From assembly GCA_041737125.1 (NCBI GenBank), contig JBGSSJ010000011.1, positions 33,568 through 97,567 on the forward strand: a stretch of DNA of 64,000 bases. Direction: 5' to 3'. Source of the stretch: Minisyncoccia bacterium. Lineage in GTDB: Bacteria; Patescibacteriota; Minisyncoccia; Phycocordibacterales; UBA9973. Positions within the stretch are counted from its first letter, which is position 1. Every line of letters begins with the position of its first letter. Positions 1 to 64,000 of the stretch are shown one piece after another. Both the position numbers and the translations under genes were made by a program. The notes beneath the pieces were generated by a model. That model was not told the origin of the DNA and made no database searches. It saw only the letters and a program-made list of their open reading frames with translations.

Positions 1-352
1 TTTTTAACACAGAGTGTTATTACACTAAAACCTATAAAGTAGTGATTGATCTGCCATAACTCAATCGATATTCACTGGGTATTATCTTAACTTATTTCTT
101 ACATAGAGTCAAGTAAAGGCATACCTTGGGGGCATGCCTTGTTTTCGAGAAGCTTACTAGAAGGGATTTATTACCAAATATCTGTATTTTTCCCATAATG
201 TGGACGATCCTCTCCCATCATAAAATCATTTAATCCCCTTCTCATTTCCTGGAATTTTTCTTTAATTCCAAGAATAAAACTCCTCAACCGGAGTATTAGA
301 AACTTTTTCATTTGTTTTTATTATACAATAAAAACTTATTTTAGCAAGTGAG

Positions 353-1039
353 TTATTCACTTTTACTATTCTTCCACTCTTCTATCAACTTATGGTTCCC
401 AGATAGTAATACTTTAGGTACTTTATGCTTCTTATTTTTATGCACGAGGATTTCAGGCTTTGTGTATATCTCACTAGTGGACACTCTCTCCTCTTCACGT
501 GAATCAAAGTTACCAAGTACTCCCTTTACTTGTCTTGAAATTGAATCGACAAGTATCATCGCTGGTATCTCACCACCTGTGAGAACATAGTCCCCTATTG
601 ATATCTTCTTTGTCTTTAGTATTTTATCTACACGGGCATCGATACCTTCATACCTGCCACAAATCATAATAATGTCTGTATATTTCTTGGAGAAATTCTT
701 CGCCAGGGTTGTAGTGAACTTCTCTGCTTGAGGAATAAAGTTTATAGTTAGAACTTTTCTATTTTTTCTCTTAGTAATTTTCTTCACTACACTCTCAACC
801 GCTTTTATTATAGGCTCTGCCATAATCACCATTCCTGGGCCTCCACCATAAGGTCGCTCGTCTATCTGCGCTGATATATTACCATCGGGCCAGACTTTCT
901 TGTACTTACCTGTGACGAATTTGCGAGGATTCACAAAAGATACTGCGATCCTCTTATCCTTTATAGCCCTACCCAAAATAGACTCTGAAAGATATGAGTC
1001 GAACATCTCCGGGAACAATGTAACTATGTAGAAATTCAT
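353..1039 (-). CDS. trmD: tRNA (guanine37-N1)-methyltransferase TrmD
   Basis: 228 aa; N-terminus 'MNFYIVTLFPEMF' and overall length typical of TrmD; located in rpsP-KH-trmD neighbourhood. Confidence 0.9.
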   Translation of the reverse strand: MNFYIVTLFPEMFDSYLSESILGRAIKDKRIAVSFVNPRKFVTGKYKKVWPDGNISAQIDERPYGGGPGMVIMAEPIIKAVESVVKKITKRKNRKVLTINFIPQAEKFTTTLAKNFSKKYTDIIMICGRYEGIDARVDKILKTKKISIGDYVLTGGEIPAMILVDSISRQVKGVLGNFDSREEERVSTSEIYTKPEILVHKNKKHKVPKVLLSGNHKLIEEWKNSKSE

Positions 1040-1045
1040 ACGGTT

Positions 1046-1056
1046 AATATATCACA
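1046..1056 (-). promoter_or_regulatory. extended -10-like box TGTGATATATT 6 nt upstream of trmD ATG (identical 11-mer upstream of thrS)
   Basis: minus-strand sequence ...ctttgTGTGATATATTaaccgtATG; same 11-mer at 10222-10232 before thrS ATG. Confidence 0.4.
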
Positions 1057-1120
1057 AAGTTATACCTTTGACACTCTTATAAATAAATGCATAATAAAAT
1101 AAACACAAAAAAATTTTATA

Positions 1121-1480
1121 ATGGAAAATTTAAAGAACATAGATATTATTCATCAATACACTGATGATCTATTGCATGATGGAGGTAAAGCCCCTGATGT
1201 TTACAAAAACTCTAGATATGCCAAAGAATTACTACAAAGAGGTAGGAACGTAATATCTGAAGTTGGGAAATACCTTCTAAAAGACATCTTACCTTCTTTG
1301 AAAACAAACAGGTTTGAAAAGATTGAGAAGGAAACAGTAGCACACGGTTGGGTAATTTTGCTTTGCAGTATTAAAGATAGACACAATATTGAGATCGGAC
1401 GTGTTGTATTTGGAGCAAATTTAGAACTGTGGGCGAAATGGGCAGCTGAATACAGCATACCCGAAAATAATAGTAGTTAA
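1121..1480 (+). CDS. hypothetical protein (119 aa), opposite strand to surrounding operon
   Basis: intact ORF in intergenic gap between trmD and KH-protein gene, followed by hairpin+T-run terminator; no recognisable family. Confidence 0.45.
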   Translation: MENLKNIDIIHQYTDDLLHDGGKAPDVYKNSRYAKELLQRGRNVISEVGKYLLKDILPSLKTNRFEKIEKETVAHGWVILLCSIKDRHNIEIGRVVFGANLELWAKWAAEYSIPENNSS

Positions 1481-1489
1481 AGAAAAGAA

Positions 1490-1528
1490 AAACCCCGCAC
1501 ATAATGATGGCGGGGCCTTTACTTTTTA
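1490..1528. terminator. bidirectional intrinsic terminator (ccccgc..gcgggg stem, T-runs both sides)
   Basis: aaaaaCCCCGCacataatgatgGCGGGGcctttacttttt between convergent genes 1121..1480(+) and 1537..1881(-). Confidence 0.6.
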
Positions 1529-1536
1529 TAGTGAGA

Positions 1537-1881
1537 TTAAATTCCTTTCAAATCTTCCAATGCTGCATCGACTGACCTGGATGCGTCACTAGCAGACATA
1601 GCAGGTGCACTTTGCATACTTGCCTGGTGTGTACCTCCTTCTGGTTCATTGATCTTCAAGTTCACACGAGCGTTATTCTTCATACCTATTACACGTAGTA
1701 GTGTACGGATAGCTTTCGCAGTGTTACCTTGGCGGCCAATTATCTTACCCATGTCGGCACTATTTACTGTCATGGTAATCAGTACTCCCATTTCATCAAC
1801 TGTACGATCAATTTTTACATCATTTGGGTTATCAACCAACGCTTTAACCACATATTCTAGAAATGCTTTATCATCTGTCAT
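1537..1881 (-). CDS. KH-domain RNA-binding protein (KhpA/YlqC-like) with low-complexity C-terminal tail
   Basis: KH GXXG loop 'MGKIIGRQGNTAKAIRTLL'; canonical position downstream of rpsP; ORF extends to 1974 but internal Met at 1881 gives family-typical N-terminus (start uncertain). Confidence 0.7.
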   Translation of the reverse strand: MTDDKAFLEYVVKALVDNPNDVKIDRTVDEMGVLITMTVNSADMGKIIGRQGNTAKAIRTLLRVIGMKNNARVNLKINEPEGGTHQASMQSAPAMSASDASRSVDAALEDLKGI

Positions 1882-1984
1882 AAATTCTTTTAGTATTACT
1901 CGTAAATGTACTGCAGTGTATCGACTACAACCTGCAATAGGATTATTATACCATAAGTCCTTTTTTGTATGCAATTATATTAAA

Positions 1985-2014
1985 ATCCCCTCCGACGTAG
2001 GTCGGAGGGGATTT
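1985..2014. terminator. perfect 13-bp-stem palindromic hairpin between rpsP and KH gene (possible attenuator/partial terminator)
   Basis: aaaatcccctccgac-gtag-gtcggaggggatttt, U-rich flanks on both strands. Confidence 0.5.
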
Positions 2015-2017
2015 TAA

Positions 2018-2323
2018 TTATGCTTTTTTAAGTTCTTTACGTGCTTTGGTAGGAGATTTCTTGGATAGGACATTCTTCTTCTTACCATCGATAACTTTCT
2101 GATGGACTAGGAAGTTGTGGACAGTAGCAGATGCTTGAGCTCCATTACTCATCCAGTAAGATATACGATCATTCTTAAATAATACTTCCCCACTCTTTAG
2201 ATTATAAGATCCGAGGATTTCTTTGAACTTACCACTCTTAGTTGAGTTTTTAGAATCAGTTAAAACGACACGGAAGCTCGCGTCATTCTTACGACCTATT
2301 CTTTGTAGTCTAATTTTTAACAT
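2018..2323 (-). CDS. rpsP: 30S ribosomal protein S16
   Basis: 'MLKIRLQRIGRKNDASFRVV' is the classic bS16 N-terminus; 101 aa. Confidence 0.95.
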   Translation of the reverse strand: MLKIRLQRIGRKNDASFRVVLTDSKNSTKSGKFKEILGSYNLKSGEVLFKNDRISYWMSNGAQASATVHNFLVHQKVIDGKKKNVLSKKSPTKARKELKKA

Positions 2324-2349
2324 AGGGCTATACTACCATAAAGTATTAT

Positions 2350-4365
2350 ATGAATCAAGCGTCATTTTTATGTTATACTAACAAGGTGAAAAATAAACAA
2401 AAAAGGCATGATTCTCACCCTACAAAAAAGGTTGTTGAGAGTAAACATAAAAAGGAAATAAGTAGATATATAGAAGGTATTATACACATATCCCACAAAG
2501 GTATAGGTGTTGTTCGCATACAACATACAGATGACACAGTAGAAGTCGAGCACAACTTCCTACACACAGCTTGTAATGGTGATACTGTCCGAGTACTCCT
2601 CCATCCAAAGAGGAAAGACCTTGACCAGACAGGCGAAGTATCCGAGATACTACGTCGTTCGAAAATTGGCTTCTCTGGAATCCTCGAGAAAGAGCACGAT
2701 ACTTACTTCCTCATACCTAGTGATTTGAAAATGTATTCAGACATAGTCATCCCTTCGGACAGATTAAACGGTGCACAAATTGGACAGAAAGTATTCGTCA
2801 TTATTACTGAGTGGAAAGATGCAAAGAAAGCTCCTATTGGTGAAATAGTGAAGGTCCTAGGTATGCCAATGGAACACAATGCCGAAATGGAAGCTATCGC
2901 TCTTGAGAAAGGATTTGATGCAGTCTTCCCTACTCCTGTTGAGAAAGAAGCACAAAAGATTGCAGAAATAGGAATTACTGAGAAAGATTTAAAAGGTCGC
3001 CGGGACCTGCGCACAACTACGACTTTCACTATAGACCCAGAAGATGCCAAAGATTTCGATGATGCTATATCATTCAAAAAGTTACCTAATGGTCACTATG
3101 AAGTAGGTGTTCACATAGCCGATGTGTCTTACTATGTCAGACCCGATACAGCACTTGATACTGAAGGACGCCGTAGGGGGACATCAGTGTACCTCGTAGA
3201 CCGCACTATCCCTATGCTACCCGAAGAATTATCAAATGGTTTGTGTAGTCTAAATCCAAATGTAGATAGGCTCACATTCTCGGGAATATTTGAGATTGAT
3301 AGTAAAGGTGAAGTATATAGTGAGTGGTACGGCAGGACAGTCATTCACTCTGACAAACGTTTTACTTATGAGAATGCCCAGAAAATACTTGATGATGGAC
3401 ATGGCATATTCTTTGAGGAATTACACACACTCAATAACATAGCGAAAAAGCTTCTAAAGAAACGCTACGATGAAGGGGCTATATCCCTCGAACAAGATGA
3501 AGTGAAATTCAAATTAGACGAGAACGGTGTGCCAATATCCGTCTTTACCAAACAACGCGGTGACACACATAAACTCATCGAAGAGTTCATGCTTCTTGCC
3601 AATAGAAGAGTCGCAGAATATATGTCACCGAAAAAAGGTGGCAAGCAAAGCGTCTTCTTATATCGTATTCACGGATTACCAAACAAAGAGCGAATGCAAG
3701 ATCTTGTGAATTTCTTGCGCAAGCTTGGCTATAATATGAAGCTCAAAGATGGAATAATTCCATCAGAGGAAATAAATGCTCTAGTTGGTAAGCTCGAGCA
3801 CAATCCCCTTCGTGATACAGTGCACAGTGCTATTATCCGCACAATGGCCAAAGCAATTTACTCTACAAAGAATATTGGTCACTATGGTCTAGGCTTTAAA
3901 TTCTATACTCACTTCACTTCCCCAATTCGCCGATATCCAGACATTATAGTGCACAGACTTTTAGAATATTTCATCGAAGGTAAACCTATACCGAAAGAAA
4001 GATTTTTTGAATATGAGAAGATGAGTAGCGAAGCTTCCAGTCGCGAGAAGGAAGCCGCCGAAGCTGAGCGCGCATCCATAAAGTATAAACAAGTAGAATA
4101 CATGTCTACTCGTATAGGATCTAAATACACAGGCGTCATTACCGGAGTTACTGAATGGGGTCTATACATAGAAGAAGAGAAGACCAAATGTGAAGGCATG
4201 GTCCGCATGCGCGACCTATCAGATGATTACTATACCTTTGATAAGAAGTATATGAGCATCCGAGGTAGTAAGACTCACAAGAAGTACACTCTGGGCGACA
4301 AAGTCAAATTTGAAGTTATAGGAGTAGATAGGAATAAGAAAACTATTGATTACAAAATAATATAG
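2350..4365 (+). CDS. rnr: ribonuclease R / RNase II-family 3'-5' exoribonuclease (RNB domain + C-terminal S1)
   Basis: 671 aa; RNB catalytic region '...RRDLRTTTTFTIDPEDAKDFDDAIS...'; S1-like C-terminus 'KYTGVITGVTEWGLYIEEE'. Confidence 0.9.
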   Translation: MNQASFLCYTNKVKNKQKRHDSHPTKKVVESKHKKEISRYIEGIIHISHKGIGVVRIQHTDDTVEVEHNFLHTACNGDTVRVLLHPKRKDLDQTGEVSEILRRSKIGFSGILEKEHDTYFLIPSDLKMYSDIVIPSDRLNGAQIGQKVFVIITEWKDAKKAPIGEIVKVLGMPMEHNAEMEAIALEKGFDAVFPTPVEKEAQKIAEIGITEKDLKGRRDLRTTTTFTIDPEDAKDFDDAISFKKLPNGHYEVGVHIADVSYYVRPDTALDTEGRRRGTSVYLVDRTIPMLPEELSNGLCSLNPNVDRLTFSGIFEIDSKGEVYSEWYGRTVIHSDKRFTYENAQKILDDGHGIFFEELHTLNNIAKKLLKKRYDEGAISLEQDEVKFKLDENGVPISVFTKQRGDTHKLIEEFMLLANRRVAEYMSPKKGGKQSVFLYRIHGLPNKERMQDLVNFLRKLGYNMKLKDGIIPSEEINALVGKLEHNPLRDTVHSAIIRTMAKAIYSTKNIGHYGLGFKFYTHFTSPIRRYPDIIVHRLLEYFIEGKPIPKERFFEYEKMSSEASSREKEAAEAERASIKYKQVEYMSTRIGSKYTGVITGVTEWGLYIEEEKTKCEGMVRMRDLSDDYYTFDKKYMSIRGSKTHKKYTLGDKVKFEVIGVDRNKKTIDYKII

Positions 4366-4369
4366 AAAT

Positions 4370-5989
4370 ATGAGTAAATTAAAATACATTGCCCTCTTTA
4401 TCCTTTTAGGTTCTACTGGATTTGCTTTTGGTTATTTTGCATCACAAACTATGACAGATACAAATGTAAAGAATCAAAGAGCTCAAGTTATACAAGAAGA
4501 GGTAAAAATACCTGAGCCTCCAAAAATAACAAAAATATCTTTCGTAGGAGATATGATGTTTGATCGAAGTGTTCGCACATCAGTGAATAAAAACTTCAAA
4601 GGAGATTATAATGAACTCTTTATCCACCTCAAAGAACTTGCAAATTCAGATATATTATTTGGCAACTTAGAGGGCCCAGTATCTGATGTCGGTAACAATG
4701 TCGGTAGTAAATACTCTTTCCGTATGGATCCACTAGTCCCTTCTACACTAGTGAATGCAGGCTTTGACATAGTGTCATTTGCTAACAATCACGTCGGTGA
4801 CTGGAATGTAAAAGCATTTGAAGATACTTTAAAAAGATTAGGTGAAGTAAATTTGAAACAAACAGGAGCCGGTATGAACAAGACGGAAGCTGAACAAGTA
4901 ACAATAATAGAACGCAATGGAGTTAAATTCGGCTTTATCGGATTCTCTGATGTAGGACCGGCATGGATGGAAGCGAAGGAAAACAAGTCTGGTATACTGC
5001 TCGCCAATAATCCAAGATTTAAAGAAATAATAAGTAATGCAAAACAAAATGTAGATGTATTAATTGTATCTTTCCACTGGGGCGATGAATACAAAAAGAT
5101 TCACAATAAAAGACAGGAGACACTAGCACATAGTGCGGTAGATAGTGGCGCAGATATGGTCATCGGCCACCATCCTCATGTCATGCAAGATATAGAAGTA
5201 TACAATGGTGCACCTATTGTCTACTCACTTGGTAACTTTATATTTGATCAATACTTCTCTGTAGATACAATGCAAGGCATGCTATTTGAGGCGACATTCG
5301 AAGACAAAACTTTGAAAGATACAAAAAGTAGAATCATTACTCTCAATAAGAAGTACCAACCAGATGGTATTTATGAAAGTGTTGAAGAAGCCGCTCTCGC
5401 AAACGCTTGCCCGAAACCTACAAAGATATATGAGGATTATTCATACCTCGGTGTCGATCAAGGCGTAGCAATTCCTGACACAACATACACACCGTCTGAT
5501 TTGCGACCAGTAAAGAAAGATATATCTACTGGAAGTTTCTGTTTGAAGAAGGAAGCAGTGACAGCAATAGAAGAAATGTTTGCGGATGCAAAAATGGATG
5601 GCTATATGTTGAAAGTATCCTCTGGCTTTCGTGATTATGGAACACAAGTGACAATACTTAATAATAATCTAAAAAATACTAATCAAAATGTTTCGACTTC
5701 CGTTGCGAAAGCAGGCTACTCCGAGCACCAGCTAGGTACAGCAATTGATATAACTAGCCCCTCAGTGAACAATGCTGGTGCTTCGAAGATATTCGAAGGA
5801 ACGAAAGAGGCAGCGTGGCTTGAAACCAACGCCCATAAATATGGTTTCATCCAAAGCTATCCTAAAGGCAAAGAAGATATCACAGGCTACATATACGAAC
5901 CATGGCATTATAGATATGTAGGTAAAGACCACGCAGAAGCAATCACAAAAAGTGGCGAAACAATAAATCAATATTTAAAAAATCTATAA
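4370..5989 (+). CDS. membrane-anchored fusion: CapA/PgsA-type metallophosphatase domain + C-terminal M15 (VanY-like) D-Ala-D-Ala carboxypeptidase domain
   Basis: N-terminal TM; 'SFVGDMMFDR', 'FANNHVGDW', 'GHHPHV' (CapA/calcineurin-like); C-terminal 'SGFRDYGTQ', 'YSEHQLGTAIDI', 'EPWHYRYVG' (LAS/M15 zinc-peptidase motifs). Confidence 0.7.
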   Translation: MSKLKYIALFILLGSTGFAFGYFASQTMTDTNVKNQRAQVIQEEVKIPEPPKITKISFVGDMMFDRSVRTSVNKNFKGDYNELFIHLKELANSDILFGNLEGPVSDVGNNVGSKYSFRMDPLVPSTLVNAGFDIVSFANNHVGDWNVKAFEDTLKRLGEVNLKQTGAGMNKTEAEQVTIIERNGVKFGFIGFSDVGPAWMEAKENKSGILLANNPRFKEIISNAKQNVDVLIVSFHWGDEYKKIHNKRQETLAHSAVDSGADMVIGHHPHVMQDIEVYNGAPIVYSLGNFIFDQYFSVDTMQGMLFEATFEDKTLKDTKSRIITLNKKYQPDGIYESVEEAALANACPKPTKIYEDYSYLGVDQGVAIPDTTYTPSDLRPVKKDISTGSFCLKKEAVTAIEEMFADAKMDGYMLKVSSGFRDYGTQVTILNNNLKNTNQNVSTSVAKAGYSEHQLGTAIDITSPSVNNAGASKIFEGTKEAAWLETNAHKYGFIQSYPKGKEDITGYIYEPWHYRYVGKDHAEAITKSGETINQYLKNL

Positions 5990-5992
5990 TAA

Positions 5993-6032
5993 AAAACCCT
6001 TACTTATAAGTAGGGGTTTTTTATTTAGCGTA
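5993..6032. terminator. bidirectional intrinsic terminator between convergent genes
   Basis: aaaaaCCCTTACTTAtaAGTAGGGGtttttt hairpin with flanking A/T runs. Confidence 0.6.
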
Positions 6033-8297
6033 AACGCTGGCGTCTTCGAGGTGGATAGATAGAAGCTTCGATACTCCTGCGGAGTCCATAGTCACACCGT
6101 AGAGGACATTCGCACGAGACATTGTCTCCCTATTATGAGTCACAACTATGAGCTGTGAATACTTGGATAGATTCTCAAGCATGTTACCGTACTTTCTGGA
6201 ATTTGCTTCATCGAGTGCTGCATCTGTCTCATCGAGAACAAGGAATGGTGGAGGGTTTACTTGAGATATTGCGAATAAGAGTGCGATAGAAGTAAGGGAC
6301 CTCTCACCACCGGATAGCATATGCAGGTCTTTCACTTTCTTGTGAGGGAGAGCTATGTTTATCTCTATTCCGCGTTCGAATCCGAGCTCTTCTTCCTCGG
6401 CTTCATCACTCTCATCTACGAATTCATCTTCATCCTTTGAAGAGATTCTAGACTTCTTATGTTCCATAACTACAGAGAGGAATGCAGAACCTCCTCCGAA
6501 CATTAGAGCGAAGAATTCTTGGAATTGTTTATTTATCTTCTCTACACCTGTTTTGAATTCTTCATCAAGGGTATCTTTCAGTTCTTGGATTAACAATCGC
6601 AAAGATTCCACACTCTTCGTCAAATCCACAATCTCACGGCCGAGGAATAAGTCGCGCTCTTCTGTATCTTGATACTCTTTGAGCACATCGGCTCCCGAGC
6701 TTGAGCCTATGTCTTCGAGCTTTATCTTTATGCGTTCTATCTTACGACGAAGTTCATCTTGAGTTGCGCGCACTACTTCATAAGTCACTCGCTCACTTGC
6801 ATAGCCTATGACTTCCCTCCCTATCATAGCTCCTGCTTCAGCAAGCTCCATCTCATATGCATTCTTTATGAGTAGTAGCTTCTCTTCTTCGAAGTGCAGT
6901 GAATGCATACTTGAAGTCACTTCATTCTTCTCGCGAAGTGCTTCATATAATACACGCTCACCTTGGCGTAAATTAATCTGCATTTCTTGCTCGCGAATAC
7001 GCAGGTCGGATATCATAGAGAGTATAGACTTCTCGTTCTCTGTTATCTTACTCAGGTCCATATTTATCTTATTACGGACTTCTTTCATCTCTTCATATTC
7101 TTTACTTATCTTGCTGTCTATCTCACTCTCTCTATTATCTACCCCTGAACTATCTTTACCTAGGGAGTTTATAACTTCCCTCATAGCGTGAAGTACTTTA
7201 GTTATGTCATTCTTATCTTCAAGAAGTAGAGCTTGCTCAATTTTATCTTTGATACTTGCCACAGCTTCCCTCCACTCAGACTCTTTAATTACTTTTTCTG
7301 TTGTAGTATTCGCACGCGCACGTTCACGCTCGATGGAATCGATAATCCCTTCTATGCGCCCAAGCTTACGTACTAGCTCATCCTTCATTGAGCGCAAATC
7401 TACAAGCTTGATCTCGTATTCTTTAATCTGTTTTATATGTTCGCTCTCTGTTTGGTCTTTATTATTATCTTTCTGTAATTCTTCTATGTGGGAATCAAGC
7501 GACTTCATCTTCTCTTCTAAGTCATGGCGAAGTGAATGTAGTCTCTTTGTTTCTATGTCTATATATGTAGCCTCACCTGCGAAATATGTCTTATACATAT
7601 CTCGAAGCTCTTCCCTCATATCACGAGCTTTCTCTACGATAGCGACCTGCTTCTTGAGGAATGCTAAGTGTGGCGCTATCTCCCGACGAGAAGCTTGTAC
7701 TTCCTTCATATTCAAAATTGTTTTCTCTAATTTCCTTTCTGATTCACGAATTCGGTACTGATAAATCTTAAGACCTAATGCATCTTCAATCATAGCTCTA
7801 CGGTCTTTATTCGAAGCATTAAGTACTCTATCTGCTTCACCTTGAGAGATAATATGGTGACCAGAGCTACCAATGTTCACAGAGGAAAGTAAATCTATAA
7901 TATCTTTTAACCTTACTTCTGTATTATTGATACTGTACTTATTCGCCCCGTCAGCAAAAACTTCACGAGAAATAGATATCTCATCATAATCAAGTGATAC
8001 TCCAAGTCCGCTATTCGTAAAAGAAAAAATCTTTTTGCTATTATCAAAAGTAATAGTTACACTAGCGCGGTTTGATGATGGAGTATTTTTGGAACCTTTA
8101 AATATTAAATCCACCCCTCCTTTACCACGGAGTGACTTCATAGATTGCTCACCTAATACGAAGCGTATAGATTCAACAATGTTTGATTTACCAGAGCCAT
8201 TAGGCCCCACAACTGCAGTAATAGGAGAGAGGAATGAGACAGAGCTCTTCTTCCCGAATGATTTGAAACCTAGTAGTTCGATAGATTTCAATGTCAT
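6021..8297 (-). CDS. smc: SMC-family chromosome-partition ATPase, short form (758 aa; no obvious hinge)
   Basis: N-terminal Walker A 'AVVGPNGSGKSNIVESIRFVLGEQ'; long coiled-coil middle; C-terminal signature 'LSGGERSLTSIALLFAI...LVLDETDAALD'; start overlaps rnc stop (rnc-smc operon). Confidence 0.7.
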   Translation of the reverse strand: MTLKSIELLGFKSFGKKSSVSFLSPITAVVGPNGSGKSNIVESIRFVLGEQSMKSLRGKGGVDLIFKGSKNTPSSNRASVTITFDNSKKIFSFTNSGLGVSLDYDEISISREVFADGANKYSINNTEVRLKDIIDLLSSVNIGSSGHHIISQGEADRVLNASNKDRRAMIEDALGLKIYQYRIRESERKLEKTILNMKEVQASRREIAPHLAFLKKQVAIVEKARDMREELRDMYKTYFAGEATYIDIETKRLHSLRHDLEEKMKSLDSHIEELQKDNNKDQTESEHIKQIKEYEIKLVDLRSMKDELVRKLGRIEGIIDSIERERARANTTTEKVIKESEWREAVASIKDKIEQALLLEDKNDITKVLHAMREVINSLGKDSSGVDNRESEIDSKISKEYEEMKEVRNKINMDLSKITENEKSILSMISDLRIREQEMQINLRQGERVLYEALREKNEVTSSMHSLHFEEEKLLLIKNAYEMELAEAGAMIGREVIGYASERVTYEVVRATQDELRRKIERIKIKLEDIGSSSGADVLKEYQDTEERDLFLGREIVDLTKSVESLRLLIQELKDTLDEEFKTGVEKINKQFQEFFALMFGGGSAFLSVVMEHKKSRISSKDEDEFVDESDEAEEEELGFERGIEINIALPHKKVKDLHMLSGGERSLTSIALLFAISQVNPPPFLVLDETDAALDEANSRKYGNMLENLSKYSQLIVVTHNRETMSRANVLYGVTMDSAGVSKLLSIHLEDASVYAK

Positions 8298-8298
8298 A

Positions 8299-8994
8299 TT
8301 AGTCTAGCCAATCTTTAATTTCGAGTGCCGACCTAGCTGCTGCTTGCTCTGCTTCTTGTTTACTTTTGCCTTTACCAGTTGCTACTTGTTCACTTCCGAA
8401 GAATACGCCCACAGTAAAGTGCTTGTCGTGATCAGGACCTACTTCATTTATAACTTTATATACTGGGGTAATGCTCAAATATTCTTGGGACTTCTCTTGG
8501 ACCAAACTTTTCGCATCGCGCCATAGCTTCTGCGCTACTATCATATATATTTTGCCGAATAAAGTTTTCGATATGAACATGCGTGCTTGATCATAGCCTT
8601 GGTCTATGTAAAGTGCACCTACGTATGCTTCATAGGTATTGGCAAGTATATAGCTTCGTGCTCTTCCTGCGTCTTTGGCTTCACCCTTTGAAAGCAATAG
8701 GAAATCATTCATACCTAGCTCTTGAGCAACTTCACCTATGATAACTGCATTCACTAGAGCAGAGCGATAAGCCGTAAGCTCGCCCTCATCTCGATCTGGG
8801 TATTTGTTGTATAAGTAATCAGTCACTATAAGCTCAAGCACTGCGTCACCCAGGAATTCAAGGCGCTCATTATGAGAGAGTTTTGAACCTGTATTTTCAT
8901 TTATATAGGAACGGTGAATAAAAGCTTGCTCAAGAAGCTTCTTATCTTTAAAAGTTATTTTAGTTTTCTCTTCAAATTTGGATAAATCTACCAT
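8299..8994 (-). CDS. rnc: ribonuclease III
   Basis: RNase III signature 'HNERLEFLGDAVLEL'; C-terminal dsRBD; 231 aa. Confidence 0.9.
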   Translation of the reverse strand: MVDLSKFEEKTKITFKDKKLLEQAFIHRSYINENTGSKLSHNERLEFLGDAVLELIVTDYLYNKYPDRDEGELTAYRSALVNAVIIGEVAQELGMNDFLLLSKGEAKDAGRARSYILANTYEAYVGALYIDQGYDQARMFISKTLFGKIYMIVAQKLWRDAKSLVQEKSQEYLSITPVYKVINEVGPDHDKHFTVGVFFGSEQVATGKGKSKQEAEQAAARSALEIKDWLD

Positions 8995-8995
8995 A

Positions 8996-9898
8996 TTATT
9001 TATTCGTTAATATTTCTATAGCCTTCGTTAAAAGTGGGATCGTGTTATCGTACATTTTAAGATTCGCAATTTCCTCAATTGGGAACCATTTTGTATCATC
9101 TAAACCTCCAGACATATTCTTAAGAACCAAATCTCCATATGGAGCTTCTGCAAGAAAGAATACTACTTGCTTCCGGATTTTACCTTGCTGTGGATGATTA
9201 GCAATATACTCATTGCGACCGAGTTCTTCTTTGATAATTATATCAAGACCCATTTCTTCCTTTATCTCACGGATGGCACCAGCCTTTTCATCTTCACCAT
9301 CTTCAATGCCTCCTTTTGAAAGTGTCCAGTATCCGAATACATCGTGAACGAATGCAAAGTAAATATTGCCTTCGTGAAGAGAATAGACCACAGCGCCTGC
9401 TTTCTTCTCTATTGGGAATTTACTTGGATCCGTTTCGAATTGTTTATTCTTCTTTTTATTTACATCATCTTTGCCTGGCTCACCGAGCTCTTTGTAGACA
9501 CCACCAAGTACGCCATTTATGAATTTACTGGAATTCTCCCCACCGAAACTTTTGGCAAGTTCGATAGCTTCATTGATAGCAACTTTCGGTGGAACTTGAG
9601 TGCGGTCACCAAAAAGTAGCTCATATAAACCGATACGTATAATATTGCGGTCCACAATAGAAATCTTCTCTATCGGCCAGTCTGGAGCTGCTTTCTCTAT
9701 AATCTCATCTATGATTGCCTGCTTCTTTATAACGCCAAGAAAAAGATCACTCATAAAAGATGAGTCATCAAGACCTGGGCCAAATTCCTCTATATTACGA
9801 TCAAGCATTTGCTCTGGACTTGTGTCTGTGCTAACACCAAAATCCCACTCGAAGAGTGTCTGCAGAACAATTGAACGTGAAAGGTGCCTGTTTGCCAT
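8996..9898 (-). CDS. nusB: NusB antitermination factor fused to C-terminal NUDIX hydrolase domain
   Basis: N-terminal NusB fold motifs ('RIGLYELLF...VAINEAIELAKSFGGENSSKFINGVLGGV'); C-terminal Nudix box 'GGIEDGEDEKAGAIREIKEEMGL'; 300 aa. Confidence 0.75.
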   Translation of the reverse strand: MANRHLSRSIVLQTLFEWDFGVSTDTSPEQMLDRNIEEFGPGLDDSSFMSDLFLGVIKKQAIIDEIIEKAAPDWPIEKISIVDRNIIRIGLYELLFGDRTQVPPKVAINEAIELAKSFGGENSSKFINGVLGGVYKELGEPGKDDVNKKKNKQFETDPSKFPIEKKAGAVVYSLHEGNIYFAFVHDVFGYWTLSKGGIEDGEDEKAGAIREIKEEMGLDIIIKEELGRNEYIANHPQQGKIRKQVVFFLAEAPYGDLVLKNMSGGLDDTKWFPIEEIANLKMYDNTIPLLTKAIEILTNK

Positions 9899-9918
9899 AG
9901 TTTGTGGAGTTACTAGGT

Positions 9919-9965
9919 TCTAGTTTCTAGGGACTAAATATAGCGCCCAAGAACTAACACCTAGA
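9919..9965. promoter_or_regulatory. 11-bp inverted repeat (tagtttctagg / cctagaaacta) with ~28-nt GC-richer loop between rpmF and nusB
   Basis: seen directly in sequence; position suits attenuator/terminator downstream of rpmF. Confidence 0.3.
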
Positions 9966-9967
9966 AA

Positions 9968-10186
9968 CTAACTTTTCTTAGCTTTCTTTTTAGCTTGCTT
10001 CTTCTCTACTTTTTTAACAACGTCTACAACCTTGCGTCCTCTGTAAAATCCACAGTGTGTGCAGATTACATGAGTCTCCTTCGCTTTCTGACAGTTTGAA
10101 CAAAGTCCAAAAGTCTTCGCTTTCAGAGCGTGGTGGCTTCGGCGGTTACCAGTATGAGCACGTGTATGTCGCATTCTTATTACCAT
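9968..10186 (-). CDS. rpmF: 50S ribosomal protein L32 with Lys-rich C-terminal extension
   Basis: 'RRSHHALK...CSNC...CTHCGFYRGRKVV' fits bL32 zinc-ribbon pattern; GCTATACT box 6 nt upstream of ATG. Confidence 0.75.
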   Translation of the reverse strand: MVIRMRHTRAHTGNRRSHHALKAKTFGLCSNCQKAKETHVICTHCGFYRGRKVVDVVKKVEKKQAKKKAKKS

Positions 10187-10221
10187 TCATATAGTATAGC
10201 TATTTCTCGGAAATATGCAAA

Positions 10222-10232
10222 TGTGATATATT
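10222..10232 (+). promoter_or_regulatory. extended -10-like box TGTGATATATT immediately upstream of thrS ATG (10240)
   Basis: identical 11-mer precedes trmD; ~7 nt from start codon, implies leaderless/short-leader mRNA. Confidence 0.4.
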
Positions 10233-10239
10233 GTTATAT

Positions 10240-11982
10240 ATGGAAAACACAGAACACCTATCCCACATACGACATACTCTGGCTCACCTAACCGCCGCGG
10301 CAGTTCGAGCTCTATACCCCCATGCTCAAAATGCAATTGGTCCTACAATAGACAATGGGTTCTACCAAGACTTTGATATGGGTGAAATAAAACTCTCTGA
10401 TTCAGATTTGCCTCGCATAGAAGAGAAAATGAAAGAAATTCTTAAATCTTGGAGCACATTCCAAAAAAAAGAAGTGACTAAAGATGAAGCTTTAGAAGAA
10501 TTTTCTTGGAATCCATATAAATGTGAACTTATCGCTGAGTTCGCAGGTGAAAACAAAACACTTACCTTCTACACTAATGGTGAATTCGTTGACCTCTGCA
10601 AGGGCGGCCATGTTGAAAATGCAAGAGAAATAAAACACGATTCATTCAAGCTCGATAAAGTCGCTGGTGCTTACTGGCGTGGAGACGAGAAGAACAAAAT
10701 GCTCACTCGTATATATGGACTCGCATTTGAAAATAAAGAAAAATTAGATTCTTATATTCTGCAGATAGAAGAAGCAAAGAAGCGCGATCATAAAAAACTT
10801 GGAATAGAACTAGATTTATTTACATTCTCTGATCTTGTAGGACCTGGTCTTCCTCTCTGGACACCAAAAGGAACTCTAGTACGTAATCTACTTGACGCTT
10901 ATGTATGGGAACTTCGTAAAGAAAGAGGCTACGATAAAGTAGAGATTCCACATATAACCAAGAAAGATTTATATGAAAGAAGTGGCCACTGGGATAAATA
11001 TAAAAATGATTTATTCCGTATTACTACTCGTGAAGGACACGAGTTCGCAATGAAGCCAATGAATTGCCCTCATCACACACAGATATACGACCGCAAACAG
11101 TGGAGCTATCGCGAACTTCCACAACGATATGCAAACACAACTACATGCTATAGAGATGAGCAATCAGGTGAACTTTCCGGATTATCACGAGTAAGAGCAT
11201 TCGCTCAAGACGATGCTCACGTATTCTGTCGTATTTCTGATGCAAAAGGAGAAATACAAAAAATATGGGATATTGTTCACATATTCTATAAATCACTAGA
11301 CTTAGTTCCCTATCTTCGTCTGTCACTCAGAGACCTAACACAACCAGATAAATATCTAGGTAACCAAGAGCACTGGGATAAGGCAGAAAAAATATTAAAA
11401 GAAGTAGCAATAGAAAATAAGACAGAATACTTTGAAGCTCCAGGTGAAGCAGCTTTCTATGCGCCAAAGCTCGACTTTATGGCAAAAGACTCAATAGGAA
11501 GAGAGTGGCAAGTTGCTACGATACAGCTTGATGTGAACATGCCTGAGAGGTTTGATCTTTCATGTATCAATGAAAAAGGAGAAAAAGAGCGTATTGTTAT
11601 GATACACGCAGCTATCATGGGTTCTATAGAAAGATTCATGTCTATTCTTATTGAACACACAGCTGGAGTATTCCCTACTTGGCTCTCTCCTGTACAAGTA
11701 GCAATTATCCCTGTACGTGATGAACATATAGATGAAACCAGAAAGATAACACAGGCACTTTTAGAGAATGATATTCGTATTGAGCACTATGATTACAATG
11801 AGAGCTTAGGTAAACGCATTCATGCGGCCAAGAAAATTAATACCCCGTATGTCATCATCATTGGTGATAAAGAAAAAGAATCGGGCATGCTAACTATAGA
11901 GAAACGTGATGGGACAAAAGAAACAAAAACTTTAGAGGACTTTATAAAAGACATCTCTACAGAAATTAAAAACCGCTCATAA
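10240..11982 (+). CDS. thrS: threonyl-tRNA synthetase, short form lacking N-terminal TGS/N2 domains
   Basis: editing/second-additional-domain HxxxH 'HIRHTLAHL', class II core 'DHKKLGIELDLF', anticodon-binding C-terminus; ORF could start at TTG 10231 but ATG 10240 sits right after -10 box. Confidence 0.9.
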   Translation: MENTEHLSHIRHTLAHLTAAAVRALYPHAQNAIGPTIDNGFYQDFDMGEIKLSDSDLPRIEEKMKEILKSWSTFQKKEVTKDEALEEFSWNPYKCELIAEFAGENKTLTFYTNGEFVDLCKGGHVENAREIKHDSFKLDKVAGAYWRGDEKNKMLTRIYGLAFENKEKLDSYILQIEEAKKRDHKKLGIELDLFTFSDLVGPGLPLWTPKGTLVRNLLDAYVWELRKERGYDKVEIPHITKKDLYERSGHWDKYKNDLFRITTREGHEFAMKPMNCPHHTQIYDRKQWSYRELPQRYANTTTCYRDEQSGELSGLSRVRAFAQDDAHVFCRISDAKGEIQKIWDIVHIFYKSLDLVPYLRLSLRDLTQPDKYLGNQEHWDKAEKILKEVAIENKTEYFEAPGEAAFYAPKLDFMAKDSIGREWQVATIQLDVNMPERFDLSCINEKGEKERIVMIHAAIMGSIERFMSILIEHTAGVFPTWLSPVQVAIIPVRDEHIDETRKITQALLENDIRIEHYDYNESLGKRIHAAKKINTPYVIIIGDKEKESGMLTIEKRDGTKETKTLEDFIKDISTEIKNRS

Positions 11983-11996
11983 GCGGTTTTTAATTT
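11969..11996 (+). terminator. hairpin aaccgct-cata-agcggtt + T-run overlapping thrS stop codon
   Basis: stop TAA lies in loop; followed by ttttt. Confidence 0.5.
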
Positions 11997-12007
11997 TCCC
12001 CTTAAAT

Positions 12008-12051
12008 AAATGGCTGTTAATTTCCGCATATGCGGAAATTAACAGCCATTT
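12008..12051. terminator. 44-bp perfect palindrome (aaatggctgttaatttccgcatatgcggaaattaacagccattt) between convergent thrS and 12068..12526
   Basis: perfect inverted repeat, bidirectional terminator candidate. Confidence 0.6.
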
Positions 12052-12067
12052 AAAATATTATTAAAAT

Positions 12068-12526
12068 TTAATCTAAATAATTTATTTTTATACCTAGCCT
12101 TTCTGCTTGATCGTGTTCCCAGTTAGCACCTTTAGAAGTCTGCCAGTTTGGCATGAAGTAGAATTCTTTAATCAGTCCAGATTCAAATATAGGTAAATAG
12201 AAATCAGTAAGTATATCTTCTGGATACACATCTCTAGGAAGTTTGAACTTCATAACTTGCATCGGCCACTCGAAAGGCATCTGGTCGAATACATTTAGAC
12301 CCTTACCTTGTAAGGTTTTTATCGTTTCGTCGAAAGCTTTCAAATTATCCTCTATATTACCTGCTCCACCAGTACCTATAGGCCCACAGACAGATGCCAC
12401 AGGCTGTGGCATTTTATTTAATACCCGTATTGCAACTACAAATAATTCTTTGAAATCTTTTGCTTCCTTTATCTGTACTAAATCTTCCTCTGCCCAATAT
12501 TTTGCTGTGTGCAAATTATCAGTCAT
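12068..12526 (-). CDS. hypothetical protein, possibly DUF4406 / nucleoside 2-deoxyribosyltransferase-like fold
   Basis: 152 aa; 'VASVCGPIGTGG...NIEDNLKAFDETIKTLQGKGLNVFD' resembles DUF4406 'IAGPMTG...N..F......L...G..VFNP' (pattern match from memory only). Confidence 0.4.
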   Translation of the reverse strand: MTDNLHTAKYWAEEDLVQIKEAKDFKELFVVAIRVLNKMPQPVASVCGPIGTGGAGNIEDNLKAFDETIKTLQGKGLNVFDQMPFEWPMQVMKFKLPRDVYPEDILTDFYLPIFESGLIKEFYFMPNWQTSKGANWEHDQAERLGIKINYLD

Positions 12527-12527
12527 G

Positions 12528-14633
12528 TTAGATATCTAACTTTGCCATTTTGGCGTTGGATTGTATGAATGCTTTGCGAGGTGGAACTTCAGAGCCCATG
12601 AGCATATCAAACACTTTGTTAGCATCTTCGGCATCAGTAATTTCTACTTGTTTAAGTATACGGCGTGCCGGATCCATAGTAGTCTCCCAGAGTTCTTCGG
12701 CATTCATTTCTCCGAGACCTTTATATCTTTGGATATGAATTTTCGTATTCTTCTTTCCTTTTGTATCTTCTTCCGCATCTTCTTCTATCTCTTCAGCAAC
12801 TTCACCTTCTTCATTTATAGATTCTGTTAGTAACTCTTCAAGCTTTGGAGCATCTTTACCAAGCATTACGTCGCGTTCTTCATCTGAATATGCATAAGAA
12901 ATTTCTTTACCCTTTTTTATTTTAAATAGTGGAGGTTGTGCTATGTATACATAACCTGCATCGAGTACTTGGCGGAAGTAACGATACATAAGAGTAAGTA
13001 TGAGCGTACGGATATGAGCTCCGTCCACGTCGGCATCTGTTGCAATTATAATCTTGTGGTAGCGCATTTTCTCAAGATCAAAAGTGTCACCAATAGATGT
13101 ACCCATGGCAATAACTAAGTTCTTTATCTGCTCACTTCCTAGCATGCGATCAAGTCTGGCGCGCTCCACATTTAAAATTTTTCCGCGAAGTGGAAGGATC
13201 GCTTGAGTCTTTCTATCTCGTCCCATTTTGGCTGTACCGCCCGCAGAGTCTCCCTCTACTATGAATAGCTCAGAGCTCTCAGCATCTTTAGTCTGACAGT
13301 CTGCAAGCTTACCAGGCAGCGTCATACCCTCAAGTGCACCTTTACGAAGTACTGAGTCCTTTGCAGCTTTAGCAGCTTTACGAGCACGAAGGGCAAGTAA
13401 GGATTTATTTATTATTTGTTTTGCTTCATCTGGATTCTCCTCTAAGAAATTAGAAAAGGCGTCCCCAAATACGGTAGCCACAGCACCTTGGGCTTCAGTA
13501 GAACCCAACTTTGCTTTTGTCTGACCTTCGAATTGTATTTCACGAAGCTTAACAGAAACTACAACCATAAGACCTTCTAGTACATCATCGCCTGTAAAAG
13601 CACCATCTATCTCTTTTATAAGATTATTCTTCTTACCATAAGTATTAAGCACACGAGTGAGTGCGGTCTTAAACCCTGTGATATGAGTACCTCCTTCTGG
13701 GTTATAAATGTTGTTGGCGAAAGGTACTATGTGTGAGTTCACATCATCTACATACTGCAATGCTACTTCCACACCTACTTCGTCTTGCTCTCTCTCTACA
13801 TAGAAAACAGTAGGGTGAATGACTTTTTGTGATTTATTATAGAACTTCACTAAAGAAACTAATCCCCCTTCGAAGTAGAAAGTGGTACTCGGAATTTCAA
13901 GTCCAAGCTCTGAGAACCAGTAAATATCTTCGAAATTCTTTTTCTCTTTACTACCTGTTATAGGATCCCACTCACGCGCATCGATAATATCTATACGTAA
14001 ACCTTTGACCAAGTACGCCTGTTGACGTAAATGATTCACCACTGTATTCCAATCAAACCTAACTTGTTTGAAAATTTCTTCATCTGGAGTAAAAGATATA
14101 ATAGTACCGTGTGCTTTCGATGAGCCTACTTTCTTTACTGCCGCTTTCCTTTTACCTTGTGAATACTCCTGCACGAAACGTCCTCCTTCACGATGAACTT
14201 CTGCTTTAGTATAAATAGAAAGTGCATTTACAACAGAAGCACCCACACCGTGGAGTCCTCCCGAGACTTTATAACCACTATCATCACCTCCAAATTTACC
14301 TCCGGCATGGAGTGTAGTCATGACAGTTTCAAGTGCAGAGACTTTTGTCTTCGGATGTATGTCAGTAGGTATACCACGCCCATTATCCACAACTCGGACA
14401 CTGTTGTCTGGAAGTAGTGTGACCTCAATGTGATCGGCAAATCCACCCATGGCTTCATCACGTGAGTTATCAAAGATTTCCCAGATTAAGTGGTGAAGTC
14501 CATCCACGCCAGTAGACCCGATATACATCCCAGGACGGCGACGTACAGGCTCGAGTCCTTCTAAGACTGATATCTGATCAGCACCATATTTCCCTTCTTT
14601 TTTAGTAGATTTTACTTCCTTTTCTTTTGCCAT
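12528..14633 (-). CDS. gyrB: type IIA topoisomerase subunit B (DNA gyrase B / ParE-like), 701 aa with acidic insertion
   Basis: 'LEPVRRRPGMYIGST', 'HHLIWEIFDNSRDEA', 'EGDSAGG', 'PLRGKILNVE' motifs. Confidence 0.9.
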   Translation of the reverse strand: MAKEKEVKSTKKEGKYGADQISVLEGLEPVRRRPGMYIGSTGVDGLHHLIWEIFDNSRDEAMGGFADHIEVTLLPDNSVRVVDNGRGIPTDIHPKTKVSALETVMTTLHAGGKFGGDDSGYKVSGGLHGVGASVVNALSIYTKAEVHREGGRFVQEYSQGKRKAAVKKVGSSKAHGTIISFTPDEEIFKQVRFDWNTVVNHLRQQAYLVKGLRIDIIDAREWDPITGSKEKKNFEDIYWFSELGLEIPSTTFYFEGGLVSLVKFYNKSQKVIHPTVFYVEREQDEVGVEVALQYVDDVNSHIVPFANNIYNPEGGTHITGFKTALTRVLNTYGKKNNLIKEIDGAFTGDDVLEGLMVVVSVKLREIQFEGQTKAKLGSTEAQGAVATVFGDAFSNFLEENPDEAKQIINKSLLALRARKAAKAAKDSVLRKGALEGMTLPGKLADCQTKDAESSELFIVEGDSAGGTAKMGRDRKTQAILPLRGKILNVERARLDRMLGSEQIKNLVIAMGTSIGDTFDLEKMRYHKIIIATDADVDGAHIRTLILTLMYRYFRQVLDAGYVYIAQPPLFKIKKGKEISYAYSDEERDVMLGKDAPKLEELLTESINEEGEVAEEIEEDAEEDTKGKKNTKIHIQRYKGLGEMNAEELWETTMDPARRILKQVEITDAEDANKVFDMLMGSEVPPRKAFIQSNAKMAKLDI

Positions 14634-14737
14634 AATATGGTATATTTTAACATAAAATACTACGTATTCCTAATCCATAAATACCTAAGATAGGCTTATA
14701 AATAAGGTTATAATTGGTATATTGTTATTACGATTTT

Positions 14738-16117
14738 CTACTTATTAAGAGTATTCTCTTTGTCTTCATAAGGAGGAAGTGGGACTACATCCCCCGTTTC
14801 AGTAGTAGCTTGGTCGGACATAATATTTTTCTCTATAATTTCTTCTTTTATTTCGTCCTTTAAGGAAATCTTCTTAAAGATAGAGTACGCCTTGCGCATA
14901 TGGTCTACTACATGGTGCCCGAACAAGTAGTGGATAATAAGCTCAAGTAAGAGTATCAAGACCATTAGTCCTAATAAGTACGGAGCGTATTTCTTAATTA
15001 TTAATACAAAATTAATTCCTGGATATAAATCCACATGAGCTTCTTGCATATTATCTGCTGTATCAAATGCTCTTATCATTACACGCAAACTTTTAGAATT
15101 CGTACTTGGTACTAGATATGGACTTTCAGTTTGAATAAATACAGGTGAAGCCACATTACCAGCACTTTGATCTATTATACCTACTTCATATCGATCTATA
15201 CTAGAAAGTGGGTCAGTTGTTAAGAATGATATCAGATATTTCTTCGTGCCATCTTCATCTTTTAGAATATTTATTTCGGGGTCGAATTGAGCTGGCTTAT
15301 TGGTATCAACTTTAACCTGGAAATGAGATGTATTACCCCACACACCTCGAACATTCGCACGTACATGGAAGTACCAGACTCCATCTTCTATATTCTCATA
15401 GGACGCTTGTGATGTATTCGTAGTTATAGTAGTAGGTGGAATAGAGCTCGGATTTAAGTCAAACAAAGCACTATAGCCAGTAATACCTTCTGGGCTATTC
15501 CATCTAAAAATTGGTGAACTATTGTTATACCAATGATCTTGCAGTGGGTGAGTATCAGAAGATATAGCTACACCCTCAGGGGCCTTTGGGCTAATTGAAT
15601 ACTGAGATCCACTAAATGAAAGCTTCACATCAGAACCTAGTCCATCATTTAGATTAGCACTAGAGTAATTAGTTACCGTTACCGTCGCTTCACCTGGTGC
15701 TATAGCCTTGAAACTAATGGTTGCTATTAAGCCTGAGCTTGTAACTATACCTCCAGGGATAATCCCAACGAGGCTAGCTTGTCCCTTTTTATTATCATAA
15801 CTTGGTGGTTCTACCCATATACCAAAGATAGACTTCCCTCCTGAAGGATTCACAATAGAGAGCTTCGACGAATCAAAGCTTATTTTTACATTTATTGCAT
15901 TTATATTATTATTGTTCGTATTTATATAAATTGGCGTTTCAAAAGTAGAACCCACTATGAAATTACCACTCCTCGGTGTTGTAAATATTTCTGCTCTAGG
16001 CAGGAGAGTAGTACCATCTAGATTTATAGTTTCTTGCCCATAAGAAAGTAATGGAGAAAAAGCAAATAATATTATTATGAAATTAAGAAATATATTTTTA
16101 AAAGTTATTTTAATCAT
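14738..16117 (-). CDS. surface protein with N-terminal cohesin-like module, C-terminal TM anchor and cytoplasmic 'VPLPPYE' tail (paralog 1 of 3)
   Basis: signal peptide; ~130-aa module alignable with 16114..17088 and 17045..17935 ('IFGIWVEPPSYDNKKGQASLVGIIPGG', 'LNDGLGSDV'); TM 'LLGLMVLILLLELIIHYLF' near C-term. Confidence 0.6.
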   Translation of the reverse strand: MIKITFKNIFLNFIIILFAFSPLLSYGQETINLDGTTLLPRAEIFTTPRSGNFIVGSTFETPIYINTNNNNINAINVKISFDSSKLSIVNPSGGKSIFGIWVEPPSYDNKKGQASLVGIIPGGIVTSSGLIATISFKAIAPGEATVTVTNYSSANLNDGLGSDVKLSFSGSQYSISPKAPEGVAISSDTHPLQDHWYNNSSPIFRWNSPEGITGYSALFDLNPSSIPPTTITTNTSQASYENIEDGVWYFHVRANVRGVWGNTSHFQVKVDTNKPAQFDPEINILKDEDGTKKYLISFLTTDPLSSIDRYEVGIIDQSAGNVASPVFIQTESPYLVPSTNSKSLRVMIRAFDTADNMQEAHVDLYPGINFVLIIKKYAPYLLGLMVLILLLELIIHYLFGHHVVDHMRKAYSIFKKISLKDEIKEEIIEKNIMSDQATTETGDVVPLPPYEDKENTLNK

Positions 16118-17088
16118 AAATCATCTTCTATTTTTCTAACCTGTTTAAGAATTTCTTTTTCCTTATCTTCAATCTCTTTATTGAGCATAGATAGAGTATT
16201 AATCTCTTCCTGATAAGGAGGAAGGGGCACTGTATTATCCCTAAGCTCTGCATATATTTGCTTTTCTTTTTCTAGGTCTCGAGATATAACAGAGAAGCTG
16301 TCTTCCATATTAGAACTTATAGTGATCATGCGCCTCTTTACGGACTTTTTAAATCTATCCATATAATAAACTATGAACATGAAAATAAGGAGAATTGCTA
16401 ATAGTAATAATATTAAAATAAGTGATTTATAAGGTATAGGATAGTATCCAGTATTCACTGGCTCTATTTGTTTGATTTCCTTATTTGATATTGGCTCGAT
16501 TATCTTCTGTGGTACTGGGGCTGGCTCTAACTTTTTCTCTTCTTCTGTAGGTTTTTTAATCGGAAGGTTTGATTCATTTATTGTAATGATACTCTTGCCT
16601 CTACTAGAAATAACCTCAGTACCCAAGCCATCATTTGCGAGTATGCTACCTTTAGACAGACTCAGATTAGCAGTCCCTAAGGCCTTCCCCTTAAATACAA
16701 GCACTAAGACCACACCCTTACTACCGGAAAAACCATTCAATACAATACCTTCAAAAGAAACGGTTCCGGAATTATTTGAATAGGATGGTTCTTGTGCCCA
16801 AAGGTTTATAATTGAACCATTTTTAGAAACAGAAGAAAGAGTTAGGATGTCTTTAGGGAATGAAACTTGCCCAGACACAGCATTAATAGATTTGTCACTC
16901 GAAACAACTACTTTTATATTTATCGAATCACCTACACTATATGAACCACTATTGAAACTAAATCCTAAATCAGAAGATGCGGAAGCTTCTTGCACATAAA
17001 ATGATGAAATAAATAAAATTACGAGTACTAAACAATATATTAAATTATTTTTGTTTTTTGAAAACATACTTTTTAAATTTAAGAACAA
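16114..17088 (-). CDS. surface protein with cohesin-like module, C-terminal TM anchor, coiled-coil cytoplasmic tail with 'VPLPPYQ' motif (paralog 2)
   Basis: signal peptide; 'INLWAQEPSYSNNSGTVSFEGIVLNGFSG', 'ANDGLGTEV'; TM 'ILILLLLAILLIFMFIVYYM'. Confidence 0.6.
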   Translation of the reverse strand: MFLNLKSMFSKNKNNLIYCLVLVILFISSFYVQEASASSDLGFSFNSGSYSVGDSINIKVVVSSDKSINAVSGQVSFPKDILTLSSVSKNGSIINLWAQEPSYSNNSGTVSFEGIVLNGFSGSKGVVLVLVFKGKALGTANLSLSKGSILANDGLGTEVISSRGKSIITINESNLPIKKPTEEEKKLEPAPVPQKIIEPISNKEIKQIEPVNTGYYPIPYKSLILILLLLAILLIFMFIVYYMDRFKKSVKRRMITISSNMEDSFSVISRDLEKEKQIYAELRDNTVPLPPYQEEINTLSMLNKEIEDKEKEILKQVRKIEDDL

Positions 17089-17935
17089 GTAAGATTATTA
17101 TTACAACTAAGAAGATAATATAATTATAGGCTGAGAATCCTTTTTTCTTGGTTGGTTCTATCGTTAGAGTTGAACTCTCTCCAGAAAAATTGATTGCGCG
17201 TATATTTATTATACTACGGCCACTTTGATCTTCCAATAAATAGGGACTTTCGATTTCCTTCCAATCCTTATTCCCTTCTTTTACCATCACAGTATCTACT
17301 CCTGTTTCTTTATCATTCACTCTGAATACAAGAGTATACTTATTATTAAATAAATTTTCATCCTGCGTTACATATGCATCTATGGTCGGCGCACTGTCAT
17401 CCTTACTTTCGTAAACAACCCTATTCTCAGATTTATCAATAAAAATATATGTAGAATTACCTGCAGTATATATAATACTTCCCTCACCATCATTGAGTGT
17501 TAAAGATAGTGGCGATATATTTATTGCGGTATTGCCACTACTTTTACCCTCGAAAACAAGCCTGATTAAGGTACCAGGCGCCTTATTACTACTATTGAAT
17601 GGATCTATTAATCCAGAGAAGCCGGTAGGTACAATACCCGCAAAAGATATTTTATTGTTATTTAAAACTGCTTTTTCAATCCAAAAAGTTATAAAAGACT
17701 TCCCTTCTTCAGCTCTAATAAGAGTAAGATTTTTATCGTCAAAAGTGACACTACCTTCTACTCCATTTATAGATTCATTCTCTGTATTAATCATTATATC
17801 AACATAAAATTGCTCACCAATGCTGATATTCTCCTCGGAAACTTTTAAAATAGAAAAAGACGCATCCACATGATGGGTCGACATCAATAAGACAAAGAAT
17901 ACTGCAAATAATATTTTTAAGATAAATTTTTTCAT
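17045..17935 (-). CDS. surface protein with cohesin-like module and C-terminal TM anchor (paralog 3)
   Basis: signal peptide 'MKKFILKILFAVFFVLLMSTHHVDA'; 'ITFWIEKAVLNNNKISFAGIVPTGFSG', 'LNDGEGSI'; C-terminal TM + KKYVFKKQK. Confidence 0.6.
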   Translation of the reverse strand: MKKFILKILFAVFFVLLMSTHHVDASFSILKVSEENISIGEQFYVDIMINTENESINGVEGSVTFDDKNLTLIRAEEGKSFITFWIEKAVLNNNKISFAGIVPTGFSGLIDPFNSSNKAPGTLIRLVFEGKSSGNTAINISPLSLTLNDGEGSIIYTAGNSTYIFIDKSENRVVYESKDDSAPTIDAYVTQDENLFNNKYTLVFRVNDKETGVDTVMVKEGNKDWKEIESPYLLEDQSGRSIINIRAINFSGESSTLTIEPTKKKGFSAYNYIIFLVVIIILLVLKFKKYVFKKQK

Positions 17936-17940
17936 AATTA

Positions 17941-18876
17941 TTAACCTGTCCAGTTATAAGCCATAATACTAAAATCGACTAGTGTAACTTTGGTATCGTT
18001 ATTCAAATCCACTTTCGCTGGTATATTTGTTTTCTTATACCAGAAAGCCATAATTGAAAAGTCCACCAAGTTTACGTGATTATCACAGTTAAGATCACCA
18101 CGGAGAGTAGAACATAGTACTTCTTCTTTCACTTTCGTCTCATTGCCAACCAGGAAGGATAACGGTGAAGTGAAAGAACTAACTCTAGTGTCTATAGCGC
18201 TTTTGGATTTGGTTTGGTGCTTACCTAATTCTAGTATTGCTGTGTCTAAATTATACAAATAAACACCATTAGTATTAGATTTAATCTTGAAGAAATATTC
18301 TGGATCTGAATGTACAGATATAGTTATATCACTCGATGGCACACTCTGACCAAAGATAGCGAGATTATCCCCTTTTTTAACTTCACTTTTATCTATGTCT
18401 ATAGTAGGAGATAGATATATGTTGCCGATATTTACAGTTGTCCCACTTGTAATATATAAAGGGAAGGAAAAAGACTGGGATTTCCTACCTTTTGCGTCTT
18501 CACCATAGACTGAGAAAGTGTAGTTCCCAGTCGAAAGGTTAGTAACAGACACAGAGAAATTCGCCCCAGGATCAGAAATAGTATTTACTACAATGACACC
18601 ATCTTGCAGTATGAATACTCTTGATAATGGATATGCCATACCAGAGAAATTTACTACAGTCTGTGGTGGATTAACGCCACCACCACCACCACCACCTCCA
18701 CCACCTCCAGGTGGGGCAATATTCGAACTGACGATAGCCGATATGGATATATTATCATTGACGACAATATCCACTCCGTAAACAAAAATGGGTGTAAATA
18801 ATAAAAAAATAATTAAAAATACAATATTTTTATTTAATTTATTCTTGAACATTAGAAGATTTATTAACTGATACAT
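17941..18876 (-). CDS. secreted protein with poly-Gly tract and C-terminal dockerin-like tandem Ca-binding repeats
   Basis: signal peptide; 'PPGGGGGGGGGGGVNPP'; C-terminal 'DLNCDNHVNLVDFSIMAFWY' + 'DLNNDTKVTLVDFSIMAYNW' match dockerin D-x-N-x-D-x-x-V-N-x-x-D repeat pair. Confidence 0.6.
   Translation of the reverse strand: MYQLINLLMFKNKLNKNIVFLIIFLLFTPIFVYGVDIVVNDNISISAIVSSNIAPPGGGGGGGGGGGVNPPQTVVNFSGMAYPLSRVFILQDGVIVVNTISDPGANFSVSVTNLSTGNYTFSVYGEDAKGRKSQSFSFPLYITSGTTVNIGNIYLSPTIDIDKSEVKKGDNLAIFGQSVPSSDITISVHSDPEYFFKIKSNTNGVYLYNLDTAILELGKHQTKSKSAIDTRVSSFTSPLSFLVGNETKVKEEVLCSTLRGDLNCDNHVNLVDFSIMAFWYKKTNIPAKVDLNNDTKVTLVDFSIMAYNWTG
18669..18707. repeat. (GGN)n trinucleotide tract encoding 11 consecutive Gly in dockerin protein
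   Basis: plus strand ccaccaccaccaccacctccaccacctccaggtgg. Confidence 0.8.
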
Positions 18877-19876
18877 TTAGGCTATCATGCGCTTTCTGTA
18901 TGATATATCTATTGTATCTTTTAATAAGTCTTTTACCTCCAAAAAATATTACTATGAATATAACGAGTAGACATATTAGCAATTGCCATGGGAACACAAA
19001 GAAGAAAGCGTACTTACTAGTATGAATACTATTTGTACCGTATTCTAAGCTAAGTTTTGCGAAATAAGGTCCGAATGCATAGTTCTGCCATTGATAAAGT
19101 GCATCACTGAAAAACTTTTCAATTTTATTATCTGGACTAATGAAGTCATTACTACGTGGATTCTTCACCCAATCAATATCAAAGCGTCTTGTTGAATTAG
19201 GTAGGATGTTACCATTGGTGGGATTCGCATCAATACTATCTTCTGGTATGTATAGTAAGTCATGCATTCTTATCTTCCCAACTGGTTTAATTCTATCCCC
19301 ACCATCGTTTTTAAATCTATAAGTAAAAGAAACAGGCAGAGTATTATAGAAAACTTTATTATCTAGTGTATCAAAGCTTATCAATCCCCCAGCCTCTTTT
19401 ACGTCACCAGAGACAGATAGGAGTATCAGCATGCCTACTTTTGCTCCAATAGAGACTGCAGATGCACCTGTCCCGGTCGGATTAGTACCCCAGAAAATAG
19501 CAGCAAAGTGTCCTCCCGGGGTTGCATTTTGTGGAATATTAATTAATACAGGGACGATAACACTACCTCCAGGTGGCAGTGCGACAGATTCCTGTACAGA
19601 AATCCATTTATCCAAATCCTCTTTTGATTCTACGAAAGATGGATTACCAGACTCGCCTTGCGCTTCGAAGTTTGCAAAAGAAGAATAGAAAATTTGGTTT
19701 GCATCAGTATCATTAGTAAGAGTCATCTCTTGTTGTATTGTCTCACCTGGATTACCTTTTATCTCTATTCGAGGTGGAGATACAGATATAGCTTCAGCTC
19801 TAAATGTAGAAAAGAAAAATACACCCGATATGACGGCAATCTGTATAAGCATGCGTTTTGTAAATCGGATGTTCAT
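18839..19876 (-). CDS. secreted protein with C-terminal TM anchor (cell-surface; family uncertain, DUF916-like impression only)
   Basis: signal peptide 'MLIQIAVISGVFFFSTFRAEA'; C-terminal TM 'WQLLICLLVIFIVIFFGG' + basic tail. Confidence 0.55.
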   Translation of the reverse strand: MNIRFTKRMLIQIAVISGVFFFSTFRAEAISVSPPRIEIKGNPGETIQQEMTLTNDTDANQIFYSSFANFEAQGESGNPSFVESKEDLDKWISVQESVALPPGGSVIVPVLINIPQNATPGGHFAAIFWGTNPTGTGASAVSIGAKVGMLILLSVSGDVKEAGGLISFDTLDNKVFYNTLPVSFTYRFKNDGGDRIKPVGKIRMHDLLYIPEDSIDANPTNGNILPNSTRRFDIDWVKNPRSNDFISPDNKIEKFFSDALYQWQNYAFGPYFAKLSLEYGTNSIHTSKYAFFFVFPWQLLICLLVIFIVIFFGGKRLIKRYNRYIIQKAHDSLNVSVNKSSNVQE

Positions 19877-19894
19877 TTTTCTTTTATTTAATTA

Positions 19895-20983
19895 TTAGTA
19901 AGTAGCAGTAGCGACGTATGTGTGATTTGCAGTATAAGTTCCTGCTTCTGTTACAGCATCAATGTTTGCAAGGTATCTTAGTGAGTATGTTGTTGTAGCA
20001 GAAGGACCTCCGACACTAGCTAGTGTTACTGCAGTTGATGCAGTAGGAGTCCATGCATATCCAGATGCTGCGAACGGTGCTTGGACGGCACCACTTCCGC
20101 CAGATGCTGTAGCTCTGACTCCGAACTGTTCTGTGGCAGGAGATGAAGCAGTGTTAACTGCTAATGGTGTTATTGTATTTGCTCCTGAAGTAAGAGTTGC
20201 ACCCTGAGCTGTAATTACATATCCTGATGTAGCATTTGTTCCAGCTGTGATATTAAAAGCTTCTGTCTCTGTAGTAGTAGGACAAGTTACGGCTCCAGGA
20301 TCAGTTCCTTGAGCGAAACAGGCACCAGCAGTACGCAAGTTACCGAAGAATACTGTATTGTCAGACAAAGCAAAAGATATACTAGGCACAACTAAAGCAT
20401 TCACCACAACTACATCATCAGATACGATTGGTATACCTATAGTTCCAGTATCAGTGAAAGTTCCAGATATATATAATAGTGTAGTTCCAGCAGAACCGTT
20501 TGTTATCTGTTGATCACCAGTAGCACCCGTAGTAGCATTTGTTCCTATTTCAATAACTATCACACTACCACCAGCTACAGCTGTAGTGCCGTTCGTAAAT
20601 GTAATTACTGTACCTGAAGTGCGAACTACTCCCCATGTCGCAGCAGCGGGAGCAGCAGCGAGAGTCACATCAACACCATCATCAGTTAAATCTATGTCAG
20701 TAAAATCAAGTGGGGCAGGAATACTCGTGGAGTTATCGAATGTAAGTATTATAGTCTGTCCAGAAGCAACACCAGTTGGAGTAGTGAATGTTATAGTATG
20801 GTTTGCTACAGTTGAAGCTTTTTCTGCATTTGTCGCACCTGTTGCAGGTGAGAGCCTATCAGACATAGCGGTAAGAGATGCAGCTTCTGCTACTTTTGTA
20901 AAGTATGGAGTAAAAGAAGTTACACATACGAACATGAACATTAGGACGACGTTGGTAATATTTAAAAGTGTTGATTTTTTCAT
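19895..20983 (-). CDS. secreted Thr/Ala/Gly-rich beta-rich surface protein (paralog A), C-terminus ends in alternating aromatic pattern ...HTYVATATY
   Basis: signal peptide (AEA|AS); paralogous to 21084..22082 ('FGNLRTAG'/'FGNLSAGAS', 'EQFGVRA'/'EQFGLRA', 'YSLRYLANID'/'YSVRYVGNID'). Confidence 0.55.
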   Translation of the reverse strand: MKKSTLLNITNVVLMFMFVCVTSFTPYFTKVAEAASLTAMSDRLSPATGATNAEKASTVANHTITFTTPTGVASGQTIILTFDNSTSIPAPLDFTDIDLTDDGVDVTLAAAPAAATWGVVRTSGTVITFTNGTTAVAGGSVIVIEIGTNATTGATGDQQITNGSAGTTLLYISGTFTDTGTIGIPIVSDDVVVVNALVVPSISFALSDNTVFFGNLRTAGACFAQGTDPGAVTCPTTTETEAFNITAGTNATSGYVITAQGATLTSGANTITPLAVNTASSPATEQFGVRATASGGSGAVQAPFAASGYAWTPTASTAVTLASVGGPSATTTYSLRYLANIDAVTEAGTYTANHTYVATATY

Positions 20984-21083
20984 ATTTAATAAATTTTAAT
21001 AATAAATTACTCTTTAAGTAGATATATTTTACCATATTTTAAAGGTAAAATATACAAAGATAGCTGTTGATAACTATCATAAA

Positions 21084-22082
21084 CTAAAATGTTCCAGTGA
21101 CCACATAATTGATATGAGCTACATAGGCACCCGCTGCTGTATTACTGTCTATATTACCTACATATCGGACTGAGTAGACAGTATTACTATTATCCCCCGC
21201 CCCGCTTGCAAGCTCGTCTGGGAATGATCCAGTATCGAGAGCAAAACCTGAAGCAGCATATGGCGAAGTTACAGTGCCTGTACCACTAGTTACACTTGCG
21301 CGTAATCCGAACTGCTCTGTCCCTACGCTTGGAGCAGTATTTGTACCACCGATAGCATCTATAGTATTGCCTCCATATGTAAGAGTAGTTCCATCCACAG
21401 ATAGAACGTAGCCACTAGGCGCATTTGTACTAGCAGAAATTGTATGCGCCTCGACTTCGGTACCACTTCCAGTACTTGTATCTGCATATCTCGACGCTCC
21501 GGCTGATAAATTACCAAAGTTTACAGTATTAGCGGAAATTGAGAAATTAATACTAAGTGGAATAATAGTAGCACAAAGCTTGCGTGTATAAGCCGAACCA
21601 TCACCCAATGTGGCATTATCAGAGCCGGACAAAGATAGAAGTGTTGTATCGTAGCCAGAACAATTGTTGTCTTGATAGCCACTTGATATCTCATTTGCGG
21701 TGACAGAATCAGAAAGACAGACATTAGAGCCATAAGTATTCACACTTGTCTCTTGCATGTGGGCATTCGTCGCCGAAGAAATTCTTCCTAGTATTTCATA
21801 GTTACCACTACAAGAGTTCCCTATCGACAAAATACCAGTACAACAGACAACATTATTATCATAATTAACGTTGGATTGGCTGGGTAATTCTGCATGAGCA
21901 TTAGTCGAACCCGACATACGAAGTATTACAGTTCCCGTACAAGAGCCCACGGTCGTAACCGAGCAAGTAAGTGCACCATAAGCATAAGATGTAGGTATCA
22001 TAATTAATAAAGCCAAAAATAGAGACAAAATAGTTCCCGAAATTTTATCTTTTTTAGTTTTATCAATTATGTTTAAAAACAT
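21084..22082 (-). CDS. secreted Thr/Ser/Gly-rich surface protein (paralog B), C-terminus ...INYVVTGTF
   Basis: signal peptide; paralogy to 19895..20983 as above. Confidence 0.55.
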   Translation of the reverse strand: MFLNIIDKTKKDKISGTILSLFLALLIMIPTSYAYGALTCSVTTVGSCTGTVILRMSGSTNAHAELPSQSNVNYDNNVVCCTGILSIGNSCSGNYEILGRISSATNAHMQETSVNTYGSNVCLSDSVTANEISSGYQDNNCSGYDTTLLSLSGSDNATLGDGSAYTRKLCATIIPLSINFSISANTVNFGNLSAGASRYADTSTGSGTEVEAHTISASTNAPSGYVLSVDGTTLTYGGNTIDAIGGTNTAPSVGTEQFGLRASVTSGTGTVTSPYAASGFALDTGSFPDELASGAGDNSNTVYSVRYVGNIDSNTAAGAYVAHINYVVTGTF

Positions 22083-22090
22083 TTTATAGA

Positions 22091-22504
22091 CTATTGCTCG
22101 TCCAAAGGCACACTCTCTGCATTATTCTTTGTATTTAATGGAGCAATATTAATTATCTTATTTGCTACAGGATCAAACAATATAGCCTTTTTAGCATTAC
22201 TATATATGAGGACTTTATAACCAACTTTTGAATCTGCAAAGAATGCCTGATCTCGAAGTGCTTCTGGATCAGAGACCGTAGCTATGGTCGGAGTCTCACC
22301 TTCTGGAAGAAGTACAATTCTACCTACTTTTTTTGAAAGACTCTGTGCTTCAGCCATAGATTCTTGAACACTAGTATCTAAAAGCTTACTCTGTTTATAG
22401 AAGTAGACTGCTGCCACCCCCAATCCTATTACCAAGATAATAAGGATAAATAAGATATATTTTTTTAACAATGTATTTTTCATATTTATAATTCTATTAC
22501 ACAA
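22091..22504 (-). CDS. small N-terminally membrane-anchored hypothetical protein
   Basis: TM 'ILFILIILVIGLGVAAVYFY' then soluble domain; likely true start at MKNTLL (22483). Confidence 0.5.
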   Translation of the reverse strand: MCNRIINMKNTLLKKYILFILIILVIGLGVAAVYFYKQSKLLDTSVQESMAEAQSLSKKVGRIVLLPEGETPTIATVSDPEALRDQAFFADSKVGYKVLIYSNAKKAILFDPVANKIINIAPLNTKNNAESVPLDEQ

Positions 22505-23542
22505 TTACAATTTATTCAACCTACTATCTTTACCTATCTTTTCATAGAAAAAGTGAGAGATTTGTTTAATGATATTTTGTTGCTTATTTAAGTCGTTACC
22601 TCGAGTCATCACGCACAATATGTATGGCGCCTCCAAATGATATACAATACCGCAGTCGTGCAACTGAATTATATCTTCCTTTACATTTTTAAAGTCAGTA
22701 GGAAAACGCTCACCATATTTATGTGCAACTTTTATTTTATTTGGAACACCGGCCACTAATCCATCATGATAATTGTTTTCTGAAAGTATTTTTAATACTG
22801 TTTCCGAATGTTCTCTATTCAAATATGAAGCATTGAAAAGAATACGATAAAATGATGCCATATCCTTAATTCGTAGGAATATTTCATTATCTTGATTTAC
22901 ACGAACAACGCCAATATTGAGAAAAGTATTATCAATATATTCTTTTGGGATCTGTTCATATAGCATTGCAGTTGCGACATTGTCTGAATTCTTAATCATT
23001 TTTTCTGCAAGCACAGCGAGCGAGTACGGTTGACCAATTTGAATATCTGTAGGCTCTGAATTTATCTGATCTGGAATGTTAGAGAAAAACCGCTGTTCCG
23101 CAATAACCACTTTGGAGAGAGCTGAAGGTGTAGTTTCTGACCATTTATAAAGAGCAATGATAAGTGGTGTCTTAAGCATACTTGCAGGTGTAAAGTATTC
23201 CTTTTCATTTATACCTATCCATGGACCATTATTCAAATCTCGAAAGTATACAGATATGTGATTAATATATTTCTCTTCTTGAATTTTTTCTACAAATCTT
23301 CGCACCTCGCTAGAATCTAGCATAGCCTCTGAAGAAGATGTGGATAGCTCGAAATCAAGAATAGGATTAGTAAACTTATATTCCCCACCCTTCTCTCTCG
23401 TAATAGTTCCCTTTGTTTGATTCTTAAGATTTATGATTCGTGCTTGCTGAACTATAATTATGACCAAAAATACTATTGCTATCGTGCAGAAAATAGTTGT
23501 TTTCTTATTCAAGCTATTTTTATTTATTTTGGGTATTGCCAT
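22505..23542 (-). CDS. membrane-anchored class A beta-lactamase-fold serine hydrolase (PBP/beta-lactamase family)
   Basis: N-terminal TM; S-x-x-K 'PASMLKTP', SDN 'KNSDNVATAML', KTG-like 'HKYGE'. Confidence 0.65.
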   Translation of the reverse strand: MAIPKINKNSLNKKTTIFCTIAIVFLVIIIVQQARIINLKNQTKGTITREKGGEYKFTNPILDFELSTSSSEAMLDSSEVRRFVEKIQEEKYINHISVYFRDLNNGPWIGINEKEYFTPASMLKTPLIIALYKWSETTPSALSKVVIAEQRFFSNIPDQINSEPTDIQIGQPYSLAVLAEKMIKNSDNVATAMLYEQIPKEYIDNTFLNIGVVRVNQDNEIFLRIKDMASFYRILFNASYLNREHSETVLKILSENNYHDGLVAGVPNKIKVAHKYGERFPTDFKNVKEDIIQLHDCGIVYHLEAPYILCVMTRGNDLNKQQNIIKQISHFFYEKIGKDSRLNKL

Positions 23543-23544
23543 AA

Positions 23545-26500
23545 TTAATATTCTGAGACTGTAGTATTATCAGTATTTTCTTCTATTATAAGTGGTGCTT
23601 CCACAGTTACTTTTGGGCTCGGAACAGGCGTACTCTCCTCTATTATAGGTGCGGGTTCATCTGGAGAAGTTACTTCCTCAATAATTATTTCCTCAGTTAC
23701 TATTTCGGGTACTAGTTCAGTAGAGGGATTTTCCGGTGATGGGACATCATCTTCTTGGGGTACTTGTTCTAGAGGAGCTTCTGTAGGTATTTCTATGTCG
23801 AGTCCTTCTACTAGACTCTCTACAATTTTAGGATCTTTTACGCCTAATGCTACCCAAGAGAAGCGTATATCCCGAGGTGCTTTCTTATTCAAGAATATTG
23901 TGAACCCTGTTTGATCTTTCTCTACCACTAGGTGGCGTACATCTTCGAAGAAGAATGCTTCAGCAGTGGCATCATCCATATTATCTGTAACCTCAAATGT
24001 AATATTTGTGGTTATCACAGGCGTGGTCACATAAGGCTCATCGAATACTACTCGCACTCGTCGGTCTTCCTCTTTTATAAGAGCAAAACCTGCTGTATCT
24101 TTGTTAAATATTGGTGGGATAGTGAACTCTGTCTGTGCACCGAAGACTACAGAGCCATCAAATGTAGTACTATTGGCAAAGAATGAAAGTCCACTAAACT
24201 GTGCTTTGCCTTCGAAAGTACTCTCTCCTGTTGCTTTGAAATTTGCTGTAGTTACTGATGTGAGTGCATCAAATGCATTTGCTCCGAGCAATGTTTCAAG
24301 TGCAGTGATTCGCTCAATCAGCGCATCAAAACCAGCAATTTTAGTAGCTTCAATTTCTTGTGCAGTAATTTTACCATTAAATACTGCATTTCCGAGTGCA
24401 TCAATAGTCATAACCGCAGCATCTTCACTATTTTTCTTTACAGAGAAGATTCCATTATTAAGAACAAGCGCGAGTGATCCATCTATTCCCCCAGTGAGCT
24501 GGCTTGTCACTACAGTATCAGCAATAAGTGTAGGTGTAAGAATTTCAAACCCAGCAGCAATTCTATCTGTGAAGAAGCTCTCTAGTGGAAGAGCGTTTGT
24601 CTCCTTGTCATCACGTGTTGCACGCAAGAATGACATGATAGACCATTGTGTTCCAAGCTCTGCTGTAAGTCCATCAACTGAAACATGGCCGTCTTCTATA
24701 GAACCATATTCTTGTGCAAGAATCTCTACATTTTGACCAAGTGATTCTCCAAGCCCAACAAAGAGCATAACATATCCGCACTGTATTCCTGTTGATGATT
24801 GCACTTGTTCTCCTTGCGCTTCACCTTCTACACGCTCTCCACCTACCCATGGACCTTCAGGAAGAGCAACATTTTCAAGTGCTGGAAGAGGGGCATCGCA
24901 TGAAGTCATTCCGTATGGCTCATTGAGTACACGACCTATCACTGCTCCGGCTGAAGTCGCGCGCATTGCATATCCTTCACGGGAAGACGAGGTGAGGAGG
25001 TCACCTACCTTTATAGGGCCATTTTCTGTCGTTACCTTAACAGGTACACGACCGGAGAGCGCAACAGCGTATGCATTTTCTGCTACAGGTCCTAAAATAA
25101 GTCCTGGTCGTGTGGAAATAACACCGAGCAGATTCTTTTGATACCTTCGAGAAGACTTACCAATTCCAGCTTCTTGACTTGGTTCAATGGAGACGACATC
25201 GCCTGCCTCAAGTGTTTCATTTGAGTAATAGTACTCAGCAAGGTCGGCTCCTTGACCGAGACCAAGCACATCTTGTGTGGCCCCAAAGAGACCACTAGCC
25301 ACCAAACTCATTCGAACATCCTCAAGAGCAAGGAGCGTATCTGCTTGGAGTTGTTTTATACTTACATCTTTTCTTTCTACTCTGATACCTGTACCAGTGG
25401 CAAACAAGATAGTATCCGTATATATAGCTATTGATTTTATGTCATCAGAACCAGTACCACTCCACGTAGTACCAAAATCATCTTCTTCAATACCAGAATC
25501 ACTACTATGCACTTCTGTTTTAATTCCTCCTGCCCCAGCATTTGTAAATGTTGAAATTCCTCCACCATCTGCCCCATCATCAGTACCAACATACAAACTA
25601 CGAGTCTTGTTAATTTGTGTAGGGGCATCAACAGCAATAGAGGTTACGTTATTTGTAGATCCATAGAGCTTAGAAGGAGAAACTCGGTAATCACTTGTTG
25701 CATCTGGTGTGACCGACCATGCAGGCGCCACAGTAAAGGCAGTTGCATCATTTGAAATAATATTTCTTGTTTGTCCAGCCCCAGTTCCTCCAGTGATTTC
25801 AACAACAAGCGAAGTAAATGAATTTGGAACATAGGTTGCAGTCGTACTTCCTATTGTCGTTCCACTGAAAATATCAGCATTCTCAACGGAGGTTTGTGGT
25901 CGTATGAGATGTGTTCGTCCATCAAGGAAGCGTCTATTTGCAGAAGCAGAAACGGTACCTGAAGATGTCGTTGCACCTGCACTCCACGTGAATTCATCAA
26001 TTTCTCCATCCCAGAAACTATCCCCTGTGGCGCAGTTAGCCCCAGTACATCGGCCACCAATGGTGAGCACTTGTGCTGCGTCAAGTGTTGCTGTTGCTGC
26101 AAGAGCTGTATCACACGCAGCTGCCAAGCGTCCGTCTATATACATACATAAGTCTGTGTCAGTATTCGTAAGCAAGAAATGATGCCACTGACCATCGTTC
26201 CATGTTCCAGAAGAAGTCAAACCGTCATCCATCGACAAAGTTCCCACAGTTGTCCATGTCCCATCATCATCAATACCTGCAGTGATAGTTCCTGTAGTTG
26301 TCATACCAGCATAGATACAAGCGGCAGCTGTAGGAGTTGCAGGAGTATAACATCGCTCAAAGAGCACATCAGCTGCTGCGGTCGTTGAATGTTTAAACCA
26401 AAGCGAAACCGTAAAGGAAGTTGCTGCAACGTTGTTGTCTGTATCACTGTCACACGTGCCGTCCGCATTGGCATCACTACAGAGGTACGAGTTATTATTG

Positions 26501-29500
26501 AAATTCACTGACCCTCCTCGAATACCATTACCTCCAAATGTTGGTGCTGTTGCGCCTGCTTGGTCAAGTGGATTTCTGGTCGTCCCCGTATTTCCAACCG
26601 CACTATTTGTAGATGTCGCACCTACTGCATCATCAAAAAGGTACGCTGAACGGACTCCTCCATTCATATACGGAGTTGCACTATCCTTCGTTGTGATCTT
26701 TGACCATGAGGCATTCGCAAGTGCACCTCCTGATGTGTGCACTTCTGCAAGACCTTGGTTTGTACCGACAAACACAATATCACCTGAGTCAATCTGTCCC
26801 GCTGCAGCAGCTTCCCTTGCAGCAGAACCACGCTCAATCACTGCAAGAGCGCTCGGTGAAGTCGAAATAGTGGGAACAGCCCCCTCAAGTGTAATCGGCG
26901 TATTCCCGGCGAGTGTTTCGTCATACCATCGTGTAGGAGTTCCGTTTGCCTGTGTTGTTATCACCGTATCTACTCCGCGCCATTCTTCAAGTTGAGCGCG
27001 CGTTTCATTCGTCGCATACATACGACCACGCTTAGTCATGTACACCTGATTGTAGTCATCATTTGTTGCATCAGAATAGTTGATGACCTTTCGTGCTCCC
27101 ATATTGATAACAGACACTCCAGAGTCAGTAGCAGCTGCAATAATAGTGACTCCAAGCATTGGTCCTCCTTGAGAATCAACTGGCGCAATAAGTGTACCCG
27201 CTCTTCCTTCCATGGATCCAGTCTGAACATTTACTGACACATCATTGACTGTGTTGTTGATAATAGCAAAACCTGTCTCTGCATTAGCAGCATACGTGGC
27301 AGTTGAATTTCGATTGCCAATATTTATATCTGCTTGAGTCCTGTTTGTAGTGTTATATCTATATAGAACATCTTGTTTAAAATCAAATGCATATAAACCT
27401 GTAGCAGAAGCCCCGTTTGTACCAACATAAATAACACCATTTTGAGCAGTTACTCCAGAGGGGTTGTTGTTAGTATCTGCACCGAGTGCATAGGTGCCCG
27501 CTTGAGTAAACTTCATCCAAAGTGAATTATCAGCACTGTCAAATATATACAGTCCATCAGCAGTCGTAGCAATAATAGCCTTACGAGGAAAGGCTGAACT
27601 TCCACAACGATCATCAGTTGAGATACTACATGCATCTCCTGCCCCATCGTCTTTAGCCTCAGTTGCCCAAGATCTTTGCATCATCTCTAGAGAGTTACGC
27701 CACTCACCTGCATCAACATCAACAGATGTATCGTATATAAATGTATCTATAACCCCAGTGAGACTCCGTGCAATAGTTCCCCCTTTTACAATAAGGTCTC
27801 CATATACAAGTGCATTACCACGACTTATAGCGGTACCGACTTGGAAAATATCGTTGGTTGTTGAAGATCCATCAGAGAGAACAAGTGTTCCGTTATCTGC
27901 AAGTGTCATTTGTGGAGTTGCATCAATAAATCTGATGTCGCTATCCCATCCAGAACCAATCACAAGTGCATTCTCTGTTGCTGCAGTACCTGTGATGTTT
28001 GCGATATTTAAACCATTAAATGTCTCATCACCTGATGGTGTGTTTACTGGAATGAGTGTAATGTTGAGTCCTGAGTTTGTGTTTGTTGTTCCGTTTCCGA
28101 CTTCCATTGCAATAGAGAGCCCATCGACTCCGTCAGTGACTATCCCTGTTGTTCCACCAGTTAAATTTACTACCATCGAGTCGGCGGTAGGTATAACATT
28201 GTTCGCAGTGTTCTGTATAGTGATAGAGCCCAAGGTTGAAGTGTTGCCGGAACTATCTATCTGGAAGAGGTCACCGTTACCAACAGTAAAGAGTGATGCG
28301 GGTGATGCATCTCCGATACCGACGTTACCATTATTAAAAATAAAACCATTACTAGGACTATCACCATTTACTGCTAAATACACACTAGAACCATTACCAC
28401 TAAAATCACCTATGTAAACATTATCTAAGGCTTCAAGATAAATATTTCCACTGGACGCTCCATTCGTAACGTCTAAAATACCTCTAGGAGCTATAGTTCC
28501 TATACCTACCCTCCCGCCCATATCTGGCACCAACAAGGCATAATTATCCGTCCCTCCTGTTGCACTTGCATATAACGCTACATTAGTAGATGACGTTCCT
28601 GTTTTAACATTGGTAAAATAACCACCATAGGTCGTTTGAGTTGAAGTAGCGTTTGCACCCGACTGTGCGACTTCAAATATTTTCTGTGCATTTGATGCTG
28701 CAGCAGTAGAAGTAGACGAGAGTTTGAGTCCTGTTGCGCCCGCGAGTGTATTCCATTGCCATTCTTGAGTGTAGTCCGCATTGTTGATAGTGTTGGTAGC
28801 TCCTGCTGCAGAGAGACTAGAAAGTGCAACCGCTCCTCCACAAGAAGCAACTGAAAGCGTTCCTGATCCGTTTGACTGGAGACATCCAGATGCATCTGCA
28901 GCAGGAAGAGTCCATGTGTATGACGCAGTAACAGCAGCGGGAGCTTGGAGTGCTGCAAAGTCTGTCCCTCCTCCTGTTTCGACAAATCGCAAATCAGCCC
29001 CTGCAAAGAGTGATGTGTTCCCTGATCCATCTACTTGGAAGAGGTCGCCGGAGCCGACAGTGAAGAGTGAAGCGGGTGATGTGTCTCCAATCCCCACATT
29101 CCCACTATTAAGTATCCTCATCGCTTCAGTGGCTCCGTTGTTCCCCGTCTGGAAAATAATATCTGCACCTGTTGTTCCCACTCCTGAAGTTGAGCGAAGC
29201 GTTAGTGGAGATGTAGTAGTGGTACCTCCGATAACAAGTGGTGTGGTGATGTCTGTGGTGAATGTTGGAGATGTAGAGAAGACAGCAAGGCCAGAACCAG
29301 TTTCGTCTGTGAGAGCGCTTGCTAAGTTTGCAGATGACGGAGTAGAGAGCCATGTAGAAATTCCACTACCGAGTGTGGTTACAGAAAGTGCACCTGTTCC
29401 TCCTGATGTAGTAACAAATCCATTCGTAGAAAGTCCTGAGAATGTGATACTACCACTTGATGTGATACCTGTGGCTGCAATAATTGCTCCTGTACTATCT

Positions 29501-32500
29501 ACTTGAAATTGAGATGTGGAGCCGACGGTGAACGCTGAGTCAGGTGTGACATCTCCGATACCCAGATTTGCTGCTTCATTCCTAAAATAACTATTACCGT
29601 TTGCATTCAAAACAATTACAGCAACTCCATTTCTTTGAATATCAATACGACCTTGATCTGAGTTTCCATTATAAAGCCTGACTACTCTTCGTGATGAGTT
29701 TGCCCCTTCGACATACAATTCACTCCCTTTAGAAAGTCTGACATTGCCTCCCACATCAAGTTTCTCTGCAGGTGAAAGACCAATACCGACGTTTCCACTA
29801 TTAAGTATCCTCATCGCTTCCGTCGCTCCATTGTTCCCTGTTTGGAAAATAATATTTGCACCTGTTGTTCCCACTCCTGAAGTTGAGCGAAGTGTCAGTG
29901 GTGATGTTGTAGTTGTTCCTCCGATAATAAGTGGAGTGGTGATGTCTGTGGTGAAGGTTGGAGATGTAGAGAAGACAGCAAGGCCAGAACCAGTTTCGTC
30001 TGTGAGTGATCCTGCAAGGTCTGCAGAGGTGAATGATCCTGTCGCTGTACCATAAAGTGTACCTGATGTTGGGAGCGTAACATTTGTTGTACCTGTAGAG
30101 GTAAATGTAGTATTAAATGCACCAGAGGTAGTGAGCGCTCCTCCGAGGGTAATTATTTTACCTGCACTATTGTTCACACCGGTACCTCCGTTTGTTGGAG
30201 AGAGAAGTCCAGAGACAGCAGACGACGAAGCGATGTTGATAGCTCCAAATGCAAGTGCAGTACCTCCCCCATTAAGACGAAGGACTTGGTTCCCTGTACC
30301 TACGATATCAGCTACATCTCCTGTTGTGTTTGTTTCTCTACCGATGACTGATACTCCTGCAGACTGTCTCAATTTCCCGTCAGTAACAGTATTTGCATCG
30401 ATAGTCATTACTGTTCCTGTTCCTGATACTGTTATATCGCCGTAATCAAGATCAGAGAGCCCACCACTCACCGCGCTCCAGCTTCCATCTCCCCTTAGGA
30501 ACGTTGATGCACTAGGTGTCCCCGTGATAGCTGATGCAAAGATAGGAAGTGTGTTTGATGCAATCTTTTCAAAAACGCCAGTTCCAGTATTACGAGTGAT
30601 GAGATCGTATGAGCCTGCTGAAGTTGTAGGTGTTGTGGAGAGCGTGAGAGTTCCGGATGATGTGATACCTGTGGCTGCTGTAATAGCACCACCAGAAGTG
30701 ACTTGGAATTGTGCAGCAGAGCCTACGTTGAATAATGAAGTTGAAGTAGTAGAACCAATAGTGACATTACCACTTGCCTCAATTCTCATTTTTTCACTTC
30801 GCGTAGTAGAGTTATTCGCAGTTGTCTCAAATCGGAGACTTGTTCCATATGCAGAACCATCACTCCACGCTTGAGAAGTATATGCAGCAATACCAGCAGT
30901 AGAGCGCAGTGGTTGTGCCCCCGAAGAAGACCCTCCAAACAATACGCCCCCCAATCGATCAAGTGAAGACATTGCTCCCCCGTCATTACTATAGAGCCCT
31001 ATGAGTGCGCCAGCAAAAGCACCTGATGCGCCTCTACTCTCACCGGCAAACACAAGACCTGACGTAGCCCCGCTGGACGAAACAGATACAGATTCAGTCC
31101 CCACAACAGAATCGAACGATGAGTGTGTTGCACCGAGCGTTAGTTTGGATACAGGACTTGCTGTCCCTAATCCCAACCTATCATTCGTATCATCCCAAAA
31201 GAAATTCGCATTGTCTTGAACGATTGTTGTACCGTTTGAGAATAGTACTGAACCGGTAGTTAGTGATGGAAGTGTGAACTTTGCATTGATTTGTGATTGT
31301 ATTCCTGAAGTCACCCCTTTGACATATGATATTTCTGTGAGTGATGGATATGTTACAGTTGCAAGTGAACCTAGAGTATTTGTTCCACTCCAGTAGGTCA
31401 GTTCGTTTGCAACCCCTGTACCAACGGAGGTGAGGTATGTACTTGAATCTAGTGATCCATCACCTTTAATAAAGTCTGTACTGGCACCTATACCAGTGGA
31501 AGTTAAGTTCTTGGATGCATCAGTGAATACAACCTTTGATGCTGTGAGGCCAGAGAAGTTGATGGTTCCTGATGATGTGATACCGGTAGCCGCGGCGATG
31601 GCACCGGAGGAGTTGACTTGGAAGAGGTCGCCAGAGCCGACAGTGAGCATCGCTGCAGGAGTAGTGTCGCCAATACCAACGTTACCATCACCACCTATTC
31701 TCATTCTTTCTCCATCTCCAGCACGGAACTGAAGAAAACTTGTCGCATCAGCAGTACCTGAACCATTTCCAGAAACAGAAGTATAACCAGAGTTCGTGCC
31801 GAAATATAAATTCTGGTTAAACCCAACACCTACAGATCCGGTAAATGTACCCGCACCAGTAACAGTAAGCGGAAAAGTCGGCGTGTTCGTCCCGATACCG
31901 ACGTTTCCAGCATTTACAATGAGCCCATAGTTAGCAGTTGTAGCTCCTGATGCATCTAAGTAGAGAGCTACGTTTGTACCTGAGGTAGCATTTGTTTTCG
32001 TGTTTGATATTTGCGCACCGTACGTAGTGATAGCATTCGTAGATGTTGCACCGGAAGTGAGGATATTCAAACCAGTTTGTGACGCGCCTGCGTCGGTGCC
32101 TGAGATTTGAATATCAATTAATCTTCCCGATGTAAGACTTGATGAAGCAAGATATGCACCAGTACCTGTAGTAAGGGAGTTGAAGTTTCCTACTAATGCT
32201 GATGCTGTGGTAGCTTGGGTAGTGTTTGCTGAAGTAAGTGCAATTGTGCCTGTAGTAGTGAGTCCCGTTGCTGCCACAATAGCACCGGTCGAGTTCACCT
32301 GAAATGCATCACCTGAGCCCACAGTAAGCATGGACGCTGGTGATGGGTCACCGATACCCAAAGATGCTGCAGCGTTTACAAAATAGCTATCTCCACTTGC
32401 ATTAAGTCGGATATTAACAGCTCCGTCTCTTTGGATATCAATCATTCCTTGACTCAACCCTCCACTGTTATACAAACGAACAGCGCGTCGTGCAGGAATA

Positions 32501-33294
32501 GTCCCCTCGATATAAAGCTCACTTCCTGGAGAAAGTCTGACATTCCCCCCGACATCAAGTGTCTCTGATGGTGATGAAGCAACGTTAACTCCCAATCTGT
32601 TTGTTGAATCATCCCAAAAGAAGTTTGCATTATCTTGTGCAATGGTACTGCCATCAGAGAAGAGGACTGATCCTGAAGTTAGTGATGGAAGTGTGAACTT
32701 TGCATTGATTTGTGATTGTATTCCTGAAGTCACCCCTTTGACATAAGAAATTTCTGTGAGTGATGGATAGGTTGCAGTTGCAAGAGAAGAGAGAGCACCT
32801 GGACCCGAGAAGTATGCAAGCTCATTCGTAGTACCTGAGCCAGATAAACTTCCACAAGCCCCCCATGATGGAGCAGATCCAGTATTACCGATAAGACACT
32901 CACCAGTAATACCTGCAGCAGTGACTCCCATAGCGGAAGTACCGTTACCGTAAATAATTCCGTTGGAAGTAAATGTCCCTGCACCAGTTCCTCCTTGAGC
33001 TACAGTCACAAGTGCATTCGTAGTGAGGATGGTCGCATTCGCATCAGGGAAAGTATAAGTACGGACTCCTGTCTGGTTGTTGGTAACAGCGAAAACTCCA
33101 TCTCCAAGCTCTGCCCATGGGTGGCCTGGGTTCGGTGTCGCTCCACTTACTATTCCGAAAATAGAAAAGGCAACAAAGATAGAAAGTATCGTATACACGA
33201 CATAGTGTATAGAAAATTTAGGAGCAATTTTCCTTAAAATTCTTTGTACGAAATTTGAAATTTGTTGCTTGTAATTTTTAAACATAAAATACAA
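23545..33294 (-). CDS. giant (3249 aa) N-terminally TM-anchored surface protein: tail-fibre-like Gly/Thr/Ser repeat modules, LamG domain, C-terminal lectin-like domain and Pro/Glu-rich tail
   Basis: single uninterrupted ORF; N-terminal TM 'YVVYTILSIFVAFSIFGIVSG'; recurrent 'GNVGIGxxxPxxxLTVGSGDxFQVxSxGAI' modules; LamG 'FTVSLWFKHS...MYIDGRL...WDGEIDEF' (~25960-26420); C-terminal 'RVRVVFDEPYVTTPVITTNITF...FSWVALG' (~23830-24130). Confidence 0.8.
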   Translation of the reverse strand: MYFMFKNYKQQISNFVQRILRKIAPKFSIHYVVYTILSIFVAFSIFGIVSGATPNPGHPWAELGDGVFAVTNNQTGVRTYTFPDANATILTTNALVTVAQGGTGAGTFTSNGIIYGNGTSAMGVTAAGITGECLIGNTGSAPSWGACGSLSGSGTTNELAYFSGPGALSSLATATYPSLTEISYVKGVTSGIQSQINAKFTLPSLTSGSVLFSDGSTIAQDNANFFWDDSTNRLGVNVASSPSETLDVGGNVRLSPGSELYIEGTIPARRAVRLYNSGGLSQGMIDIQRDGAVNIRLNASGDSYFVNAAASLGIGDPSPASMLTVGSGDAFQVNSTGAIVAATGLTTTGTIALTSANTTQATTASALVGNFNSLTTGTGAYLASSSLTSGRLIDIQISGTDAGASQTGLNILTSGATSTNAITTYGAQISNTKTNATSGTNVALYLDASGATTANYGLIVNAGNVGIGTNTPTFPLTVTGAGTFTGSVGVGFNQNLYFGTNSGYTSVSGNGSGTADATSFLQFRAGDGERMRIGGDGNVGIGDTTPAAMLTVGSGDLFQVNSSGAIAAATGITSSGTINFSGLTASKVVFTDASKNLTSTGIGASTDFIKGDGSLDSSTYLTSVGTGVANELTYWSGTNTLGSLATVTYPSLTEISYVKGVTSGIQSQINAKFTLPSLTTGSVLFSNGTTIVQDNANFFWDDTNDRLGLGTASPVSKLTLGATHSSFDSVVGTESVSVSSSGATSGLVFAGESRGASGAFAGALIGLYSNDGGAMSSLDRLGGVLFGGSSSGAQPLRSTAGIAAYTSQAWSDGSAYGTSLRFETTANNSTTRSEKMRIEASGNVTIGSTTSTSLFNVGSAAQFQVTSGGAITAATGITSSGTLTLSTTPTTSAGSYDLITRNTGTGVFEKIASNTLPIFASAITGTPSASTFLRGDGSWSAVSGGLSDLDYGDITVSGTGTVMTIDANTVTDGKLRQSAGVSVIGRETNTTGDVADIVGTGNQVLRLNGGGTALAFGAINIASSSAVSGLLSPTNGGTGVNNSAGKIITLGGALTTSGAFNTTFTSTGTTNVTLPTSGTLYGTATGSFTSADLAGSLTDETGSGLAVFSTSPTFTTDITTPLIIGGTTTTSPLTLRSTSGVGTTGANIIFQTGNNGATEAMRILNSGNVGIGLSPAEKLDVGGNVRLSKGSELYVEGANSSRRVVRLYNGNSDQGRIDIQRNGVAVIVLNANGNSYFRNEAANLGIGDVTPDSAFTVGSTSQFQVDSTGAIIAATGITSSGSITFSGLSTNGFVTTSGGTGALSVTTLGSGISTWLSTPSSANLASALTDETGSGLAVFSTSPTFTTDITTPLVIGGTTTTSPLTLRSTSGVGTTGADIIFQTGNNGATEAMRILNSGNVGIGDTSPASLFTVGSGDLFQVDGSGNTSLFAGADLRFVETGGGTDFAALQAPAAVTASYTWTLPAADASGCLQSNGSGTLSVASCGGAVALSSLSAAGATNTINNADYTQEWQWNTLAGATGLKLSSTSTAAASNAQKIFEVAQSGANATSTQTTYGGYFTNVKTGTSSTNVALYASATGGTDNYALLVPDMGGRVGIGTIAPRGILDVTNGASSGNIYLEALDNVYIGDFSGNGSSVYLAVNGDSPSNGFIFNNGNVGIGDASPASLFTVGNGDLFQIDSSGNTSTLGSITIQNTANNVIPTADSMVVNLTGGTTGIVTDGVDGLSIAMEVGNGTTNTNSGLNITLIPVNTPSGDETFNGLNIANITGTAATENALVIGSGWDSDIRFIDATPQMTLADNGTLVLSDGSSTTNDIFQVGTAISRGNALVYGDLIVKGGTIARSLTGVIDTFIYDTSVDVDAGEWRNSLEMMQRSWATEAKDDGAGDACSISTDDRCGSSAFPRKAIIATTADGLYIFDSADNSLWMKFTQAGTYALGADTNNNPSGVTAQNGVIYVGTNGASATGLYAFDFKQDVLYRYNTTNRTQADINIGNRNSTATYAANAETGFAIINNTVNDVSVNVQTGSMEGRAGTLIAPVDSQGGPMLGVTIIAAATDSGVSVINMGARKVINYSDATNDDYNQVYMTKRGRMYATNETRAQLEEWRGVDTVITTQANGTPTRWYDETLAGNTPITLEGAVPTISTSPSALAVIERGSAAREAAAAGQIDSGDIVFVGTNQGLAEVHTSGGALANASWSKITTKDSATPYMNGGVRSAYLFDDAVGATSTNSAVGNTGTTRNPLDQAGATAPTFGGNGIRGGSVNFNNNSYLCSDANADGTCDSDTDNNVAATSFTVSLWFKHSTTAAADVLFERCYTPATPTAAACIYAGMTTTGTITAGIDDDGTWTTVGTLSMDDGLTSSGTWNDGQWHHFLLTNTDTDLCMYIDGRLAAACDTALAATATLDAAQVLTIGGRCTGANCATGDSFWDGEIDEFTWSAGATTSSGTVSASANRRFLDGRTHLIRPQTSVENADIFSGTTIGSTTATYVPNSFTSLVVEITGGTGAGQTRNIISNDATAFTVAPAWSVTPDATSDYRVSPSKLYGSTNNVTSIAVDAPTQINKTRSLYVGTDDGADGGGISTFTNAGAGGIKTEVHSSDSGIEEDDFGTTWSGTGSDDIKSIAIYTDTILFATGTGIRVERKDVSIKQLQADTLLALEDVRMSLVASGLFGATQDVLGLGQGADLAEYYYSNETLEAGDVVSIEPSQEAGIGKSSRRYQKNLLGVISTRPGLILGPVAENAYAVALSGRVPVKVTTENGPIKVGDLLTSSSREGYAMRATSAGAVIGRVLNEPYGMTSCDAPLPALENVALPEGPWVGGERVEGEAQGEQVQSSTGIQCGYVMLFVGLGESLGQNVEILAQEYGSIEDGHVSVDGLTAELGTQWSIMSFLRATRDDKETNALPLESFFTDRIAAGFEILTPTLIADTVVTSQLTGGIDGSLALVLNNGIFSVKKNSEDAAVMTIDALGNAVFNGKITAQEIEATKIAGFDALIERITALETLLGANAFDALTSVTTANFKATGESTFEGKAQFSGLSFFANSTTFDGSVVFGAQTEFTIPPIFNKDTAGFALIKEEDRRVRVVFDEPYVTTPVITTNITFEVTDNMDDATAEAFFFEDVRHLVVEKDQTGFTIFLNKKAPRDIRFSWVALGVKDPKIVESLVEGLDIEIPTEAPLEQVPQEDDVPSPENPSTELVPEIVTEEIIIEEVTSPDEPAPIIEESTPVPSPKVTVEAPLIIEENTDNTTVSEY
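29095..29335. repeat. ~235-bp intragenic direct repeat, copy 1 (copy 2 at ~29755-29995, ~90% identical)
   Basis: encodes duplicated block 'LTDETGSGLAVFSTSPTFTTDITTPLIIGGTTTTSPLTLRSTSGVGTTGA(N/D)IIFQTGNNGATEAMRILNSGNVGIG'. Confidence 0.8.
31262..31326. repeat. 65-bp 100%-identical intragenic repeat (second copy 32681-32745) within ~230-bp diverged repeats
   Basis: agtgatggaagtgtgaactttgcattgatttgtgattgtattcctgaagtcacccctttgacata in both places; encodes 'SYVKGVTSGIQSQINAKFTLPSLT'. Confidence 0.85.
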
Positions 33295-33404
33295 CTATAT
33301 TATATCATAGTTGTATAGTAAAAATAGCTAAAAAGTGCTTTTTATTTAAGGTTTTTGTGGATAACTTTTGTTTTAAATTTCGGAAGAATTATTGGTCAAT
33401 TTTA

Positions 33405-35303
33405 CTAGCGGACTTCATACCCTAGAGACGCTATTTTCTCTGTAATTTTAGACATTATCATATTCACTTCTTCGGTCTCTAGAGTGCGGTCATATGACTG
33501 GAAAATCAATCGATAAGCATAAGATATTTTACCATTTTTCTTGAACATATCCAAGAGTTTTGGCTCCCCTTGTAGCAATTCTGTGCCGAATTCCGTATAA
33601 ACCTGTGAAAGCACACTACTTTCGACATCTTCAGGCACCCAAACAGCAATATCACGCACCATAAATGGATAAAGTGACCACATTTTGAAATACGAAATGT
33701 CTGTAGTCGTGGAGTCAGGAAGTGAAGCAAGAAGTTCGTTATGAGAGCCTTGCGCAGAGCTGGCTCGAGCAGAGAAATTTCCCTCCAAGGAAATATTCGT
33801 GCTCCCAGAAGGAAGCTCCTCCGAAGCATTATCTCGAATAAATTCATCTAAACTCATTTCTTTCATTTCTTTTTTATTTACGAATGCGATATTTAGGAAC
33901 TCTTCCCCATTTTTAAATACCGTCCCAATTTCAAAAATTTTAATTTCATCATGGCCTAGGAATTGAGAATTTAATTTATTTAATTCATATGCATTTCGAA
34001 GTCCATCACTTAGATTCGTGCGCATGAAATTCTTATCACTAGCAGAGGCAAGTACTTCCACTTCACCTTTTTCTGTGAATGCATAAGTCATCACTTCCCT
34101 GTAACCACTCTCTACCAGGTAATTGCGAGCCTTTTTTATATTCTCATAAACAGGATTCTCTTTAGGAGTAAAGTTTATCTTTGGCAATTGTGGAATTACT
34201 TTATCGTAGCCGATTATGCGGCCAATTTCTTCTGCTATGTCGCTAGTATTTGTAAGATCTAGTCGCATAGGTGGCACCTCGAGAGTAAAGTTATTACCAT
34301 CTTTCTTATAAGTGAAATTATACCTCTTCAATATGTCTTCTACCTCCTCACCTGTTATACTTATACCTAGTATTTTGTTTATATTTTCCAAGGTAAAATC
34401 CACTTTTACTTCTTTTTGTAAATCTTTATTCGGGTATATATCCACCACATCTTCAAATGTTGCTTCCGGGCAAATTTCAGCTATCAATCCTGAAAGTTCA
34501 AGCATAGCAAAGTCACAAAGTGAGGGCGATAAATCATTCTCAAATCTTTTCGCTGAATCAGAAAGAAGTCCTAATCTGCGCGCAGTTTTCCGGACAGATG
34601 TCGGATCGAAATTCGCAACTTCAAGCACTATGTCAGTCGTCCCATCCGTAATTCCAGAATCAAGTCCACCTTTGACTCCGCCAAGTGCTAAAATTTTCTC
34701 ACCACTAGTTATAGTCAAATCATTTTCCTTTAACTTCGCAAGTATCCCTTCTCTGCCTACGACTTTCAATTCCTCTCCCTCTTTAGCATTAGTAATTCGT
34801 AATTCGTAATTCGTAATTTTCCCTAAATCAAATGCGTGTGTCGGCTGACCACAGTCATACATCACAATATTTGTCGCATCAACAATATTATTTATACTTC
34901 TCTGTCCTATGTTCTCTAAATATTCTACTACCCACTTTGGTGATGGACCTATCTTTATATTACGGACAATTCTCGCAGAATATCTACGGCAACTCGGTGA
35001 ATTAATTTCTACTTTTAGGTCAGTCGTTACGGATGGAGGAACCTTGTACATGGAAGTAGGGTCCTTAAAAGTTAACTCCAAAAGCCCCGCAAGCTCACGA
35101 GCAACACCCTGGTGTGATAGCAAATCATGAGCCCGATTCGGTAATATACCCAAGTCATAAATCCAATCTTTCTTGCCATCTATACTTTCAATAGCAGTAA
35201 CACTTTCAACTTCACAAAGATGATAAGTAAAAATACTCTCTAGATGATGAGGTTCAGGGATATCAGATATATATGATTCTAGCCAATTGTAAGAAATAAA
35301 CAT
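33405..35303 (-). CDS. pheT: phenylalanyl-tRNA synthetase beta subunit, short form (632 aa)
   Basis: 'MFISYNWLESYI...' N-terminus, B3/4 and B5 regions, C-terminal anticodon-binding-like domain. Confidence 0.85.
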   Translation of the reverse strand: MFISYNWLESYISDIPEPHHLESIFTYHLCEVESVTAIESIDGKKDWIYDLGILPNRAHDLLSHQGVARELAGLLELTFKDPTSMYKVPPSVTTDLKVEINSPSCRRYSARIVRNIKIGPSPKWVVEYLENIGQRSINNIVDATNIVMYDCGQPTHAFDLGKITNYELRITNAKEGEELKVVGREGILAKLKENDLTITSGEKILALGGVKGGLDSGITDGTTDIVLEVANFDPTSVRKTARRLGLLSDSAKRFENDLSPSLCDFAMLELSGLIAEICPEATFEDVVDIYPNKDLQKEVKVDFTLENINKILGISITGEEVEDILKRYNFTYKKDGNNFTLEVPPMRLDLTNTSDIAEEIGRIIGYDKVIPQLPKINFTPKENPVYENIKKARNYLVESGYREVMTYAFTEKGEVEVLASASDKNFMRTNLSDGLRNAYELNKLNSQFLGHDEIKIFEIGTVFKNGEEFLNIAFVNKKEMKEMSLDEFIRDNASEELPSGSTNISLEGNFSARASSAQGSHNELLASLPDSTTTDISYFKMWSLYPFMVRDIAVWVPEDVESSVLSQVYTEFGTELLQGEPKLLDMFKKNGKISYAYRLIFQSYDRTLETEEVNMIMSKITEKIASLGYEVR

Positions 35304-35340
35304 AGTTATAAAGTTATAAAGTTATAAAGTTGAAAGTAAT
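35304..35340. repeat. left inverted-repeat arm (GTTATAAA x3) flanking four-helix-bundle pseudogene
   Basis: aGTTATAAAGTTATAAAGTTATAAAGTTgaaagtaat; reverse-complement of right arm (35685-35730) contains GTTATAAAGT twice. Confidence 0.6.
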
Positions 35341-35684
35341 TCATAGGGTTTTGATAAATCCAGAAAGTATTCTTGAAATTTCTAATGATAATTTTTCTAA
35401 TTCGGAATATTTATTTTGATCTATATATTTTAAATCTACAGCTAAGCCTAACATTGATCTTACTTCTCCACAAGAACCTTTTGAAATATATAAAAATTCT
35501 TTAATTCTTTATTTGTTTGCCTTTCAAATCCTTCAGCAATATTATTCATAATAGAAACTGAAGCCCTTTCTATCTGATTTTTAAAAGAAAAGTCTTTACA
35601 TTGATTAAATGTTTTGTAAATTATCAAAGTTAATTCTTTTGATTTTTTCCAAGCTATTATGTCTTCAAATTTTTCAACTTTCAT
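35341..35684 (-). pseudogene. frameshifted 'four-helix-bundle protein' (TIGR02436 / 23S rRNA intervening-sequence protein family)
   Basis: frame 1 (35684..35460) 'EDIIAWKKSKELTLIIYKTF...ERASVSIMNNIAEGFERQTNKELKNFYI'; family C-terminus continues in another frame ('YISKGSCGEVRSMLGLAVDLKYIDQNKYSELEKLSLEISRILSGFIKTL*' to 35341); single missing T in run 'gaatttttatat' (~35493-35498) would restore ~114-aa protein. Confidence 0.7.
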
Positions 35685-35730
35685 AAAAACTTTATAACTT
35701 TTAACTTTTAACTTTCTACTTTATAACTCC
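35685..35730. repeat. right inverted-repeat arm flanking four-helix-bundle pseudogene
   Basis: aaaaACTTTATAACttttaacttttaactttctACTTTATAACtcc. Confidence 0.6.
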
Positions 35731-36558
35731 TTAGAATTGATTAATTCTAAGGTCTCCTTGGTAAAATAATCGCACGTCAGGAATATTCCAGCGAATCATC
35801 GCTATACGATCTACTCCTCCACCGAACGCAAAGCCTTGTACTTTCTCAGGATCTAGTCCTGCATTACGCAGAACATTCGGATGTAGCATTCCTCCACCCA
35901 TCATTTCGAGCCACCTACCGTTGAACTTCGCATGTACTTCTACAGAAGGCTCAGTGAATGGGAAGAAGCTGGGACGGAACTCTATTTCTACATCAGGACC
36001 AAGTGCTTTCTTGTAGAATTCTATAAGCACTGCTTTCATATGTGAAAGATTTACATTCTCCCCAACCATGCATCCATCTATCTGATAGAATTGCATTTCA
36101 TGAGTTATGTCTGTAGCTTCATTACGGAAAACTTTCCCGACTGTGATAGAAGCAATTTCTTTCAACCCTTCATCTACCATTCTTTTAAGTGTACGCGCTG
36201 TCACATTCGTCGCGTGAGTACGTAGCACATGGGCGGAGTCGGAAGTTGGATACGAAATAGTCTGGCCGAGCGTATTCGCGAGGAGATCCGAGGACTTTTC
36301 GGAGACTACTTCCGACGAAGCATTAACATTCTTAATATAGAAAGTATCCTGCATGTCGCGAGCAGGGTGATCTTTAGGTACATTTAGGGCGTCGAAGTTA
36401 TACCAAAGAGTTTCAAGTTCTGGGCCTGTAGCTACCTCAAAACCGAGCTTTGAGAATACTTCATAGGCCTCATCTTGTAATATAGTAAGTGGGTGCAACC
36501 CGCCTGCCACGCTATGCGTAACATTTCGGGCAGGGCTTCCTTTAGAATCTTTAGACAT
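35731..36558 (-). CDS. pheS: phenylalanyl-tRNA synthetase alpha subunit, short form (275 aa, catalytic core only)
   Basis: class II motifs; '[13 protein letters not shown]', '[19 protein letters not shown]', '[13 protein letters not shown]'. Confidence 0.85.
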
Positions 36559-36603
36559 TTATAAAATATAGCATTTTTCTCATCTTTTTTCAAAATTCTG
36601 TAT

Positions 36604-39582
36604 TTATTTGTTTTTATATATCTCTGATTTTTTGCAATATTCGCATTCTGACTGCTCGCCTCCGTAAGGCTTGAAGTTACATGTGCGAGTAGTCCAGCCA
36701 CCAGATGAAAGTGCTTTGTCATAGTCACTTATATCACGCACAAGTAAATCTATCTCCTCTTGTGTTACTTTGCCACTATAAACTGCATTTTTATCTTTAT
36801 GGTCAACTTCGAGGAATAGTAATTTCGACTGTGTGACATTCTGCCCCGTGAGTAAATACGAATACATAGCAAGCTGACGCATCAAGGTACTTAGTCTACC
36901 TTCTTCATCACGCTTCTCTATCATACCCTTTGTCTTTGAGCTACCAGTTTTGAAATCTGTCACAGTTATACCCCCATCATAATTCTCGGTTAAGTCTATT
37001 TTGCCGTACATTTTCAAGTGAGGGAAATTCTTATCGTGGTACGACACAGAGCGCTCCGTCATGTAACTACTATGTATGTGTGGATAGTAATTGCGCGCCC
37101 AATTTGTTAATATCTTTTTCGCATTTTTATTTATTCTTTGTCGTAATGATTTATCTTTAACTATTTCTTTATCAAGAGCATTTTCTACTATCTCTCCGAG
37201 AACTTTATCTGTGACTTTTATTTTATCTTTTAATATTTTCTCTATACTTATATGCACCACACTACCCAAAGTTAAGCTCTCAGTCTTCGGCGTTGGAAGC
37301 TGGAGGAAGCTATTGAAATACCATTTCCACGGACACTCGAAAAAGTTATTAAGTAGTGTCACAGACACATTCTTATCCATATACTCTTTAGCGACGATAT
37401 CTGCTAACTCCTTCATCCCTACTATTTCTTTCTGTGAATTATTCTCTATATAAGTAAGTGGATTTTCCCCGCCTATTATTTTTATCGAATCCTCAACTTT
37501 ATTCTGTTTGATATTCTTCTCACCTATTTCTCCGATAATGCGAGCGACAGTAAGCGTACTACCAGAGAGTGAAGTTTGCGCATATGACACAGTGCAATGC
37601 CTTTTCGCCCTTGTAATTGCTACATAAAGTTCTCTTTTGGCTGTTAATTCATCTTTCGTTTCAACTATATTCTCTATTGATTCAGGCAGGATAAAGCCTC
37701 TTCTCCTACCGTTCATCAAGCTGTTCTCATTCATGTGAGCTATGTGAACTACATCAAATTCAAGCCCTTTCGAAGCATGGAGTGTCATCACATTTATACC
37801 TGATTGCACTCCAATTGTCGCAAGTGGTATGTGGTGATTGTATGATTCTAATCTATCTAAATATTCGATGAACTCGCCAAGAGTTGTATGTGGATGTTTC
37901 TCTATGTGTGATAATGCGAGGTGCAAATATGTGCGAATCACTTCCGCGTATCGTACTAGCTCATCATGCTCCCCTGTTTTATCTATGAAGAATTCTTTCC
38001 CTATCAATTGTAATAATGTGTAAATATCTCCGTTCTTATTTATCTCCATAAAAGATTCCAGACTTTTACCAAGAGCTCTTATAGGATTACTATCTGAGAA
38101 TAAATCTACACTATTATCTTTTGTATATTTAGTAAAATCTTCAACAGAAAGATTCCTGGTGTTGGTAGACTTTAGAAATGCGTGAGCTTCAAGCGGTGCA
38201 ATACTAGAGTTGGGTATGAATAATAATTCACCTAAAGCCACGCTATCATAAGGATCATTTATGGCTTTCAGAATATTTTTCAAAATATAAGTCTCATTCA
38301 TATCGAAGAACGAGCTATTGTTACCGACGGATACAGGAAGACCCATGTCTTTGAGTATTCTTACAGCAGAGCGTACATTCCTATTCTTCGGCACGAGCAG
38401 TGCACAATGACTAGGCTCTACACCATTATCAATATGACTTTTGAATAATTGACCTGCGAGCAGTACTTCATCACGCTCATATTCACAAGTGTAGAGCTCA
38501 ACAATAGAACTTTCTTTCGTATTACTTATGAGCTTACCTTCGGCCATTGTGCTCGTAAGTAGTACATCTGCAGTATCAAGAATGTCTTGAGTAGAGCGAT
38601 AATTATCCACAAGTGTTATCAGGTGCGCTTTACCAAATGAACTTTTGAATTCTTCAAAGAATGTGACCGATGCTCCTCCGAAGCCATAGATAAGCTGGCG
38701 GTCATCCCCCACTACGAATATATTCGGTCGCTCAACTTCACTCCAAATTGTTTTGAGGAATTGATTCTGTATACCACTCGAATCTTGATGCTCATCTATT
38801 AGGACATACTGACTATTCTCTTGTATCTCGGACTTCACATCATCTGAAATATTTATAATATTGAGCGCATAAGCAAGCACATCATCGTAATCCATGTAGC
38901 CTTGTTCCCTTTTCGTCTTCTCATAAATGGCATAAAATGTTACTGCTTCTTTGGATCGCAACAACGACTCTATCTTCTTCTCCACTTCCTTTTTCAGTTG
39001 ACCCTTACTCTCGCCTCGGCTAGAAATACTTTCAGGATCATTCTCTATAATTTTTATCTCCTCATCGATCATCTTACCGAAACTTTCTGCCGTAATAGAC
39101 TCACGCTTCAATAATGATATTAGTGACTTTAAATCATGGAAATATTGTGATGGGTTATTACGAGGACGCAAGTACTCCCACTCATTCTTGTGTAGAATTT
39201 CATCAAAAAGTAAAACAGAGTCTTGCTCATCGATAAGGATAGGCATAGATTCCATATCAAGAAGAGCATAGTGCTTCTCTACAATTTTCTGTGCAAAGCT
39301 ATGGAAGGTAGAGACTTGGACTTCACCTGATGCTTCACCGATATATTTCTTCAGACGTTCGCGCATAGCAAAGACTCCGGAATTCGTAAATGTCAGACAT
39401 AATACTCCATGTGGACCAATGTCTGTTTTTATCAATATGTTTGCAATACGAAGAGCGAGTACTTCTGTCTTCCCTGTACCTGGGCCTGCCACTACCATCA
39501 CAGGGCCATCGATAGTATCCACAGCTTCTTTCTGTTTGTTATTGAGCATTTTATAGGATTGTTCGAAAGTCGCCTTATGCAT
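36604..39582 (-). CDS. UvrD/PcrA-family SF1 helicase fused to C-terminal RecB/Cas4-like PD-(D/E)XK nuclease with Cys cluster
   Basis: N-terminal 'MVVAGPGTGKTEVLALRIANIL' (motif I); C-terminal 'ITVTDFKTG' nuclease motif and Cys pattern FECPW...C-x11-C-x2-C. Confidence 0.75.
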   Translation of the reverse strand: MHKATFEQSYKMLNNKQKEAVDTIDGPVMVVAGPGTGKTEVLALRIANILIKTDIGPHGVLCLTFTNSGVFAMRERLKKYIGEASGEVQVSTFHSFAQKIVEKHYALLDMESMPILIDEQDSVLLFDEILHKNEWEYLRPRNNPSQYFHDLKSLISLLKRESITAESFGKMIDEEIKIIENDPESISSRGESKGQLKKEVEKKIESLLRSKEAVTFYAIYEKTKREQGYMDYDDVLAYALNIINISDDVKSEIQENSQYVLIDEHQDSSGIQNQFLKTIWSEVERPNIFVVGDDRQLIYGFGGASVTFFEEFKSSFGKAHLITLVDNYRSTQDILDTADVLLTSTMAEGKLISNTKESSIVELYTCEYERDEVLLAGQLFKSHIDNGVEPSHCALLVPKNRNVRSAVRILKDMGLPVSVGNNSSFFDMNETYILKNILKAINDPYDSVALGELLFIPNSSIAPLEAHAFLKSTNTRNLSVEDFTKYTKDNSVDLFSDSNPIRALGKSLESFMEINKNGDIYTLLQLIGKEFFIDKTGEHDELVRYAEVIRTYLHLALSHIEKHPHTTLGEFIEYLDRLESYNHHIPLATIGVQSGINVMTLHASKGLEFDVVHIAHMNENSLMNGRRRGFILPESIENIVETKDELTAKRELYVAITRAKRHCTVSYAQTSLSGSTLTVARIIGEIGEKNIKQNKVEDSIKIIGGENPLTYIENNSQKEIVGMKELADIVAKEYMDKNVSVTLLNNFFECPWKWYFNSFLQLPTPKTESLTLGSVVHISIEKILKDKIKVTDKVLGEIVENALDKEIVKDKSLRQRINKNAKKILTNWARNYYPHIHSSYMTERSVSYHDKNFPHLKMYGKIDLTENYDGGITVTDFKTGSSKTKGMIEKRDEEGRLSTLMRQLAMYSYLLTGQNVTQSKLLFLEVDHKDKNAVYSGKVTQEEIDLLVRDISDYDKALSSGGWTTRTCNFKPYGGEQSECEYCKKSEIYKNK

Positions 39583-39621
39583 AGACTCATTATACTAGAC
39601 TATAGATAAAATGAGAAAATA

Positions 39622-39630
39622 AGCTATAAT
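39622..39630 (+). promoter_or_regulatory. AGCTATAAT -10 box 6 nt upstream of ABC-transporter ATG
   Basis: same 'taagctataat' 11-mer occurs before 43282 gene. Confidence 0.4.
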
Positions 39631-39636
39631 CAAGCA

Positions 39637-41376
39637 ATGAAAATATTATACCCATATGTTACAAAGTATTGGAAAGTCCTCATCCTTGCACTCGCACTTG
39701 CCACTATAAACCAAGTCTTCTCTTTACTCGATCCTTTAATCTTCCGCCATGTTATTGATAACTATGCGACGAAATTCGACCATTATACTTTGAACGAATT
39801 TATAAGAGGTGTGGGCTTGCTGCTACTTGCTGCTGTAGGTGTCGCTTTCGTATCACGCGTCGCGAAGAATTTCCAAGACTATTATGTAAATACAATTACA
39901 CAGAAAGTCGGAGCAGAAATGTATGCCGATGGTATCAAGCACTCACTCGAGCTACCTTACCAACAATTCGAGGATGAACGCAGTGGTGAAACATTAGGCA
40001 AAATTCAGAAAGCACGCACTGATACAGAGAAATTAATCAATGGATTAATTAATGTCGTTTTCATTTCTTTGGTTGGCTTCATCTTCGTTATGATTTATGC
40101 GATGAAAGTTTACTGGCCGATAGCACCACTTTACTTCCTTGCTATTCCTCTTATAGGTGGGACAAGCTTTTTATTATCAAACAAAATAAAAAAGGTTCAG
40201 AAAAAGATATTCGAAGAGACAGCAGCCCTCGCCGGTACTACAACTGAATCGCTCCGCAATATTGAATTAGTTAAGAGCTTAGGTTTATCCAAGCAGGAAA
40301 TCGATCGCCTTAATAGCACTACGGACAAGATACTCATTCTTGAATTAAAGAAAGTGAAATATCTACGTAGCTTATCCTTCATTCAAGGAACTATTGTGAA
40401 CTTCGTACGAACTGCGATACTATTCATAATGCTCTACCTTATATTTACGCAGAAAATTACTTTCGGTGAATTCTTCTCTCTTTGGATTTATTCATTCTTC
40501 TTATTCCAGCCACTCCAAGAACTTGGCAATATAATCAGCACTTACCGAGAGAGCGAAGCAAGCCTCGAGAACTTTAAGCAAATAATAGAGGCTCCTATAG
40601 AACAAAAACCTACAGGCGCGATTAAAATCGATAAGATAGAATCATTATCATTTGAAAGTGTGAAATTCAAGCATAAATCTGCAAACACTGAAGCCCTTGG
40701 TGGTGTATCGTTTGACGCCAAGCGCGGTGAGACTATAGCATTCGTCGGCCCTTCTGGCTCTGGCAAGACTACACTAGTGAAGCTCCTTGTTGGACTATAT
40801 CAGCCAATAGTTGGAGATATAAAATACAACAATACTTCCTATAACAAAATAGATATCGACACAGTTCGCTCTCAAATAGGATTCGTCACTCAGGACACAC
40901 AACTATTCGCAGGAACTATTCGCGAGAATTTATTATTCGTAAATCCTGATGCGACGGATGCAATGTGTCTAGATGTGCTTGAGAAAGCTTCATGCCAGAC
41001 ACTTCTTGCTCGTGCTGAGAAAGGACTCGACACTGTCATAGGTGAAGGTGGAGTGAAAGTCTCCGGTGGTGAGAAGCAGCGCTTATCTATAGCTCGTGCG
41101 CTCCTTCGCAAGCCGAAGCTTCTAGTATTCGATGAAGCGACTTCATCACTAGATTCAATTACTGAAGAAGAAATATCAAAAACAGTACAATCCATAAGTG
41201 AAGCAAAAGAGCATATCACCGTCCTTATCGCTCACAGACTTTCTACTATCATGCATGCTGATCGTATCTACGTCCTTGAAAAGGGGCTGATTATAGAGAG
41301 TGGTTCTCACCAAAGCCTCATAGACCAAAAAGGCCTCTACGCCGCCATGTGGAGACAACAAATTGGGGAAAAATAG
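39637..41376 (+). CDS. ABC exporter, fused permease-ATPase (MsbA/MdlB-like)
   Basis: 6-TM N-terminal half; Walker A 'GPSGSGKTT', signature 'VSGGEKQRLSIARAL', Walker B 'LLVFDEATSSLD'. Confidence 0.85.
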   Translation: MKILYPYVTKYWKVLILALALATINQVFSLLDPLIFRHVIDNYATKFDHYTLNEFIRGVGLLLLAAVGVAFVSRVAKNFQDYYVNTITQKVGAEMYADGIKHSLELPYQQFEDERSGETLGKIQKARTDTEKLINGLINVVFISLVGFIFVMIYAMKVYWPIAPLYFLAIPLIGGTSFLLSNKIKKVQKKIFEETAALAGTTTESLRNIELVKSLGLSKQEIDRLNSTTDKILILELKKVKYLRSLSFIQGTIVNFVRTAILFIMLYLIFTQKITFGEFFSLWIYSFFLFQPLQELGNIISTYRESEASLENFKQIIEAPIEQKPTGAIKIDKIESLSFESVKFKHKSANTEALGGVSFDAKRGETIAFVGPSGSGKTTLVKLLVGLYQPIVGDIKYNNTSYNKIDIDTVRSQIGFVTQDTQLFAGTIRENLLFVNPDATDAMCLDVLEKASCQTLLARAEKGLDTVIGEGGVKVSGGEKQRLSIARALLRKPKLLVFDEATSSLDSITEEEISKTVQSISEAKEHITVLIAHRLSTIMHADRIYVLEKGLIIESGSHQSLIDQKGLYAAMWRQQIGEK

Positions 41377-41415
41377 AAATTTGCATAGCAAGTTAAATCT
41401 TGATAAAATGTACTT

Positions 41416-41766
41416 ATGAAAGAAAGTCTTAATCCTAATATGAATAATCTCTCTGAATTAAGTACAGAAAGAGAACTCTTACTAAAAGAGCAAAAGGAAT
41501 TACAAGAGTTTATGTCCTCTATACCGAGCCTTTCTTTCCCTTCTGATTGGAAAGTAAGTTTTAATGCTCCGCGAAAAGATTTTCCAGTATCTTTTATAAT
41601 AAATGAATCTGTCTCAGTTGTTTTAAATTATCAAGAGAAAAGATGGAATTTGCTCACATTGTACTCAGAACCTGTAGAAGAGGAGAATAGTATGTACGAC
41701 GGACGAACTAGTGATAATGTTGATGTTAATAAAGATTTAATTACTGTAATTCAGAAATATTTATAA
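41416..41766 (+). CDS. hypothetical protein (116 aa)
   Basis: intact ORF after ABC gene; overlaps murI 3' end convergently by 26 bp; no family recognised. Confidence 0.4.
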   Translation: MKESLNPNMNNLSELSTERELLLKEQKELQEFMSSIPSLSFPSDWKVSFNAPRKDFPVSFIINESVSVVLNYQEKRWNLLTLYSEPVEEENSMYDGRTSDNVDVNKDLITVIQKYL

Positions 41767-42499
41767 AAAATTCTTTCACTTTTACTACATCAGAACCTGA
41801 AGTCAAAATCTCAGGTTCTTTTTTATTATCTACTGGAGGGATATTATTCTCTTCTATCAATTGCTTCACCCTCTTAACTACGGATGGTGCTGGGTCGATG
41901 ATCTGCACTTTATCTCCTACTATTTTCTTTATCCGATTTATTAGGAATGCATAGTGTGTACAGCCGAGAACGAGCTCGTCTATGTCTTGCTCGATTAGTG
42001 GTTCTAAATATTCGCGTAAAAGTTTCTCTGCTTCATCACTATCACCCTTCCCTTCTTCTACAAGTTCTACTAAGCCATAACCCACCACAGTATGCACTTC
42101 TACATTACTTGCGAACTTATCTATATTCTCTTGTAATTTTTGTCCTTCTGCTGTCACTTTCGTCGCAAGCACTCCTATGTGCCCAGTCTGGGAATGCTCT
42201 CCTGCAGGCTTGATCGCAGGCTCGATACCCACAAATGGTATATCGTATTTCTCGCGTAGTATATCTATTGCAGCCGAAGTCGCAGTATTACAAGCGACAA
42301 CTACAAGCTCGCAATCCTTTGCAATCAAGAAGTCAGTAATATTAGATGAGAACTCTACTATCTCTTCCCTCGTATGAGATCCATAAGGAATATGCGCCTG
42401 ATCGGCATAATATATAAAGTTATAGTTGGGTAGCTCTTCCCTTAGATACTTCAGTATCCATAGTCCACCCAAGCCTGAATCAAATACTCCAATAGTCAT
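41741..42499 (-). CDS. murI: glutamate racemase
   Basis: 'IGVFDSGLGGLWILKYL', 'VVACNTATSAAI', 'LGCTHYAFL' motifs. Confidence 0.9.
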   Translation of the reverse strand: MTIGVFDSGLGGLWILKYLREELPNYNFIYYADQAHIPYGSHTREEIVEFSSNITDFLIAKDCELVVVACNTATSAAIDILREKYDIPFVGIEPAIKPAGEHSQTGHIGVLATKVTAEGQKLQENIDKFASNVEVHTVVGYGLVELVEEGKGDSDEAEKLLREYLEPLIEQDIDELVLGCTHYAFLINRIKKIVGDKVQIIDPAPSVVKRVKQLIEENNIPPVDNKKEPEILTSGSDVVKVKEFFINISELQ

Positions 42500-42503
42500 A
42501 TGC

Positions 42504-43190
42504 TTATCTTATCATAATTAACTTTTTAGTTGATTTCGTAAGTGTGATACAACCCTTCTTTGTAATTAGGCATGTATCTTCTATGCGAATTCCCAATTTA
42601 TTCTTCATGTATACACCAGGCTCTATGGTTATGACCATATTCTCTTTTAAGATTGGCTTTGTGAGCTTATGATAAAGTTTTGGTTCTTCGTGAATCTTCT
42701 TCCCTACTCCGTGGCCTAGTATATGGATAAAGTACTTTTTATATTTACCTAGTGAATTACGAACTATATCATCTACATCAGCACAATGCATTCCTGTCGT
42801 AGCTATATTTATACCTAACTCTTCAGATTTCAACATTAGACTATATAAATCTTTCTCTTCTTTTGTGGGTTTCCCTATAAAAATAGTTCTTGTCATATCC
42901 GACATATATCGCTCGTACACTACTCCGAAATCAATAATAACAAAACCGTATAATTTATTATCTGTTGATTGTGGGTGTATTTCATTTCCCGCACGTTTAC
43001 CTCCACTAACTATCAGTGGGAAGCTTGGCTTCAAACCTCTTTTCTTTATCTCCCCTAGTATAAAATCCCGAAGCTCTACCTCTGTCATCTTCTTCAAATC
43101 TTGTTTCAAGATTAAATCAAAAATATCATCCGTCACCTTGCATGCCTTTTTAACTTTCTCTATTTCTTCTTTTGTTTTTATTTGTGCCAT
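42504..43190 (-). CDS. map: M24-family metallopeptidase, catalytic pita-bread domain only (methionine aminopeptidase-like)
   Basis: 'IIDFGVVYERYMSDMTRT', 'HGVGKKIHEEP', 'EPGVY' metal-ligand motifs; 228 aa. Confidence 0.7.
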   Translation of the reverse strand: MAQIKTKEEIEKVKKACKVTDDIFDLILKQDLKKMTEVELRDFILGEIKKRGLKPSFPLIVSGGKRAGNEIHPQSTDNKLYGFVIIDFGVVYERYMSDMTRTIFIGKPTKEEKDLYSLMLKSEELGINIATTGMHCADVDDIVRNSLGKYKKYFIHILGHGVGKKIHEEPKLYHKLTKPILKENMVITIEPGVYMKNKLGIRIEDTCLITKKGCITLTKSTKKLIMIR

Positions 43191-43246
43191 ATAGCAATTA
43201 TTATACTATAAAAAACAGGTGGCATAACGAGGTATTTTACAAAATC

Positions 43247-43275
43247 TTGATACCAGGCTTATATTAAGCTATAAT
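43247..43275 (+). promoter_or_regulatory. sigma70-like promoter TTGATA-17 bp-TATAAT ending 6 nt before ATG of 43282 gene
   Basis: cTTGATAccaggcttatattaagcTATAATattgacATG. Confidence 0.5.
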
Positions 43276-43281
43276 ATTGAC

Positions 43282-44076
43282 ATGAGCATGAGTAATCCGT
43301 TTGATAGTAAAGTAGATTCTCCAGCAATGAAACCTGCGACTCAAGATACGAGTAAGGTAATTTCGGATTTTGAATTGTTAAAGAAAGATCTACGTGAGAA
43401 AATCAAAAACTTCACTCCGGAAGAAATAAAAGGTCTCAATAAAGATATAAGTGAACGGTTTACGTCTTTTACAACTGACTGTCTTTCTAGGTTTAAAAAA
43501 GTAGTTTCTCCAGAAATTTTTAATGATTTCTGTGAAGCATTGAAAAAGTATCCTATTATTGACCTAGCAGCTGGAGATCTTAAAAATGACGATGGGGAGT
43601 TGCTTGATTTACTTTATAAAGGAAATTGGAGAGATGGTGGGATGTATCATCCAAATCAAAATGACCCTTATTCAAATAATATAGACAAGGCTGGTTTACC
43701 CGAACCTGCAGGATATACTGCCGTAGATAAATATCAAAAAGCTACAAAGATATCAGATAATCCCCATATTACACAAGTTCAGGAAGATTTATTAGTTTAT
43801 TTAAAAGATACCCCAAATGGATCATCAAATATCTTCATTGGAGGATTTGATAATATTATATCTAGCCCGAAAGATGGAGAAGAAGATTTATATCGTGCTA
43901 TGCTTGTTCTTAAAATAGGAGATGTCGTTCCTGTAGGTGCCTACGTTCTATCAGTAAATTCAAACTTAGAAGGACGGCATCAGAATAAAATATTAAAACT
44001 TACAGACGTCGGATTTGAAAGGGTTGATACTAATGGAATTATGTATACTAATTTATACAAAAAAGTTTCTGAATAG
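43282..44076 (+). CDS. hypothetical cytoplasmic protein (264 aa)
   Basis: intact ORF with own promoter; no recognisable motifs. Confidence 0.5.
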   Translation: MSMSNPFDSKVDSPAMKPATQDTSKVISDFELLKKDLREKIKNFTPEEIKGLNKDISERFTSFTTDCLSRFKKVVSPEIFNDFCEALKKYPIIDLAAGDLKNDDGELLDLLYKGNWRDGGMYHPNQNDPYSNNIDKAGLPEPAGYTAVDKYQKATKISDNPHITQVQEDLLVYLKDTPNGSSNIFIGGFDNIISSPKDGEEDLYRAMLVLKIGDVVPVGAYVLSVNSNLEGRHQNKILKLTDVGFERVDTNGIMYTNLYKKVSE

Positions 44077-44196
44077 GGTTATACTGACTTGTTATTGGTT
44101 TTGTTATAGAAAACAAAGCTACTATGAAAATGCAGAAACAGTTGTTTGAAATTATTTGGGATAGCATCAAGTAACAACTAAAATAATAAAGGGATA

Positions 44197-44880
44197 TTAT
44201 TTCTGCAAATAGGTTAGCCAGTAGTCGCGCTTGTAGATACGGTCGTTAAAAGTAGAGTAGCTTGTCTTCTTCGTCAAAGATAGTATTTTGAAATATTGTC
44301 CATACATTTTCATAAAATCTTCACGAGAAAATACACGCTCTGTTAAGCCAATTTCTTTTAATATGTAAGTGTCATATTCTTTACCTGGGCTATCTTTGAG
44401 CAAATTCTTCACATTCTTATTGCCATCTTTGCAAAGTGCGCGGACGAACATATACCCTCCATCCTTCAGTACTCGATTGCATTCTGCCAGATAAACTTCT
44501 CGCCCTTTCTCATCGAGAGAATTCGATGAAGTCACATCTAGTATTATATCTATCGATGAATCTTCTAGCTCATACTTCTGCCCTATATCACCGAGTCTAT
44601 AGTCAACTTTCACACCTCCGTCTTTCACACGAGCAATAGCAAGGTTTAATGCTGTTTTTGATATTTCAATTCCTATTACATTATTACCTTTCTCTGCTAG
44701 GTAATTCGCATTCCTTCCTGTACCACAACCAAGGTCTAGAATGCTCTTATCTTCAACTACAAACTTCTGATCTTTTTTAAGAAATTTCAAGAACCGCAAA
44801 GTATCAGCATTCGGGCCGTCATTCTTCGTGACGAGTTTTGGATTCCTGTATTCCCTATCCCATGTATTCCCTTGATTCAT
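44197..44880 (-). CDS. class I SAM-dependent methyltransferase
   Basis: motif I 'ILDLGCGTGRNANYLA', motif post-I 'IGIEIS'. Confidence 0.75.
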   Translation of the reverse strand: MNQGNTWDREYRNPKLVTKNDGPNADTLRFLKFLKKDQKFVVEDKSILDLGCGTGRNANYLAEKGNNVIGIEISKTALNLAIARVKDGGVKVDYRLGDIGQKYELEDSSIDIILDVTSSNSLDEKGREVYLAECNRVLKDGGYMFVRALCKDGNKNVKNLLKDSPGKEYDTYILKEIGLTERVFSREDFMKMYGQYFKILSLTKKTSYSTFNDRIYKRDYWLTYLQK

Positions 44881-44881
44881 A

Positions 44882-46129
44882 TTAAGCTTTCGTTATATCA
44901 CGAGGATAGAATATATTCACTGTCCAGTCGACAACAATTTTAATTCGTTTTGATTTCGATAAGAATTTGAATAGGTATATCGTACGCCAGACGAACCAAG
45001 CAAGAGGACCAGAGAATTTAAATCCATAAATATCCGCCACTGCTCGCCATTGCCCAAGTGATACCAGGCTACCTTTTAGCTTAAAAGAGAATGGCGCGAG
45101 CTCTCCACCTTCGAGTAACCTTTTTATATTCCTCCCTACATGCGCGCCTTGGCTTACTGCGACTTGAGCAAGCATAGGCAGAGGCCTATCTTCGGGCTTA
45201 AGAGCGAAGCTTGCTACATCACCTAGCACAAATACATTCGGGTAATTCTCAATCTGTAGATATGAATTAACTATCACTCTGCCACCTTTATCAAGATGTA
45301 TTGGGCTTGAGAACACGGGAGTATTGGGCTTGACTCCAGCAGTCCACACAACAGTACTTACTGGTAATACTGAATCATCACCTAGCACCACGCTGTCCTT
45401 CCTTACTTCTTTGACGCTAGTATTAAGCATGACTTTTACTCCGCTATCCTTTAGCACTTCCAGAGCTTCTTTGCGTAATGATTCATGGAAAGGATTTAAT
45501 ACTTCACTACTTTGATTTATAAGTGATAAAGTTACATCCTCACACTTTATAATTCCATGATAATACTTCATGAGTGTATCATTTATAAGTTCAGCCATTT
45601 CTGTCACTATCTCTACTCCTGTCGGACCTCCACCCACCACAGCGAAAGTTAATTCCTTCTTTCTATCTTCTTCGTTCATCTCTGAAGCATCTTCGAACTT
45701 TTGTATAAGGAGGTTACGAAGCTTAATAGCATCACGTAAATCTTTCAGTACTAGTGCATGCTCCTCGGCACCAGGAGTGTTGAAGAAATTCGTCGTCGCA
45801 CCTAGTGCCACAACTAGCACATCGTACTTTAATTCACCTAAAGTTGTCTTTACTTTCTGATTGATACAATCAATAGATTCGAGTTCTGCAATGTGGAGCT
45901 TGTCATTCGTCTTGTATATAATCTGACGGATAGATTCTACAACTTGGTGATGTGATATACCTCCCGTCGCAACTTCGTGAAGCATAGGAGTGAAGAGGAA
46001 GTAGTTATTCCTATTCACTATCGTTATATCAATATCGTCGTGCTCGAAATATTTATACAAACCTTTATAAGTATAAAGTCCACCGAAGCCTCCACCCAGT
46101 ATTACAATTTTCTTCTTTTCTTTATTCAT
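44882..46129 (-). CDS. ndh: type II NADH dehydrogenase (NDH-2) / pyridine nucleotide-disulfide oxidoreductase
   Basis: two Rossmann motifs 'IVILGGGFGG' and 'FAVVGGGPTGVE'; C-terminal amphipathic/membrane segment. Confidence 0.8.
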   Translation of the reverse strand: MNKEKKKIVILGGGFGGLYTYKGLYKYFEHDDIDITIVNRNNYFLFTPMLHEVATGGISHHQVVESIRQIIYKTNDKLHIAELESIDCINQKVKTTLGELKYDVLVVALGATTNFFNTPGAEEHALVLKDLRDAIKLRNLLIQKFEDASEMNEEDRKKELTFAVVGGGPTGVEIVTEMAELINDTLMKYYHGIIKCEDVTLSLINQSSEVLNPFHESLRKEALEVLKDSGVKVMLNTSVKEVRKDSVVLGDDSVLPVSTVVWTAGVKPNTPVFSSPIHLDKGGRVIVNSYLQIENYPNVFVLGDVASFALKPEDRPLPMLAQVAVSQGAHVGRNIKRLLEGGELAPFSFKLKGSLVSLGQWRAVADIYGFKFSGPLAWFVWRTIYLFKFLSKSKRIKIVVDWTVNIFYPRDITKA

Positions 46130-46133
46130 ATTT

Positions 46134-47501
46134 TTACATTAATGCTAACTTGGGAGCTATACCCGTATAAGATGTCGGAGTCCATTTCTTGAGCTCCAAC
46201 TTTAGCTTATTTGAGATTTTCAAATTATCGATAAATTGTGCAAAGTCCTCCATAGTCACTTCTTTGCCACGAGTAAGATCTTTGAGTGCTTCATAAGGAA
46301 TCGGGTACCCTTCACGACGAAGGACTGTCTGTATGGCTTCGGCTACTATCTCTGGATGTGCAAGTAAATCATATAGGATACGAGCTTCATTCACACTTAT
46401 CTTACCAAGACCCTTCGCAAGTGAACTATATGCAAGCAAAGAGTGGCCAAACGCAGTTCCAAATGCACGCTCTACTGTAGAGTCGGACAGGTCGCGCTGA
46501 AGTCGTGATATAGGTAACTTGTTTGAGAAGAATGTGAACAAAGCATTGGCAAGACCCAAGTTCCCTTCACTATTCTCAAAATCAATCGGGTTTACTTTGT
46601 GAGGCATAGTCGATGAGCCCACTTCACCCTTCTTCACTTTCTGTATTAGGTATCCATCACTTATATACCGCCACATATCTTGATTACAATCTATAAGAAT
46701 ATTATTAATATGGCGAATCATATCGGATAGCTCAACATAAGTATCATGTGGTTCTATCTGAGTTGTTATCAAGTTGGGGCAGAGTGATACACCTTCGACT
46801 TTGCCCAGGCGCTCTATGAACTTTTTCGTAAAGACGGGCCAATTAACACTAGGGTATGCTGCCACAAATGCATTGTAATTACCAGTCGCACCGTTTAGCT
46901 TGGCCATTACTTTAAATTTATTTAGGAGGAATATTTGTCTTCTAAGCCTATCGGCGAAAACTGCAAACTCTTTGCCTAAAGTTGTAGGGCTTGCGCTCTG
47001 ACCATGAGTGCGGGCAAGCATCGGAGTACGCGCATACACCTTGGCATATTCTTTCAAAGTTTTGTTTATATCTGTAAGTGCGGGGAGGATTACATTCTTC
47101 GTGCCGGATGCAAGCATGAGTGCGTATGCGCAATTATTCGTATCCTCAGATGTTAGTCCGAAGTGCACCCACTCGAGAGTATTCGCTAGGCTCGTATTCT
47201 TTAATTCATCTTTCATGAAGTACTCGACTGCTTTCACATCGTGATTGGTTACCTTCTCGTGCTTCTTGATCTTTTTATAAGAGGCCTCAGTAAAATTCTG
47301 ATATAAAGCACGGACCTTCCCTACTTCAACACTTGTGAGCTTGCGTAAACCAATACCTTTCACTTCGGACAAACTAATAAAAAATTCGCACTCCACCATG
47401 ACTCTGTACTTCATAAGTGCATACTCAGAAAAGTATGGCGCAAGTGCGCGAGTCTTCTCGTAATATCGTCCGTCTAGTGGGTTTATGTTTGTGCTTTGCA
47501 T
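46134..47501 (-). CDS. purB: adenylosuccinate lyase
   Basis: fumarate-lyase signature 'GSSTMPHKVNPIDFE'; 455 aa. Confidence 0.9.
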   Translation of the reverse strand: MQSTNINPLDGRYYEKTRALAPYFSEYALMKYRVMVECEFFISLSEVKGIGLRKLTSVEVGKVRALYQNFTEASYKKIKKHEKVTNHDVKAVEYFMKDELKNTSLANTLEWVHFGLTSEDTNNCAYALMLASGTKNVILPALTDINKTLKEYAKVYARTPMLARTHGQSASPTTLGKEFAVFADRLRRQIFLLNKFKVMAKLNGATGNYNAFVAAYPSVNWPVFTKKFIERLGKVEGVSLCPNLITTQIEPHDTYVELSDMIRHINNILIDCNQDMWRYISDGYLIQKVKKGEVGSSTMPHKVNPIDFENSEGNLGLANALFTFFSNKLPISRLQRDLSDSTVERAFGTAFGHSLLAYSSLAKGLGKISVNEARILYDLLAHPEIVAEAIQTVLRREGYPIPYEALKDLTRGKEVTMEDFAQFIDNLKISNKLKLELKKWTPTSYTGIAPKLALM

Positions 47502-47504
47502 TTT

Positions 47505-47609
47505 TTTCTAAGCAAAGTCAGAATAATTTTACCAGAGGGGCTGGTGAGGCTCGACGGAGCGAACAATGAGGAAATTTCTCCCAAGAAATTTCCGGACCCT
47601 CTGGGAAAG
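47505..47609 (-). promoter_or_regulatory. structured intergenic element, copy C (long imperfect inverted repeat enclosing AAATTT-type hairpin), upstream of purB
   Basis: gcaaagtcagaataattttaccagaggg ... ggaaatttctcccaagaaatttcc ... ccctctgggaaagttattttgactttgc. Confidence 0.5.
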
Positions 47610-48581
47610 TTATTTTGACTTTGCTACACTTTTCAAATTATTAATAATCCTATCAATTATCGGCAGGCTGAAATCATGATCGAATGCCTTGCCGGTAATC
47701 GTCTCATATATCTCTATATACCTGCGAGAAAGCTCGGCGACAAGTGCCGGTGGTGCCTCGGGCAGTACTTCATCTTTATACGGATCACAATTGTCTTTGA
47801 ACCACAGACGGAGGAACTCTTTATCAAAATACTCTGGCTCCTGCCCCATACTTAATCTATCATTATATGTGTCTTTCTTCCAATACCGAGATGAGTCGGG
47901 TGTATGTATCTCATCTATAAGGGTCAGCTTGCCTTCACTATCAAGACCAAATTCATACTTCGTATCTACAAGTATAAGTCCACTACGCTCTGCTATCTCT
48001 TGCCCTCGAGCAAATAGTGCCTTTGATACACGCTCTACTTCATCTGTCATCTCCTGTGTGAGTAATCCTTCCGCTACAATTTCTGCCGGACTAATAGGCC
48101 TGTCATGCTCATCGGACTTCGTTGTCGGAGTGAATACTGCTTCAGGTAACTTTTGATTCTTATCCAAACCATCTTCAAGCACAAAATTTCCGAAATCACG
48201 CTTGCCATCTTTATAAGCAGTCCAAAGTGAAGTACCTGTGACTCCAGTAATATATCCACGCATAACACACTCTATCGGTAGTGGTGTACACTTCTGTGCT
48301 ACCAAAACATTCGGGTCGGGCGCACTTATAACATGGTTCTTTATTATATCTTTCGTATTCTCGAACCAGAATAAGCTAATCTGATTAAGCACTTCACCTT
48401 TGAATGGTATATGAGCAATAATCCGATCGAAAGATGAGTGCCTGTCTGTAGCAACCAGCTTAATAGTCTCCTCTCCAATATAAATATCACGAACTTTCCC
48501 CACCTTCTTAACTCCTAATCCTTCTAAATTAGTTTCTTTGATTACGTCGTTTATATGTTCTTGTATTTTTTCGATATTCAT
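47610..48581 (-). CDS. purC: SAICAR synthetase (long, eukaryote/Bacteroidetes-like form)
   Basis: 'LILVDTKYEFG' and flanking conserved blocks; 323 aa. Confidence 0.85.
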   Translation of the reverse strand: MNIEKIQEHINDVIKETNLEGLGVKKVGKVRDIYIGEETIKLVATDRHSSFDRIIAHIPFKGEVLNQISLFWFENTKDIIKNHVISAPDPNVLVAQKCTPLPIECVMRGYITGVTGTSLWTAYKDGKRDFGNFVLEDGLDKNQKLPEAVFTPTTKSDEHDRPISPAEIVAEGLLTQEMTDEVERVSKALFARGQEIAERSGLILVDTKYEFGLDSEGKLTLIDEIHTPDSSRYWKKDTYNDRLSMGQEPEYFDKEFLRLWFKDNCDPYKDEVLPEAPPALVAELSRRYIEIYETITGKAFDHDFSLPIIDRIINNLKSVAKSK

Positions 48582-48585
48582 TATT

Positions 48586-49626
48586 TTATTTAAATACTAC
48601 CTTCTTGTCGCCTTTGATAATCTTCCCTATTTCAAAAATTTTAAATTGTGGGTAATCTTTTAAGATATTCTCAATCTTTTCTTTTTCCTTTTGTGGAACT
48701 ATCAGAACAAGTCCGATACTCATATTGAATACTCTATACATTTCTTCCTCTGGCACCTCACCCACTTTCTGTAAGTATGAAAATAGAGGAAGCATAGGCC
48801 AAGTACCTTTCGCAATCTCTGCATCAAGAGCCTCGGGCAATACTCGCGGAATGTTCTCAATGAATCCCCCACCTGTTATGTGAGCTATGCCTCGGATATC
48901 TATACCACGATCAAGCATCGAAAGCACAGGCACAGAGTAATTCACATGTACTTGTAGCAATGCTTCACCTACACTCATGCCAAGCTCAGGAACATTGTCC
49001 TCCACTTTATGACCTGCAATATTAAAAAGTATTTTACGTGCAAGGGAAAAGCCATTCGTATGTAGACCACTCGAAGGAAATCCGAGTATGATGTCGCCTT
49101 CTTGTATTCTATCCCCTGTTATAATTTTATCTTTTTCTACTACTCCAGTAATGCACCCGGCTATATCGTGCTCGCCACTTGTATACACTCCTGGCATCTC
49201 TGCAGTCTCGCCACCGATGAGGGACACTCCGTTCTCCCTGCAAGCTTTCGCCATACCTCCCACCATTGCTTCCATCACAATAGGATCGAGCTTATCATGC
49301 GCTACATAGTCAAGGAATGTAAGTGATCGCGCACCCATAGCAAGCAGATCATCACAGCAGTGATTCACTATATCCTCTCCGACTGTATCGTATTTATTCA
49401 TCATCCGAGCGACAGAGAGCTTCGTCCCTACACCATCGATACTCTGCACGAGGACTGGGTGATTGTAAGATTTCAAAACCTCCCCTATATCATAGAGCCC
49501 ACCGAAGCTACCGATACCAGTAAGCACTGCGCTTGTGTGAGTAGAAGCGACGTCTTTTTTTATACGAGAAACTGCTTCATTCCCCGCATCTATATTTACT
49601 CCTGATTGTGTGTATAAGTCTGACAT
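48586..49626 (-). CDS. purM: phosphoribosylformylglycinamidine cyclo-ligase (AIR synthetase)
   Basis: 'YTQSGVNIDAGNEAV', 'VLVQSIDGVGTK', 'CITGVVE' typical PurM blocks. Confidence 0.9.
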   Translation of the reverse strand: MSDLYTQSGVNIDAGNEAVSRIKKDVASTHTSAVLTGIGSFGGLYDIGEVLKSYNHPVLVQSIDGVGTKLSVARMMNKYDTVGEDIVNHCCDDLLAMGARSLTFLDYVAHDKLDPIVMEAMVGGMAKACRENGVSLIGGETAEMPGVYTSGEHDIAGCITGVVEKDKIITGDRIQEGDIILGFPSSGLHTNGFSLARKILFNIAGHKVEDNVPELGMSVGEALLQVHVNYSVPVLSMLDRGIDIRGIAHITGGGFIENIPRVLPEALDAEIAKGTWPMLPLFSYLQKVGEVPEEEMYRVFNMSIGLVLIVPQKEKEKIENILKDYPQFKIFEIGKIIKGDKKVVFK

Positions 49627-49627
49627 G

Positions 49628-50140
49628 TTATATCGAATATTTCTTATATCCGACTTTTTGTAATTTCTTCGCTTTGCCTTTCACTTCTACATTCATCTTC
49701 TTCTTATAATCTACCATCTTCTTCTGTAATTTCTTATCTGTAAGTCCTAGTATCTGTATTGCAAGTAATCCTGCATTCTTCGCTCCATTTACTGCAACAG
49801 TAGCTACGGGTACACCAGGCGGCATTTGTGCAATAGACAAAAGTGAATCAAGTCCGTCCATCGTCTTCGTCTTTACAGGAACACCTATCACAGGGAGCAC
49901 AGTCATGGACGCAGTGATTCCCGGCAAATGTGCTGCACCTCCAGCACCTGCAATAATAACTTTCAATCCTTTGGTGATGGCTTTTTTTGAATATTCAAAT
50001 AGCACATCAGGTGTGCGATGCGCTGATACGATAGTCATCTCATAAGCCACATTAAAATCATCAAGAATACTTGCAGCATCTTGCATAACCGCAAGATCTG
50101 AATCCGAACCCATTATTATTCCTACTTTTATTTTTTTCAT
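49628..50140 (-). CDS. purE: N5-CAIR mutase
   Basis: '[19 protein letters not shown]...' ; ORF extends to 50185 but upstream part overlaps conserved intergenic element, so Met at 50140 preferred. Confidence 0.85.
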
Positions 50141-50149
50141 ATTATTTTT

Positions 50150-50298
50150 ACTGAAACAAAATAGTCTTTGAGAAATGTCTTGCACAGGAGCTTAGAAAAT
50201 AAATGAGTGTAACGATTATTATTTTCTTGAGCGACGAGCAGAGAAAATTTGAAGCTTCAAATTATTCGTGCATTTCGAGAAGACTATTTTGTGAAAGT
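50150..50298 (-). promoter_or_regulatory. structured intergenic element, copy A (between purK and purE)
   Basis: shares with copy B: 'aaaatagtctNtgagaaaNgNcttgcNcagg', 'cgagcagagNaaatt'+hairpin (aaatttgaag/cttcaaatt), 'tttcgaNaagaNtNattttNNNgaaag'; outer 10-11-bp complementarity aaaatagtct/agactatttt. Confidence 0.6.
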
Positions 50299-50299
50299 T

Positions 50300-51427
50300 C
50301 TAAATCTCTATACTCTTCCTTACTTCTAAAGCTTTCTCTTCTGCCTCTTCTAGGCTATCTGCAAGCGCTGTTATATGCCCCATTTTGCGTTCCTGGCGTG
50401 TATCCATTTTACCATATATATGGACTGACAGAGAAGGTTCGCCATCATACGTATAATTCCCATCAAATAAAGCTTCACCCTCACGACCACCCAAGATATT
50501 CACCATCACTGCATGATGAGCAAGAGGCAAAGGATCCACAAGTGGCATGCCAGTGATAGCTCGTATGTGAGCTTCAAACTGAGACATGGAAAACGCTTCT
50601 ATGGTGTGGTGACCCGAGTTGTGCACTCGCGGAGCTATCTCATTCACTAGCACTTCCCCATCTTCAGTTAAGAACATTTCAACTGCATACACTCCGACAC
50701 CACCAAGTACAGACAAAACACGTTCTGCAATAGTTTTGGCTTTATTTATAACTTCATGTGGCACTGGTGCAGGCGAGCGCACAATGTGGCAAATATTATT
50801 CTTGTGCACTGTCTCCACCACCGGGAAAGAAATAATCTCCCCGTCCACACCGCGCGCAGAAACTACTGCAAGCTCTTTCGTAAATGGCACGAACTTCTCG
50901 GCATAAAGAGTACTTTTTGAAAGTTCCTTAAATGCATCTTCTATATCATCTTTACTTTTTATAACTCTATTCCCTCGCCCATCATATGCATCAAAGCGAG
51001 CTTTCAGTAAGTATGGATAGCCGAAAATCTCGCCTTGCTTGTAGCAATCATCTACACTATCTATGAGAGCGAAGTCCGCGACTGGTATGTCGTGCTCACG
51101 GAGGAATACTTTCTGTTCAAATTTATCTTTAATAATTTTAAGTACGTTCGGTTCTGGGTTCACGGATACACCCCGCACTACTAGCTCCTCTAGTGCTTCA
51201 GCATTGGCGGACTCTATCTCGAAAGTTATGAAGTCGGACACTTCAGCAAGCTTGAAAATACTTTCTTTGTCTTTGAAGCTTCCGACTATTTGTGCATCTG
51301 ATACCTGTCCTGCAGGCGATCCCGCTTGTGGGTCGAGCACAGTCACATAGAAACCCAACTTGTGAGCTGCTTGTGCGAGCATACGGCCTAGCTGTCCCCC
51401 ACCGACAATTCCAATTCTTTGCTTCAT
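50300..51427 (-). CDS. purK: N5-CAIR synthetase (ATP-grasp)
   Basis: 'MKQRIGIVGGGQLGRMLAQAA' N-terminus and ATP-grasp architecture. Confidence 0.9.
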   Translation of the reverse strand: MKQRIGIVGGGQLGRMLAQAAHKLGFYVTVLDPQAGSPAGQVSDAQIVGSFKDKESIFKLAEVSDFITFEIESANAEALEELVVRGVSVNPEPNVLKIIKDKFEQKVFLREHDIPVADFALIDSVDDCYKQGEIFGYPYLLKARFDAYDGRGNRVIKSKDDIEDAFKELSKSTLYAEKFVPFTKELAVVSARGVDGEIISFPVVETVHKNNICHIVRSPAPVPHEVINKAKTIAERVLSVLGGVGVYAVEMFLTEDGEVLVNEIAPRVHNSGHHTIEAFSMSQFEAHIRAITGMPLVDPLPLAHHAVMVNILGGREGEALFDGNYTYDGEPSLSVHIYGKMDTRQERKMGHITALADSLEEAEEKALEVRKSIEI

Positions 51428-51444
51428 ATTCTAACTTTAACATC

Positions 51445-51472
51445 GTTTGGGCAATAAAAAAAGGCCGGAGGC
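51445..51472 (-). terminator. intrinsic terminator (ggcc-tccg-ggcc stem + T7) downstream of purD/small ORF on minus strand
   Basis: minus strand aaaggcctccggcctttttttatt. Confidence 0.6.
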
Positions 51473-51492
51473 CTTTGTTTAGGGTTTTATTT

Positions 51493-51714
51493 TTAGTGTC
51501 CATCCTGAAAGTGGAGATCGTCGTCTATTAAACGAAAATCATTCTCGGGTTGATAAATCTTTTTCTTAGATACCTTTTCAGACTCCAAAAAACCTGATCC
51601 ATCCGACACTCCACCTACAAAGTAGGAGGTTAAGGAAGTTTCCAAAAAATCATTTAACCTTTGACTCTTCCCTTCTCGATCAAAAGCTATTATTTGCTCA
51701 TTAGTCATAGCCAA
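51493..51714 (-). CDS. small hypothetical protein (73 aa) inside pur operon
   Basis: ORF between purD and terminator; not PurS-like; weak. Confidence 0.3.
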   Translation of the reverse strand: MAMTNEQIIAFDREGKSQRLNDFLETSLTSYFVGGVSDGSGFLESEKVSKKKIYQPENDFRLIDDDLHFQDGH

Positions 51715-51771
51715 ACAATTTAAATTCTTGAAAAATGAAGATACAATTAATTTAAGCCTACAATAAAAATA

Positions 51772-53061
51772 CTACTTTAGCAATAGTGCTTTTTTGCCTA
51801 TGTCTCTCCTGTATTGCATACCTTCAAAATGGATTTTATTTACAGCATTATATGCAGTCTGAAGAGCTTCCTCCAAAGTATTCCCCACAGCGCTTACTCC
51901 CAATACTCGCCCACCATTTGTGACCAAATTCCCGTCTTTCATGGTTGTCCCCGCATGGAATACTATGACATGTGGATCTTGCTCCGCATCTGCTATGCCA
52001 CTTATAACTTTACCTTTCGTATAGTCACCTGGGTACCCACCGGACGCAAGGACGATAGTGCAGGCGTAGCAATCTTTCCATTTAATTTCGAGTTGTGAGA
52101 GCTTGCCTTCTATGCAAGCGAGGAATATGTCAACAATGTCACTTTCAAGAAATCGCATATATGTCTGTGTCTCTGGGTCGCCAAAGCGCGCATTATACTC
52201 TAGAATTTTCGGACCATTCTCTGTAAGCATGAGTCCAGGATAAAGCACACCTGAGAATGGCACACTCTCGTGCGTCATCGATACTAGAGTAGGAGCCACT
52301 ATCGTCTCTTCGATCTTCTGTATCAGACCATGAGATACAAATGGAAGCGGGGCAATAGTTCCCATGCCACCTGTGTTCGGACCCTTGTCGCCTTCACCCA
52401 CTCTCTTATGATCCTGAGAAGTCGGGAAAAGAGAATGATTCTTACCATCTGAGAAAGCATGTATAGATATCTCAGGGCCCGTCATGAAGTCTTCGACGAC
52501 AATCTCTCGCCCTGATTCACCGAATATATTACGAACGAGAATATCCTCGGCAGCAGCGCGTGCCTCAGGATACGTCATGCATATGAAGACTCCTTTACCG
52601 AGAGCAAGGCCACTTACTTTGACTACTTGAGGTCTGTCTTGCGCTGCTAGGTATGCGTCTGCTTCAGCGAAATCAGTGAAAACTTTGAACTGTGCTGTGG
52701 GAAGATTGTTGCGGTCCATGAACTTCTTCGCAAATGCTTTCGAAGATTCAAGCTGAGCGGCTTCTTTTGTAGGGCCGAAAATTTTCAGTTCATTTGCTTG
52801 GAATAAATCCACAATACCGAGAGCAAGCGGATCATCGGGCAGTGCAAGAGTCAGGTCAATATTCTCGTTCAAAGCGAATTCTAGGAGCGCATGTATATCT
52901 GTGGCTTTGATTTCAATATTGGTGCCAAGCATCGCTGTACCAGCGTTCCCTGGTGCGAAGAACAGCTCCCCACATTTCGGTGATTGCGCAACCTTCCATC
53001 CTATTGCATGTTCCCTACCACCCGAACCTATTATTAAAATTTTGTATTTTTCATTAGGCAT
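51772..53061 (-). CDS. purD: GAR synthetase
   Basis: 'KILIIGSGGREHAIGWKVAQSP' N-terminus, ATP-grasp core. Confidence 0.9.
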   Translation of the reverse strand: MPNEKYKILIIGSGGREHAIGWKVAQSPKCGELFFAPGNAGTAMLGTNIEIKATDIHALLEFALNENIDLTLALPDDPLALGIVDLFQANELKIFGPTKEAAQLESSKAFAKKFMDRNNLPTAQFKVFTDFAEADAYLAAQDRPQVVKVSGLALGKGVFICMTYPEARAAAEDILVRNIFGESGREIVVEDFMTGPEISIHAFSDGKNHSLFPTSQDHKRVGEGDKGPNTGGMGTIAPLPFVSHGLIQKIEETIVAPTLVSMTHESVPFSGVLYPGLMLTENGPKILEYNARFGDPETQTYMRFLESDIVDIFLACIEGKLSQLEIKWKDCYACTIVLASGGYPGDYTKGKVISGIADAEQDPHVIVFHAGTTMKDGNLVTNGGRVLGVSAVGNTLEEALQTAYNAVNKIHFEGMQYRRDIGKKALLLK

Positions 53062-53656
53062 TTTTAGATAATTTACTTAATACTTCTATATAAAGTTCGT
53101 TTTCTTTTTTCTTTAATCTACTGTAGAGCGATTCTACATCCTCATTATCTTCCACCTTCTCATATGTGCGACCAAGTACTGGGCCGAAGTCGAAGTTCAA
53201 AGTTAGAAAGTGAATAGATGAACCAGCATACGTACACTTGTGATCGAGGAAATTCTGTATCGCTTTCGTAGTGAGCATTCCTTTGTTCCAGAGCCCCTCT
53301 GTGCCATCTGGGTTCAAAGCTTGCCCATCTACTGTATCTGGAATAAGCCCCGGATGCAAATTTAGAATCCTATTCGGATACGCAAGTATAACTTCATCAA
53401 GTATTATCTGCTTCCAGCCAGCAAGGCATATATAGTCAGGATTTAATTCTTGGAGAAGTGAAAGGAGTTCTTCTTTCTTCGGGCATATTTTAATATCTAA
53501 ATTATTCTTCCTTGCACGCTCGAGTCCAAGAGCACTTGTATCATCCGAGACCACAGCACTAATAGTAGCATTTATCTGCCCCCCATTCACACCATCAATA
53601 ATTGCTTGTAGATTGGTGCCCGTACCAGTATTGGAAATAAGTACAACAATTTTCAT
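53054..53656 (-). CDS. purN: GAR formyltransferase
   Basis: 'MKIVVLISNTGTGTNLQAIID', 'ILNLHPGLIPD' (HP motif), 'GSSIHFL'; overlaps purD start by 8 bp. Confidence 0.9.
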   Translation of the reverse strand: MKIVVLISNTGTGTNLQAIIDGVNGGQINATISAVVSDDTSALGLERARKNNLDIKICPKKEELLSLLQELNPDYICLAGWKQIILDEVILAYPNRILNLHPGLIPDTVDGQALNPDGTEGLWNKGMLTTKAIQNFLDHKCTYAGSSIHFLTLNFDFGPVLGRTYEKVEDNEDVESLYSRLKKKENELYIEVLSKLSKNA

Positions 53657-53659
53657 AAT

Positions 53660-53790
53660 TTAATAATGAAGTAAAAATAGTCTCTGAGAAAAGACTTGCG
53701 CAGGCGGGTAGCCGAGCAGAGCAAATTCCGAGCACGGAATTATGTGTACTTTTCGAAGAGAGTTATTTTTACGAAGTTTATTCATATTAT
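53660..53790 (-). promoter_or_regulatory. structured intergenic element, copy B (between purF and purN)
   Basis: as copy A; internal hairpin here is aattccg-agc-acggaatt (compensatory relative to copy A). Confidence 0.6.
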
Positions 53791-55182
53791 TTATTCTTTC
53801 GGTACATCTCTAGTAAACTCATTCACACGTTCGAATAAATCTATCGGGTACTCTCCGGTAAATGCAGATAGAGAGAATCGTTCTTTCGGTAAGCCTGTCG
53901 CCTTCACCATGCCGTCCACCGATAAGAATGAAAGTGATGTCGCTCCAAGATACTCACAAATTTCTTGGACAGTTTTCTGTGAACCTATAAGGTCAACTTG
54001 CTTCGGAGTATCAATACCATAAAAGTCCGGGAACTTCACAGGGGGTGAAGCCACAAGGAAATGCACTTCCGTGGCTCCCGCTTCGAAAAGCATTTTCACT
54101 ATTTGCCTACTAGTTGTACCGCGTACTATCGAGTCATCCATCACACCGACGCGCTTACCAGTGATAACTTCAGTAAGTGGCAGGAGCTTCATCTTCACTT
54201 TCTTATCCCTATCGTCTTGAAGAGGTTCTATGAATGTGCGATGTATGTATCTATTCTTCACTAATGCCATTTCGAAAGGTATACCTGTGGCTTGTGAGTA
54301 ACCAATAGCTGAAGGGACTGACGTCTCGGGTACAGGGATAATAATGTCTACTTCTTTCGGATACTCTTCCGCTAAGATTGCGCCGAAGTTCTTGCGAACT
54401 TCATATACTGACTTACCAAGCATATTACTATCTGGCCTCGCAAAGTACACGAATTCAAATATATCAAACTTGTGTTCCCTATTCTCTAAAATTTTACTTT
54501 CTACTCCGTCTTTCGTGACTATCACTAGTTCGCCGGGTTCTACTTCGCGTACAAATTCTGCGCCGACAGTAGTAAGAGCACATGTCTCTGAAGCGAAGAA
54601 TATCTTATCTTTCCGTTTACCCATTACAAGTGGTCGCATACCAGAAGAATCACGGAAAGCAACGAGGCAGTCAGTAGATAATGATACACATGAGAATGCT
54701 CCAGTGAAAAGTGGGTAGACTTTCTCGATAGCTTGAGCTAAAGTTACACCTTCTTTCATACACTTACCTATTGCATGAGCCATAAGTACGGAGTCCGACA
54801 TGTCATGAAGTGGTAGACCGCTATCCTTTAAAAATTCCATCAAAGCATCCACACTAGGGAGATTACCGTTATGGGCAAATGCAATATTATCCACAACAAC
54901 AGGTTGAGCGTGCTCTGCTCCACCACCACGTGATGTCGAATAACGGTTGTGGCCAATAGCACCAAATCCTGGCAACCCTTGTAATATCTCTTCTGTGTAT
55001 ACCTGACTAACTAAGCCATGAGCTTTATAAGAGAAAATTTCTTTGCCGTCAGTAGATGCAATACCTGAATACTCTTGACCTCTATGTTGTAGAGCAAACA
55101 ATCCGAAATAAGTTTGCCTTGAAGCAATCTCTGTATCACCAAAAACTCCAAACACCGCACATTTCTCATTGAGTTTATCCAT
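53791..55182 (-). CDS. purF: amidophosphoribosyltransferase
   Basis: N-terminal 'KCAVFGVFG' Ntn-Cys, PRTase motif 'VGVMDDSIVRGTT'. Confidence 0.9.
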   Translation of the reverse strand: MDKLNEKCAVFGVFGDTEIASRQTYFGLFALQHRGQEYSGIASTDGKEIFSYKAHGLVSQVYTEEILQGLPGFGAIGHNRYSTSRGGGAEHAQPVVVDNIAFAHNGNLPSVDALMEFLKDSGLPLHDMSDSVLMAHAIGKCMKEGVTLAQAIEKVYPLFTGAFSCVSLSTDCLVAFRDSSGMRPLVMGKRKDKIFFASETCALTTVGAEFVREVEPGELVIVTKDGVESKILENREHKFDIFEFVYFARPDSNMLGKSVYEVRKNFGAILAEEYPKEVDIIIPVPETSVPSAIGYSQATGIPFEMALVKNRYIHRTFIEPLQDDRDKKVKMKLLPLTEVITGKRVGVMDDSIVRGTTSRQIVKMLFEAGATEVHFLVASPPVKFPDFYGIDTPKQVDLIGSQKTVQEICEYLGATSLSFLSVDGMVKATGLPKERFSLSAFTGEYPIDLFERVNEFTRDVPKE

Positions 55183-55185
55183 AGA

Positions 55186-55971
55186 CTATTTAAAATAATT
55201 AATTGCGTTCTTGAATAATATAATACCCTCACCATCTGTTGGAATTTGTTTTATTTTGCCACTCTTTCTTTTCAAAATCTCTTTCTGTAGCTGGAAGTCT
55301 GGCCTGTGATGTGAGAACATTGCACGCTCTGGATGTGGCATCATACCCAAGACTCTACCATCATAACCAAGCACTCCAGCGATATCATACATGGCACCGT
55401 TCGGATTGTCTTTCAAATTCTGGAATTTACATAATGTACCTTTTGTATATTGGAATGCGACTTGTCTCTTTTTCTTCATGTCTTTATATTCGCCCTCATC
55501 TATAACATAGCGGCCTTCGCCATGAGCAATAGGTAGTGATATTGTTTTCATCTTGCCTAGCCATGGACTATGACCCACTACTTTCAAATCCACCCACCTA
55601 TCTATATACTGGCCACTACTATTATGCATAAGTCCTCCAGGAAGTAGACCTAGGTTTGTAATAATCTGAAAACCATTACATATGCCTATAGTAAGTGTGT
55701 CCCTATTTACGAAGTCTTGTAATTCTTGGGCCAAATGATTCTTAAATTTATTGGCATACGCTTTGCCACTGCCTGTATCGTCACCATAAGAGAATCCTCC
55801 AGGGAATACTAGTACGTCATAAGTAGATAAAAGTTTCGGACTTTTTATTAAGTCATTAATATGAACAATGTCAGCCTTACCACCAGCATTATTAAAAGCA
55901 AACTGTGTTTCCTCTTCGCAGTTGAGTCCGTAGCCTGACATTATTATAATTTTCGGTATTTTCTTTTTCAT
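55186..55971 (-). CDS. purQ: FGAM synthase glutaminase subunit
   Basis: 'IIIMSGYGLNCEEET' , catalytic 'GICNGFQ', 'MPHPER'. Confidence 0.9.
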   Translation of the reverse strand: MKKKIPKIIIMSGYGLNCEEETQFAFNNAGGKADIVHINDLIKSPKLLSTYDVLVFPGGFSYGDDTGSGKAYANKFKNHLAQELQDFVNRDTLTIGICNGFQIITNLGLLPGGLMHNSSGQYIDRWVDLKVVGHSPWLGKMKTISLPIAHGEGRYVIDEGEYKDMKKKRQVAFQYTKGTLCKFQNLKDNPNGAMYDIAGVLGYDGRVLGMMPHPERAMFSHHRPDFQLQKEILKRKSGKIKQIPTDGEGIILFKNAINYFK

Positions 55972-58900
55972 ATTTTATTTTCTACCTCCGGCAGATCTCC
56001 CAGAGGCGACATCTTACTAGAAAAACTATGGTAATTCTGGTAGAGCTTGTCTATGTTTGTATCTATAATTTTCTTGCCGTTTTTGTCTTTGACAATGAGA
56101 GTGCTCCCTTTTGAAACTGCACCAATATTTGCACATGCGATGCCTTTCATCATTTTTTCAAATAGAGATTTATTCTTCTTTGCAACCGTTACAAGTACTC
56201 GCCCCTGGCTCTCAGAGAATAGTGCATTACTTCCTGATGTATATGTACCCGGTAGCTTCTTTATTGAAATATCAGCACCAAGCATTGAGCCTGTACATGC
56301 TTTCGCAAGTGCGCATGCTATTCCTCCAGATGATATAGATAGAGATGAAGCGATGACCCCTGTTTTTATAGCTTTCTCTAATGCTTTGTATGTCTTCTTA
56401 TTCTTCTGCCAATTAACTCTTGGTACTTGTGTACCGATCTTTGTAGTATCATTACCGGCGAGTAATTTATAATATTCTGATGCACCGAGTTCATCGTGCG
56501 TCTCGCCCAACACATATACCAAATCCCCTGCGACTTTCCACTCTGGTGTAACTGCTTTATTTATATCAGGAATTACTCCGATAGCAGAGATAAGTAGCGT
56601 AGGAGGAATAGATATTGAGAGAGGATTCCCCTTCTTGTCGTAGCCTCGGAAGTCATTGAACATACTGTCTTTACCTGAGATGAATGGAGTGCCGTACCCG
56701 ACTGCGTAGTCGTAACATGCGCGAACTGCAAGCACGAGCTCTGCCAAGCGGGACTTATCATAAGAAGAGCACCAGCAGAAGTTATCAAGTATTGCCAAGT
56801 TATCCATGGACGCACCGCAAGCTATAGCATTCCTGATAGCTGTATCGATAGCAGAACCTGCCATATGATATGTGTCGATATCGGAATATGAAGGATATAA
56901 ACCAGTGGATAGAACTACGCCTTTAGTAGATGAAAGTAGTGGCCGGATAACTTGCGCATCAGTGTTCACACGGCCAGGGCCTGACTGAGGTTTGATCACA
57001 GAACCTGCTTGGACTTCATGATCGTATTGTTCTGATATCCAAGCAAAGCCCCCAATGTTCCCAGATCGAAGTAGTGCGAGTAAACTATCAGTCACATTTA
57101 TATTGGTAGGTAACTTTGGCTCTGATAAATTCTTCGGAGTAAGTTCAGAAACAAGTGACCTAGTCGGTAGACCATTGTGGAGGAAGTCCATCGCCATCTT
57201 CATAATGACTTTGCCATTATGTTTAACTACGCAATCTTTCGAATTATTAAATTCTCCAATTCTTACTGCAAGAACTCCGCGTGACTCCATGAGAGCATTA
57301 AATTCCTTCCATTTATTTTTCGGCACAGACAGTGTCATGCGCTCTTGTGATTCTGAAATCCATATCTGCCAAGGAGTGAGTCCTTCATACTTCAGTGGGA
57401 CCTTCTCTATATCTACTACACATCCTCCGCACTCTTTCGCCATCTCGGCTACCGAGCAAGATATACCTCCTGCACCATTATCGGTAATACTTGTGTAGAG
57501 CCCAAGATTGCGTGCTTCTTTGACTATGGCATCGCTTAATTTCTTCTGAGTTATCGGATCACCTATTTGGACCGCTGTCGCAGGACTAGATGAATCCATA
57601 GCTACAGATGAGAACGTAGCTCCGTGTATGCCGTCTGCTCCGACTTTACCTCCGACTATTACTATGTAGTCGCCACTCTGTGCATTCTTCTCGTGTGCAA
57701 GCTTGCCGTTTATTTTCCTTGGGGATAAGCCGACAGTGCCTACGAATACTAGAGGCTTCGCCCGGAAGCGATCGTCATACCTAGCAAATCCTGATACTGT
57801 AGGTATACCAGAGCAGTTACCTCCTACATTTACTCCACGAATAACTCCATCGATAATACGCTTGGGTGGAAGCATTTTCTGTGTTAAATTCTTATCGCGA
57901 TAAAGTGGCCTTGTGTCATCGGGATTTCCGAAGCAGAAGCCGAAAGTATTCCCCACTGGCTTGGCACCTAGACCGAAGCCGATAGTGTCGCGATTCACGC
58001 CGACAATACCTGTAATAGCTCCACCAAATGGATCAAGTGCTGAAGGGCTGTTATGTGTCTCTACTTTGTGTGTAATAATATGATCCTTGTCGAAAACTAT
58101 TCCCCCAGCATTATCAGAGAATACAGAAATACAAAAATCATTATCTCCCTTCTCTTTTCTTATCTTATTTGTCGCGCCTTTGATATAAGTTTTATAAAGT
58201 CCATCTTTGATGTCATCGATAGAATTTGCAAATATTGTATGCTTGCAATGTTCACTCCATGTCTGCGCCAAAGATTCAAGCTCGATATCTGTAGGATTGC
58301 GTTTTAACTTGTGGAAATATTCTTGGATTATCTTCATTGATGCAAGATCAAGAGCAAGTGGCCCACGGCGAGTATTTGATTCTTTGTCAAAAATGCCCTC
58401 CTTCCCTATCTTTATAAGTTCGTCATCAGATACAGAAAGTGCGACTTCTATGACAGGAACTTTCTTTGCTAGTTTGACTGACGGCACAATAGTAGAGAGT
58501 TCATTGTTCTTGATAGAACTTTTCTTAATTATATTAAACCTTTCTATCAGTTGATTATGTAGTGAGTACGCAATCTTCTTCACATCAGATTCACTCACAG
58601 TCCCTGCGATGAAAAATAGTCGTGAAGTGTACACTGCTTCACCCGGGGTAAATGGGCGCTTGATAGTATCGACTATCTCCTCCATAGTAGTATGAGCTAC
58701 ATTGTCTGTAACTCCGGGCATGAACCCAATCTCACATATAAAAGAAAAATTGCCGGAAGGCGGCAAGGTATTAATCGATGATGACTCTATTCTTTTATTT
58801 GTCAGAGCTTGTGCGATATTTGCAAGTTCAGTCTTGGATAGCTTCGCGTCTATAGTGTATGAGTCGACGAGCTCGACTGAAGTGACTTTCCCTGTAAGGT

Positions 58901-58979
58901 CTAGGTTGTTGAATGATTTCTGATACAAATCCCCTCTGCTATCTTTTCTTGTCGGTTTAATATATATCCTCGAAATCAT
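55968..58979 (-). CDS. purL: FGAM synthase synthetase subunit (PurL) with ~230-aa N-terminal lgPurL-type (PurS-like) extension
   Basis: 1003 aa vs ~740 for small PurL; 'SEHCKHTIFANSI' marks canonical smPurL N-terminus at ~aa 250; AIRS-like duplicated domains; overlaps purQ start. Confidence 0.85.
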   Translation of the reverse strand: MISRIYIKPTRKDSRGDLYQKSFNNLDLTGKVTSVELVDSYTIDAKLSKTELANIAQALTNKRIESSSINTLPPSGNFSFICEIGFMPGVTDNVAHTTMEEIVDTIKRPFTPGEAVYTSRLFFIAGTVSESDVKKIAYSLHNQLIERFNIIKKSSIKNNELSTIVPSVKLAKKVPVIEVALSVSDDELIKIGKEGIFDKESNTRRGPLALDLASMKIIQEYFHKLKRNPTDIELESLAQTWSEHCKHTIFANSIDDIKDGLYKTYIKGATNKIRKEKGDNDFCISVFSDNAGGIVFDKDHIITHKVETHNSPSALDPFGGAITGIVGVNRDTIGFGLGAKPVGNTFGFCFGNPDDTRPLYRDKNLTQKMLPPKRIIDGVIRGVNVGGNCSGIPTVSGFARYDDRFRAKPLVFVGTVGLSPRKINGKLAHEKNAQSGDYIVIVGGKVGADGIHGATFSSVAMDSSSPATAVQIGDPITQKKLSDAIVKEARNLGLYTSITDNGAGGISCSVAEMAKECGGCVVDIEKVPLKYEGLTPWQIWISESQERMTLSVPKNKWKEFNALMESRGVLAVRIGEFNNSKDCVVKHNGKVIMKMAMDFLHNGLPTRSLVSELTPKNLSEPKLPTNINVTDSLLALLRSGNIGGFAWISEQYDHEVQAGSVIKPQSGPGRVNTDAQVIRPLLSSTKGVVLSTGLYPSYSDIDTYHMAGSAIDTAIRNAIACGASMDNLAILDNFCWCSSYDKSRLAELVLAVRACYDYAVGYGTPFISGKDSMFNDFRGYDKKGNPLSISIPPTLLISAIGVIPDINKAVTPEWKVAGDLVYVLGETHDELGASEYYKLLAGNDTTKIGTQVPRVNWQKNKKTYKALEKAIKTGVIASSLSISSGGIACALAKACTGSMLGADISIKKLPGTYTSGSNALFSESQGRVLVTVAKKNKSLFEKMMKGIACANIGAVSKGSTLIVKDKNGKKIIDTNIDKLYQNYHSFSSKMSPLGDLPEVENKI

Positions 58980-59039
58980 GTATGTATTCTATAATAAATT
59001 AGATGTAATTACAAACTAAAAAAATAATGATAAAAATTG

Positions 59040-59126
59040 CGGAGAGGAGAGGATTTGAACCTCCGAAGGCTTTAACACCTTGCTGCCTTTCCAAGGCAGT
59101 GCACTAGACCACTATGCGACCTCTCC
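59040..59126 (-). tRNA. tRNA-Ser (anticodon GGA), class II with long variable arm, G73 discriminator, CCA not encoded
   Basis: GGAGAGG-UC-GCAU-AGUGGUCUA-GUGC-A-CUGCC-UUGGAAA-GGCAG-[CAAGGUGUUAAAGCCUUC]-GGAGG-UUCAAAU-CCUCU-CCUCUCC-G folds as cloverleaf. Confidence 0.85.
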
Positions 59127-59172
59127 ATAAACTCTAACTAGAATACTTTAAATAAGGCCCTAAATCAATACC

Positions 59173-60042
59173 TTACAATCTATGAGGAAGGTCCCCTATC
59201 TTTTCGAAATGGAACCTATCCAGTCGAGGCTTGAGCATTGCCATCAAGGTCGCTGCTGCATTATATTGCTTTTCTAATAACTTTAAATGCTTGTCAAAAG
59301 AAAAACCAAATAGATTTTGCTTTTCAATAAAGAAGTAGATTTGATTGTCGACTAGCTCGATATCCACCTTTATCTCTTGATCTAGTATTTTTGCGAGTAT
59401 TTCTGGAGTAAATATTTCCAGAGCTTCAATATGATACCCCTCGGGTATAGATACTTGAAAAGATTTCTCAAATTCTAAGGGAACCGAAACCTTTTTACCT
59501 ATATTAAGCCCGTAGCTATCTCTCTTATAATTTAGATAGATATGAGGAAGTGAGCCTTCTACTTTTATAGATATAACAGTATAATTATATGCTTGATAGT
59601 TTTTATCTGTGACAGAGTTTTTCTTCGAAAATGAATATTGAAATATTTTAGTTTGATTTTTACCTTCTTCAAACAATGCAACGTGTTTAATATTATTAAA
59701 ATCACCTTGCTTGAACATTATTGCTTTCTCTGTATTTGGATTACCAGTTTGTTTATACTCACCACCGTTAACTTTGCAAAAATTATACCAGAATTTCCTT
59801 TCAGCCTGCTTAAATACATTACCCAAATAAACACCTAGTAAAAGGAGGGGCGACACAATAATGAAAACTATAGTATCTCCATCTAATCCAAAATTTCTAT
59901 TATCTAGATAGAGGAACTTATATACCGAAAGACAAATTAAAATACTAACCAAAATTAATATTAATGTTACTGGTCTTGTCTTATCGCCAACTTTCTTTAT
60001 CTGCTGATTATGTTCAGAAATTAGGAAATTTAATTTTTTCAT
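59173..60042 (-). CDS. hypothetical membrane protein (2 TM near N-terminus)
   Basis: TMs 'VTLILILVSILICLSVYKF' and 'IVFIIVSPLLLLGVYLG'; downstream of htpX. Confidence 0.5.
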   Translation of the reverse strand: MKKLNFLISEHNQQIKKVGDKTRPVTLILILVSILICLSVYKFLYLDNRNFGLDGDTIVFIIVSPLLLLGVYLGNVFKQAERKFWYNFCKVNGGEYKQTGNPNTEKAIMFKQGDFNNIKHVALFEEGKNQTKIFQYSFSKKNSVTDKNYQAYNYTVISIKVEGSLPHIYLNYKRDSYGLNIGKKVSVPLEFEKSFQVSIPEGYHIEALEIFTPEILAKILDQEIKVDIELVDNQIYFFIEKQNLFGFSFDKHLKLLEKQYNAAATLMAMLKPRLDRFHFEKIGDLPHRL

Positions 60043-60043
60043 A

Positions 60044-60931
60044 TTACATCCCTCGTAGTATTTTCACTCGTTCTTCTGCAGGAGGATGAGTGGCAAATAA
60101 ACCTTGGACCTTCTTGCCGAAGCTTGAACCCTTCGGATCTGATATATACAAGTGAGCAATAGCTTTCGACTGCTTCTGCATCGGACGAGCGTATTGCTGG
60201 ATCTTCTCGAGCGCTCGAGCAAGCCCTTCTGGGTAGCGAGTAAGGAGTGCACCTGATGCATCGGCTAGGAACTCTCGTTTGCGGGAGATGGCTAGCTGTA
60301 AAAGGACGGCGAAAATTGGTGCAAGTATGGATAGCACTATGCCTACAATCATGAGTACATTACCTCCTTTATTATCGCGATCACCTCCCCCGCCAAATAT
60401 CATACTCCTCATGAACACATCAGCAAGTATTGATACGAATCCGACAAGCACTACCGCCACTGTCGATATGAGCATATCCTTGTTCCCTATGTGTGAGAGC
60501 TCGTGAGCTATGACCCCTTCGAGTTCATTCTTCTCGAGTATTGCGAGTAGCCCCGTAGTCACCGCTACGACCGCATGCTTCGCGTTACGTCCTGTCGCAA
60601 AGGCATTCGGAGCTTGATCTTCTATAACATAGACTTTCGGCATTGGAAGGCCTGCAGTAATGGAAAGATTCTCGACTGTGGTATATAAGTCGAAGTACCG
60701 AGCTCTATCTACCAAGTGTGCGCCAGAGAGCTTGAGCACTATCTTGTCCGAGAACCAGTAAGAAGTGACATTCATAACAATACTGAAAATGACAAAGATA
60801 ACGAGAAGTGATGGGTCCTGATAATAGTAGCTAAAGAACCATCCGAGCCCAATAACAACGATGAAGAACATGGTCATAAGCATCCAAGTCTTCGCAATAT
60901 TCTTTGATTGGTGGGTATAAAGTGTAGCCAT
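60044..60931 (-). CDS. htpX: M48 zinc metalloprotease HtpX
   Basis: 'GVIAHELSHIGNKDML' HExxH; 4 TM topology typical of HtpX. Confidence 0.9.
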   Translation of the reverse strand: MATLYTHQSKNIAKTWMLMTMFFIVVIGLGWFFSYYYQDPSLLVIFVIFSIVMNVTSYWFSDKIVLKLSGAHLVDRARYFDLYTTVENLSITAGLPMPKVYVIEDQAPNAFATGRNAKHAVVAVTTGLLAILEKNELEGVIAHELSHIGNKDMLISTVAVVLVGFVSILADVFMRSMIFGGGGDRDNKGGNVLMIVGIVLSILAPIFAVLLQLAISRKREFLADASGALLTRYPEGLARALEKIQQYARPMQKQSKAIAHLYISDPKGSSFGKKVQGLFATHPPAEERVKILRGM

Positions 60932-61038
60932 ATATAAATTCTATATTGGGATTATAGCATATTAGCCAAAGTGCCCCAAAGCCCCAAGCTTGACAATTAC
61001 CCTCTAATATGTTAGGGTATGCACAAATCATAATCACA

Positions 61039-61530
61039 ATGAAATACCGTCTCATGCTCGCGATTGCATTAATCGCCACAGTACTTAGCCTCCAATCCTG
61101 CACGAAGGACACAGGAGAAATGCTAAAAAAGAAAATCGTGCATACTGATAGCCCTCCCGAGGACTTGCCAAGAGAGAGTTACATCCCTTATGGTGAAAGT
61201 GAAAAGGGTTTTATTTTTGCCAAAGACCTGGAAAAAATAAAAGAGCAAGGGCACCAATGTAACTATTTCTACGATGCGTCTGATATGCAGTGGTATTCGG
61301 ACCGTTGCGGCAAATGGTACCTGGTTCCTACCTATTTGTATTGGGGGGAGAAAAACGGGGTTATCTATCTTTCTGGAGACAGGAAGTGGATGGCGACCTA
61401 CAAGGACATCCTGCTGGATGTAAATGATGCGATAAGAGGCAAAACTGAGATCTTGGTAAGAATAATGAACCAGACTCAGTGGCAACAAAATGCCGTCAAC
61501 GCAGCATATCAAATATCCTGGGTACCTTAA
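61039..61530 (+). CDS. putative lipoprotein (163 aa), locally higher GC
   Basis: signal peptide + 'LSLQSC' lipobox-like; ORF opens at 61009 but Met 61039 gives canonical signal peptide. Confidence 0.5.
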   Translation: MKYRLMLAIALIATVLSLQSCTKDTGEMLKKKIVHTDSPPEDLPRESYIPYGESEKGFIFAKDLEKIKEQGHQCNYFYDASDMQWYSDRCGKWYLVPTYLYWGEKNGVIYLSGDRKWMATYKDILLDVNDAIRGKTEILVRIMNQTQWQQNAVNAAYQISWVP

Positions 61531-61548
61531 GCAACTGCCCACACAAAA

Positions 61549-61590
61549 GAAACAACCGCCAGACGATAATAATTCGTCTGGCTGTTTTTT
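61549..61590. terminator. intrinsic terminator gccagacga-ataataa-ttcgtctggc + T6
   Basis: seen directly; between convergent 61039..61530(+) and 61608..62573(-). Confidence 0.65.
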
Positions 61591-61607
61591 ATTTTATAAC
61601 GATTTTT

Positions 61608-62573
61608 TTATCTAGGTTTACTCTCTAAATCAGGAGTTGGTATATGTTGGCGACTAAACATATCCCCTATCTTTGCAATAATAAATACTAATAAAATAAC
61701 ATAACTTTCCGAAACAAATCCGAATTTGTAGTTTAAATAAAGAAAAACTATTACACAAAGTATCATTAGTGTATGTTTGATAGGGAGATTGTGGTGCGGG
61801 TTAAAATACTCTGCAAACTCATCGATTGCTAATTTTAATATTTGCTTACGTTCTTCCCAGGATTCATACTTACCAGGGATGGGTGAGAGTTTTAATAAGT
61901 AAGTTGCGTAAGGAATAATATATCCTATGAGCATACCTGAAGCCAAGACATCTATAATATTTAGGTTGGTATTAAAATTTGAGCCAAAGAAAAAGTCCAT
62001 ATCAGAGATACGTAAATGCATTGCGTAAATACCAATGACCATAGCTAGAAAAATAACATAGAAGCTTGCACGTATATATTTATTGATATCTATATTTGTA
62101 TAAATATTGATAATTGATAGTAAAAATATTAGTGTAAATACTATCCAGATTATAGGAGTAACACCAGTTATTAACATTAAATATCCTAACAATACACAAT
62201 AAAGCAGGAATGTCTGTTCATTGATTTTGGGAGAAATATATTTATGTATCCAAGTAGAAAATATACATCCCGTCAGCAACAACACAATTGCAGTATTTAA
62301 ATATACATTATAATAGTATTCCCCATTAGTAGAGAGGAAACCAGTTCCTGCCATAAATACAGATGGGATCATTGCCCAGATTAGATCAGTCCATTTAATT
62401 TGCTTGTTCCTAACAATAGGAAAAATAAATTGTATCAAGTAACCAAAAGAGAAAACTACAAGATATAGTAATCGATCATGCTCTGTTGGGGACTTATAAT
62501 ATTCATATATAAAAGGAATAGTTACTAACCCTAATACTAGGATTATAAATATTAGGGGTAGAAATTTTTTCAT
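61608..62573 (-). CDS. polytopic integral membrane protein (≥8 TM), function unknown
   Basis: hydrophobic segments throughout 321 aa. Confidence 0.55.
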   Translation of the reverse strand: MKKFLPLIFIILVLGLVTIPFIYEYYKSPTEHDRLLYLVVFSFGYLIQFIFPIVRNKQIKWTDLIWAMIPSVFMAGTGFLSTNGEYYYNVYLNTAIVLLLTGCIFSTWIHKYISPKINEQTFLLYCVLLGYLMLITGVTPIIWIVFTLIFLLSIINIYTNIDINKYIRASFYVIFLAMVIGIYAMHLRISDMDFFFGSNFNTNLNIIDVLASGMLIGYIIPYATYLLKLSPIPGKYESWEERKQILKLAIDEFAEYFNPHHNLPIKHTLMILCVIVFLYLNYKFGFVSESYVILLVFIIAKIGDMFSRQHIPTPDLESKPR

Positions 62574-62577
62574 AGAG

Positions 62578-63495
62578 TTATTTTACAACGATTGGGATTA
62601 GAACATATTTTACTATATACCCTGCTCTCTCGGATTCATCACGAGGGTCGTCTTGTATAAGTCTTATATAATAATTCCCTGCAGGTATTTTGCTAAAGTC
62701 GAAATCAACAGAGAATGACACATTACCAGTAGTCATCCAGTCCGTAGTAGCATTCGCATAGCCTGGGCCGTATGAAGTCACTTTTTTATTAGCATCGAGG
62801 ATGGAGACTAGGATGTTCCCTTCAAAGAAATATCCACCTTTCATAACTCCGGTTACTTTCACTTTACCTGTCACTTCCTGCCCTGGCTTGATAGAGAATG
62901 ACACCAAGTCCTCCTTATTCCCTTCTATCTGTGGCCACCCGACGAATTTGAAAGTTGAAAGTAAGTTTATGAGTTGACTCTTCTGTTCGCTAGTTACCCC
63001 CGTCCTAAAATCGTAAGCAACGTTTCCTTTCTTCAGCCAGTAAATATCTTGTTCTCCACATTCATAAAGCTTGAACATTGTTTCACCAATTCTTGTATCC
63101 TTTGGTGGACAATCCTTCGCAAATAACATATTACTCTTTTCCCATGTTACGGCATCACTTATATACAAAAGAGTATCACCATTTGGTAAGGATATTGATG
63201 TTACCATAGAACCCGTTTCTTCTTTCGGTATAAACCCTTTCGGCAATTCAATACTAAATCCATGATTTGTGTATGTATAAGTGTCTTTGACTTGTGGTCT
63301 TATCGTTTCATCTTTTTCTTCTAATTCTTTTTGTTCTTCTACCGCTTCTTTATCTCCACCAAGGAAAGAGAAGTATTTCTCCCGATCTTTCGACATCAAC
63401 ATAAGAGCGATAACCATAAGTACTATGAGTACCAATAGAAGCCCAGAGTTTAGCTTTGAGCCGAAGAAATTTTTACCCCAATAATCTTTTTCCAT
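62578..63495 (-). CDS. N-terminally anchored protein with C-terminal Gmad2-type immunoglobulin-like domain
   Basis: TM 'LLLVLIVLMVIALMLM'; 'KVKVTGVMKGGYFFEGNILVSILDANKKVTSYGPGYANATTDWMTTGNVSFSVDFDFS' fits Gmad2 (GerM-associated Ig-like) pattern. Confidence 0.55.
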   Translation of the reverse strand: MEKDYWGKNFFGSKLNSGLLLVLIVLMVIALMLMSKDREKYFSFLGGDKEAVEEQKELEEKDETIRPQVKDTYTYTNHGFSIELPKGFIPKEETGSMVTSISLPNGDTLLYISDAVTWEKSNMLFAKDCPPKDTRIGETMFKLYECGEQDIYWLKKGNVAYDFRTGVTSEQKSQLINLLSTFKFVGWPQIEGNKEDLVSFSIKPGQEVTGKVKVTGVMKGGYFFEGNILVSILDANKKVTSYGPGYANATTDWMTTGNVSFSVDFDFSKIPAGNYYIRLIQDDPRDESERAGYIVKYVLIPIVVK

Positions 63496-63565
63496 ACTAG
63501 ATTTTTAATGAATTATTTAATAAAGTGGTTAAAAAAATTATAGTCGCTATGCTCCTTAATTATTT

Positions 63566-64000
63566 CTAAAATTTAACTTCTACATTCTTCTGGGCGACGT
63601 CGTTATCATCAAGGTCGAAGAATTCCATTGCCTTGAATGAGAACATGCCAGAGATAACATTCCCTGGGAACTGTTGGATGCTAGTATTTAAGTCACGAAC
63701 ATTTGCATTGTAGAATCTGCGAGCTGCTTGAATCTTATTCTCTGTATCTGAAAGCTCTCTCTGAAGTTCGAGGAAGTTCGCATTCGCTTTAAGGTCTGGA
63801 TAAGCTTCTGCTATGCCGAAAAGTCCCGTGATAGCTTGGCCTAGGACTGCTTCTGCTTTGCCGTGCTCCCCTGCAGTACGCGCACCCATAGCAGCAGCAC
63901 GAGCCTGAGTCACCTTCTCGAAAGCTGTGGACTCGTGAGTTGCATAGCCTTTGACAGCATTCACCAAGTTCGGAATCAGATCATAACGGCGCTTCAGCTG
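63566..64000 (-). CDS. lemA: LemA-family protein (N-terminus beyond window end)
   Basis: 'TQARAAAMGA...LFGIAEAYPDLKANANFLELQRELSDTENKIQAARRFYNANVRDLNTSIQQFPGNVIS' is the conserved LemA core; reading frame stays open to 64000. Confidence 0.8.
   Translation of the reverse strand, partial: QLKRRYDLIPNLVNAVKGYATHESTAFEKVTQARAAAMGARTAGEHGKAEAVLGQAITGLFGIAEAYPDLKANANFLELQRELSDTENKIQAARRFYNANVRDLNTSIQQFPGNVISGMFSFKAMEFFDLDDNDVAQKNVEVKF

Follow-up and report, generated by a model that had tools for sequence, protein, structure and literature searches.

In T-even phages, exchange of gp37/gp38 reportedly takes place at conserved motifs, and the fibre genes of P2/Mu-type phages are said to be shuffled. 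The variable part of a phage fibre is usually the distal receptor-binding tip. Periscope Proteins, of which SasG, Rib and Sgo_0707 are examples, possess a stalk that varies in length between strains and consists of tandem, near-identical folded domains; by means of this stalk a functional domain is displayed at a distance from the anchor, and it has been proposed that recombination within the gene is driven by DNA-level similarity of the repeats (Whelan et al. 2021, PMC8201768). The PTD-repeat protein of Gracilibacteria (BD1-5) is encoded by a microsatellite, 9 nt (a tripeptide) repeated in tandem, that is heterogeneous from cell to cell and where nucleotide variation is almost purely synonymous and the peptide is conserved; this repeat fragmented the assembly (Sieber et al. 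2019, 10.1101/595074). Giant genes of Omnitrophota and others encode membrane-anchored extracellular proteins with a proposed role in cell-cell interaction, and their repeats likewise fragment assemblies (West-Roberts et al. 2023, 10.1101/2023.11.21.568195).

Here we describe a giant gene with long direct repeats in the window, meaning the whole 64,000-nucleotide stretch of DNA that was analysed. Repeats inside the genes of large surface proteins are a familiar feature, and the repeats alone are therefore an ordinary finding. What we contribute is the family-level picture of a strictly conserved, largely unannotated head and a stalk of tail-fibre modules joined at one motif.

Results

Both repeat pairs lie inside a single 9.7-kb minus-strand gene, within the N-terminal 1,690 aa of its product. 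The longer ORF frame spans 23545-33294 and opens at a TTG at 33294, the real start being the ATG at 33285; the resulting protein is identical to database protein P0177. The main parts are:

23545..33285, minus strand: giant gene (from the ORF list and translation); with the ATG at 33285 as start, its product has 3246 aa
33139..33207, minus strand: predicted N-terminal signal/membrane anchor HYVVYTILSIFVAFSIFGIVSGA, ORF aa 30-52, a hydrophobic stretch after a basic stretch
28225..33138, minus strand: variable N-terminal 'stalk', aa ~53-1690, in self-comparison a mosaic of recurring modules
23695..28224, minus strand: conserved core ('head'), aa ~1691-3200; identity across Patescibacteria orthologues 50-79%

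The N-terminal hydrophobic anchor, an in silico prediction, is common to 36 complete family representatives. From the sequence we infer that the product is an N-terminally anchored giant surface fibre, and the name 'adhesin' given to it in the earlier note is plausible. The neighbouring genes (pheS/pheT, an addA-like gene, an ABC transporter, gyrB, thrS and pur genes) form a chromosomal housekeeping context, and orthologues are chromosomal on 21 Patescibacteria contigs. Given these neighbours and orthologues, we rejected the idea that the gene resides in a structural module of a phage, prophage or tailocin.

The repeats and the longest perfect run of the second pair are located as follows:

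29780..30027, minus strand: pair 1 copy A1, aa 1090-1171, tail-fibre-type module 'TDETGSG...NSGNVGIG'
29087..29334, minus strand: pair 1 copy A2, aa 1321-1402, 693 nt (231 codons) downstream of A1 in the gene
32590..32842, minus strand: pair 2 copy B1, ~aa 152-240, module '...PSLTEISYVKGVTSGIQSQINAK...FFWDD'
31171..31423, minus strand: pair 2 copy B2, ~aa 625-713, 1419 nt (473 codons) downstream of B1 in the gene
32677..32745, minus strand: 69-nt tract in B1, 100% identical to 31258-31326, with 23 consecutive identical codons
31258..31326, minus strand: partner of the 69-nt tract in B2, the longest perfect run of pair 2

The earlier note described pair 1, from visual alignment, as two ~235-bp segments of ~90% identity. 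A blastn self-comparison of the gene recovered the pair at 89.5% identity over 248 nt (E 1.8e-92) and placed the second segment, given as 29755-29995, ~30 nt out of register. The two copies were also said to encode the same 75-aa block; we found a tight 75-aa block with 2 differences, within a full shared peptide of 82 aa with 5 differences. The longest perfect run is 50 nt, dS is 0.34-0.36 and dN/dS is 0.04-0.10. Substitutions between A1 and A2 have a mixed spectrum, and 20 of the 26 differences are at third codon positions. A diversity-generating retroelement target was rejected given this spectrum and the lack of a reverse transcriptase among the scanned ORFs. The consensus of module A is common to ~80 unrelated homologues and is almost matched by the module A of the window, while A1 and A2 are closer to each other (94-97% aa identity) than to any external match (at most 88%).

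Pair 2 aligned over 199 nt at 84.9% identity (E 1.9e-60), or over 253 nt at 78%, with a dS of 0.6-0.8. Self-comparison thus placed both pairs above the ~70% identity that had been set as the floor for a real repeat. Diverged repeats of ~230 bp had been proposed here around a 65-bp identical core; the repeats are present at the lengths just given, and the core is real with a length of 69 nt. None of 20,000 permutations reproduced this identity by chance (P<5e-5), the 53-nt centre of the tract occurs exactly twice in the window, and we found no RNA structure or Rfam signal in the tract. Because the identity is statistically significant, the tract is best read as a candidate for short-patch gene conversion between B1 and B2. 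It is the sole direct trace of recombination.

The copies are direct repeats within one gene whose spacings, 693 and 1419 nt, are multiples of 3, and therefore exchange between copies would stay in frame. They are dispersed rather than tandem, with no long-period array detected by TRF. We found no tandem array of highly identical long repeats, the copies being 78-90% identical, and in or upstream of the gene homopolymer or short tandem contingency tracts amounted to trivial arrays of ≤40 nt. The standard of comparison for fast switching is tandem arrays that are 98-100% identical.

An overall dN/dS of 0.04-0.23 between the repeat copies indicates strong purifying selection on the encoded modules. 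Orthologous cores have a dS of 1.6-2.0 to the nearest orthologues, versus 0.34 and 0.6-0.8 between repeat copies, and pS is 0.66-0.70 between orthologous cores versus 0.27 between copies. As these comparisons of coding sequence show, the duplicates are old and selectively maintained, yet they postdate the split from the nearest sequenced relatives, the copies having been born after it by intragenic duplication or conversion. No strain variants of the protein were found, its 90% cluster being a singleton in public data, and the exact window protein was not found on any contig.

A further module type is present twice in the stalk:

32221..32574, minus strand: module C1+D, aa 241-358, follows B1, paralogue of aa 1174-1290
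29425..29775, minus strand: module C2+D, aa 1174-1290, follows A1

These are 63% identical in amino acids and 68% in nucleotides (nucleotide match 32348-32574 versus 29552-29775). Because the C-D type recurs in a different context, after B1 and after A1, the modules appear to have been shuffled. The junction motif G[IVLT][GN]x0-3[ST]Px3[LMF]x[VL] is present in 9 copies, versus 0.0065 expected, at aa 235, 313, 466, 540, 708, 1170, 1245, 1401 and 1659, with zero copies in the core. B1, C1, B2, A1, C2 and A2 each close on this motif at the 3' end, and the module that succeeds it differs by site.

In 36 complete representatives of the family, the region before the core ranges from 252 to 3,293 aa (13-fold) and the core from 1,376 to 1,606 aa. 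The N-terminal region of the window protein is not collinear with that of orthologues, even where core identity is 79-85%. Orthologues (L003, L009, L010, L013 and L018) carry intragenic repeats of their own that arose independently, with a dS of 0.011-0.73; every one of these sits in the stalk, the core having none, and some orthologues have 340-nt repeats that are 98.5-99.4% identical. The core of the window gene likewise contains no DNA repeats. Contig ends fall inside the stalk region in 11 of the 21 orthologous contigs and inside the core in none (P~1e-5), and one further locus (L002) has a 100-N scaffold gap in the stalk region, near the upstream end of its open frame. The expectation that the repeats are sites of assembly breakage is in line with these positions; however, at the ends of the cut-off orthologue contigs a matching repeat further inside the gene was mostly not detectable, which makes repeats a putative cause of the breaks.

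The head includes an unannotated, non-repetitive conserved region and two domains:

25966..26439, minus strand: Laminin_G_3 (PF13385)/concanavalin-like lectin domain (LamG), aa 2286-2443, Pfam E 3.4e-11
24868..25245, minus strand: autochaperone-like domain (Peptidase_G2/phage-cement fold), aa ~2684-2809, with the invariant 'GLGQGADLAEYY' motif

The first belongs to Laminin_G_3 with a score of 44 bits, above the gathering cut-off of 27.6. For aa 2660-2900 there was no Pfam match, PF11962 included, even at E<=1, and PF11962 was matched by 12 of 57 homologues of the autochaperone-like domain (best E 1.2e-5). The AF2 model has a pLDDT >90 across this stretch, and Foldseek matched the domain to phi29 gp12 (3SUC/3GQH; E 6e-4, TM 0.36-0.51) and to phage cement proteins (E 1e-4). 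Transitive homology and fold scores of moderate strength (TM 0.3-0.5) are the basis of the assignment, and on this sequence and model evidence the domain suggests chaperone-assisted trimerisation.

The stalk modules are homologous in sequence to tail-fibre proteins. They have ~1,950 homologues, some with Peptidase_S74, Gp10_C, K1-lyase_C or Mtd_N, and related modules in IMG/VR comprise 295 stretches with up to 77-88% aa identity. The module-bearing gene of locus L026 matches tail-fibre PHROGs 1699, 5481, 14572 and 9942 and adjoins virion structural genes. The module had no match in deposited genomes of cultured phages. An AF2 monomer model of the repeat region, aa 1085-1440, was poor (pLDDT 62, pTM 0.35).

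Discussion

The repeats are probably paralogous tail-fibre-type modules in the length-variable stalk of an N-terminally anchored, probably trimeric surface fibre found across Patescibacteria. We infer the trimeric structure, the surface exposure and the topology, with the stalk proximal and the head distal. Homologous recombination between module copies and at the junction motifs would add, delete, convert and swap modules over evolutionary time, so that the length and composition of the stalk are remodelled and the head is left untouched. In the window gene, an exchange between copies would produce an in-frame change of 231 or 473 codons. Recombination and shuffling over evolutionary time are supported by the sequence relationships described above, and the earlier proposal that the repeats are recombination substrates agrees with the in-frame spacing, the 69-nt candidate conversion tract and the shuffled, length-variable region. 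It does not extend to high-frequency switching.

The gene could instead be an active length-variation locus of the contingency or 'periscope' type, where frequent recombination in the population yields long alleles alongside short ones, with the effect of changing surface interactions or escaping antibodies or phages. The in-frame spacings, the conversion tract as a sign that copies do interact, the huge family-wide spread of stalk length and the nearly identical 340-nt repeats of some orthologues are all consistent with such a locus, and strain heterogeneity could also be the cause of the breaks in 11 of 21 contigs. However, periscope-type arrays are tandem and nearly identical in DNA (PMC8201768), while the copies in the window are dispersed, only 85-90% identical and separated by a dS of 0.34-0.8, which points to long side-by-side persistence. 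Because perfect runs are also at most 50 and 69 nt, the copies are not substrates for fast switching, and exchange events are expected to be rare; the 90% cluster, moreover, is a singleton. We therefore consider an active locus unlikely. Antigenic or binding variation, as put forward in the earlier note, is unlikely as intended, since variability is confined to the stalk, predicted to be membrane-proximal, and the LamG-bearing head is conserved.

It is less likely still that the repeats are purely structural and have no recombinational role, being alike through extreme constraint on a widespread module or through independent gain, for example from phages. The closeness of module A to a consensus of ~80 unrelated proteins, the very low dN/dS and the abundance of related modules in viral contigs would fit this explanation. 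Protein-level constraint cannot, however, explain why synonymous sites are alike too (pS 0.27 versus 0.66-0.70), and the copies are closer to each other than to anything external, share the 69-nt identical tract and belong to a stalk where module order varies at shared junction motifs. In principle, the layout or the 69-nt identity could have been created when a short-read metagenome assembly was mis-joined or had its consensus polished. The stretch comes from an NCBI contig of 102 kb, probably part of a metagenome-assembled genome (MAG), and all the relatives are MAGs; orthologous contigs often break in the stalk region, L002 has its N gap, and there are documented cases of giant genes fragmented by their repeats (10.1101/2023.11.21.568195). 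Such an artefact is nevertheless very improbable: the reading frame runs unbroken for 9.7 kb, ordinary reads can resolve the copies, given that 10-22% of their positions differ and that their flanks are unique, and the differences are mostly at third codon positions, as real evolution predicts.

Beyond the preferred reading of paralogous modules in a remodelled stalk, it may be, although we hold this as a tentative and rather doubtful proposal, that the proteins are an undescribed Patescibacteria-wide family of cell-anchored fibres for which parts of phage tail fibres were domesticated, namely shaft modules, a trimerisation domain of autochaperone-like type and a conserved ~1,500-aa LamG head. 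They would then serve episymbionts as a device for host recognition or attachment, its reach tuned by lineage through recombination of stalk modules at a dedicated junction motif, and the repeats would be the footprint of this tuning. Should the protein serve in host-cell contact, remodelling of the stalk would offer episymbionts a simple genetic route to adapt reach or envelope compatibility, and the conserved head would be a candidate handle for studies of host attachment. Because 11 of 21 contigs end in the stalk region, which makes it a systematic breakpoint in short-read MAGs, reported gene lengths and architectures of this fibre family should be treated with caution.

The gene shares features with each of several described systems. 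It resembles the giant genes of Omnitrophota in encoding a very large, repeat-bearing, predicted membrane-anchored extracellular protein, but differs in domain content and phylum, with no homology detected. Like the Gracilibacteria PTD protein, it comes from a member of the CPR and is predicted to cross the membrane once, at its N-terminus, and to carry its repeats outside the cell; unlike it, its repeats are dispersed, domain-sized modules of 200-250 nt. The phi29 gp12 appendage (Peptidase_G2; PDB 3GQH, 3SUC) has a C-terminal autochaperone, to which a domain downstream of the main body of the window protein shows moderate fold similarity and transitive homology; this autochaperone-like domain is below the Pfam model and is followed by ~440 aa more, its cleavage and trimerisation being putative. 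As in Periscope Proteins, a repetitive stalk is variable in length and would project a functional domain away from the anchor; in contrast, the repeats of the window protein are dispersed, heterogeneous and 78-90% identical, variation is known between species only, and the predicted anchor is N-terminal, with the conserved LamG-bearing head on the C-terminal side of the stalk. Finally, mosaic phage tail fibres are likewise fibrous proteins made up of recurring modules, which occur in unrelated genomes and meet at short conserved motifs. Unlike them, the window gene is chromosomal amid housekeeping genes, a predicted membrane anchor replaces the baseplate-attachment domain, and conservation lies in the presumably distal ~1,500 aa of the protein.

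Dispersed repeat pairs in the giant gene

The giant open reading frame lies on the minus strand at 23545-33294, and its translation together with an exact match to the database protein P0177 (3246 aa) identifies the ATG at 33285 as the real start. The two repeat pairs that an earlier note had described within the gene were recovered by blastn of the gene against itself, by a repeat finder and by pairwise alignments.

Repeat pairs in the giant gene, minus strand
Pair 1 (module A): 29087-29334 (copy A2) and 29780-30027 (copy A1); 248 nt at 89.5% identity, E 1.8e-92; offset 693 nt; longest perfect run 50 nt
Pair 2 (module B): 31171-31423 (copy B2) and 32590-32842 (copy B1); 199 nt at 85% or 253 nt at 78% identity, E 1.9e-60; offset 1419 nt; longest perfect run 69 nt

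For pair 1 the note had placed the second segment ~30 nt out of register, and the identical core that it reported in pair 2 as 65 nt is real and measures 69 nt (31258-31326 = 32677-32745). Both offsets are divisible by three. The copies are dispersed instead of lying in tandem, and tandem repeats or microsatellites were ruled out as the mechanism.

Protein-level self-comparison revealed that the N-terminal ~1,700 aa are a mosaic of recurring modules.

Recurring elements of the N-terminal region
Module A: aa 1090-1171 and 1321-1402
Module B: aa 152-240 and 625-713
Module C: aa 241-300 and 1174-1242
Shorter recurring element: centre 'GNVGIGDxSPASLFTVGSGDLFQV', within the mosaic region

A junction motif, G[IVLT][GN]x0-3[ST]Px3[LMF]x[VL], occurs nine times in the N-terminal region versus 0.0065 copies predicted from shuffles, and there are no copies in the core. 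It falls exactly at the 3' end of B1, C1, B2, A1, C2 and A2, with a further copy ~20 aa ahead of the start of the conserved core. Module C succeeds B1 and A1, but neither B2 nor A2. Since the same motif is followed by differing modules, the modules have been joined combinatorially at it.

For module A, ~1,950 homologues were found; the majority are 300-630 aa long, and many carry Peptidase_S74, Gp10_C, K1-lyase_C or Mtd_N domains. Matches in this search were limited to ~0.6-1.75x the query length, so a domain-sized query misses giant multi-domain relatives and a lack of close matches among them is uninformative. The window's module A is near-identical to the consensus of ~80 unrelated homologues. 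In IMG/VR the module was found in 295 stretches of viral contigs; on contig L026 it lies in a gene that has matches to tail-fibre PHROGs and is adjoined by virion structural genes. A tblastn search of deposited cultured-phage genomes with module A gave no match.

Age of the copies and probable gene conversion

Substitution estimates for repeat copies and orthologous cores
Pair 1 (Nei-Gojobori): dS 0.34-0.36; dN 0.012-0.038; dN/dS 0.04-0.10
Pair 2 (Nei-Gojobori): dS 0.6-0.8; dN 0.08-0.19; dN/dS 0.13-0.23
Orthologous cores, window versus contigs L006, L001 and L018: dS 1.6-2.0; dN 0.17-0.20; dN/dS about 0.10

These dS and dN/dS values indicate that the duplicates are not fresh and that the protein modules are strongly constrained; in pair 1, third codon positions hold 20 of the 26 differences. 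The copies have long coexisted under purifying selection, yet they are far more recent than the divergence from the closest relatives sequenced.

Pair 2 contains a run of 23 consecutive identical codons, and 25 of the 68 codons with the same amino acid in both copies differ synonymously. The identical run was matched in none of 20,000 permutations; the same test was not significant for pair 1 (P=0.09). The 69-nt identity is not explained by an RNA element, as the tract matched no Rfam family and showed no unusual RNA folding. A template/variable pair of a DGR was likewise discarded, given the mixed substitution spectrum and the absence of a reverse transcriptase among the scanned ORFs. The best reading of the tract is short-patch gene conversion between B1 and B2.

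Variation of the predicted stalk among orthologues

Using the non-repetitive central region of the window protein as the probe, we recovered 21 orthologous loci: 17 in MAGs from the genome collection (most labelled as Patescibacteria lineages, three as Bdellovibrionales) and four on metagenome contigs without a lineage label. Homology to the window protein has a sharp onset at ~aa 1691 (window ~28224) and extends to ~aa 3200 at 50-79% identity; on the N-terminal side of aa 1691, collinear similarity is essentially lacking. The core of P0178/L006 is 79% identical to that of the window protein, and the core of a further database protein, P0179, is 74% identical over its full length (85% in the probe segment), yet neither N-terminal region is collinear with the window's. 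The P0179 N-terminus is similar in length and different in content. The whole N-terminal 1,690 aa of the window protein looks like a cassette replacement. An 'INFQGRL...' N-terminal domain is common to P0178/L006 and P0179 and absent from the window protein. P0177 and P0179 are each the sole member of their 90% cluster.

Thirty-six representatives are complete, with a Met start, a hydrophobic segment at the N-terminus and the full core. In these, the part ahead of the core ranges from 252 to 3,293 aa (median 699), and the core plus C-terminus just from 1,376 to 1,606 aa. Orthologues with long N-termini have intragenic repeats of their own, of other module types; none were found within the orthologues' cores.

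Repeat pairs in the N-terminal regions of orthologues, by contig
L010: 339 nt at 99.4% identity, dS 0.011
L003: 341 nt at 98.5% identity, dS 0.056
L018, L013 and L009: weaker pairs, dS up to 0.73

Module duplication or conversion has thus been recurrent and lineage-specific. The ~340-nt pairs of L003 (gene nt 1847-3867) and L010 (gene nt 824-2845), which are from different species, are spaced 1680 and 1683 nt apart, and L003 has an additional pair spaced 690 nt, near the window's 693. Such near-equal spacings may represent conserved super-module lengths. The L021 orthologue carries, at its 3' end (5395-5576), a tandem duplication with an 84-nt period and 96% identity, located in an acidic, proline-rich C-terminal tail; the tail of the window protein (aa ~3170-3249) is likewise of low complexity.

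The suggestion that such repeats trouble assembly was supported. Eleven of the 21 orthologous contigs end within the N-terminal variable region, where uniform placement would put ~3.7 (P~1e-5), and no contig ends in the core. L002 has a 100-N scaffold gap in the same variable region, close to the upstream limit of its open frame. The ends of just 2 of the 11 truncated contigs are repeated downstream in the gene, at 70-76% identity. The breaks could stem from repeats or from strain heterogeneity, their cause being a matter of statistical inference.

Domains, models and composition of the protein

A basic stretch precedes an N-terminal hydrophobic segment, a predicted signal or membrane anchor. 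The sole curated domain is Laminin_G_3 at aa 2286-2443: an NCBIfam search gave no match, Pfam searches of eight sub-segments (E<=1) returned nothing besides the known LamG, and neither the whole protein nor a core profile had a sequence match in the PDB. The invariant 'GLGQGADLAEYY' region (aa ~2684-2809) has Peptidase_G2 matches in 12 of 57 homologues, and the window's own segment does not match the Pfam model for Peptidase_G2. The model of this region is confident (pLDDT >90) and resembles the phi29 gp12 autochaperone (3SUC, 3GQH; E 6e-4) and phage cement proteins (E 1e-4), in both cases with a moderate TM of 0.3-0.5. The AF2 monomer model of the repeat region (aa 1085-1440) is poor (pLDDT 62), which would be compatible with an oligomeric fibre without proving one.

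The GC of the giant gene is 0.43-0.47 versus about 0.36-0.41 in the flanks. As the rise spans stalk and core alike, we did not take it as evidence of horizontal transfer; it probably reflects how rich in Gly, Ala and Thr the translated protein looks to be.

Genomic neighbourhood

Chromosomal housekeeping genes adjoin the giant gene.

Features elsewhere in the window
6021-8297: SMC protein
14738-22082, minus strand: run of ORFs without Pfam matches or with weak surface-type matches (Cohesin, fn3_5, Y_Y_Y)
22091-22504, minus strand: 137-aa ORF without a Pfam match, just downstream of the giant gene
22505-23542, minus strand: beta-lactamase-fold gene, starting 3 nt past the giant gene's stop
36604-39582: AddA-like UvrD helicase with a PD-(D/E)XK nuclease domain
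44882-46129: NDH-2 gene
46134-58979, minus strand: near-complete de novo purine cluster (purB, purC, purM, purK, purD, purF-like, purL)
59039-59126, minus strand: tRNA-Ser(GGA), the sole Rfam or ARAGORN match in the window

The 137-aa ORF is kept in about 20 of the 21 loci and the beta-lactamase-fold gene in 10; together they may form an operon or encode partner proteins. The 14738-22082 run is a possible cluster of surface-protein genes, and in L001, L004 and L018 relatives of two of its ORFs lie downstream of the giant gene. Patescibacteria are generally described as lacking nucleotide biosynthesis, and the purine cluster is unusual if the genome belongs to them. With the helicase/nuclease and SMC genes, this part of the genome encodes functions in recombination and repair.

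Probable recombination at the repeats and known systems

The earlier note saw the repeats as substrates for RecA-dependent shuffling and length change. On an evolutionary scale this is supported; a fast switch is unlikely. Recombination frequency drops steeply with divergence, and tens of perfectly identical bases are required. Being dispersed, 10-22% diverged and long coexistent, the copies would be poor substrates for fast switching. The antigenic or binding variation that was also proposed is unlikely, since the head is conserved and variation is confined to the stalk, predicted to lie next to the membrane. Changes would be expected in reach or in the make-up of the shaft, and not in what the protein binds; 'adhesin' is a plausible label only. 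The repeats are a real, well-explained feature of a familiar kind; we think it unlikely that they belong to an undescribed, phylum-wide episymbiont-host contact fibre whose parts derive from phage tail fibres and whose stalk can be tuned by recombination.

Precedents for the window's repeats come from a surface protein of Gracilibacteria (CPR), in which a repeat has synonymous-only variation (10.1101/595074), and from giant genes in which repeats drive fragmentation (10.1101/2023.11.21.568195). Functionally, the closest analogy is the Periscope Protein concept (PMC8201768), although the near-identical tandem repeats that define those proteins are not what the window holds. In evolutionary terms the nearest parallel is with mosaic tail fibres of phages, to whose modules those of the giant gene are homologous; the gene's modules aside, it differs from them in being cellular, in its predicted membrane-anchored product and in its opposite polarity of conservation.

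Follow-up and report, generated by a model that had tools for sequence, protein, structure and literature searches.

rRNA intervening sequences (IVSs) with open reading frames (ORFs) of the S23p/PF05635 family have been known since about 1990. The Coxiella IVS, which is 428 nt long and has a 28-bp stem, is excised by RNase III, and its S23p ORF is decaying (PMC4990558). IVSs are regarded as selfish, and their origin, mobility, and function have been called unclear (PMC4990558). Published traits of the encoded protein family include the motif GxxRxxxSxxxNxxEG (Zhang & Ye 2013) and a homopentameric four-helix bundle. Avd, the accessory protein of diversity-generating retroelements (DGRs), is a pentameric, basic four-helix bundle whose binding partners are a reverse transcriptase and structured RNA (10.1101/2023.10.23.563531, PMC10053308). 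In cyanobacteria, intergenic and intercistronic spacers, e.g., hupS-hupL, harbor short tandemly repeated repetitive (STRR) arrays, tandem units of ~7 nt that can form hairpins and whose suggested role is to couple translation or stabilize transcripts (PMC2670836). STRRs also occur inside the RNase P RNA gene, according to the account of Vioque 1997 given in PMC2858038.

We analyzed a 64,000-nt stretch of DNA from a Minisyncoccia bacterium (here, the window) in which a 427-bp cassette separates pheS from pheT. The cassette is like the 23S rRNA IVSs of Leptospira and Coxiella burnetii in encoding a protein of the same family, PF05635, in its size (427 bp versus 428 nt for the Coxiella IVS), in the terminal complementary stem of ~28 to 34 bp around the ORF, in its sporadic distribution, and in the decay of that ORF. 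Unlike an IVS, it lies in a protein-coding operon and not in an rRNA helix. Its layout, with ~7-nt tandem units that sit in a spacer and form a hairpin, is also that of STRRs, but these have been described without an associated gene and their unit sequences differ from the AAAGT type of the window. No link between PF05635 and STRR or other hairpin repeats, and no mention of the repeat strings, was found in the open-access papers searched.

Two further kinds of element invite comparison. REPIN/RAYT and MITE/transposon pairs comprise a gene between inverted repeats together with many dispersed, ORF-less hairpin doublets of the same repeat in intergenic regions. The window cassette does have inverted arrays at both ends, the counterpart of the terminal inverted repeats of MITEs and transposons. 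However, it has neither an HUH nor a DDE transposase among the ten neighboring ORFs scanned and no visible target-site duplication, its only ORF encodes a four-helix bundle of 114 aa for which no catalytic activity is known, and its termini are arrays of short units, whereas those of REPINs are a single REP. Correia elements (CREE/NEMIS) are small inverted-repeat elements of transcribed intergenic regions that are cotranscribed and whose hairpin is cut by RNase III; they are restricted to Neisseria, lack an ORF, carry one terminal inverted repeat of 26 bp, and duplicate a TA target. The cassette shares with them its nature of an inverted-repeat insert in a presumably transcribed spacer, and differs in having an ORF and no visible target duplication.

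Taken as a whole, the data presented here suggest that the 35304 to 35730 insert is probably a decaying, IVS-type selfish cassette inserted exactly at the pheS-pheT junction of this Patescibacteria (CPR) genome, and that it represents a kin of the rRNA IVSs that is very widespread but apparently undescribed.

Organization of the pheS-pheT cassette

The features of the locus, in window coordinates, are as follows.

33405 to 35303, minus strand: pheT, the downstream host gene, 632 aa (identity via the Pfam content of syntenic loci)
35304 to 35730: cassette, 427 bp, flanked by the minus-strand genes pheT and pheS
35304 to 35337, minus strand: 3′ arm, ACTTTCA ACTTTATA ACTTTATA ACTTTATA AC; 4 units
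35341 to 35496, minus strand: C-terminal part of the PF05635 gene, LYISKGSCGEVRSML...ILSGFIKTL, with TGA at 35341 to 35343
35460 to 35684, minus strand: N-terminal part of the split PF05635 gene; its ORF of 74 aa has ATG at 35684 to 35682 and a premature TAA at 35462 to 35460
35492 to 35496, minus strand: frameshift site, T5 (A5 on the plus strand)
35689 to 35727, minus strand: 5′ arm, GTTATAAA GTAGAAA GTTAAAA GTTAAAA GTTATAAA GT; 5 units
35729 to 35752, minus strand: perfect 10-bp hairpin with a 4-nt loop, CCTTAGAATT / AATTCTAAGG
35731 to 36558, minus strand: pheS, the upstream host gene, 275 aa (identity via homologs carrying PF01409)

The gene, the frame break, and the inverted repeats reported in a first-pass annotation of this DNA were all found where it had placed them. 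With a GC content of 22.7%, the cassette is the minimum among the 427-bp stretches of the window (window mean, 39.6%). The surrounding genes encode a UvrD/PD-(D/E)XK helicase, PheS, PheT, a giant Laminin_G_3 protein, and an ABC transporter, among others. No rRNA was found in the window, and the cassette, lying between pheS and pheT, is not inside an rRNA helix of the kind that defines IVSs (23S helices 9, 25, and 45); it does possess the complementary sequences forming a stem around the insert, here ~30 to 34 bp. At the cassette, Rfam gave no match at the gathering threshold or at an E value of ≤1, the sole hit being a chance match to Lnt. No promoter or terminator of its own was found in the cassette.

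The arms consist of units of 7 to 8 nt arranged as inverted arrays at both ends of the cassette and fit tightly between the coding sequences: the 5′ arm starts 3 nt past the stop codon of pheS, with its other end 4 nt ahead of the cassette ATG, and the 3′ arm ends 1 nt ahead of the pheT start codon (35303 to 35301). The string GTTATAAAGT occurs seven times in the window, compared to 0.23 expected, with five of the occurrences at the cassette and the other two present as single copies inside genes. These two matches and two other AAGT arrays of the window all fall within coding sequence and look like chance. The concern that the termini might be noise, raised at the first pass, is thus dispelled for the window itself; in other genomes, the repeats are indeed common without the gene.

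A frame break in the PF05635 gene

The conserved C terminus of the encoded protein (...LYISKGSCGEV...ILSGFIKTL, followed by the stop) is shifted into the −1 frame with respect to the N-terminal portion, and the 74-aa product is already on record from the same NCBI contig. An extra T at the T5 run gives AAT TTT TTA (N-F-L) and restores a protein of 114 aa. The initial expectation that a single T would repair the gene was borne out by profile searches, in which the frame-corrected protein scored 117 bits against PF05635 (cutoff, 33.8; model positions 1 to 106 of 106) and 113.2 bits against TIGR02436 (cutoff, 24). The core of the family motif, QIERASVSIMNNIAEGFER, is present in the window protein and near-invariant across 82 relatives; the subfamily lacks the G that opens the published consensus and has varying residues there (N in the window protein). 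The nearest solved structures, 2GSC and 2RLD, have five chains each as deposited, and the family has a pI of ~9.

At the frameshift site, the T run is not kept in relatives, which read AAC TTT CTT, AAC TTC CTA, or AAT TTT ATG, and the best 120 of 6,848 homologs are all single-frame and ~114 aa long. Elsewhere in the window, all homopolymer runs of at least 5 bases are intact (220 of 220 in 56 kb of other ORFs). Decayed copies of the gene were also encountered at loci in other genomes (identified here by L numbers), with an in-frame stop in L008, frameshifts in L141 and L195, and a truncation in L097. Since the 220 other runs are intact and copies elsewhere are also broken, the frameshift is most likely a genuine inactivating one-base deletion in a T6 run, i.e., decay; if errors are modeled as uniform, a sequencing error at the T run has an upper bound of about 7%. 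In the protein family, dN/dS values of 0.06 and 0.13 at a dS of ~1 point to strong purifying selection while individual copies decay.

Empty sites in the closest relatives

The same gene order as in the window, UvrD-pheS-pheT-giant gene, is found without the cassette in L005, the PheS of which is 86% identical to that of the window, and in L006/L007 (84% by alignment and 81% in the search results). The gap between pheS and pheT in the closest syntenic relatives is only 3 nt in L005 and 13 nt in L006, in agreement with the earlier remark that the two genes are normally adjacent. That the two closest relatives with this gene order have pheS and pheT 3 to 13 nt apart identifies the cassette as an insertion. 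The L005 and L006 junctions contain no preexisting hairpin. Comparison of the filled site (TAA/GGA...T/ATG, slashes marking the cassette ends) with the empty one (TAA TTT ATG) revealed no target-site duplication.

A cassette at the pheS-pheT junction is present in three lineages, namely, the window, L003, and L008, a pattern that could reflect old vertical inheritance plus a single loss instead of repeated insertion. Ten neighboring ORFs between 21084 and 44076, reaching ~14 kb beyond the cassette in the direction of pheT and 8 kb in that of pheS, were scanned, and no transposase, integrase, or reverse transcriptase was found among them. With no mobility enzyme nearby and no target-site duplication, the case for active mobility is made from distribution alone; a mobility factor might act in trans from elsewhere in the genome. 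As regards other vehicles, an integron cassette was rejected, there being no attC-like single hairpin after the ORF and no integrase among the scanned neighbors, and a phage vector is not supported, as no relatives of the protein were found in the viral contigs or the phage collection scanned.

The 10-bp hairpin at 35729 to 35752, built from the last pheS codons and the GG just past the stop codon, also occurs in the cassette-bearing L003 and is missing at the empty sites L005 and L006.

Distribution of the cassette across genomes

The window protein has 6,848 homologs, of which the best ones listed are 114 aa long and 70 to 89% identical. The closest of them, with 89% identity, occupies a different gene junction in another organism. 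The same cassette layout, i.e., upstream stop codon, ~4.6 AAGT units, ORF, ~4.6 ACTT units, and downstream start codon, was found in >80 genomes, which belong to Patescibacteria, Bacteroidota, and further phyla. These >80 loci lie at unrelated junctions in several phyla, and their proteins are 60 to 75% identical. In the 83 loci counted, AAGT units upstream of the ORF and ACTT units downstream of it each averaged 4.6, compared to 0.46 for the background. The median 5′ arm begins 5 nt after the upstream stop and the median 3′ arm ends 15 nt before the downstream start. In 63 of 74 loci (85%), the gene and its two neighbors all point the same way, a figure for which compact genomes give a high baseline.

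Occupied sites include the gap between split transketolase genes (L001), the space between pheS and pheT (L003 and L008), the junction of a rhodanese gene with a PheRS-like one (L004), and a tRNA-Val/tRNA-Met spacer (L025). The layout is the same in Nostoc and Riemerella, with different repeat units; the loci in question include one with an iron-sulfur accessory gene in Riemerella anatipestifer (L210) and one on Nostoc punctiforme pNPUN01 (L211). PF05635 genes on Nostoc and Trichormus plasmids likewise sit between inverted heptamer arrays. In most copies, the last three codons of the ORF, stop included, are at the same time the first unit of the 3′ arm (ACT TTA TAA; in Nostoc, GAC TCC TGA). 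The ORF and the arms are therefore physically integrated, and their flavor shifts jointly between distant lineages. The view of the cassette as a small mobile or selfish insertion, put forward at the outset from its sequence, gains support from the empty sites, the aberrant GC content, and the many unrelated junctions occupied across phyla.

ORF-less hairpins and 23S rRNA sites

The arm repeats are not confined to the cassettes. Sixteen further repeat arrays per 100 kb were counted in the flanks of cassette loci, and many of these pair as ORF-less hairpins with a lineage-specific unit flavor matching that of the cassette arms at the same locus. Among 120 loci bearing the arm motif, only 12 have a PF05635 gene; 23 ORF-less hairpins were found, in 21 of the loci, along with 152 unpaired arrays. 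That the arm motif might be exclusive to PF05635 cassettes is ruled out by these ORF-less hairpins and solo arrays.

Four ORF-less hairpins are located inside a single 23S rRNA gene (1,228 bits) in L119, where they map approximately to helices 9, 25, and 45 and to a fourth site; L151 is similar. The connection with 23S IVSs that had been drawn from the gene content of the window is thereby reinforced on two counts, the protein family match and the occurrence of the arm repeats as ORF-less hairpins at classical 23S IVS positions.

Pairing of the arms

The arms of the window copy pair in both the minimum free energy (MFE) and the centroid folds, with a stem of ~30 to 34 bp. Their duplex energy is −30.5 kcal/mol in the sense and −37.7 kcal/mol in the antisense orientation, the antisense duplex being the more stable. 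A terminal helix was found in 88% of 78 loci. Arm boundaries across loci were set by motif; an alternative definition based on the outermost long-range MFE pairs was dropped because the fold runs helices into the coding flanks.

Arms of the same locus matched each other far better than permuted partners did (z = 12.7 to 13; 0 of 20,000 permutations as high), and a control for composition and lineage gave z values of 3 to 8. The arms of one element hence resemble each other more than they do the arms of other elements, and part of this same-locus similarity is owed to composition or lineage. The fold of the whole cassette showed no extra stability relative to shuffles (z = −0.5). Two tests for selection on the sense-strand RNA were null: mismatches in the arms were of the G·U type in 73 cases and of the A·C type in 73, and duplex energies were −33.2 kcal/mol for sense versus −32.7 kcal/mol for antisense (P = 0.63). 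As arm complementarity is strand symmetric, covariation is no proof of RNA structure, and these data show no selection on an RNA stem specifically.

Discussion

Our preferred reading of the locus is that of a promoterless PF05635 gene, encoding an Avd-like four-helix bundle, set within two inverted arrays of 7- to 8-nt AAAGT-type repeats. Having no promoter or terminator of its own, the cassette would be transcribed together with pheS-pheT. In the transcript, the arms would be expected to pair as a helix of ~30 to 34 bp and about −30 kcal/mol, which would bring the pheS stop (3 nt away) beside the pheT start (1 nt away). By analogy with rRNA IVSs, such a helix is probably an RNase III substrate, and it would allow the insert to be excised from, or insulated from, the host RNA. 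Excision or insulation of this kind would account for the tolerance of insertions at the tips of rRNA helices, in tRNA spacers, and within tight operons. As to movement, the strand-symmetric arms of repeated short motifs and the ORF-less derivatives fit a DNA-level system of autonomous and nonautonomous elements in which the pentameric protein would recognize the repeats; recombination between dispersed hairpins is a possible alternative means of spread.

The same features can be read differently, and two of the readings deny that the gene and its arms form a selfish unit. One takes the gene for an ordinary, fixed accessory member of the pheST operon, the hairpin for a host element serving mRNA stability or coupling, and the frameshift for an assembly error. 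Such an arrangement would sit well with the strong purifying selection on the protein, with the absence of a mobility enzyme, with the role in coupling or stability proposed for STRR hairpins between cistrons (PMC2670836), and with the shared pheS-pheT junction of the window, L003, and L008, which is compatible with long vertical residence. We nevertheless regard it as improbable: the closest relatives have no cassette, and the GC content of the insert is the window minimum; the closest protein relative (89%) is at a different junction and >80 loci are at unrelated ones; and several copies are pseudogenes, while no other homopolymer is broken in 56 kb of ORFs. Somewhat less improbable, if still doubtful, is that the hairpins are the primary, independent element, either MITE-/STRR-like or a host structure, and that the PF05635 gene is a passenger or parasite colonizing their loops. 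Most arm-motif loci do lack the gene (12 of 120 carry one), ORF-less hairpins occur at 23S IVS sites, and rRNA IVSs are known to replace helix tetraloops (PMC4990558). What speaks against hairpins coming first is that the end of the ORF forms the first 3′-arm unit in most copies and that no prior hairpin is present at the empty pheS-pheT sites.

The other two readings concern the gene itself, and both appear far more remote. Phase variation, which the first-pass annotation had listed alongside decay, belongs with programmed −1 frameshifting and transcriptional slippage as ways in which the T5 run could act as a switch. After a −1 slip on A AUU UUU A, re-pairing of tRNA-Phe is possible, and the product of a −1 shift is precisely the conserved protein. 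However, the run is just 5 nt long and its site is not conserved among relatives, the best 120 of 6,848 homologs are all single-frame, other copies are broken at different positions, and no stimulatory structure is evident. Of the two options, it is decay that the 220 intact runs and the broken copies elsewhere uphold; phase variation or programmed frameshifting is made very unlikely by the lack of conservation of the T run in relatives. Hardly any weight can be given to the gene being a DGR accessory gene (avd) or what is left of a DGR. PF05635 proteins are homologous to Avd, with a basic and probably pentameric fold like its own, and weak matches to bAvd and DivGenRetAVD were obtained, but the scores are far under the curated cutoffs (23.8 versus 40 bits for PF22296 and 21.9 versus 80 bits for NF033474). 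No reverse transcriptase was found in the ten scanned ORFs (21084 to 44076), nor any reverse-transcriptase family among the Pfam families of the genes called in L001 to L004, and the neighbors are housekeeping genes with no template or variable repeats seen.

Beyond this locus, we tentatively suggest that PF05635 proteins are the element-encoded factor of a very large, unrecognized class of mobile hairpin elements, with ends made of inverted arrays of 7- to 9-nt repeats to which the pentameric protein would bind specifically, that colonize transcribed spacers. ORF-less IVS hairpins, intercistronic hairpins, and possibly STRR arrays would then be nonautonomous derivatives or scars. The hosts of such elements may include Patescibacteria, Bacteroidota, Cyanobacteria, and other phyla, and their sites rRNA helix tips, tRNA spacers, and operon stop-start junctions. 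Should this broader proposal, which we hold with much less confidence than the reading of the cassette itself, prove correct, it would provide a single answer to the origins of IVSs and STRRs, puzzles that are >30 years old, and would tie the unexplained STRR-like tandem-repeat hairpins to a specific protein family.

Outside rRNA, too, the module of ORF plus stem is abundant, inserted at the stop-start junctions of essential operons. Its repeat-array architecture is stereotyped and common to several phyla, with ORF-less kin at canonical rRNA IVS sites. This would recast IVSs as only one of the habitats used by a general family of transcribed-spacer elements. It would also account for the "four helix bundle protein" genes annotated inside cas, aminoacyl-tRNA synthetase, and other operons. 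Culturable carriers of the cassette are available in Riemerella anatipestifer and Nostoc punctiforme.

A repeat-flanked PF05635 cassette between pheS and pheT

The first-pass annotation of the locus proved accurate in all particulars: pheS and pheT are separated by 427 bp holding a split PF05635-type ORF bounded by inverted repeats. The components are as follows.

35731-36558, minus strand: pheS, upstream of the spacer
35304-35730: 427-bp spacer (cassette) between pheS and pheT
33405-35303, minus strand: pheT, downstream of the spacer
35727-35689, minus strand: 5' arm, GTTATAAA GTAGAAA GTTAAAA GTTAAAA GTTATAAA GT
35337-35304, minus strand: 3' arm, ACTTTCA ACTTTATA ACTTTATA ACTTTATA AC

The cassette ORF (minus strand) opens with an ATG at 35684 and runs for 74 codons to a TAA at 35460, and the C-terminal remainder (LYISKGSCGEV...ILSGFIKTL*) is encoded in the -1 frame, ending at 35341. 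The frame breaks at a T5 run (plus-strand A5, 35492-35496), where the single missing T proposed earlier indeed restores a 114-aa protein. In the profile check this protein scored 117 bits against PF05635 (cutoff 33.8), covering the whole model, and 113 bits against TIGR02436 (cutoff 24); by its sequence it is a bona fide member of this family.

The motif GTTATAAAGT has seven occurrences in the window (expected, 0.23): five at the cassette and two as lone copies within genes. The cassette is the sole instance of the arm repeats in the window. Its GC content, 22.7% versus a window mean of 39.6%, is the minimum of the whole window. The cassette showed no excess of promoter-like sites, lacked a terminator, and matched no Rfam family.

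Empty sites and insertion at the pheS-pheT junction

The window belongs to a Patescibacteria/CPR genome; PheS and the cassette protein have homologs in Parcubacteria, Paceibacterota, and Nomurabacteria. The closest PheS relatives share the gene order of the window (UvrD/PD-(D/E)XK helicase, pheS, pheT, giant protein) and have no cassette. The junction reads TAA TTT ATG in L005, a locus whose PheS is 86% identical, and measures 13 nt from stop to start in L006/L007; that of the window reads TAA GGA (arm...ORF...arm) T ATG. Judged from these junctions, the cassette is an insertion, with no visible target duplication. Cassettes occupy exactly this junction in two more distant lineages as well, L003 and L008 (PheT 54% and 51% identical, respectively), which implies either repeated gains there or a single precise loss, on the L005/L006 branch. 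The nearest relative of the cassette protein (89% identical) occupies another junction, between the halves of a split transketolase (L001/L002).

Over the last 60 codons of pheS, the nucleotide identity of the window is 0.82-0.83 to L003 versus 0.78 to L005, and over the last 60 nt it is 0.92 versus 0.78; when all of pheS is compared, L005 is the closer of the two. A perfect 10-bp hairpin at 35729-35752, comprising the last pheS codons plus the GG following the stop, is common to the window and L003, with identical synonymous codons (CTT AGA), and is absent at the empty sites L005 and L006. The likeness at the 3' end could hint, weakly, that the cassette was cotransferred with its flank or that this extra hairpin was selected.

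A widespread family with one architecture

When each species was represented by a single genome, a scan yielded at least 485 relatives, of which the best 80 are 59-75% identical and belong to Patescibacteria, Bacteroidota, Ignavibacteriae, Omnitrophota, Marinimicrobia, and others. Nearly all the relatives have one architecture in common. AAGT-core units within 90 nt upstream of the ATG and ACTT-core units downstream of the stop each average 4.6 against a background of 0.46, and the ORF stop codon usually falls within the first 3' unit (ACT TTA TAA). The median distance from the stop of the upstream gene to the start of the 5' arm is 5 nt, and that from the end of the 3' arm to the downstream start is 15 nt. 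Both neighbors are co-oriented with the cassette gene in 63/74 loci and both opposed in 0/74, a bias that is only moderately informative given the high baseline of compact genomes. One copy lies in a tRNA-Val/tRNA-Met spacer.

The flavor of the arm units is lineage specific (GTTATAAA, GTCCATAAA, GGTGAAAG, GGGATTA, and others), and arms of the same element match better than arms across elements (z=12.7-13; 0/20,000 permutations; z=3-8 in composition-type controls). The terminal helix of the window copy was present in both MFE and centroid folds, and at least 15 long-range pairs were found in 88% of 78 loci (median 32.5).

More distant family members, from cultured organisms, share this layout and use different repeat units.

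Distant PF05635 genes with inverted 7-nt arrays
L209: Nostoc sp. ATCC 53789 pNsp_c
L210: Riemerella anatipestifer plasmid (arm units AAGGTTY)
L211: N. punctiforme pNPUN01
L212: T. variabilis plasmid C
L213: Anabaena sp. 90 pANA02

On the Nostoc/Trichormus plasmids, inverted GGGAAAA/CCCTTTT and TCAGGAG/CTCCTGA heptamers lie on either side of the PF05635 genes. The Anabaena sp. 90 copy sits between cas6 and cas4, echoing an earlier report of PF05635-type genes inside cas operons (PMC3936711). Clusters were also seen: two genes in tandem (L031, 1996-2725), two genes 1.6 kb apart (L073, 1521-3478), and three in 12.6 kb (L166, 29-9840).

Arms without the gene, including at 23S rRNA sites

A metagenome scan for ACTTTATAACTTTATAACTTTA retrieved 120 loci (691 kb), of which only 12 contained a PF05635-like ORF, frameshifted in two. 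ORF-less hairpins, 23 in 21 of the 120 loci, follow a plan of AAGT array, 4-68-nt loop, and ACTT array; a strict criterion also gave 152 unpaired arrays, most of which abut start codons in short spacers. Around the cassettes, the flanks contained 16 extra arrays per 100 kb versus ~0.8 in shuffles, many of them hairpins sharing unit flavor with the cassette of the same locus. Many solo tandem arrays of the arm-type 8-nt unit, up to 22 units long, were noted among L088-L207 (e.g., L090 242-287, L118 2592-2673, L136 1866-2627, and L158 370-477), in either orientation in short intergenic spacers, often abutting start codons; they lack both an inverted partner and a nearby gene. They may be scars, expansions, or targets.

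In metagenomic locus L119, a minus-strand 23S rRNA gene (1228 bits) contains four ORF-less AAGT/ACTT hairpins (873-947, 1950-2028, 2982-3057, and 3660-3750). Aligned to E. coli rrlH, they fall at 130-178, just after 546, at ~1170-1190, and at 1854-1932, i.e., at about helices 9, 25, and 45, which are canonical intervening sequence (IVS) sites, plus one site between 1854 and 1932. A second case, L151 (428-515), has one hairpin near helix 25 of a 23S fragment. On alignment grounds, these hairpins are ORF-less IVSs built from the repeats of the window arms. The suspected kinship of the cassette to 23S rRNA IVSs is thus borne out through the arms as well as the protein family.

Also among the arm-motif loci, a 16S rRNA gene (L180, 5686-8238) is enlarged by ~150 nt in the interval corresponding to E. 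coli 63-240 and by ~1.3 kb in that corresponding to 799-857. Large rRNA insertions of this kind are typical of CPR.

Purifying selection on the family and decay of single copies

Across 82 sequences from several phyla (median pI, ~9), long motifs are near invariant (FEDiiaWQK, QI.RA.vSiMNNIAEGFER, and KGScgEVRSML). The dN/dS of the window copy is 0.06 versus L001 and 0.13 versus L003, with dS ~1, indicating strong purifying selection on the family and no recent transfer between these copies.

The window frameshift, for which decay, phase variation, and sequencing error had all been considered, removes the half of the protein bearing the invariant KGSCGEVRSML, and the public record of the gene product is the 74-aa form. 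A programmed shift or phase switch at the T5 is unlikely because the T run is not kept in relatives. If errors are assumed to be uniform, the chance of a sequencing error is below about 7%: of 220 homopolymer runs of ≥5 bases in the long ORFs of the window (56.4 kb), none is broken, and five runs of this length class occur in the cassette ORF. Decay is favored by the existence of other dead copies.

Decayed copies at other loci
L008, 2501-2845: in-frame TAA; also at the pheS-pheT junction
L141, 9632-9975: frameshift in the cassette gene
L195, 4202-4586: frameshift in the cassette gene
L097, 6140-6418: truncated cassette gene

The window copy is probably dead, to judge from its reading frame. 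Family-wide constraint with frequent decay of single copies is the expectation for a selfish element and matches the "reductive evolution" described in the S23p ORF of Coxiella (PMC4990558); together with the empty sites in L005/L006 and the wide distribution of the family, it supports the initial reading as a small mobile or selfish insertion. It is the family, more than the single window copy, that is of interest.

Relation to known systems

ORF-containing rRNA IVSs probably work alike and are evidently related, but the window cassette lies outside rRNA, their defining location, and is for that reason not filed with them. In CPR, PF05635-type genes are on record within insertions of the 16S and 23S rRNA (10.1101/2024.02.27.582315). 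The layout also resembles that of REPIN/RAYT or MITE systems, from which the cassette differs in having no known transposase or target duplication. Cyanobacterial STRR hairpins resemble the cassette arms and the 7-nt arrays around the distant PF05635 genes. A diversity-generating retroelement was rejected, as models of its accessory protein Avd scored far under their cutoffs with the restored protein and no reverse transcriptase was detected in the ten neighboring ORFs scanned (21084-44076). The open-access literature yielded nothing on repeat-array arms, the stop-start junction habitat, or ORF-less hairpin relatives, and nothing tying STRRs to the PF05635 family.

Possible mechanisms

Beyond the observed architecture, insertion, distribution, arm matching, ORF-less relatives, and selection pattern, a mechanism may be proposed. 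With no promoter or terminator found in it, the cassette would be transcribed together with pheS-pheT. The arm duplex (~-30 kcal/mol) would then bring the pheS stop, 3 nt off the helix, beside the pheT start, 1 nt off. RNase III excises rRNA IVSs (PMC4990558), and by analogy the helix is probably one of its substrates. Alternatively, the helix may keep the flanking cistrons coupled, as proposed for the STRR hairpins that separate hupS from hupL (PMC2670836). Either role would account for how rRNA, tRNA clusters, and tight operons can tolerate such insertions.

No sign of RNA-specific selection on the arms was found: G.U-type and A.C-type mismatches were equal (73 versus 73), and sense and antisense duplexes were equally stable. 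The complementarity is thus strand symmetric, and as compatible with a DNA-level feature as with an RNA structure, or more so. The arms might be inverted arrays of a protein-binding motif, comparable to the multisite ends of some transposons, or products of hairpin-templated homogenization. No transposase or integrase was found in the ten neighboring ORFs scanned, and no phage carriers of the protein turned up among viral contigs or in the phage collection. As candidate routes of mobility, the protein may recognize the arrays while host factors supply the chemistry, or dispersed hairpins may recombine.

Neighboring genes and host enzymes

Directly downstream of pheT, a 3249-aa ORF (23545-33294, minus strand) has a Laminin_G_3 domain as its sole Pfam match and is presumably a CPR surface protein; L006 has a giant gene in the matching position. 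PheS (275 aa) and PheT (632 aa) of the window fall well short of typical bacterial lengths, as would fit a CPR genome of reduced size, and PheS has a ~15-aa N-terminal extension relative to its closest relatives (260 aa). In L004, the gene downstream of the cassette (4401-5543) encodes a 380-aa PheRS-like protein with tRNA-synt_2d and FDX-ACB domains, a single-chain architecture that recalls mitochondrial PheRS, the usual bacterial form being an alpha/beta pair.

Follow-up and report, generated by a model that had tools for sequence, protein, structure and literature searches.

REP/BIME sequences are simple hairpins of 20–40 bp in which one end is marked by GTAG or CGTC, and a RAYT gene is usually located next to them; RAYT proteins are IS200/IS605-like Y1 transposases that mobilize REP/BIME. 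ERIC sequences (also IRU) are reportedly imperfect palindromes of ~127 bp that lie between the genes of operons, where the DNA is transcribed, and may point either way. They are present in some relatives and absent from others, variants with internal insertions occur, and their conservation across genera is unexpectedly above that of the surrounding DNA. ERIC/IRU are listed in Table 1 of PMC2229807, a source that also gives the criteria for bacterial MITEs: a repeated unit of <200 bp without coding capacity, terminal inverted repeats, and a transcript that forms a long stem-loop. Filled and empty sites, target-site duplication, 5′-TA-3′ termini, A+T-richness, and a parent IS or transposase with matching ends are further criteria (PMC2229807). 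The Correia/NEMIS elements, which are Neisseria MITEs, are small non-coding inverted repeats that are co-transcribed with their neighbors as long hairpins and show filled and empty sites between strains (PMC2229807). They exist in size forms of 107 and 155 bp, owing to an internal segment of ~50 bp, are substrates of RNase III, and have conserved 24–26-bp terminal inverted repeats together with a TA duplication (PMC2229807). Rickettsia palindromic elements (RPE) are palindromic units of ~100–150 bp in the reduced genome of a host-dependent bacterium (Ogata et al. 2000, as summarized in PMC2229807). They are intergenic or in-frame in conserved housekeeping proteins at tolerant sites, they form several families, and no transposase is known for them.

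In the window, i.e., the whole 64-kb stretch of DNA analyzed here, copies of two palindromic families are positioned as follows.

33731..33820, plus strand: copy D (family 1, canonical core), within the PheT ORF; covariance model (CM) score 70.1 bits
36238..36316, minus strand: copy of family 2, an unrelated palindrome, in-frame in PheS (35731–36558, minus strand)
47511..47625, plus strand: copy C (family 1, subfamily with the "C-type" core), fills the purC/purB spacer
50158..50290, plus strand (the CM orientation, antisense to pur): copy A (family 1, "A-type"), fills the purK/purE spacer
53661..53789, plus strand: copy B (family 1, canonical core), fills the purF/purN spacer; CM score 85.9 bits

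Copies A, B, and C are homologous imperfect palindromes, and each folds into a three-way junction in which two inner hairpins are closed off by a long outer stem. The genes on both sides of the three spacers were confirmed by Pfam, and all are on the minus strand. Copy A is 133 nt long with the outer stem AAAATAGTCTTTGAGAAATG / CATTTCGAGAAGACTATTTT, and its P3 hairpin bears a 47-nt extension. Copy B, with its inner palindrome at 53673–53770, has the outer stem TAATAATGAA / TTCATATTA, which is the stop/start junction, duplicated and inverted. In copy C, one arm makes up the final five codons of purC together with its stop codon (47610–47625). Relative to shuffled sequence, the minus-strand folds of elements A, B, and C have z = −5.5, −5.8, and −2.9, and the plus-strand folds z = −5.2, −4.8, and −2.3, respectively. 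An earlier note on this DNA had described a family of three elements in the purine operon, and the shared blocks and hairpin arms that it quoted are all present as written (aaatttgaag/cttcaaatt in A, aattccg/cggaatt in B, and ggaaatttct/agaaatttcc in C). The three elements are real and lie where the note placed them, with their limits refined as listed above, but the family is larger: copy D, first located by block search and then aligned and translated, lies in PheT, and there are >100 other contexts. A CM trained on 104 copies from other genomes together with B and D matches exactly four copies in the 64 kb, namely A–D, with nothing else scoring >17 bits. Among these, A (50172–50276, 46.7 bits, E = 6e-10) and C (47523–47615, 46.1 bits, E = 9e-10) were absent from the training set.

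A scan with the core pattern gave at least 118 loci, at least 114 of these in Patescibacteria-type MAGs. Among the matches listed are ~80 Parcubacteria/Paceibacteria species representatives, often with several copies per genome, and the CM adds 12 further copies within the fetched loci; there are >110 copies. The unit is 66–176 nt long (median 111) and has no element-specific ORF; the GC content of the copies is 0.32–0.51 vs 0.40 for the window. The conserved central module of ~57 nt, CTTGCRCAG-[P3 hairpin]-CGAGCAGAG-N-AAATT-[P2 hairpin]-AATTAT-NN-GTG, makes up the base of both hairpins at the three-way junction. The outer stem that closes the junction is ~20 bp long (median 20); its sequence varies by subfamily and copy while self-complementarity is kept, and the terminal sequence is conserved within subfamilies only. 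In 106 distinct copies, 91.5% of the cells pair compared with ~45% in slid controls, and covariation is strong, with both partners changed in 22 of 33 pairs (563 cells), a number reached by none of 500 shuffles; all 14 scored pairs of the outer stem covary. The observation of the earlier note that pairing is kept while the sequence changes is borne out for its three copies. Rfam 15 gave no match for the whole window at the gathering threshold and none at E ≤ 10 for 47400–53900, and searches of viral contigs, phage records, and plasmids gave no matches to the element, which points to neither a known RNA nor a vector-borne element. The note would have given up its reading for a simple AT-rich repeat or a known Rfam family; the element is neither, yet it is an interspersed repeat that is not specific to the operon.

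Collectively, we consider it likely that A, B, C, and D belong to a non-coding, non-autonomous interspersed palindromic repeat that is MITE-like, behaves like RPE, and is widespread in the Parcubacteria/Paceibacteria branch. A MITE/REP-like element was the last-listed alternative of the earlier note, and the evidence favors it. The family is new and apparently undescribed in Patescibacteria, whereas the kind of element is already known. Like RPE, it is palindromic and of similar length, sits in the reduced genome of a host-dependent bacterium, occurs between genes and in-frame in conserved housekeeping proteins at sites where an extra peptide is tolerated, coexists with another family, and has no known transposase. 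However, it belongs to an unrelated taxon, not Rickettsia, and is apparently unrelated in sequence; it has a three-way junction with a near-invariant core and variable arms; and it spans a super-group of at least ~80 species, whereas RPE is confined to one genus. The likeness to Correia comprises small non-coding inverted repeats, co-transcription, and filled and empty sites, and the 47-nt P3 extension of A-type copies is comparable to the ~50 bp size dimorphism. In contrast to Correia, which is not typically in-frame in essential proteins, the Patescibacteria element is found in-frame, its termini vary, and no duplication is proven. With ERIC it shares the imperfect palindrome, placement in operon spacers in either orientation, presence and absence, internal-insertion variants, and high conservation relative to the flanks. 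ERIC, though, is an enterobacterial element from a different phylum, of low copy number, essentially extragenic and without the three-way junction core. REP/BIME differ in that the unit here measures ~110 nt, CGTC occurs merely as one of several variable P3 loops, albeit the most frequent, and no Y1 (RAYT) gene lies near any copy (3-kb neighborhoods, 118 loci).

The pur junctions of relatives are mostly overlaps or 1–3-nt spacers, and both filled and empty sites were found for purF/purN, purK/purE, purC/purB, and purE/purM in up to 30 relatives. At purF/purN, the element is present in the window only when compared with seven relatives; in six of these the spacer is −5 to +4 nt, and in L121 it consists of 32 unrelated nt (the junction in L119 and L120 reads TAAtATG or TAAaATG). 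The purC/purB junction is without the element in 12 of 13 relatives; L119 carries an A-type copy there and the window a C-type copy. In approximately half of the 30 relatives tabulated, above all the more distant ones, purK/purE is a 4-nt overlap or a 1–3-nt spacer. Elsewhere this junction holds A-type, C-type, or another variant, family 2, unrelated hairpins, or one-arm remnants; the core in L122 is nearly identical to the C-type, and in L154 a family-1 copy is nested beside a family-2 arm. Different subfamilies, as well as a second, unrelated palindromic family, settled in the pur junctions independently of one another, and left decayed remnants. Within L119, the two A-type copies share 97.8% identity. 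As the junctions of most relatives are empty, the pur operon can do without the element.

The same repeat is found inside protein-coding genes. Fifteen of ~108 copies (~14%) are inside long ORFs, where they point either way and in some cases occupy equivalent sites in orthologues, with PheT, ArgS, TsaD, DusB, MnmA, and RlmB-like proteins as in-frame hosts. Host-family HMM matches in the insert-bearing proteins are split around the insert, and an NCBIfam scan of seven such proteins at E ≤ 1 returned host-family models only, with no match over the inserts and no indication of the families RPE-1 to RPE-8. In the window, copy D lies in-frame in the PheT ORF (33405–35303, minus strand), antisense to the model orientation; its translation, ...ELPSGSTNISLEGNFSARASSAQGSHNELL..., falls in the linker that connects a catalytic-like domain with the FDX-ACB domain. 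Neither Pfam nor NCBIfam places a domain over this stretch, and the length of PheT homologues is hypervariable exactly at this site.

The size without coding capacity, the self-complementary termini with a stem-loop, and the filled and empty sites are those of a MITE, and the in-frame palindrome in conserved protein genes is as in RPE. A parent IS was not seen: within 3 kb of the copies (118 loci) there is no recurrent transposase, transposase-like neighbor, or other mobilizing enzyme. Moreover, the conservation pattern is that of a classical MITE reversed, with a near-invariant center and variable termini, and this counts against the MITE reading. Direct repeats of at least 5 nt flank 21 of 103 copies vs 9.5 expected (maximum in 300 permutations, 22), a weak signal. 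TTTCA was rejected as a flanking repeat, as it belongs to the element itself. Copy B is flanked by TAAATAATATGAA ... TAAATTATGAA, compared with TAAtATGAA in the empty site, and some type-1 copies (L119, L122) read TAAAATAG...CTATTTTA, while the outermost pairs are heterogeneous overall.

The element has inserted many times and in either orientation, both between stop and start codons that lie very close together in compact operons and in linkers of housekeeping proteins that tolerate it; sometimes it is lost and one-arm remnants stay behind. Under the mobile-repeat reading, having no gene of its own, it would have to be moved or copied in trans. The folded center, rather than terminal inverted repeats, may be what is recognized, in single-stranded or cruciform DNA, as suggested by the conserved center and variable arms, the asymmetry of one strand (see below), and an orientation bias relative to gene direction of 23:10 (p = 0.035). 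Recognition of hairpins in single-stranded DNA as for REP would explain the conserved fold and free stems, the strand asymmetry, and a bias with respect to the direction of genes and hence of replication. Copies might be held 95–98% alike by copying within the genome or by gene conversion. The pur copies would simply form part of the pur transcript, read antisense to the model orientation, in which they fold into stable hairpins (−32 to −36 kcal/mol). By-product effects on pur mRNA are conceivable, such as loss of translational coupling or RNase III-type cleavage, rather than purine-responsive regulation; that Correia elements are RNase III substrates suggests, by analogy, such a side effect. 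On the best reading, any effect on pur expression is incidental.

It could instead be argued that the repeat is a host-beneficial structured module, i.e., that selection keeps the core because a Patescibacteria-specific factor binds or cuts its RNA or DNA form, and that it spread through usefulness and not selfishness alone. Operon mRNA processing or stabilization, transcription punctuation, and chromosome organization (as proposed for REP/BIME and ERIC) would be among its roles. The conservation of copy A argues for this possibility. With the copy at purK/purE of L119 it shares 94.9% identity, whereas for the same pair the flanking pur genes are 69–79% identical and purK third codon positions 47.6%, and the conservation ends at the palindrome edges. 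Such conservation is not expected of an insertion that decays passively, and it counts against the mobile-repeat reading; the difference from the flanks points to constraint or real selection, to recent spread by independent insertion, or to gene conversion. In addition, many candidate phylum-level groups within Parcubacteria have a core that is extremely similar, although the exact-match search pattern partly imposed the invariance of some core columns and the copies found by the CM alone include several divergent cores. The orthologous in-ORF copies in MnmA (L046, L048, L069) maintain pairing through double changes, which could indicate selection on structure. The orientation bias fits as well, and the identifiable host proteins are all tRNA or rRNA enzymes. 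Nevertheless, we regard a beneficial module as rather unlikely: most relatives' junctions are empty, different families are interchangeable at one junction and their remnants decay, copies occur in both orientations and in-frame in coding sequence, and the 3-kb neighborhoods of the copies in 118 loci yielded no associated protein.

That the plus strand encodes small RNAs or antisense RNAs is very doubtful. In 96 of 106 copies it is this strand, in the CM orientation, that folds more stably, the mean difference being 6 kcal/mol, and the oppositions in the outer stem comprise 85 G.U vs 52 A.C. However, the asymmetry, with tandem G.A and G.T pairs on one strand, stems mostly from a purine-rich internal loop and not from wobble pairs, and a single-stranded DNA intermediate, as in the mobile-repeat reading, accounts for it too. 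Copies are also located in ORFs and on either strand with respect to neighboring genes, and promoter-like sites around the window copies are not above chance; neither these nor terminator-like sites are commoner across the region than in shuffled sequence. A terminator consensus scan flags 51476–51460 and two short sub-hairpins inside C only, and the total is below the shuffle expectation. An intrinsic terminator (GC-rich stem and U-run) was rejected, the calls in C being its hairpin arms and not the whole element. As to the statement in the earlier note that all copies lie on the transcribed strand, the better-folding strand is the plus strand, antisense to the pur genes, and in a palindrome the claim has no discriminating meaning.

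Finally, the placement of A, B, and C immediately before the start codons of three pur genes, at junctions that are otherwise gap-free, together with their stable folds and the features shared with purine, ZTP/pfl, and PRPP riboswitches (placement in front of pur genes, a three-helix junction, and a variable closing stem), would suit a riboswitch, attenuator, or RNase III processing site for purE, purN, and purB, the roles that the earlier note listed first, but this is scarcely credible, as it is contradicted by the distribution of the copies, which are present in >100 unrelated contexts of ~80 genomes beside assorted housekeeping genes among which no partner recurs (adjoining RecA, DnaK, EF-G, EF-P, IleRS, and tRNA genes) and in-frame inside the proteins listed above, occur in both orientations, are absent from most orthologous operons (see the purF/purN and purC/purB junctions), and are replaced at one and the same junction by different subfamilies or even families, while Rfam matches them to neither ZTP, purine, PRPP, nor any other family and the better-folding strand is antisense to pur mRNA.

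Family 2, with the core GTCCTCGGATCTCCTC...GCTCGGCCAGAC, also fills purE/purM in L119 and purK/purE in L125 and L154. Its copy in PheS, where the insert encodes 27 residues, is the same phenomenon as family 1 in a separate family.

Inspection of the sequence found A, B and C, the three copies in the pur operon, where an earlier note had placed them, with all of the shared blocks and hairpin arms that it had quoted. Each folds well beyond its dinucleotide shuffles on both strands (z -2.3 to -5.8), in line with their description as structured elements. In a three-way MAFFT alignment the copies have blocks in common, and A carries a 47-nt extra segment; the fold common to all three is a long outer stem (P1) around two hairpins. 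This common shape, together with folding well above the shuffles, indicates that the original observation is real. An unfiltered covariance model of the family (family 1) finds exactly four copies in the window, the fourth (D) inside a protein-coding sequence:

33731 to 33820, plus strand: D, in the PheT ORF (33405-35303, minus strand); 70.1 bits, in the training set.
47511 to 47625, plus strand: C, purC/purB junction; 46.1 bits, outside the training set.
50158 to 50290, plus strand: A, purK/purE junction; 46.7 bits, outside the training set.
53661 to 53789, plus strand: B, purF/purN junction; 85.9 bits, in the training set.

AT-rich long hairpins at 11957-12053, 1975-2022 and 5985-6029 score 12-17 bits, match the outer-stem part of the model only, without the core, and are probably ordinary intergenic terminator-like palindromes.

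The Pfam-based gene order is purL-purQ-purF-[B]-purN-purD-(small ORF and terminator)-purK-[A]-purE-purM-purC-[C]-purB-ndh. All genes of this part of the window are on the minus strand, so that the strand read by the model is antisense to them. Other features of the region are:

51428 to 51771, minus strand: purD/purK gap of 344 nt, holding an ORF of about 70 codons (approximately 51494-51707).
51476 to 51460: intrinsic terminator after this ORF, the sole convincing one in the region.
59040 to 59126, minus strand: tRNA gene of 87 nt (Rfam, 55.9 bits), directly upstream of purL.

Because of the terminator in the purD/purK gap, the pur "operon" is probably two transcription units. Relatives, too, have a small ORF at this place. 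At the purC/purB junction, the last five codons of purC and its stop codon (47610-47625) lie within an arm of C; hence the C-terminus of PurC has been rewritten by the insertion. In L119, a locus fetched from another genome, the purC stop codon likewise comes from an element (TAAAATAG). The 47-nt segment of A extends its P3 hairpin (ggagcttagaaaataaatgag...ttattttcttgagcgac) and is present too in a copy of a different Nomurabacteria MAG (L034:4198-4325). Hence the long form propagates as a subfamily, as the 155-bp Correia form does, and the size dimorphism of canonical and A-type copies recalls the 107/155-bp forms of Correia.

Copy D came to light when one conserved block was searched for with relaxed criteria (match at 33766-33780), and its flanking sequence aligns with A-C. 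It is in-frame in the 632-residue PheT ORF, within a linker outside all PheT domain models. Among 60 PheT homologues of related Patescibacteria this site is hypervariable in length; several carry the peptide SESTNISLLGNFSARAS... as in the window, and others have different recurrent peptides or none. A structured, in-frame element in an essential synthetase is unlike the behaviour expected of a pur regulator. Of about 108 copies, 15 are located within long ORFs. Their hosts, where identifiable, are PheT, ArgS, TsaD, DusB, MnmA and an RlmB/TrmH-like methyltransferase, and in each the family HMM match is split around the insert. Either orientation is found, even at one site of orthologues, and the inserts in DusB come after GNPWLF. 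The NCBIfam search gave no match over the inserts, to an RPE model or any other, and the insert peptides, run as 43-residue segments against a database of 5.8 billion proteins, gave 15 word candidates, none of which scored.

A second, unrelated palindromic family (family 2) behaves similarly:

36238 to 36316, minus strand: family-2 copy, in-frame in the PheS ORF (35731-36558), with the core GTCCTCGGATCTCCTC...GCTCGGCCAGAC.
L119:8805-8910: family-2 copy outside the window; others are in the purK/purE spacers of the loci L125 and L154.

Translations of family 2 in three frames and two orientations match the other recurrent peptides at the hypervariable PheT site of relatives (VLGSP..., SSDLL..., EEIRG...). 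With PheS included, the identifiable in-frame hosts (PheT, PheS, ArgS, TsaD, DusB, MnmA, RlmB/TrmH-like) all handle tRNA or rRNA, as compiled from loci L011, L018, L032, L034, L039, L046, L048, L069, L087, L100 and L109 and from PheT and PheS of the window. This could be a real bias, or could reflect only which genes reduced genomes retain, together with a small sample.

The extent of family 1 was determined by an exact-match scan for the core pattern AATTTNCTCTGCTCG-N(5-35)-CTGYGCAAG in one genome per species, which gave at least 118 loci, at least 114 of them with a full element. Among the matches listed, these full elements are spread over about 80 MAGs, and four matches outside CPR are without the remaining core. 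The MAGs are labelled Nomura-, Zambryski-, Lloyd-, Yonath-, Kaiser- and Taylorbacteria, Paceibacteria, Parcubacteria, Minisyncoccia and generic Patescibacteria. Many genomes have several copies, and one 8-kb locus has three. Five copies are cut by contig ends (L017:5504-5558, L042:3602-3656, L085:1-78, L088:7910-8000 and L124:1992-2105), which suggests that MAG assemblies break at the repeat. Near-identical flanks of the element also occur in differently named MAGs (L003/L068, L043/L079, L028/L089 and L038/L118). One of these, L068, matches the Parcubacteria genome RAAC4_OD1_1 in spite of its label "Saccharibacteria", which casts doubt on the "Candidatus Saccharibacteria" labels of the TPA bins.

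In model orientation the element reads P1 5' arm - CTTGCRCAG - P3 apical hairpin - CGAGCAGAG - N - AAATT - P2 apical hairpin - AATTAT - NN - GTG - P1 3' arm. Part of the invariance of the core is imposed by the exact-match search pattern; copies found by the model only form several divergent core subfamilies with the architecture unchanged. Among 106 distinct copies, standard pairs occupy 91.5% of cells compared with about 45% when partners are slid, and both sides have changed in 22 of 33 pairs (563 cells), a value reached in none of 500 shuffles. All 14 scored P1 pairs covary, as do three apical P3 and five P2 pairs. Quasi-palindromes are subject to templated correction during replication. 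From this established behaviour, such correction could keep and extend complementarity without selection on an RNA.

The pur operons of relatives, fetched through PurK homologues, were compared junction by junction with that of the window (L numbers are loci of other genomes).

Contents of the pur junctions in the window and in relatives.
purF/purN: B (134 nt) in the window; -5 to +4 nt in six of seven relatives (TAAtATG in L119, TAAaATG in L120); 32 unrelated nt in L121.
purC/purB: C-type in the window; from overlap to 25 nt in twelve relatives; A-type copy in L119.
purK/purE: A-type in the window and in L119; L122 has a C-type core; L131 and L132, with PurK at only 60% identity, have another family-1 variant; L125 and L154 have family 2; L142 and L161 have unrelated hairpins; in L120 (family 1) and L121 (family 2) a one-arm remnant is left; in about half of 30 relatives, chiefly more distant ones, the two genes overlap by 4 nt or lie 1-3 nt apart.
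purE/purM: 1 nt in the window; family-2 copy in L119; canonical family-1 copy next to a leftover family-2 arm in L154.

The pur junctions are thus colonised repeatedly and independently, with subsequent decay, and are the only places where the compact operon tolerates extra DNA. Given this repeated colonisation, C is more than a degraded copy: it does differ from A and B, as had been noticed, and belongs to a core subfamily of its own that is also found in L122 and, more distantly, in L073. The proposal that A-C are pur-specific regulators is not borne out, given a widespread family, an in-frame copy in PheT, and pur junctions that are empty or differently filled in relatives. The alternative that had been listed beside it, a MITE/REP-like element, fits: the A-D family is a widespread RPE/MITE-like palindromic element of Parcubacteria, apparently undescribed, with three copies that happen to lie in the pur operon. 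No description of such elements in Patescibacteria turned up in full-text searches of the literature. An Rfam scan, which had been proposed as a check, assigned no family and gave no relevant match, either over the whole window at the gathering threshold or over 47400-53900 at E <= 10.

Of the bacterial MITE features as summarised in PMC2229807, the element shares size, inverted repeats, stem-loop and filled/empty sites; TA termini, target-site duplication and a parent transposase are not clearly among its features. With the Rickettsia RPEs (PMC2229807) it shares their defining behaviour, in-frame fusion to conserved proteins. The majority of copies occupy tight intergenic gaps between ordinary housekeeping genes. 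In conservation and operon location the element resembles ERIC.

Insertion into pre-existing terminator hairpins, which would account for the unique outer stems, may apply elsewhere and is ruled out for the pur copies, since no hairpin is present at the empty sites. Wobble pairing had at first appeared to speak strongly for a plus-strand RNA: free folding gives 314 vs 117 G.U pairs, and in 96 of 106 copies it is the model strand that folds more stably (mean 6 kcal/mol). In fixed register, however, the excess is modest (85 G.U vs 52 A.C); it is independent of host-gene direction, and the main source of the strand energy difference is a purine-rich tandem G.A internal loop. The asymmetry is therefore the element's own and not that of the host transcript. 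It would agree better with a single-stranded intermediate during propagation of the element than with selection on pur mRNA. Where the flanking genes are co-directional, the model strand runs against them in 23 cases and with them in 10 (p = 0.035); for copies inside ORFs the counts are 10 against the gene and 5 with it, and convergent and divergent contexts are found as well. A link to tRNA genes is not favoured, as about 5 of 110 copies are adjacent to one (three of them at one orthologous tRNA-Cys site), which is probably close to chance for an intergenic element. With ends taken from the folded structures, target-site duplication gives a weak signal only. The candidate duplication TTTCA is part of the element, because the 7-nt flanks recur at a different junction; at B, the stop/start junction is apparently duplicated (TAAATAATATGAA ... 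TAAATTATGAA vs TAAtATGAA in the empty site). No autonomous partner was found near the copies: the 648 ORFs within 3 kb cluster into housekeeping families only, with no recurrent family and no transposase. Terminator or promoter function is rejected, as consensus scans found such sites at or below shuffled-sequence frequency; within C, the two calls that resemble terminators correspond to its own hairpin arms. A phage or plasmid vector is dismissed by zero matches in IMG/VR contigs, INPHARED phages and PLSDB plasmids.

Copy A is more conserved than its neighbours. Between the window and L119 it is 94.9% identical, compared with 69-79% for purK, purE, purC and purB and 47.6% for third codon positions of purK; the few spacer bases beyond the palindrome have diverged. 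Within L119, its two A-type copies share 97.8% identity. This level excludes passive decay and calls for recent copying, gene conversion or purifying selection on the whole unit. A source for copying or conversion would have to be slowly changing or horizontally shared. A bolder reading, which this result keeps in play and which we consider rather unlikely, is that active selection acts across Parcubacteria on the three-way-junction core as a nucleic-acid module, the recognition structure of a so far undescribed structure-specific mobilisation or host enzyme. If so, that enzyme would recognise a single-strand or cruciform form, and the family would be a new class of prokaryotic repeat, with the centre conserved instead of the termini, that time and again reshapes essential proteins of tRNA and rRNA handling, in a bacterial radiation that is among the largest. 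That selection, or frequent horizontal sweeps, would then lie behind the 95% identity of orthologous-site copies, compared with 48% at purK third positions.

Irrespective of that reading, the family is unusual: its centre is conserved and its arms vary, it is spread on a phylum scale, and it is better conserved than the genes around it. The genomes of Patescibacteria (CPR) are very small and streamlined, and little mobile DNA is usually ascribed to them. With its presence in about 80 or more species, the family would be the first RPE-like system outside Rickettsia-type endosymbionts of which the literature searches gave a trace, one that fills stop/start junctions and extends aminoacyl-tRNA synthetases and enzymes of tRNA modification by peptides of 30-40 residues. 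The mobility of RPE-like elements and their toleration in essential proteins have long posed a question, for which hundreds of filled, empty and remnant sites over a deep phylogeny provide material. In practical terms, a false lead is removed (A-C are no new purine riboswitches), the strong covariation of the elements can mimic structured-RNA discoveries, "hypervariable" regions in protein alignments are inflated by them, and MAG assemblies are probably broken at their copies.

One further feature of the window was recorded:

23545 to 33294, minus strand: giant ORF of 3249 residues, with many internal direct repeats (families D1-D7) and a Laminin_G_3/concanavalin-like domain.

Its product is probably a large surface protein of a type common in Patescibacteria.
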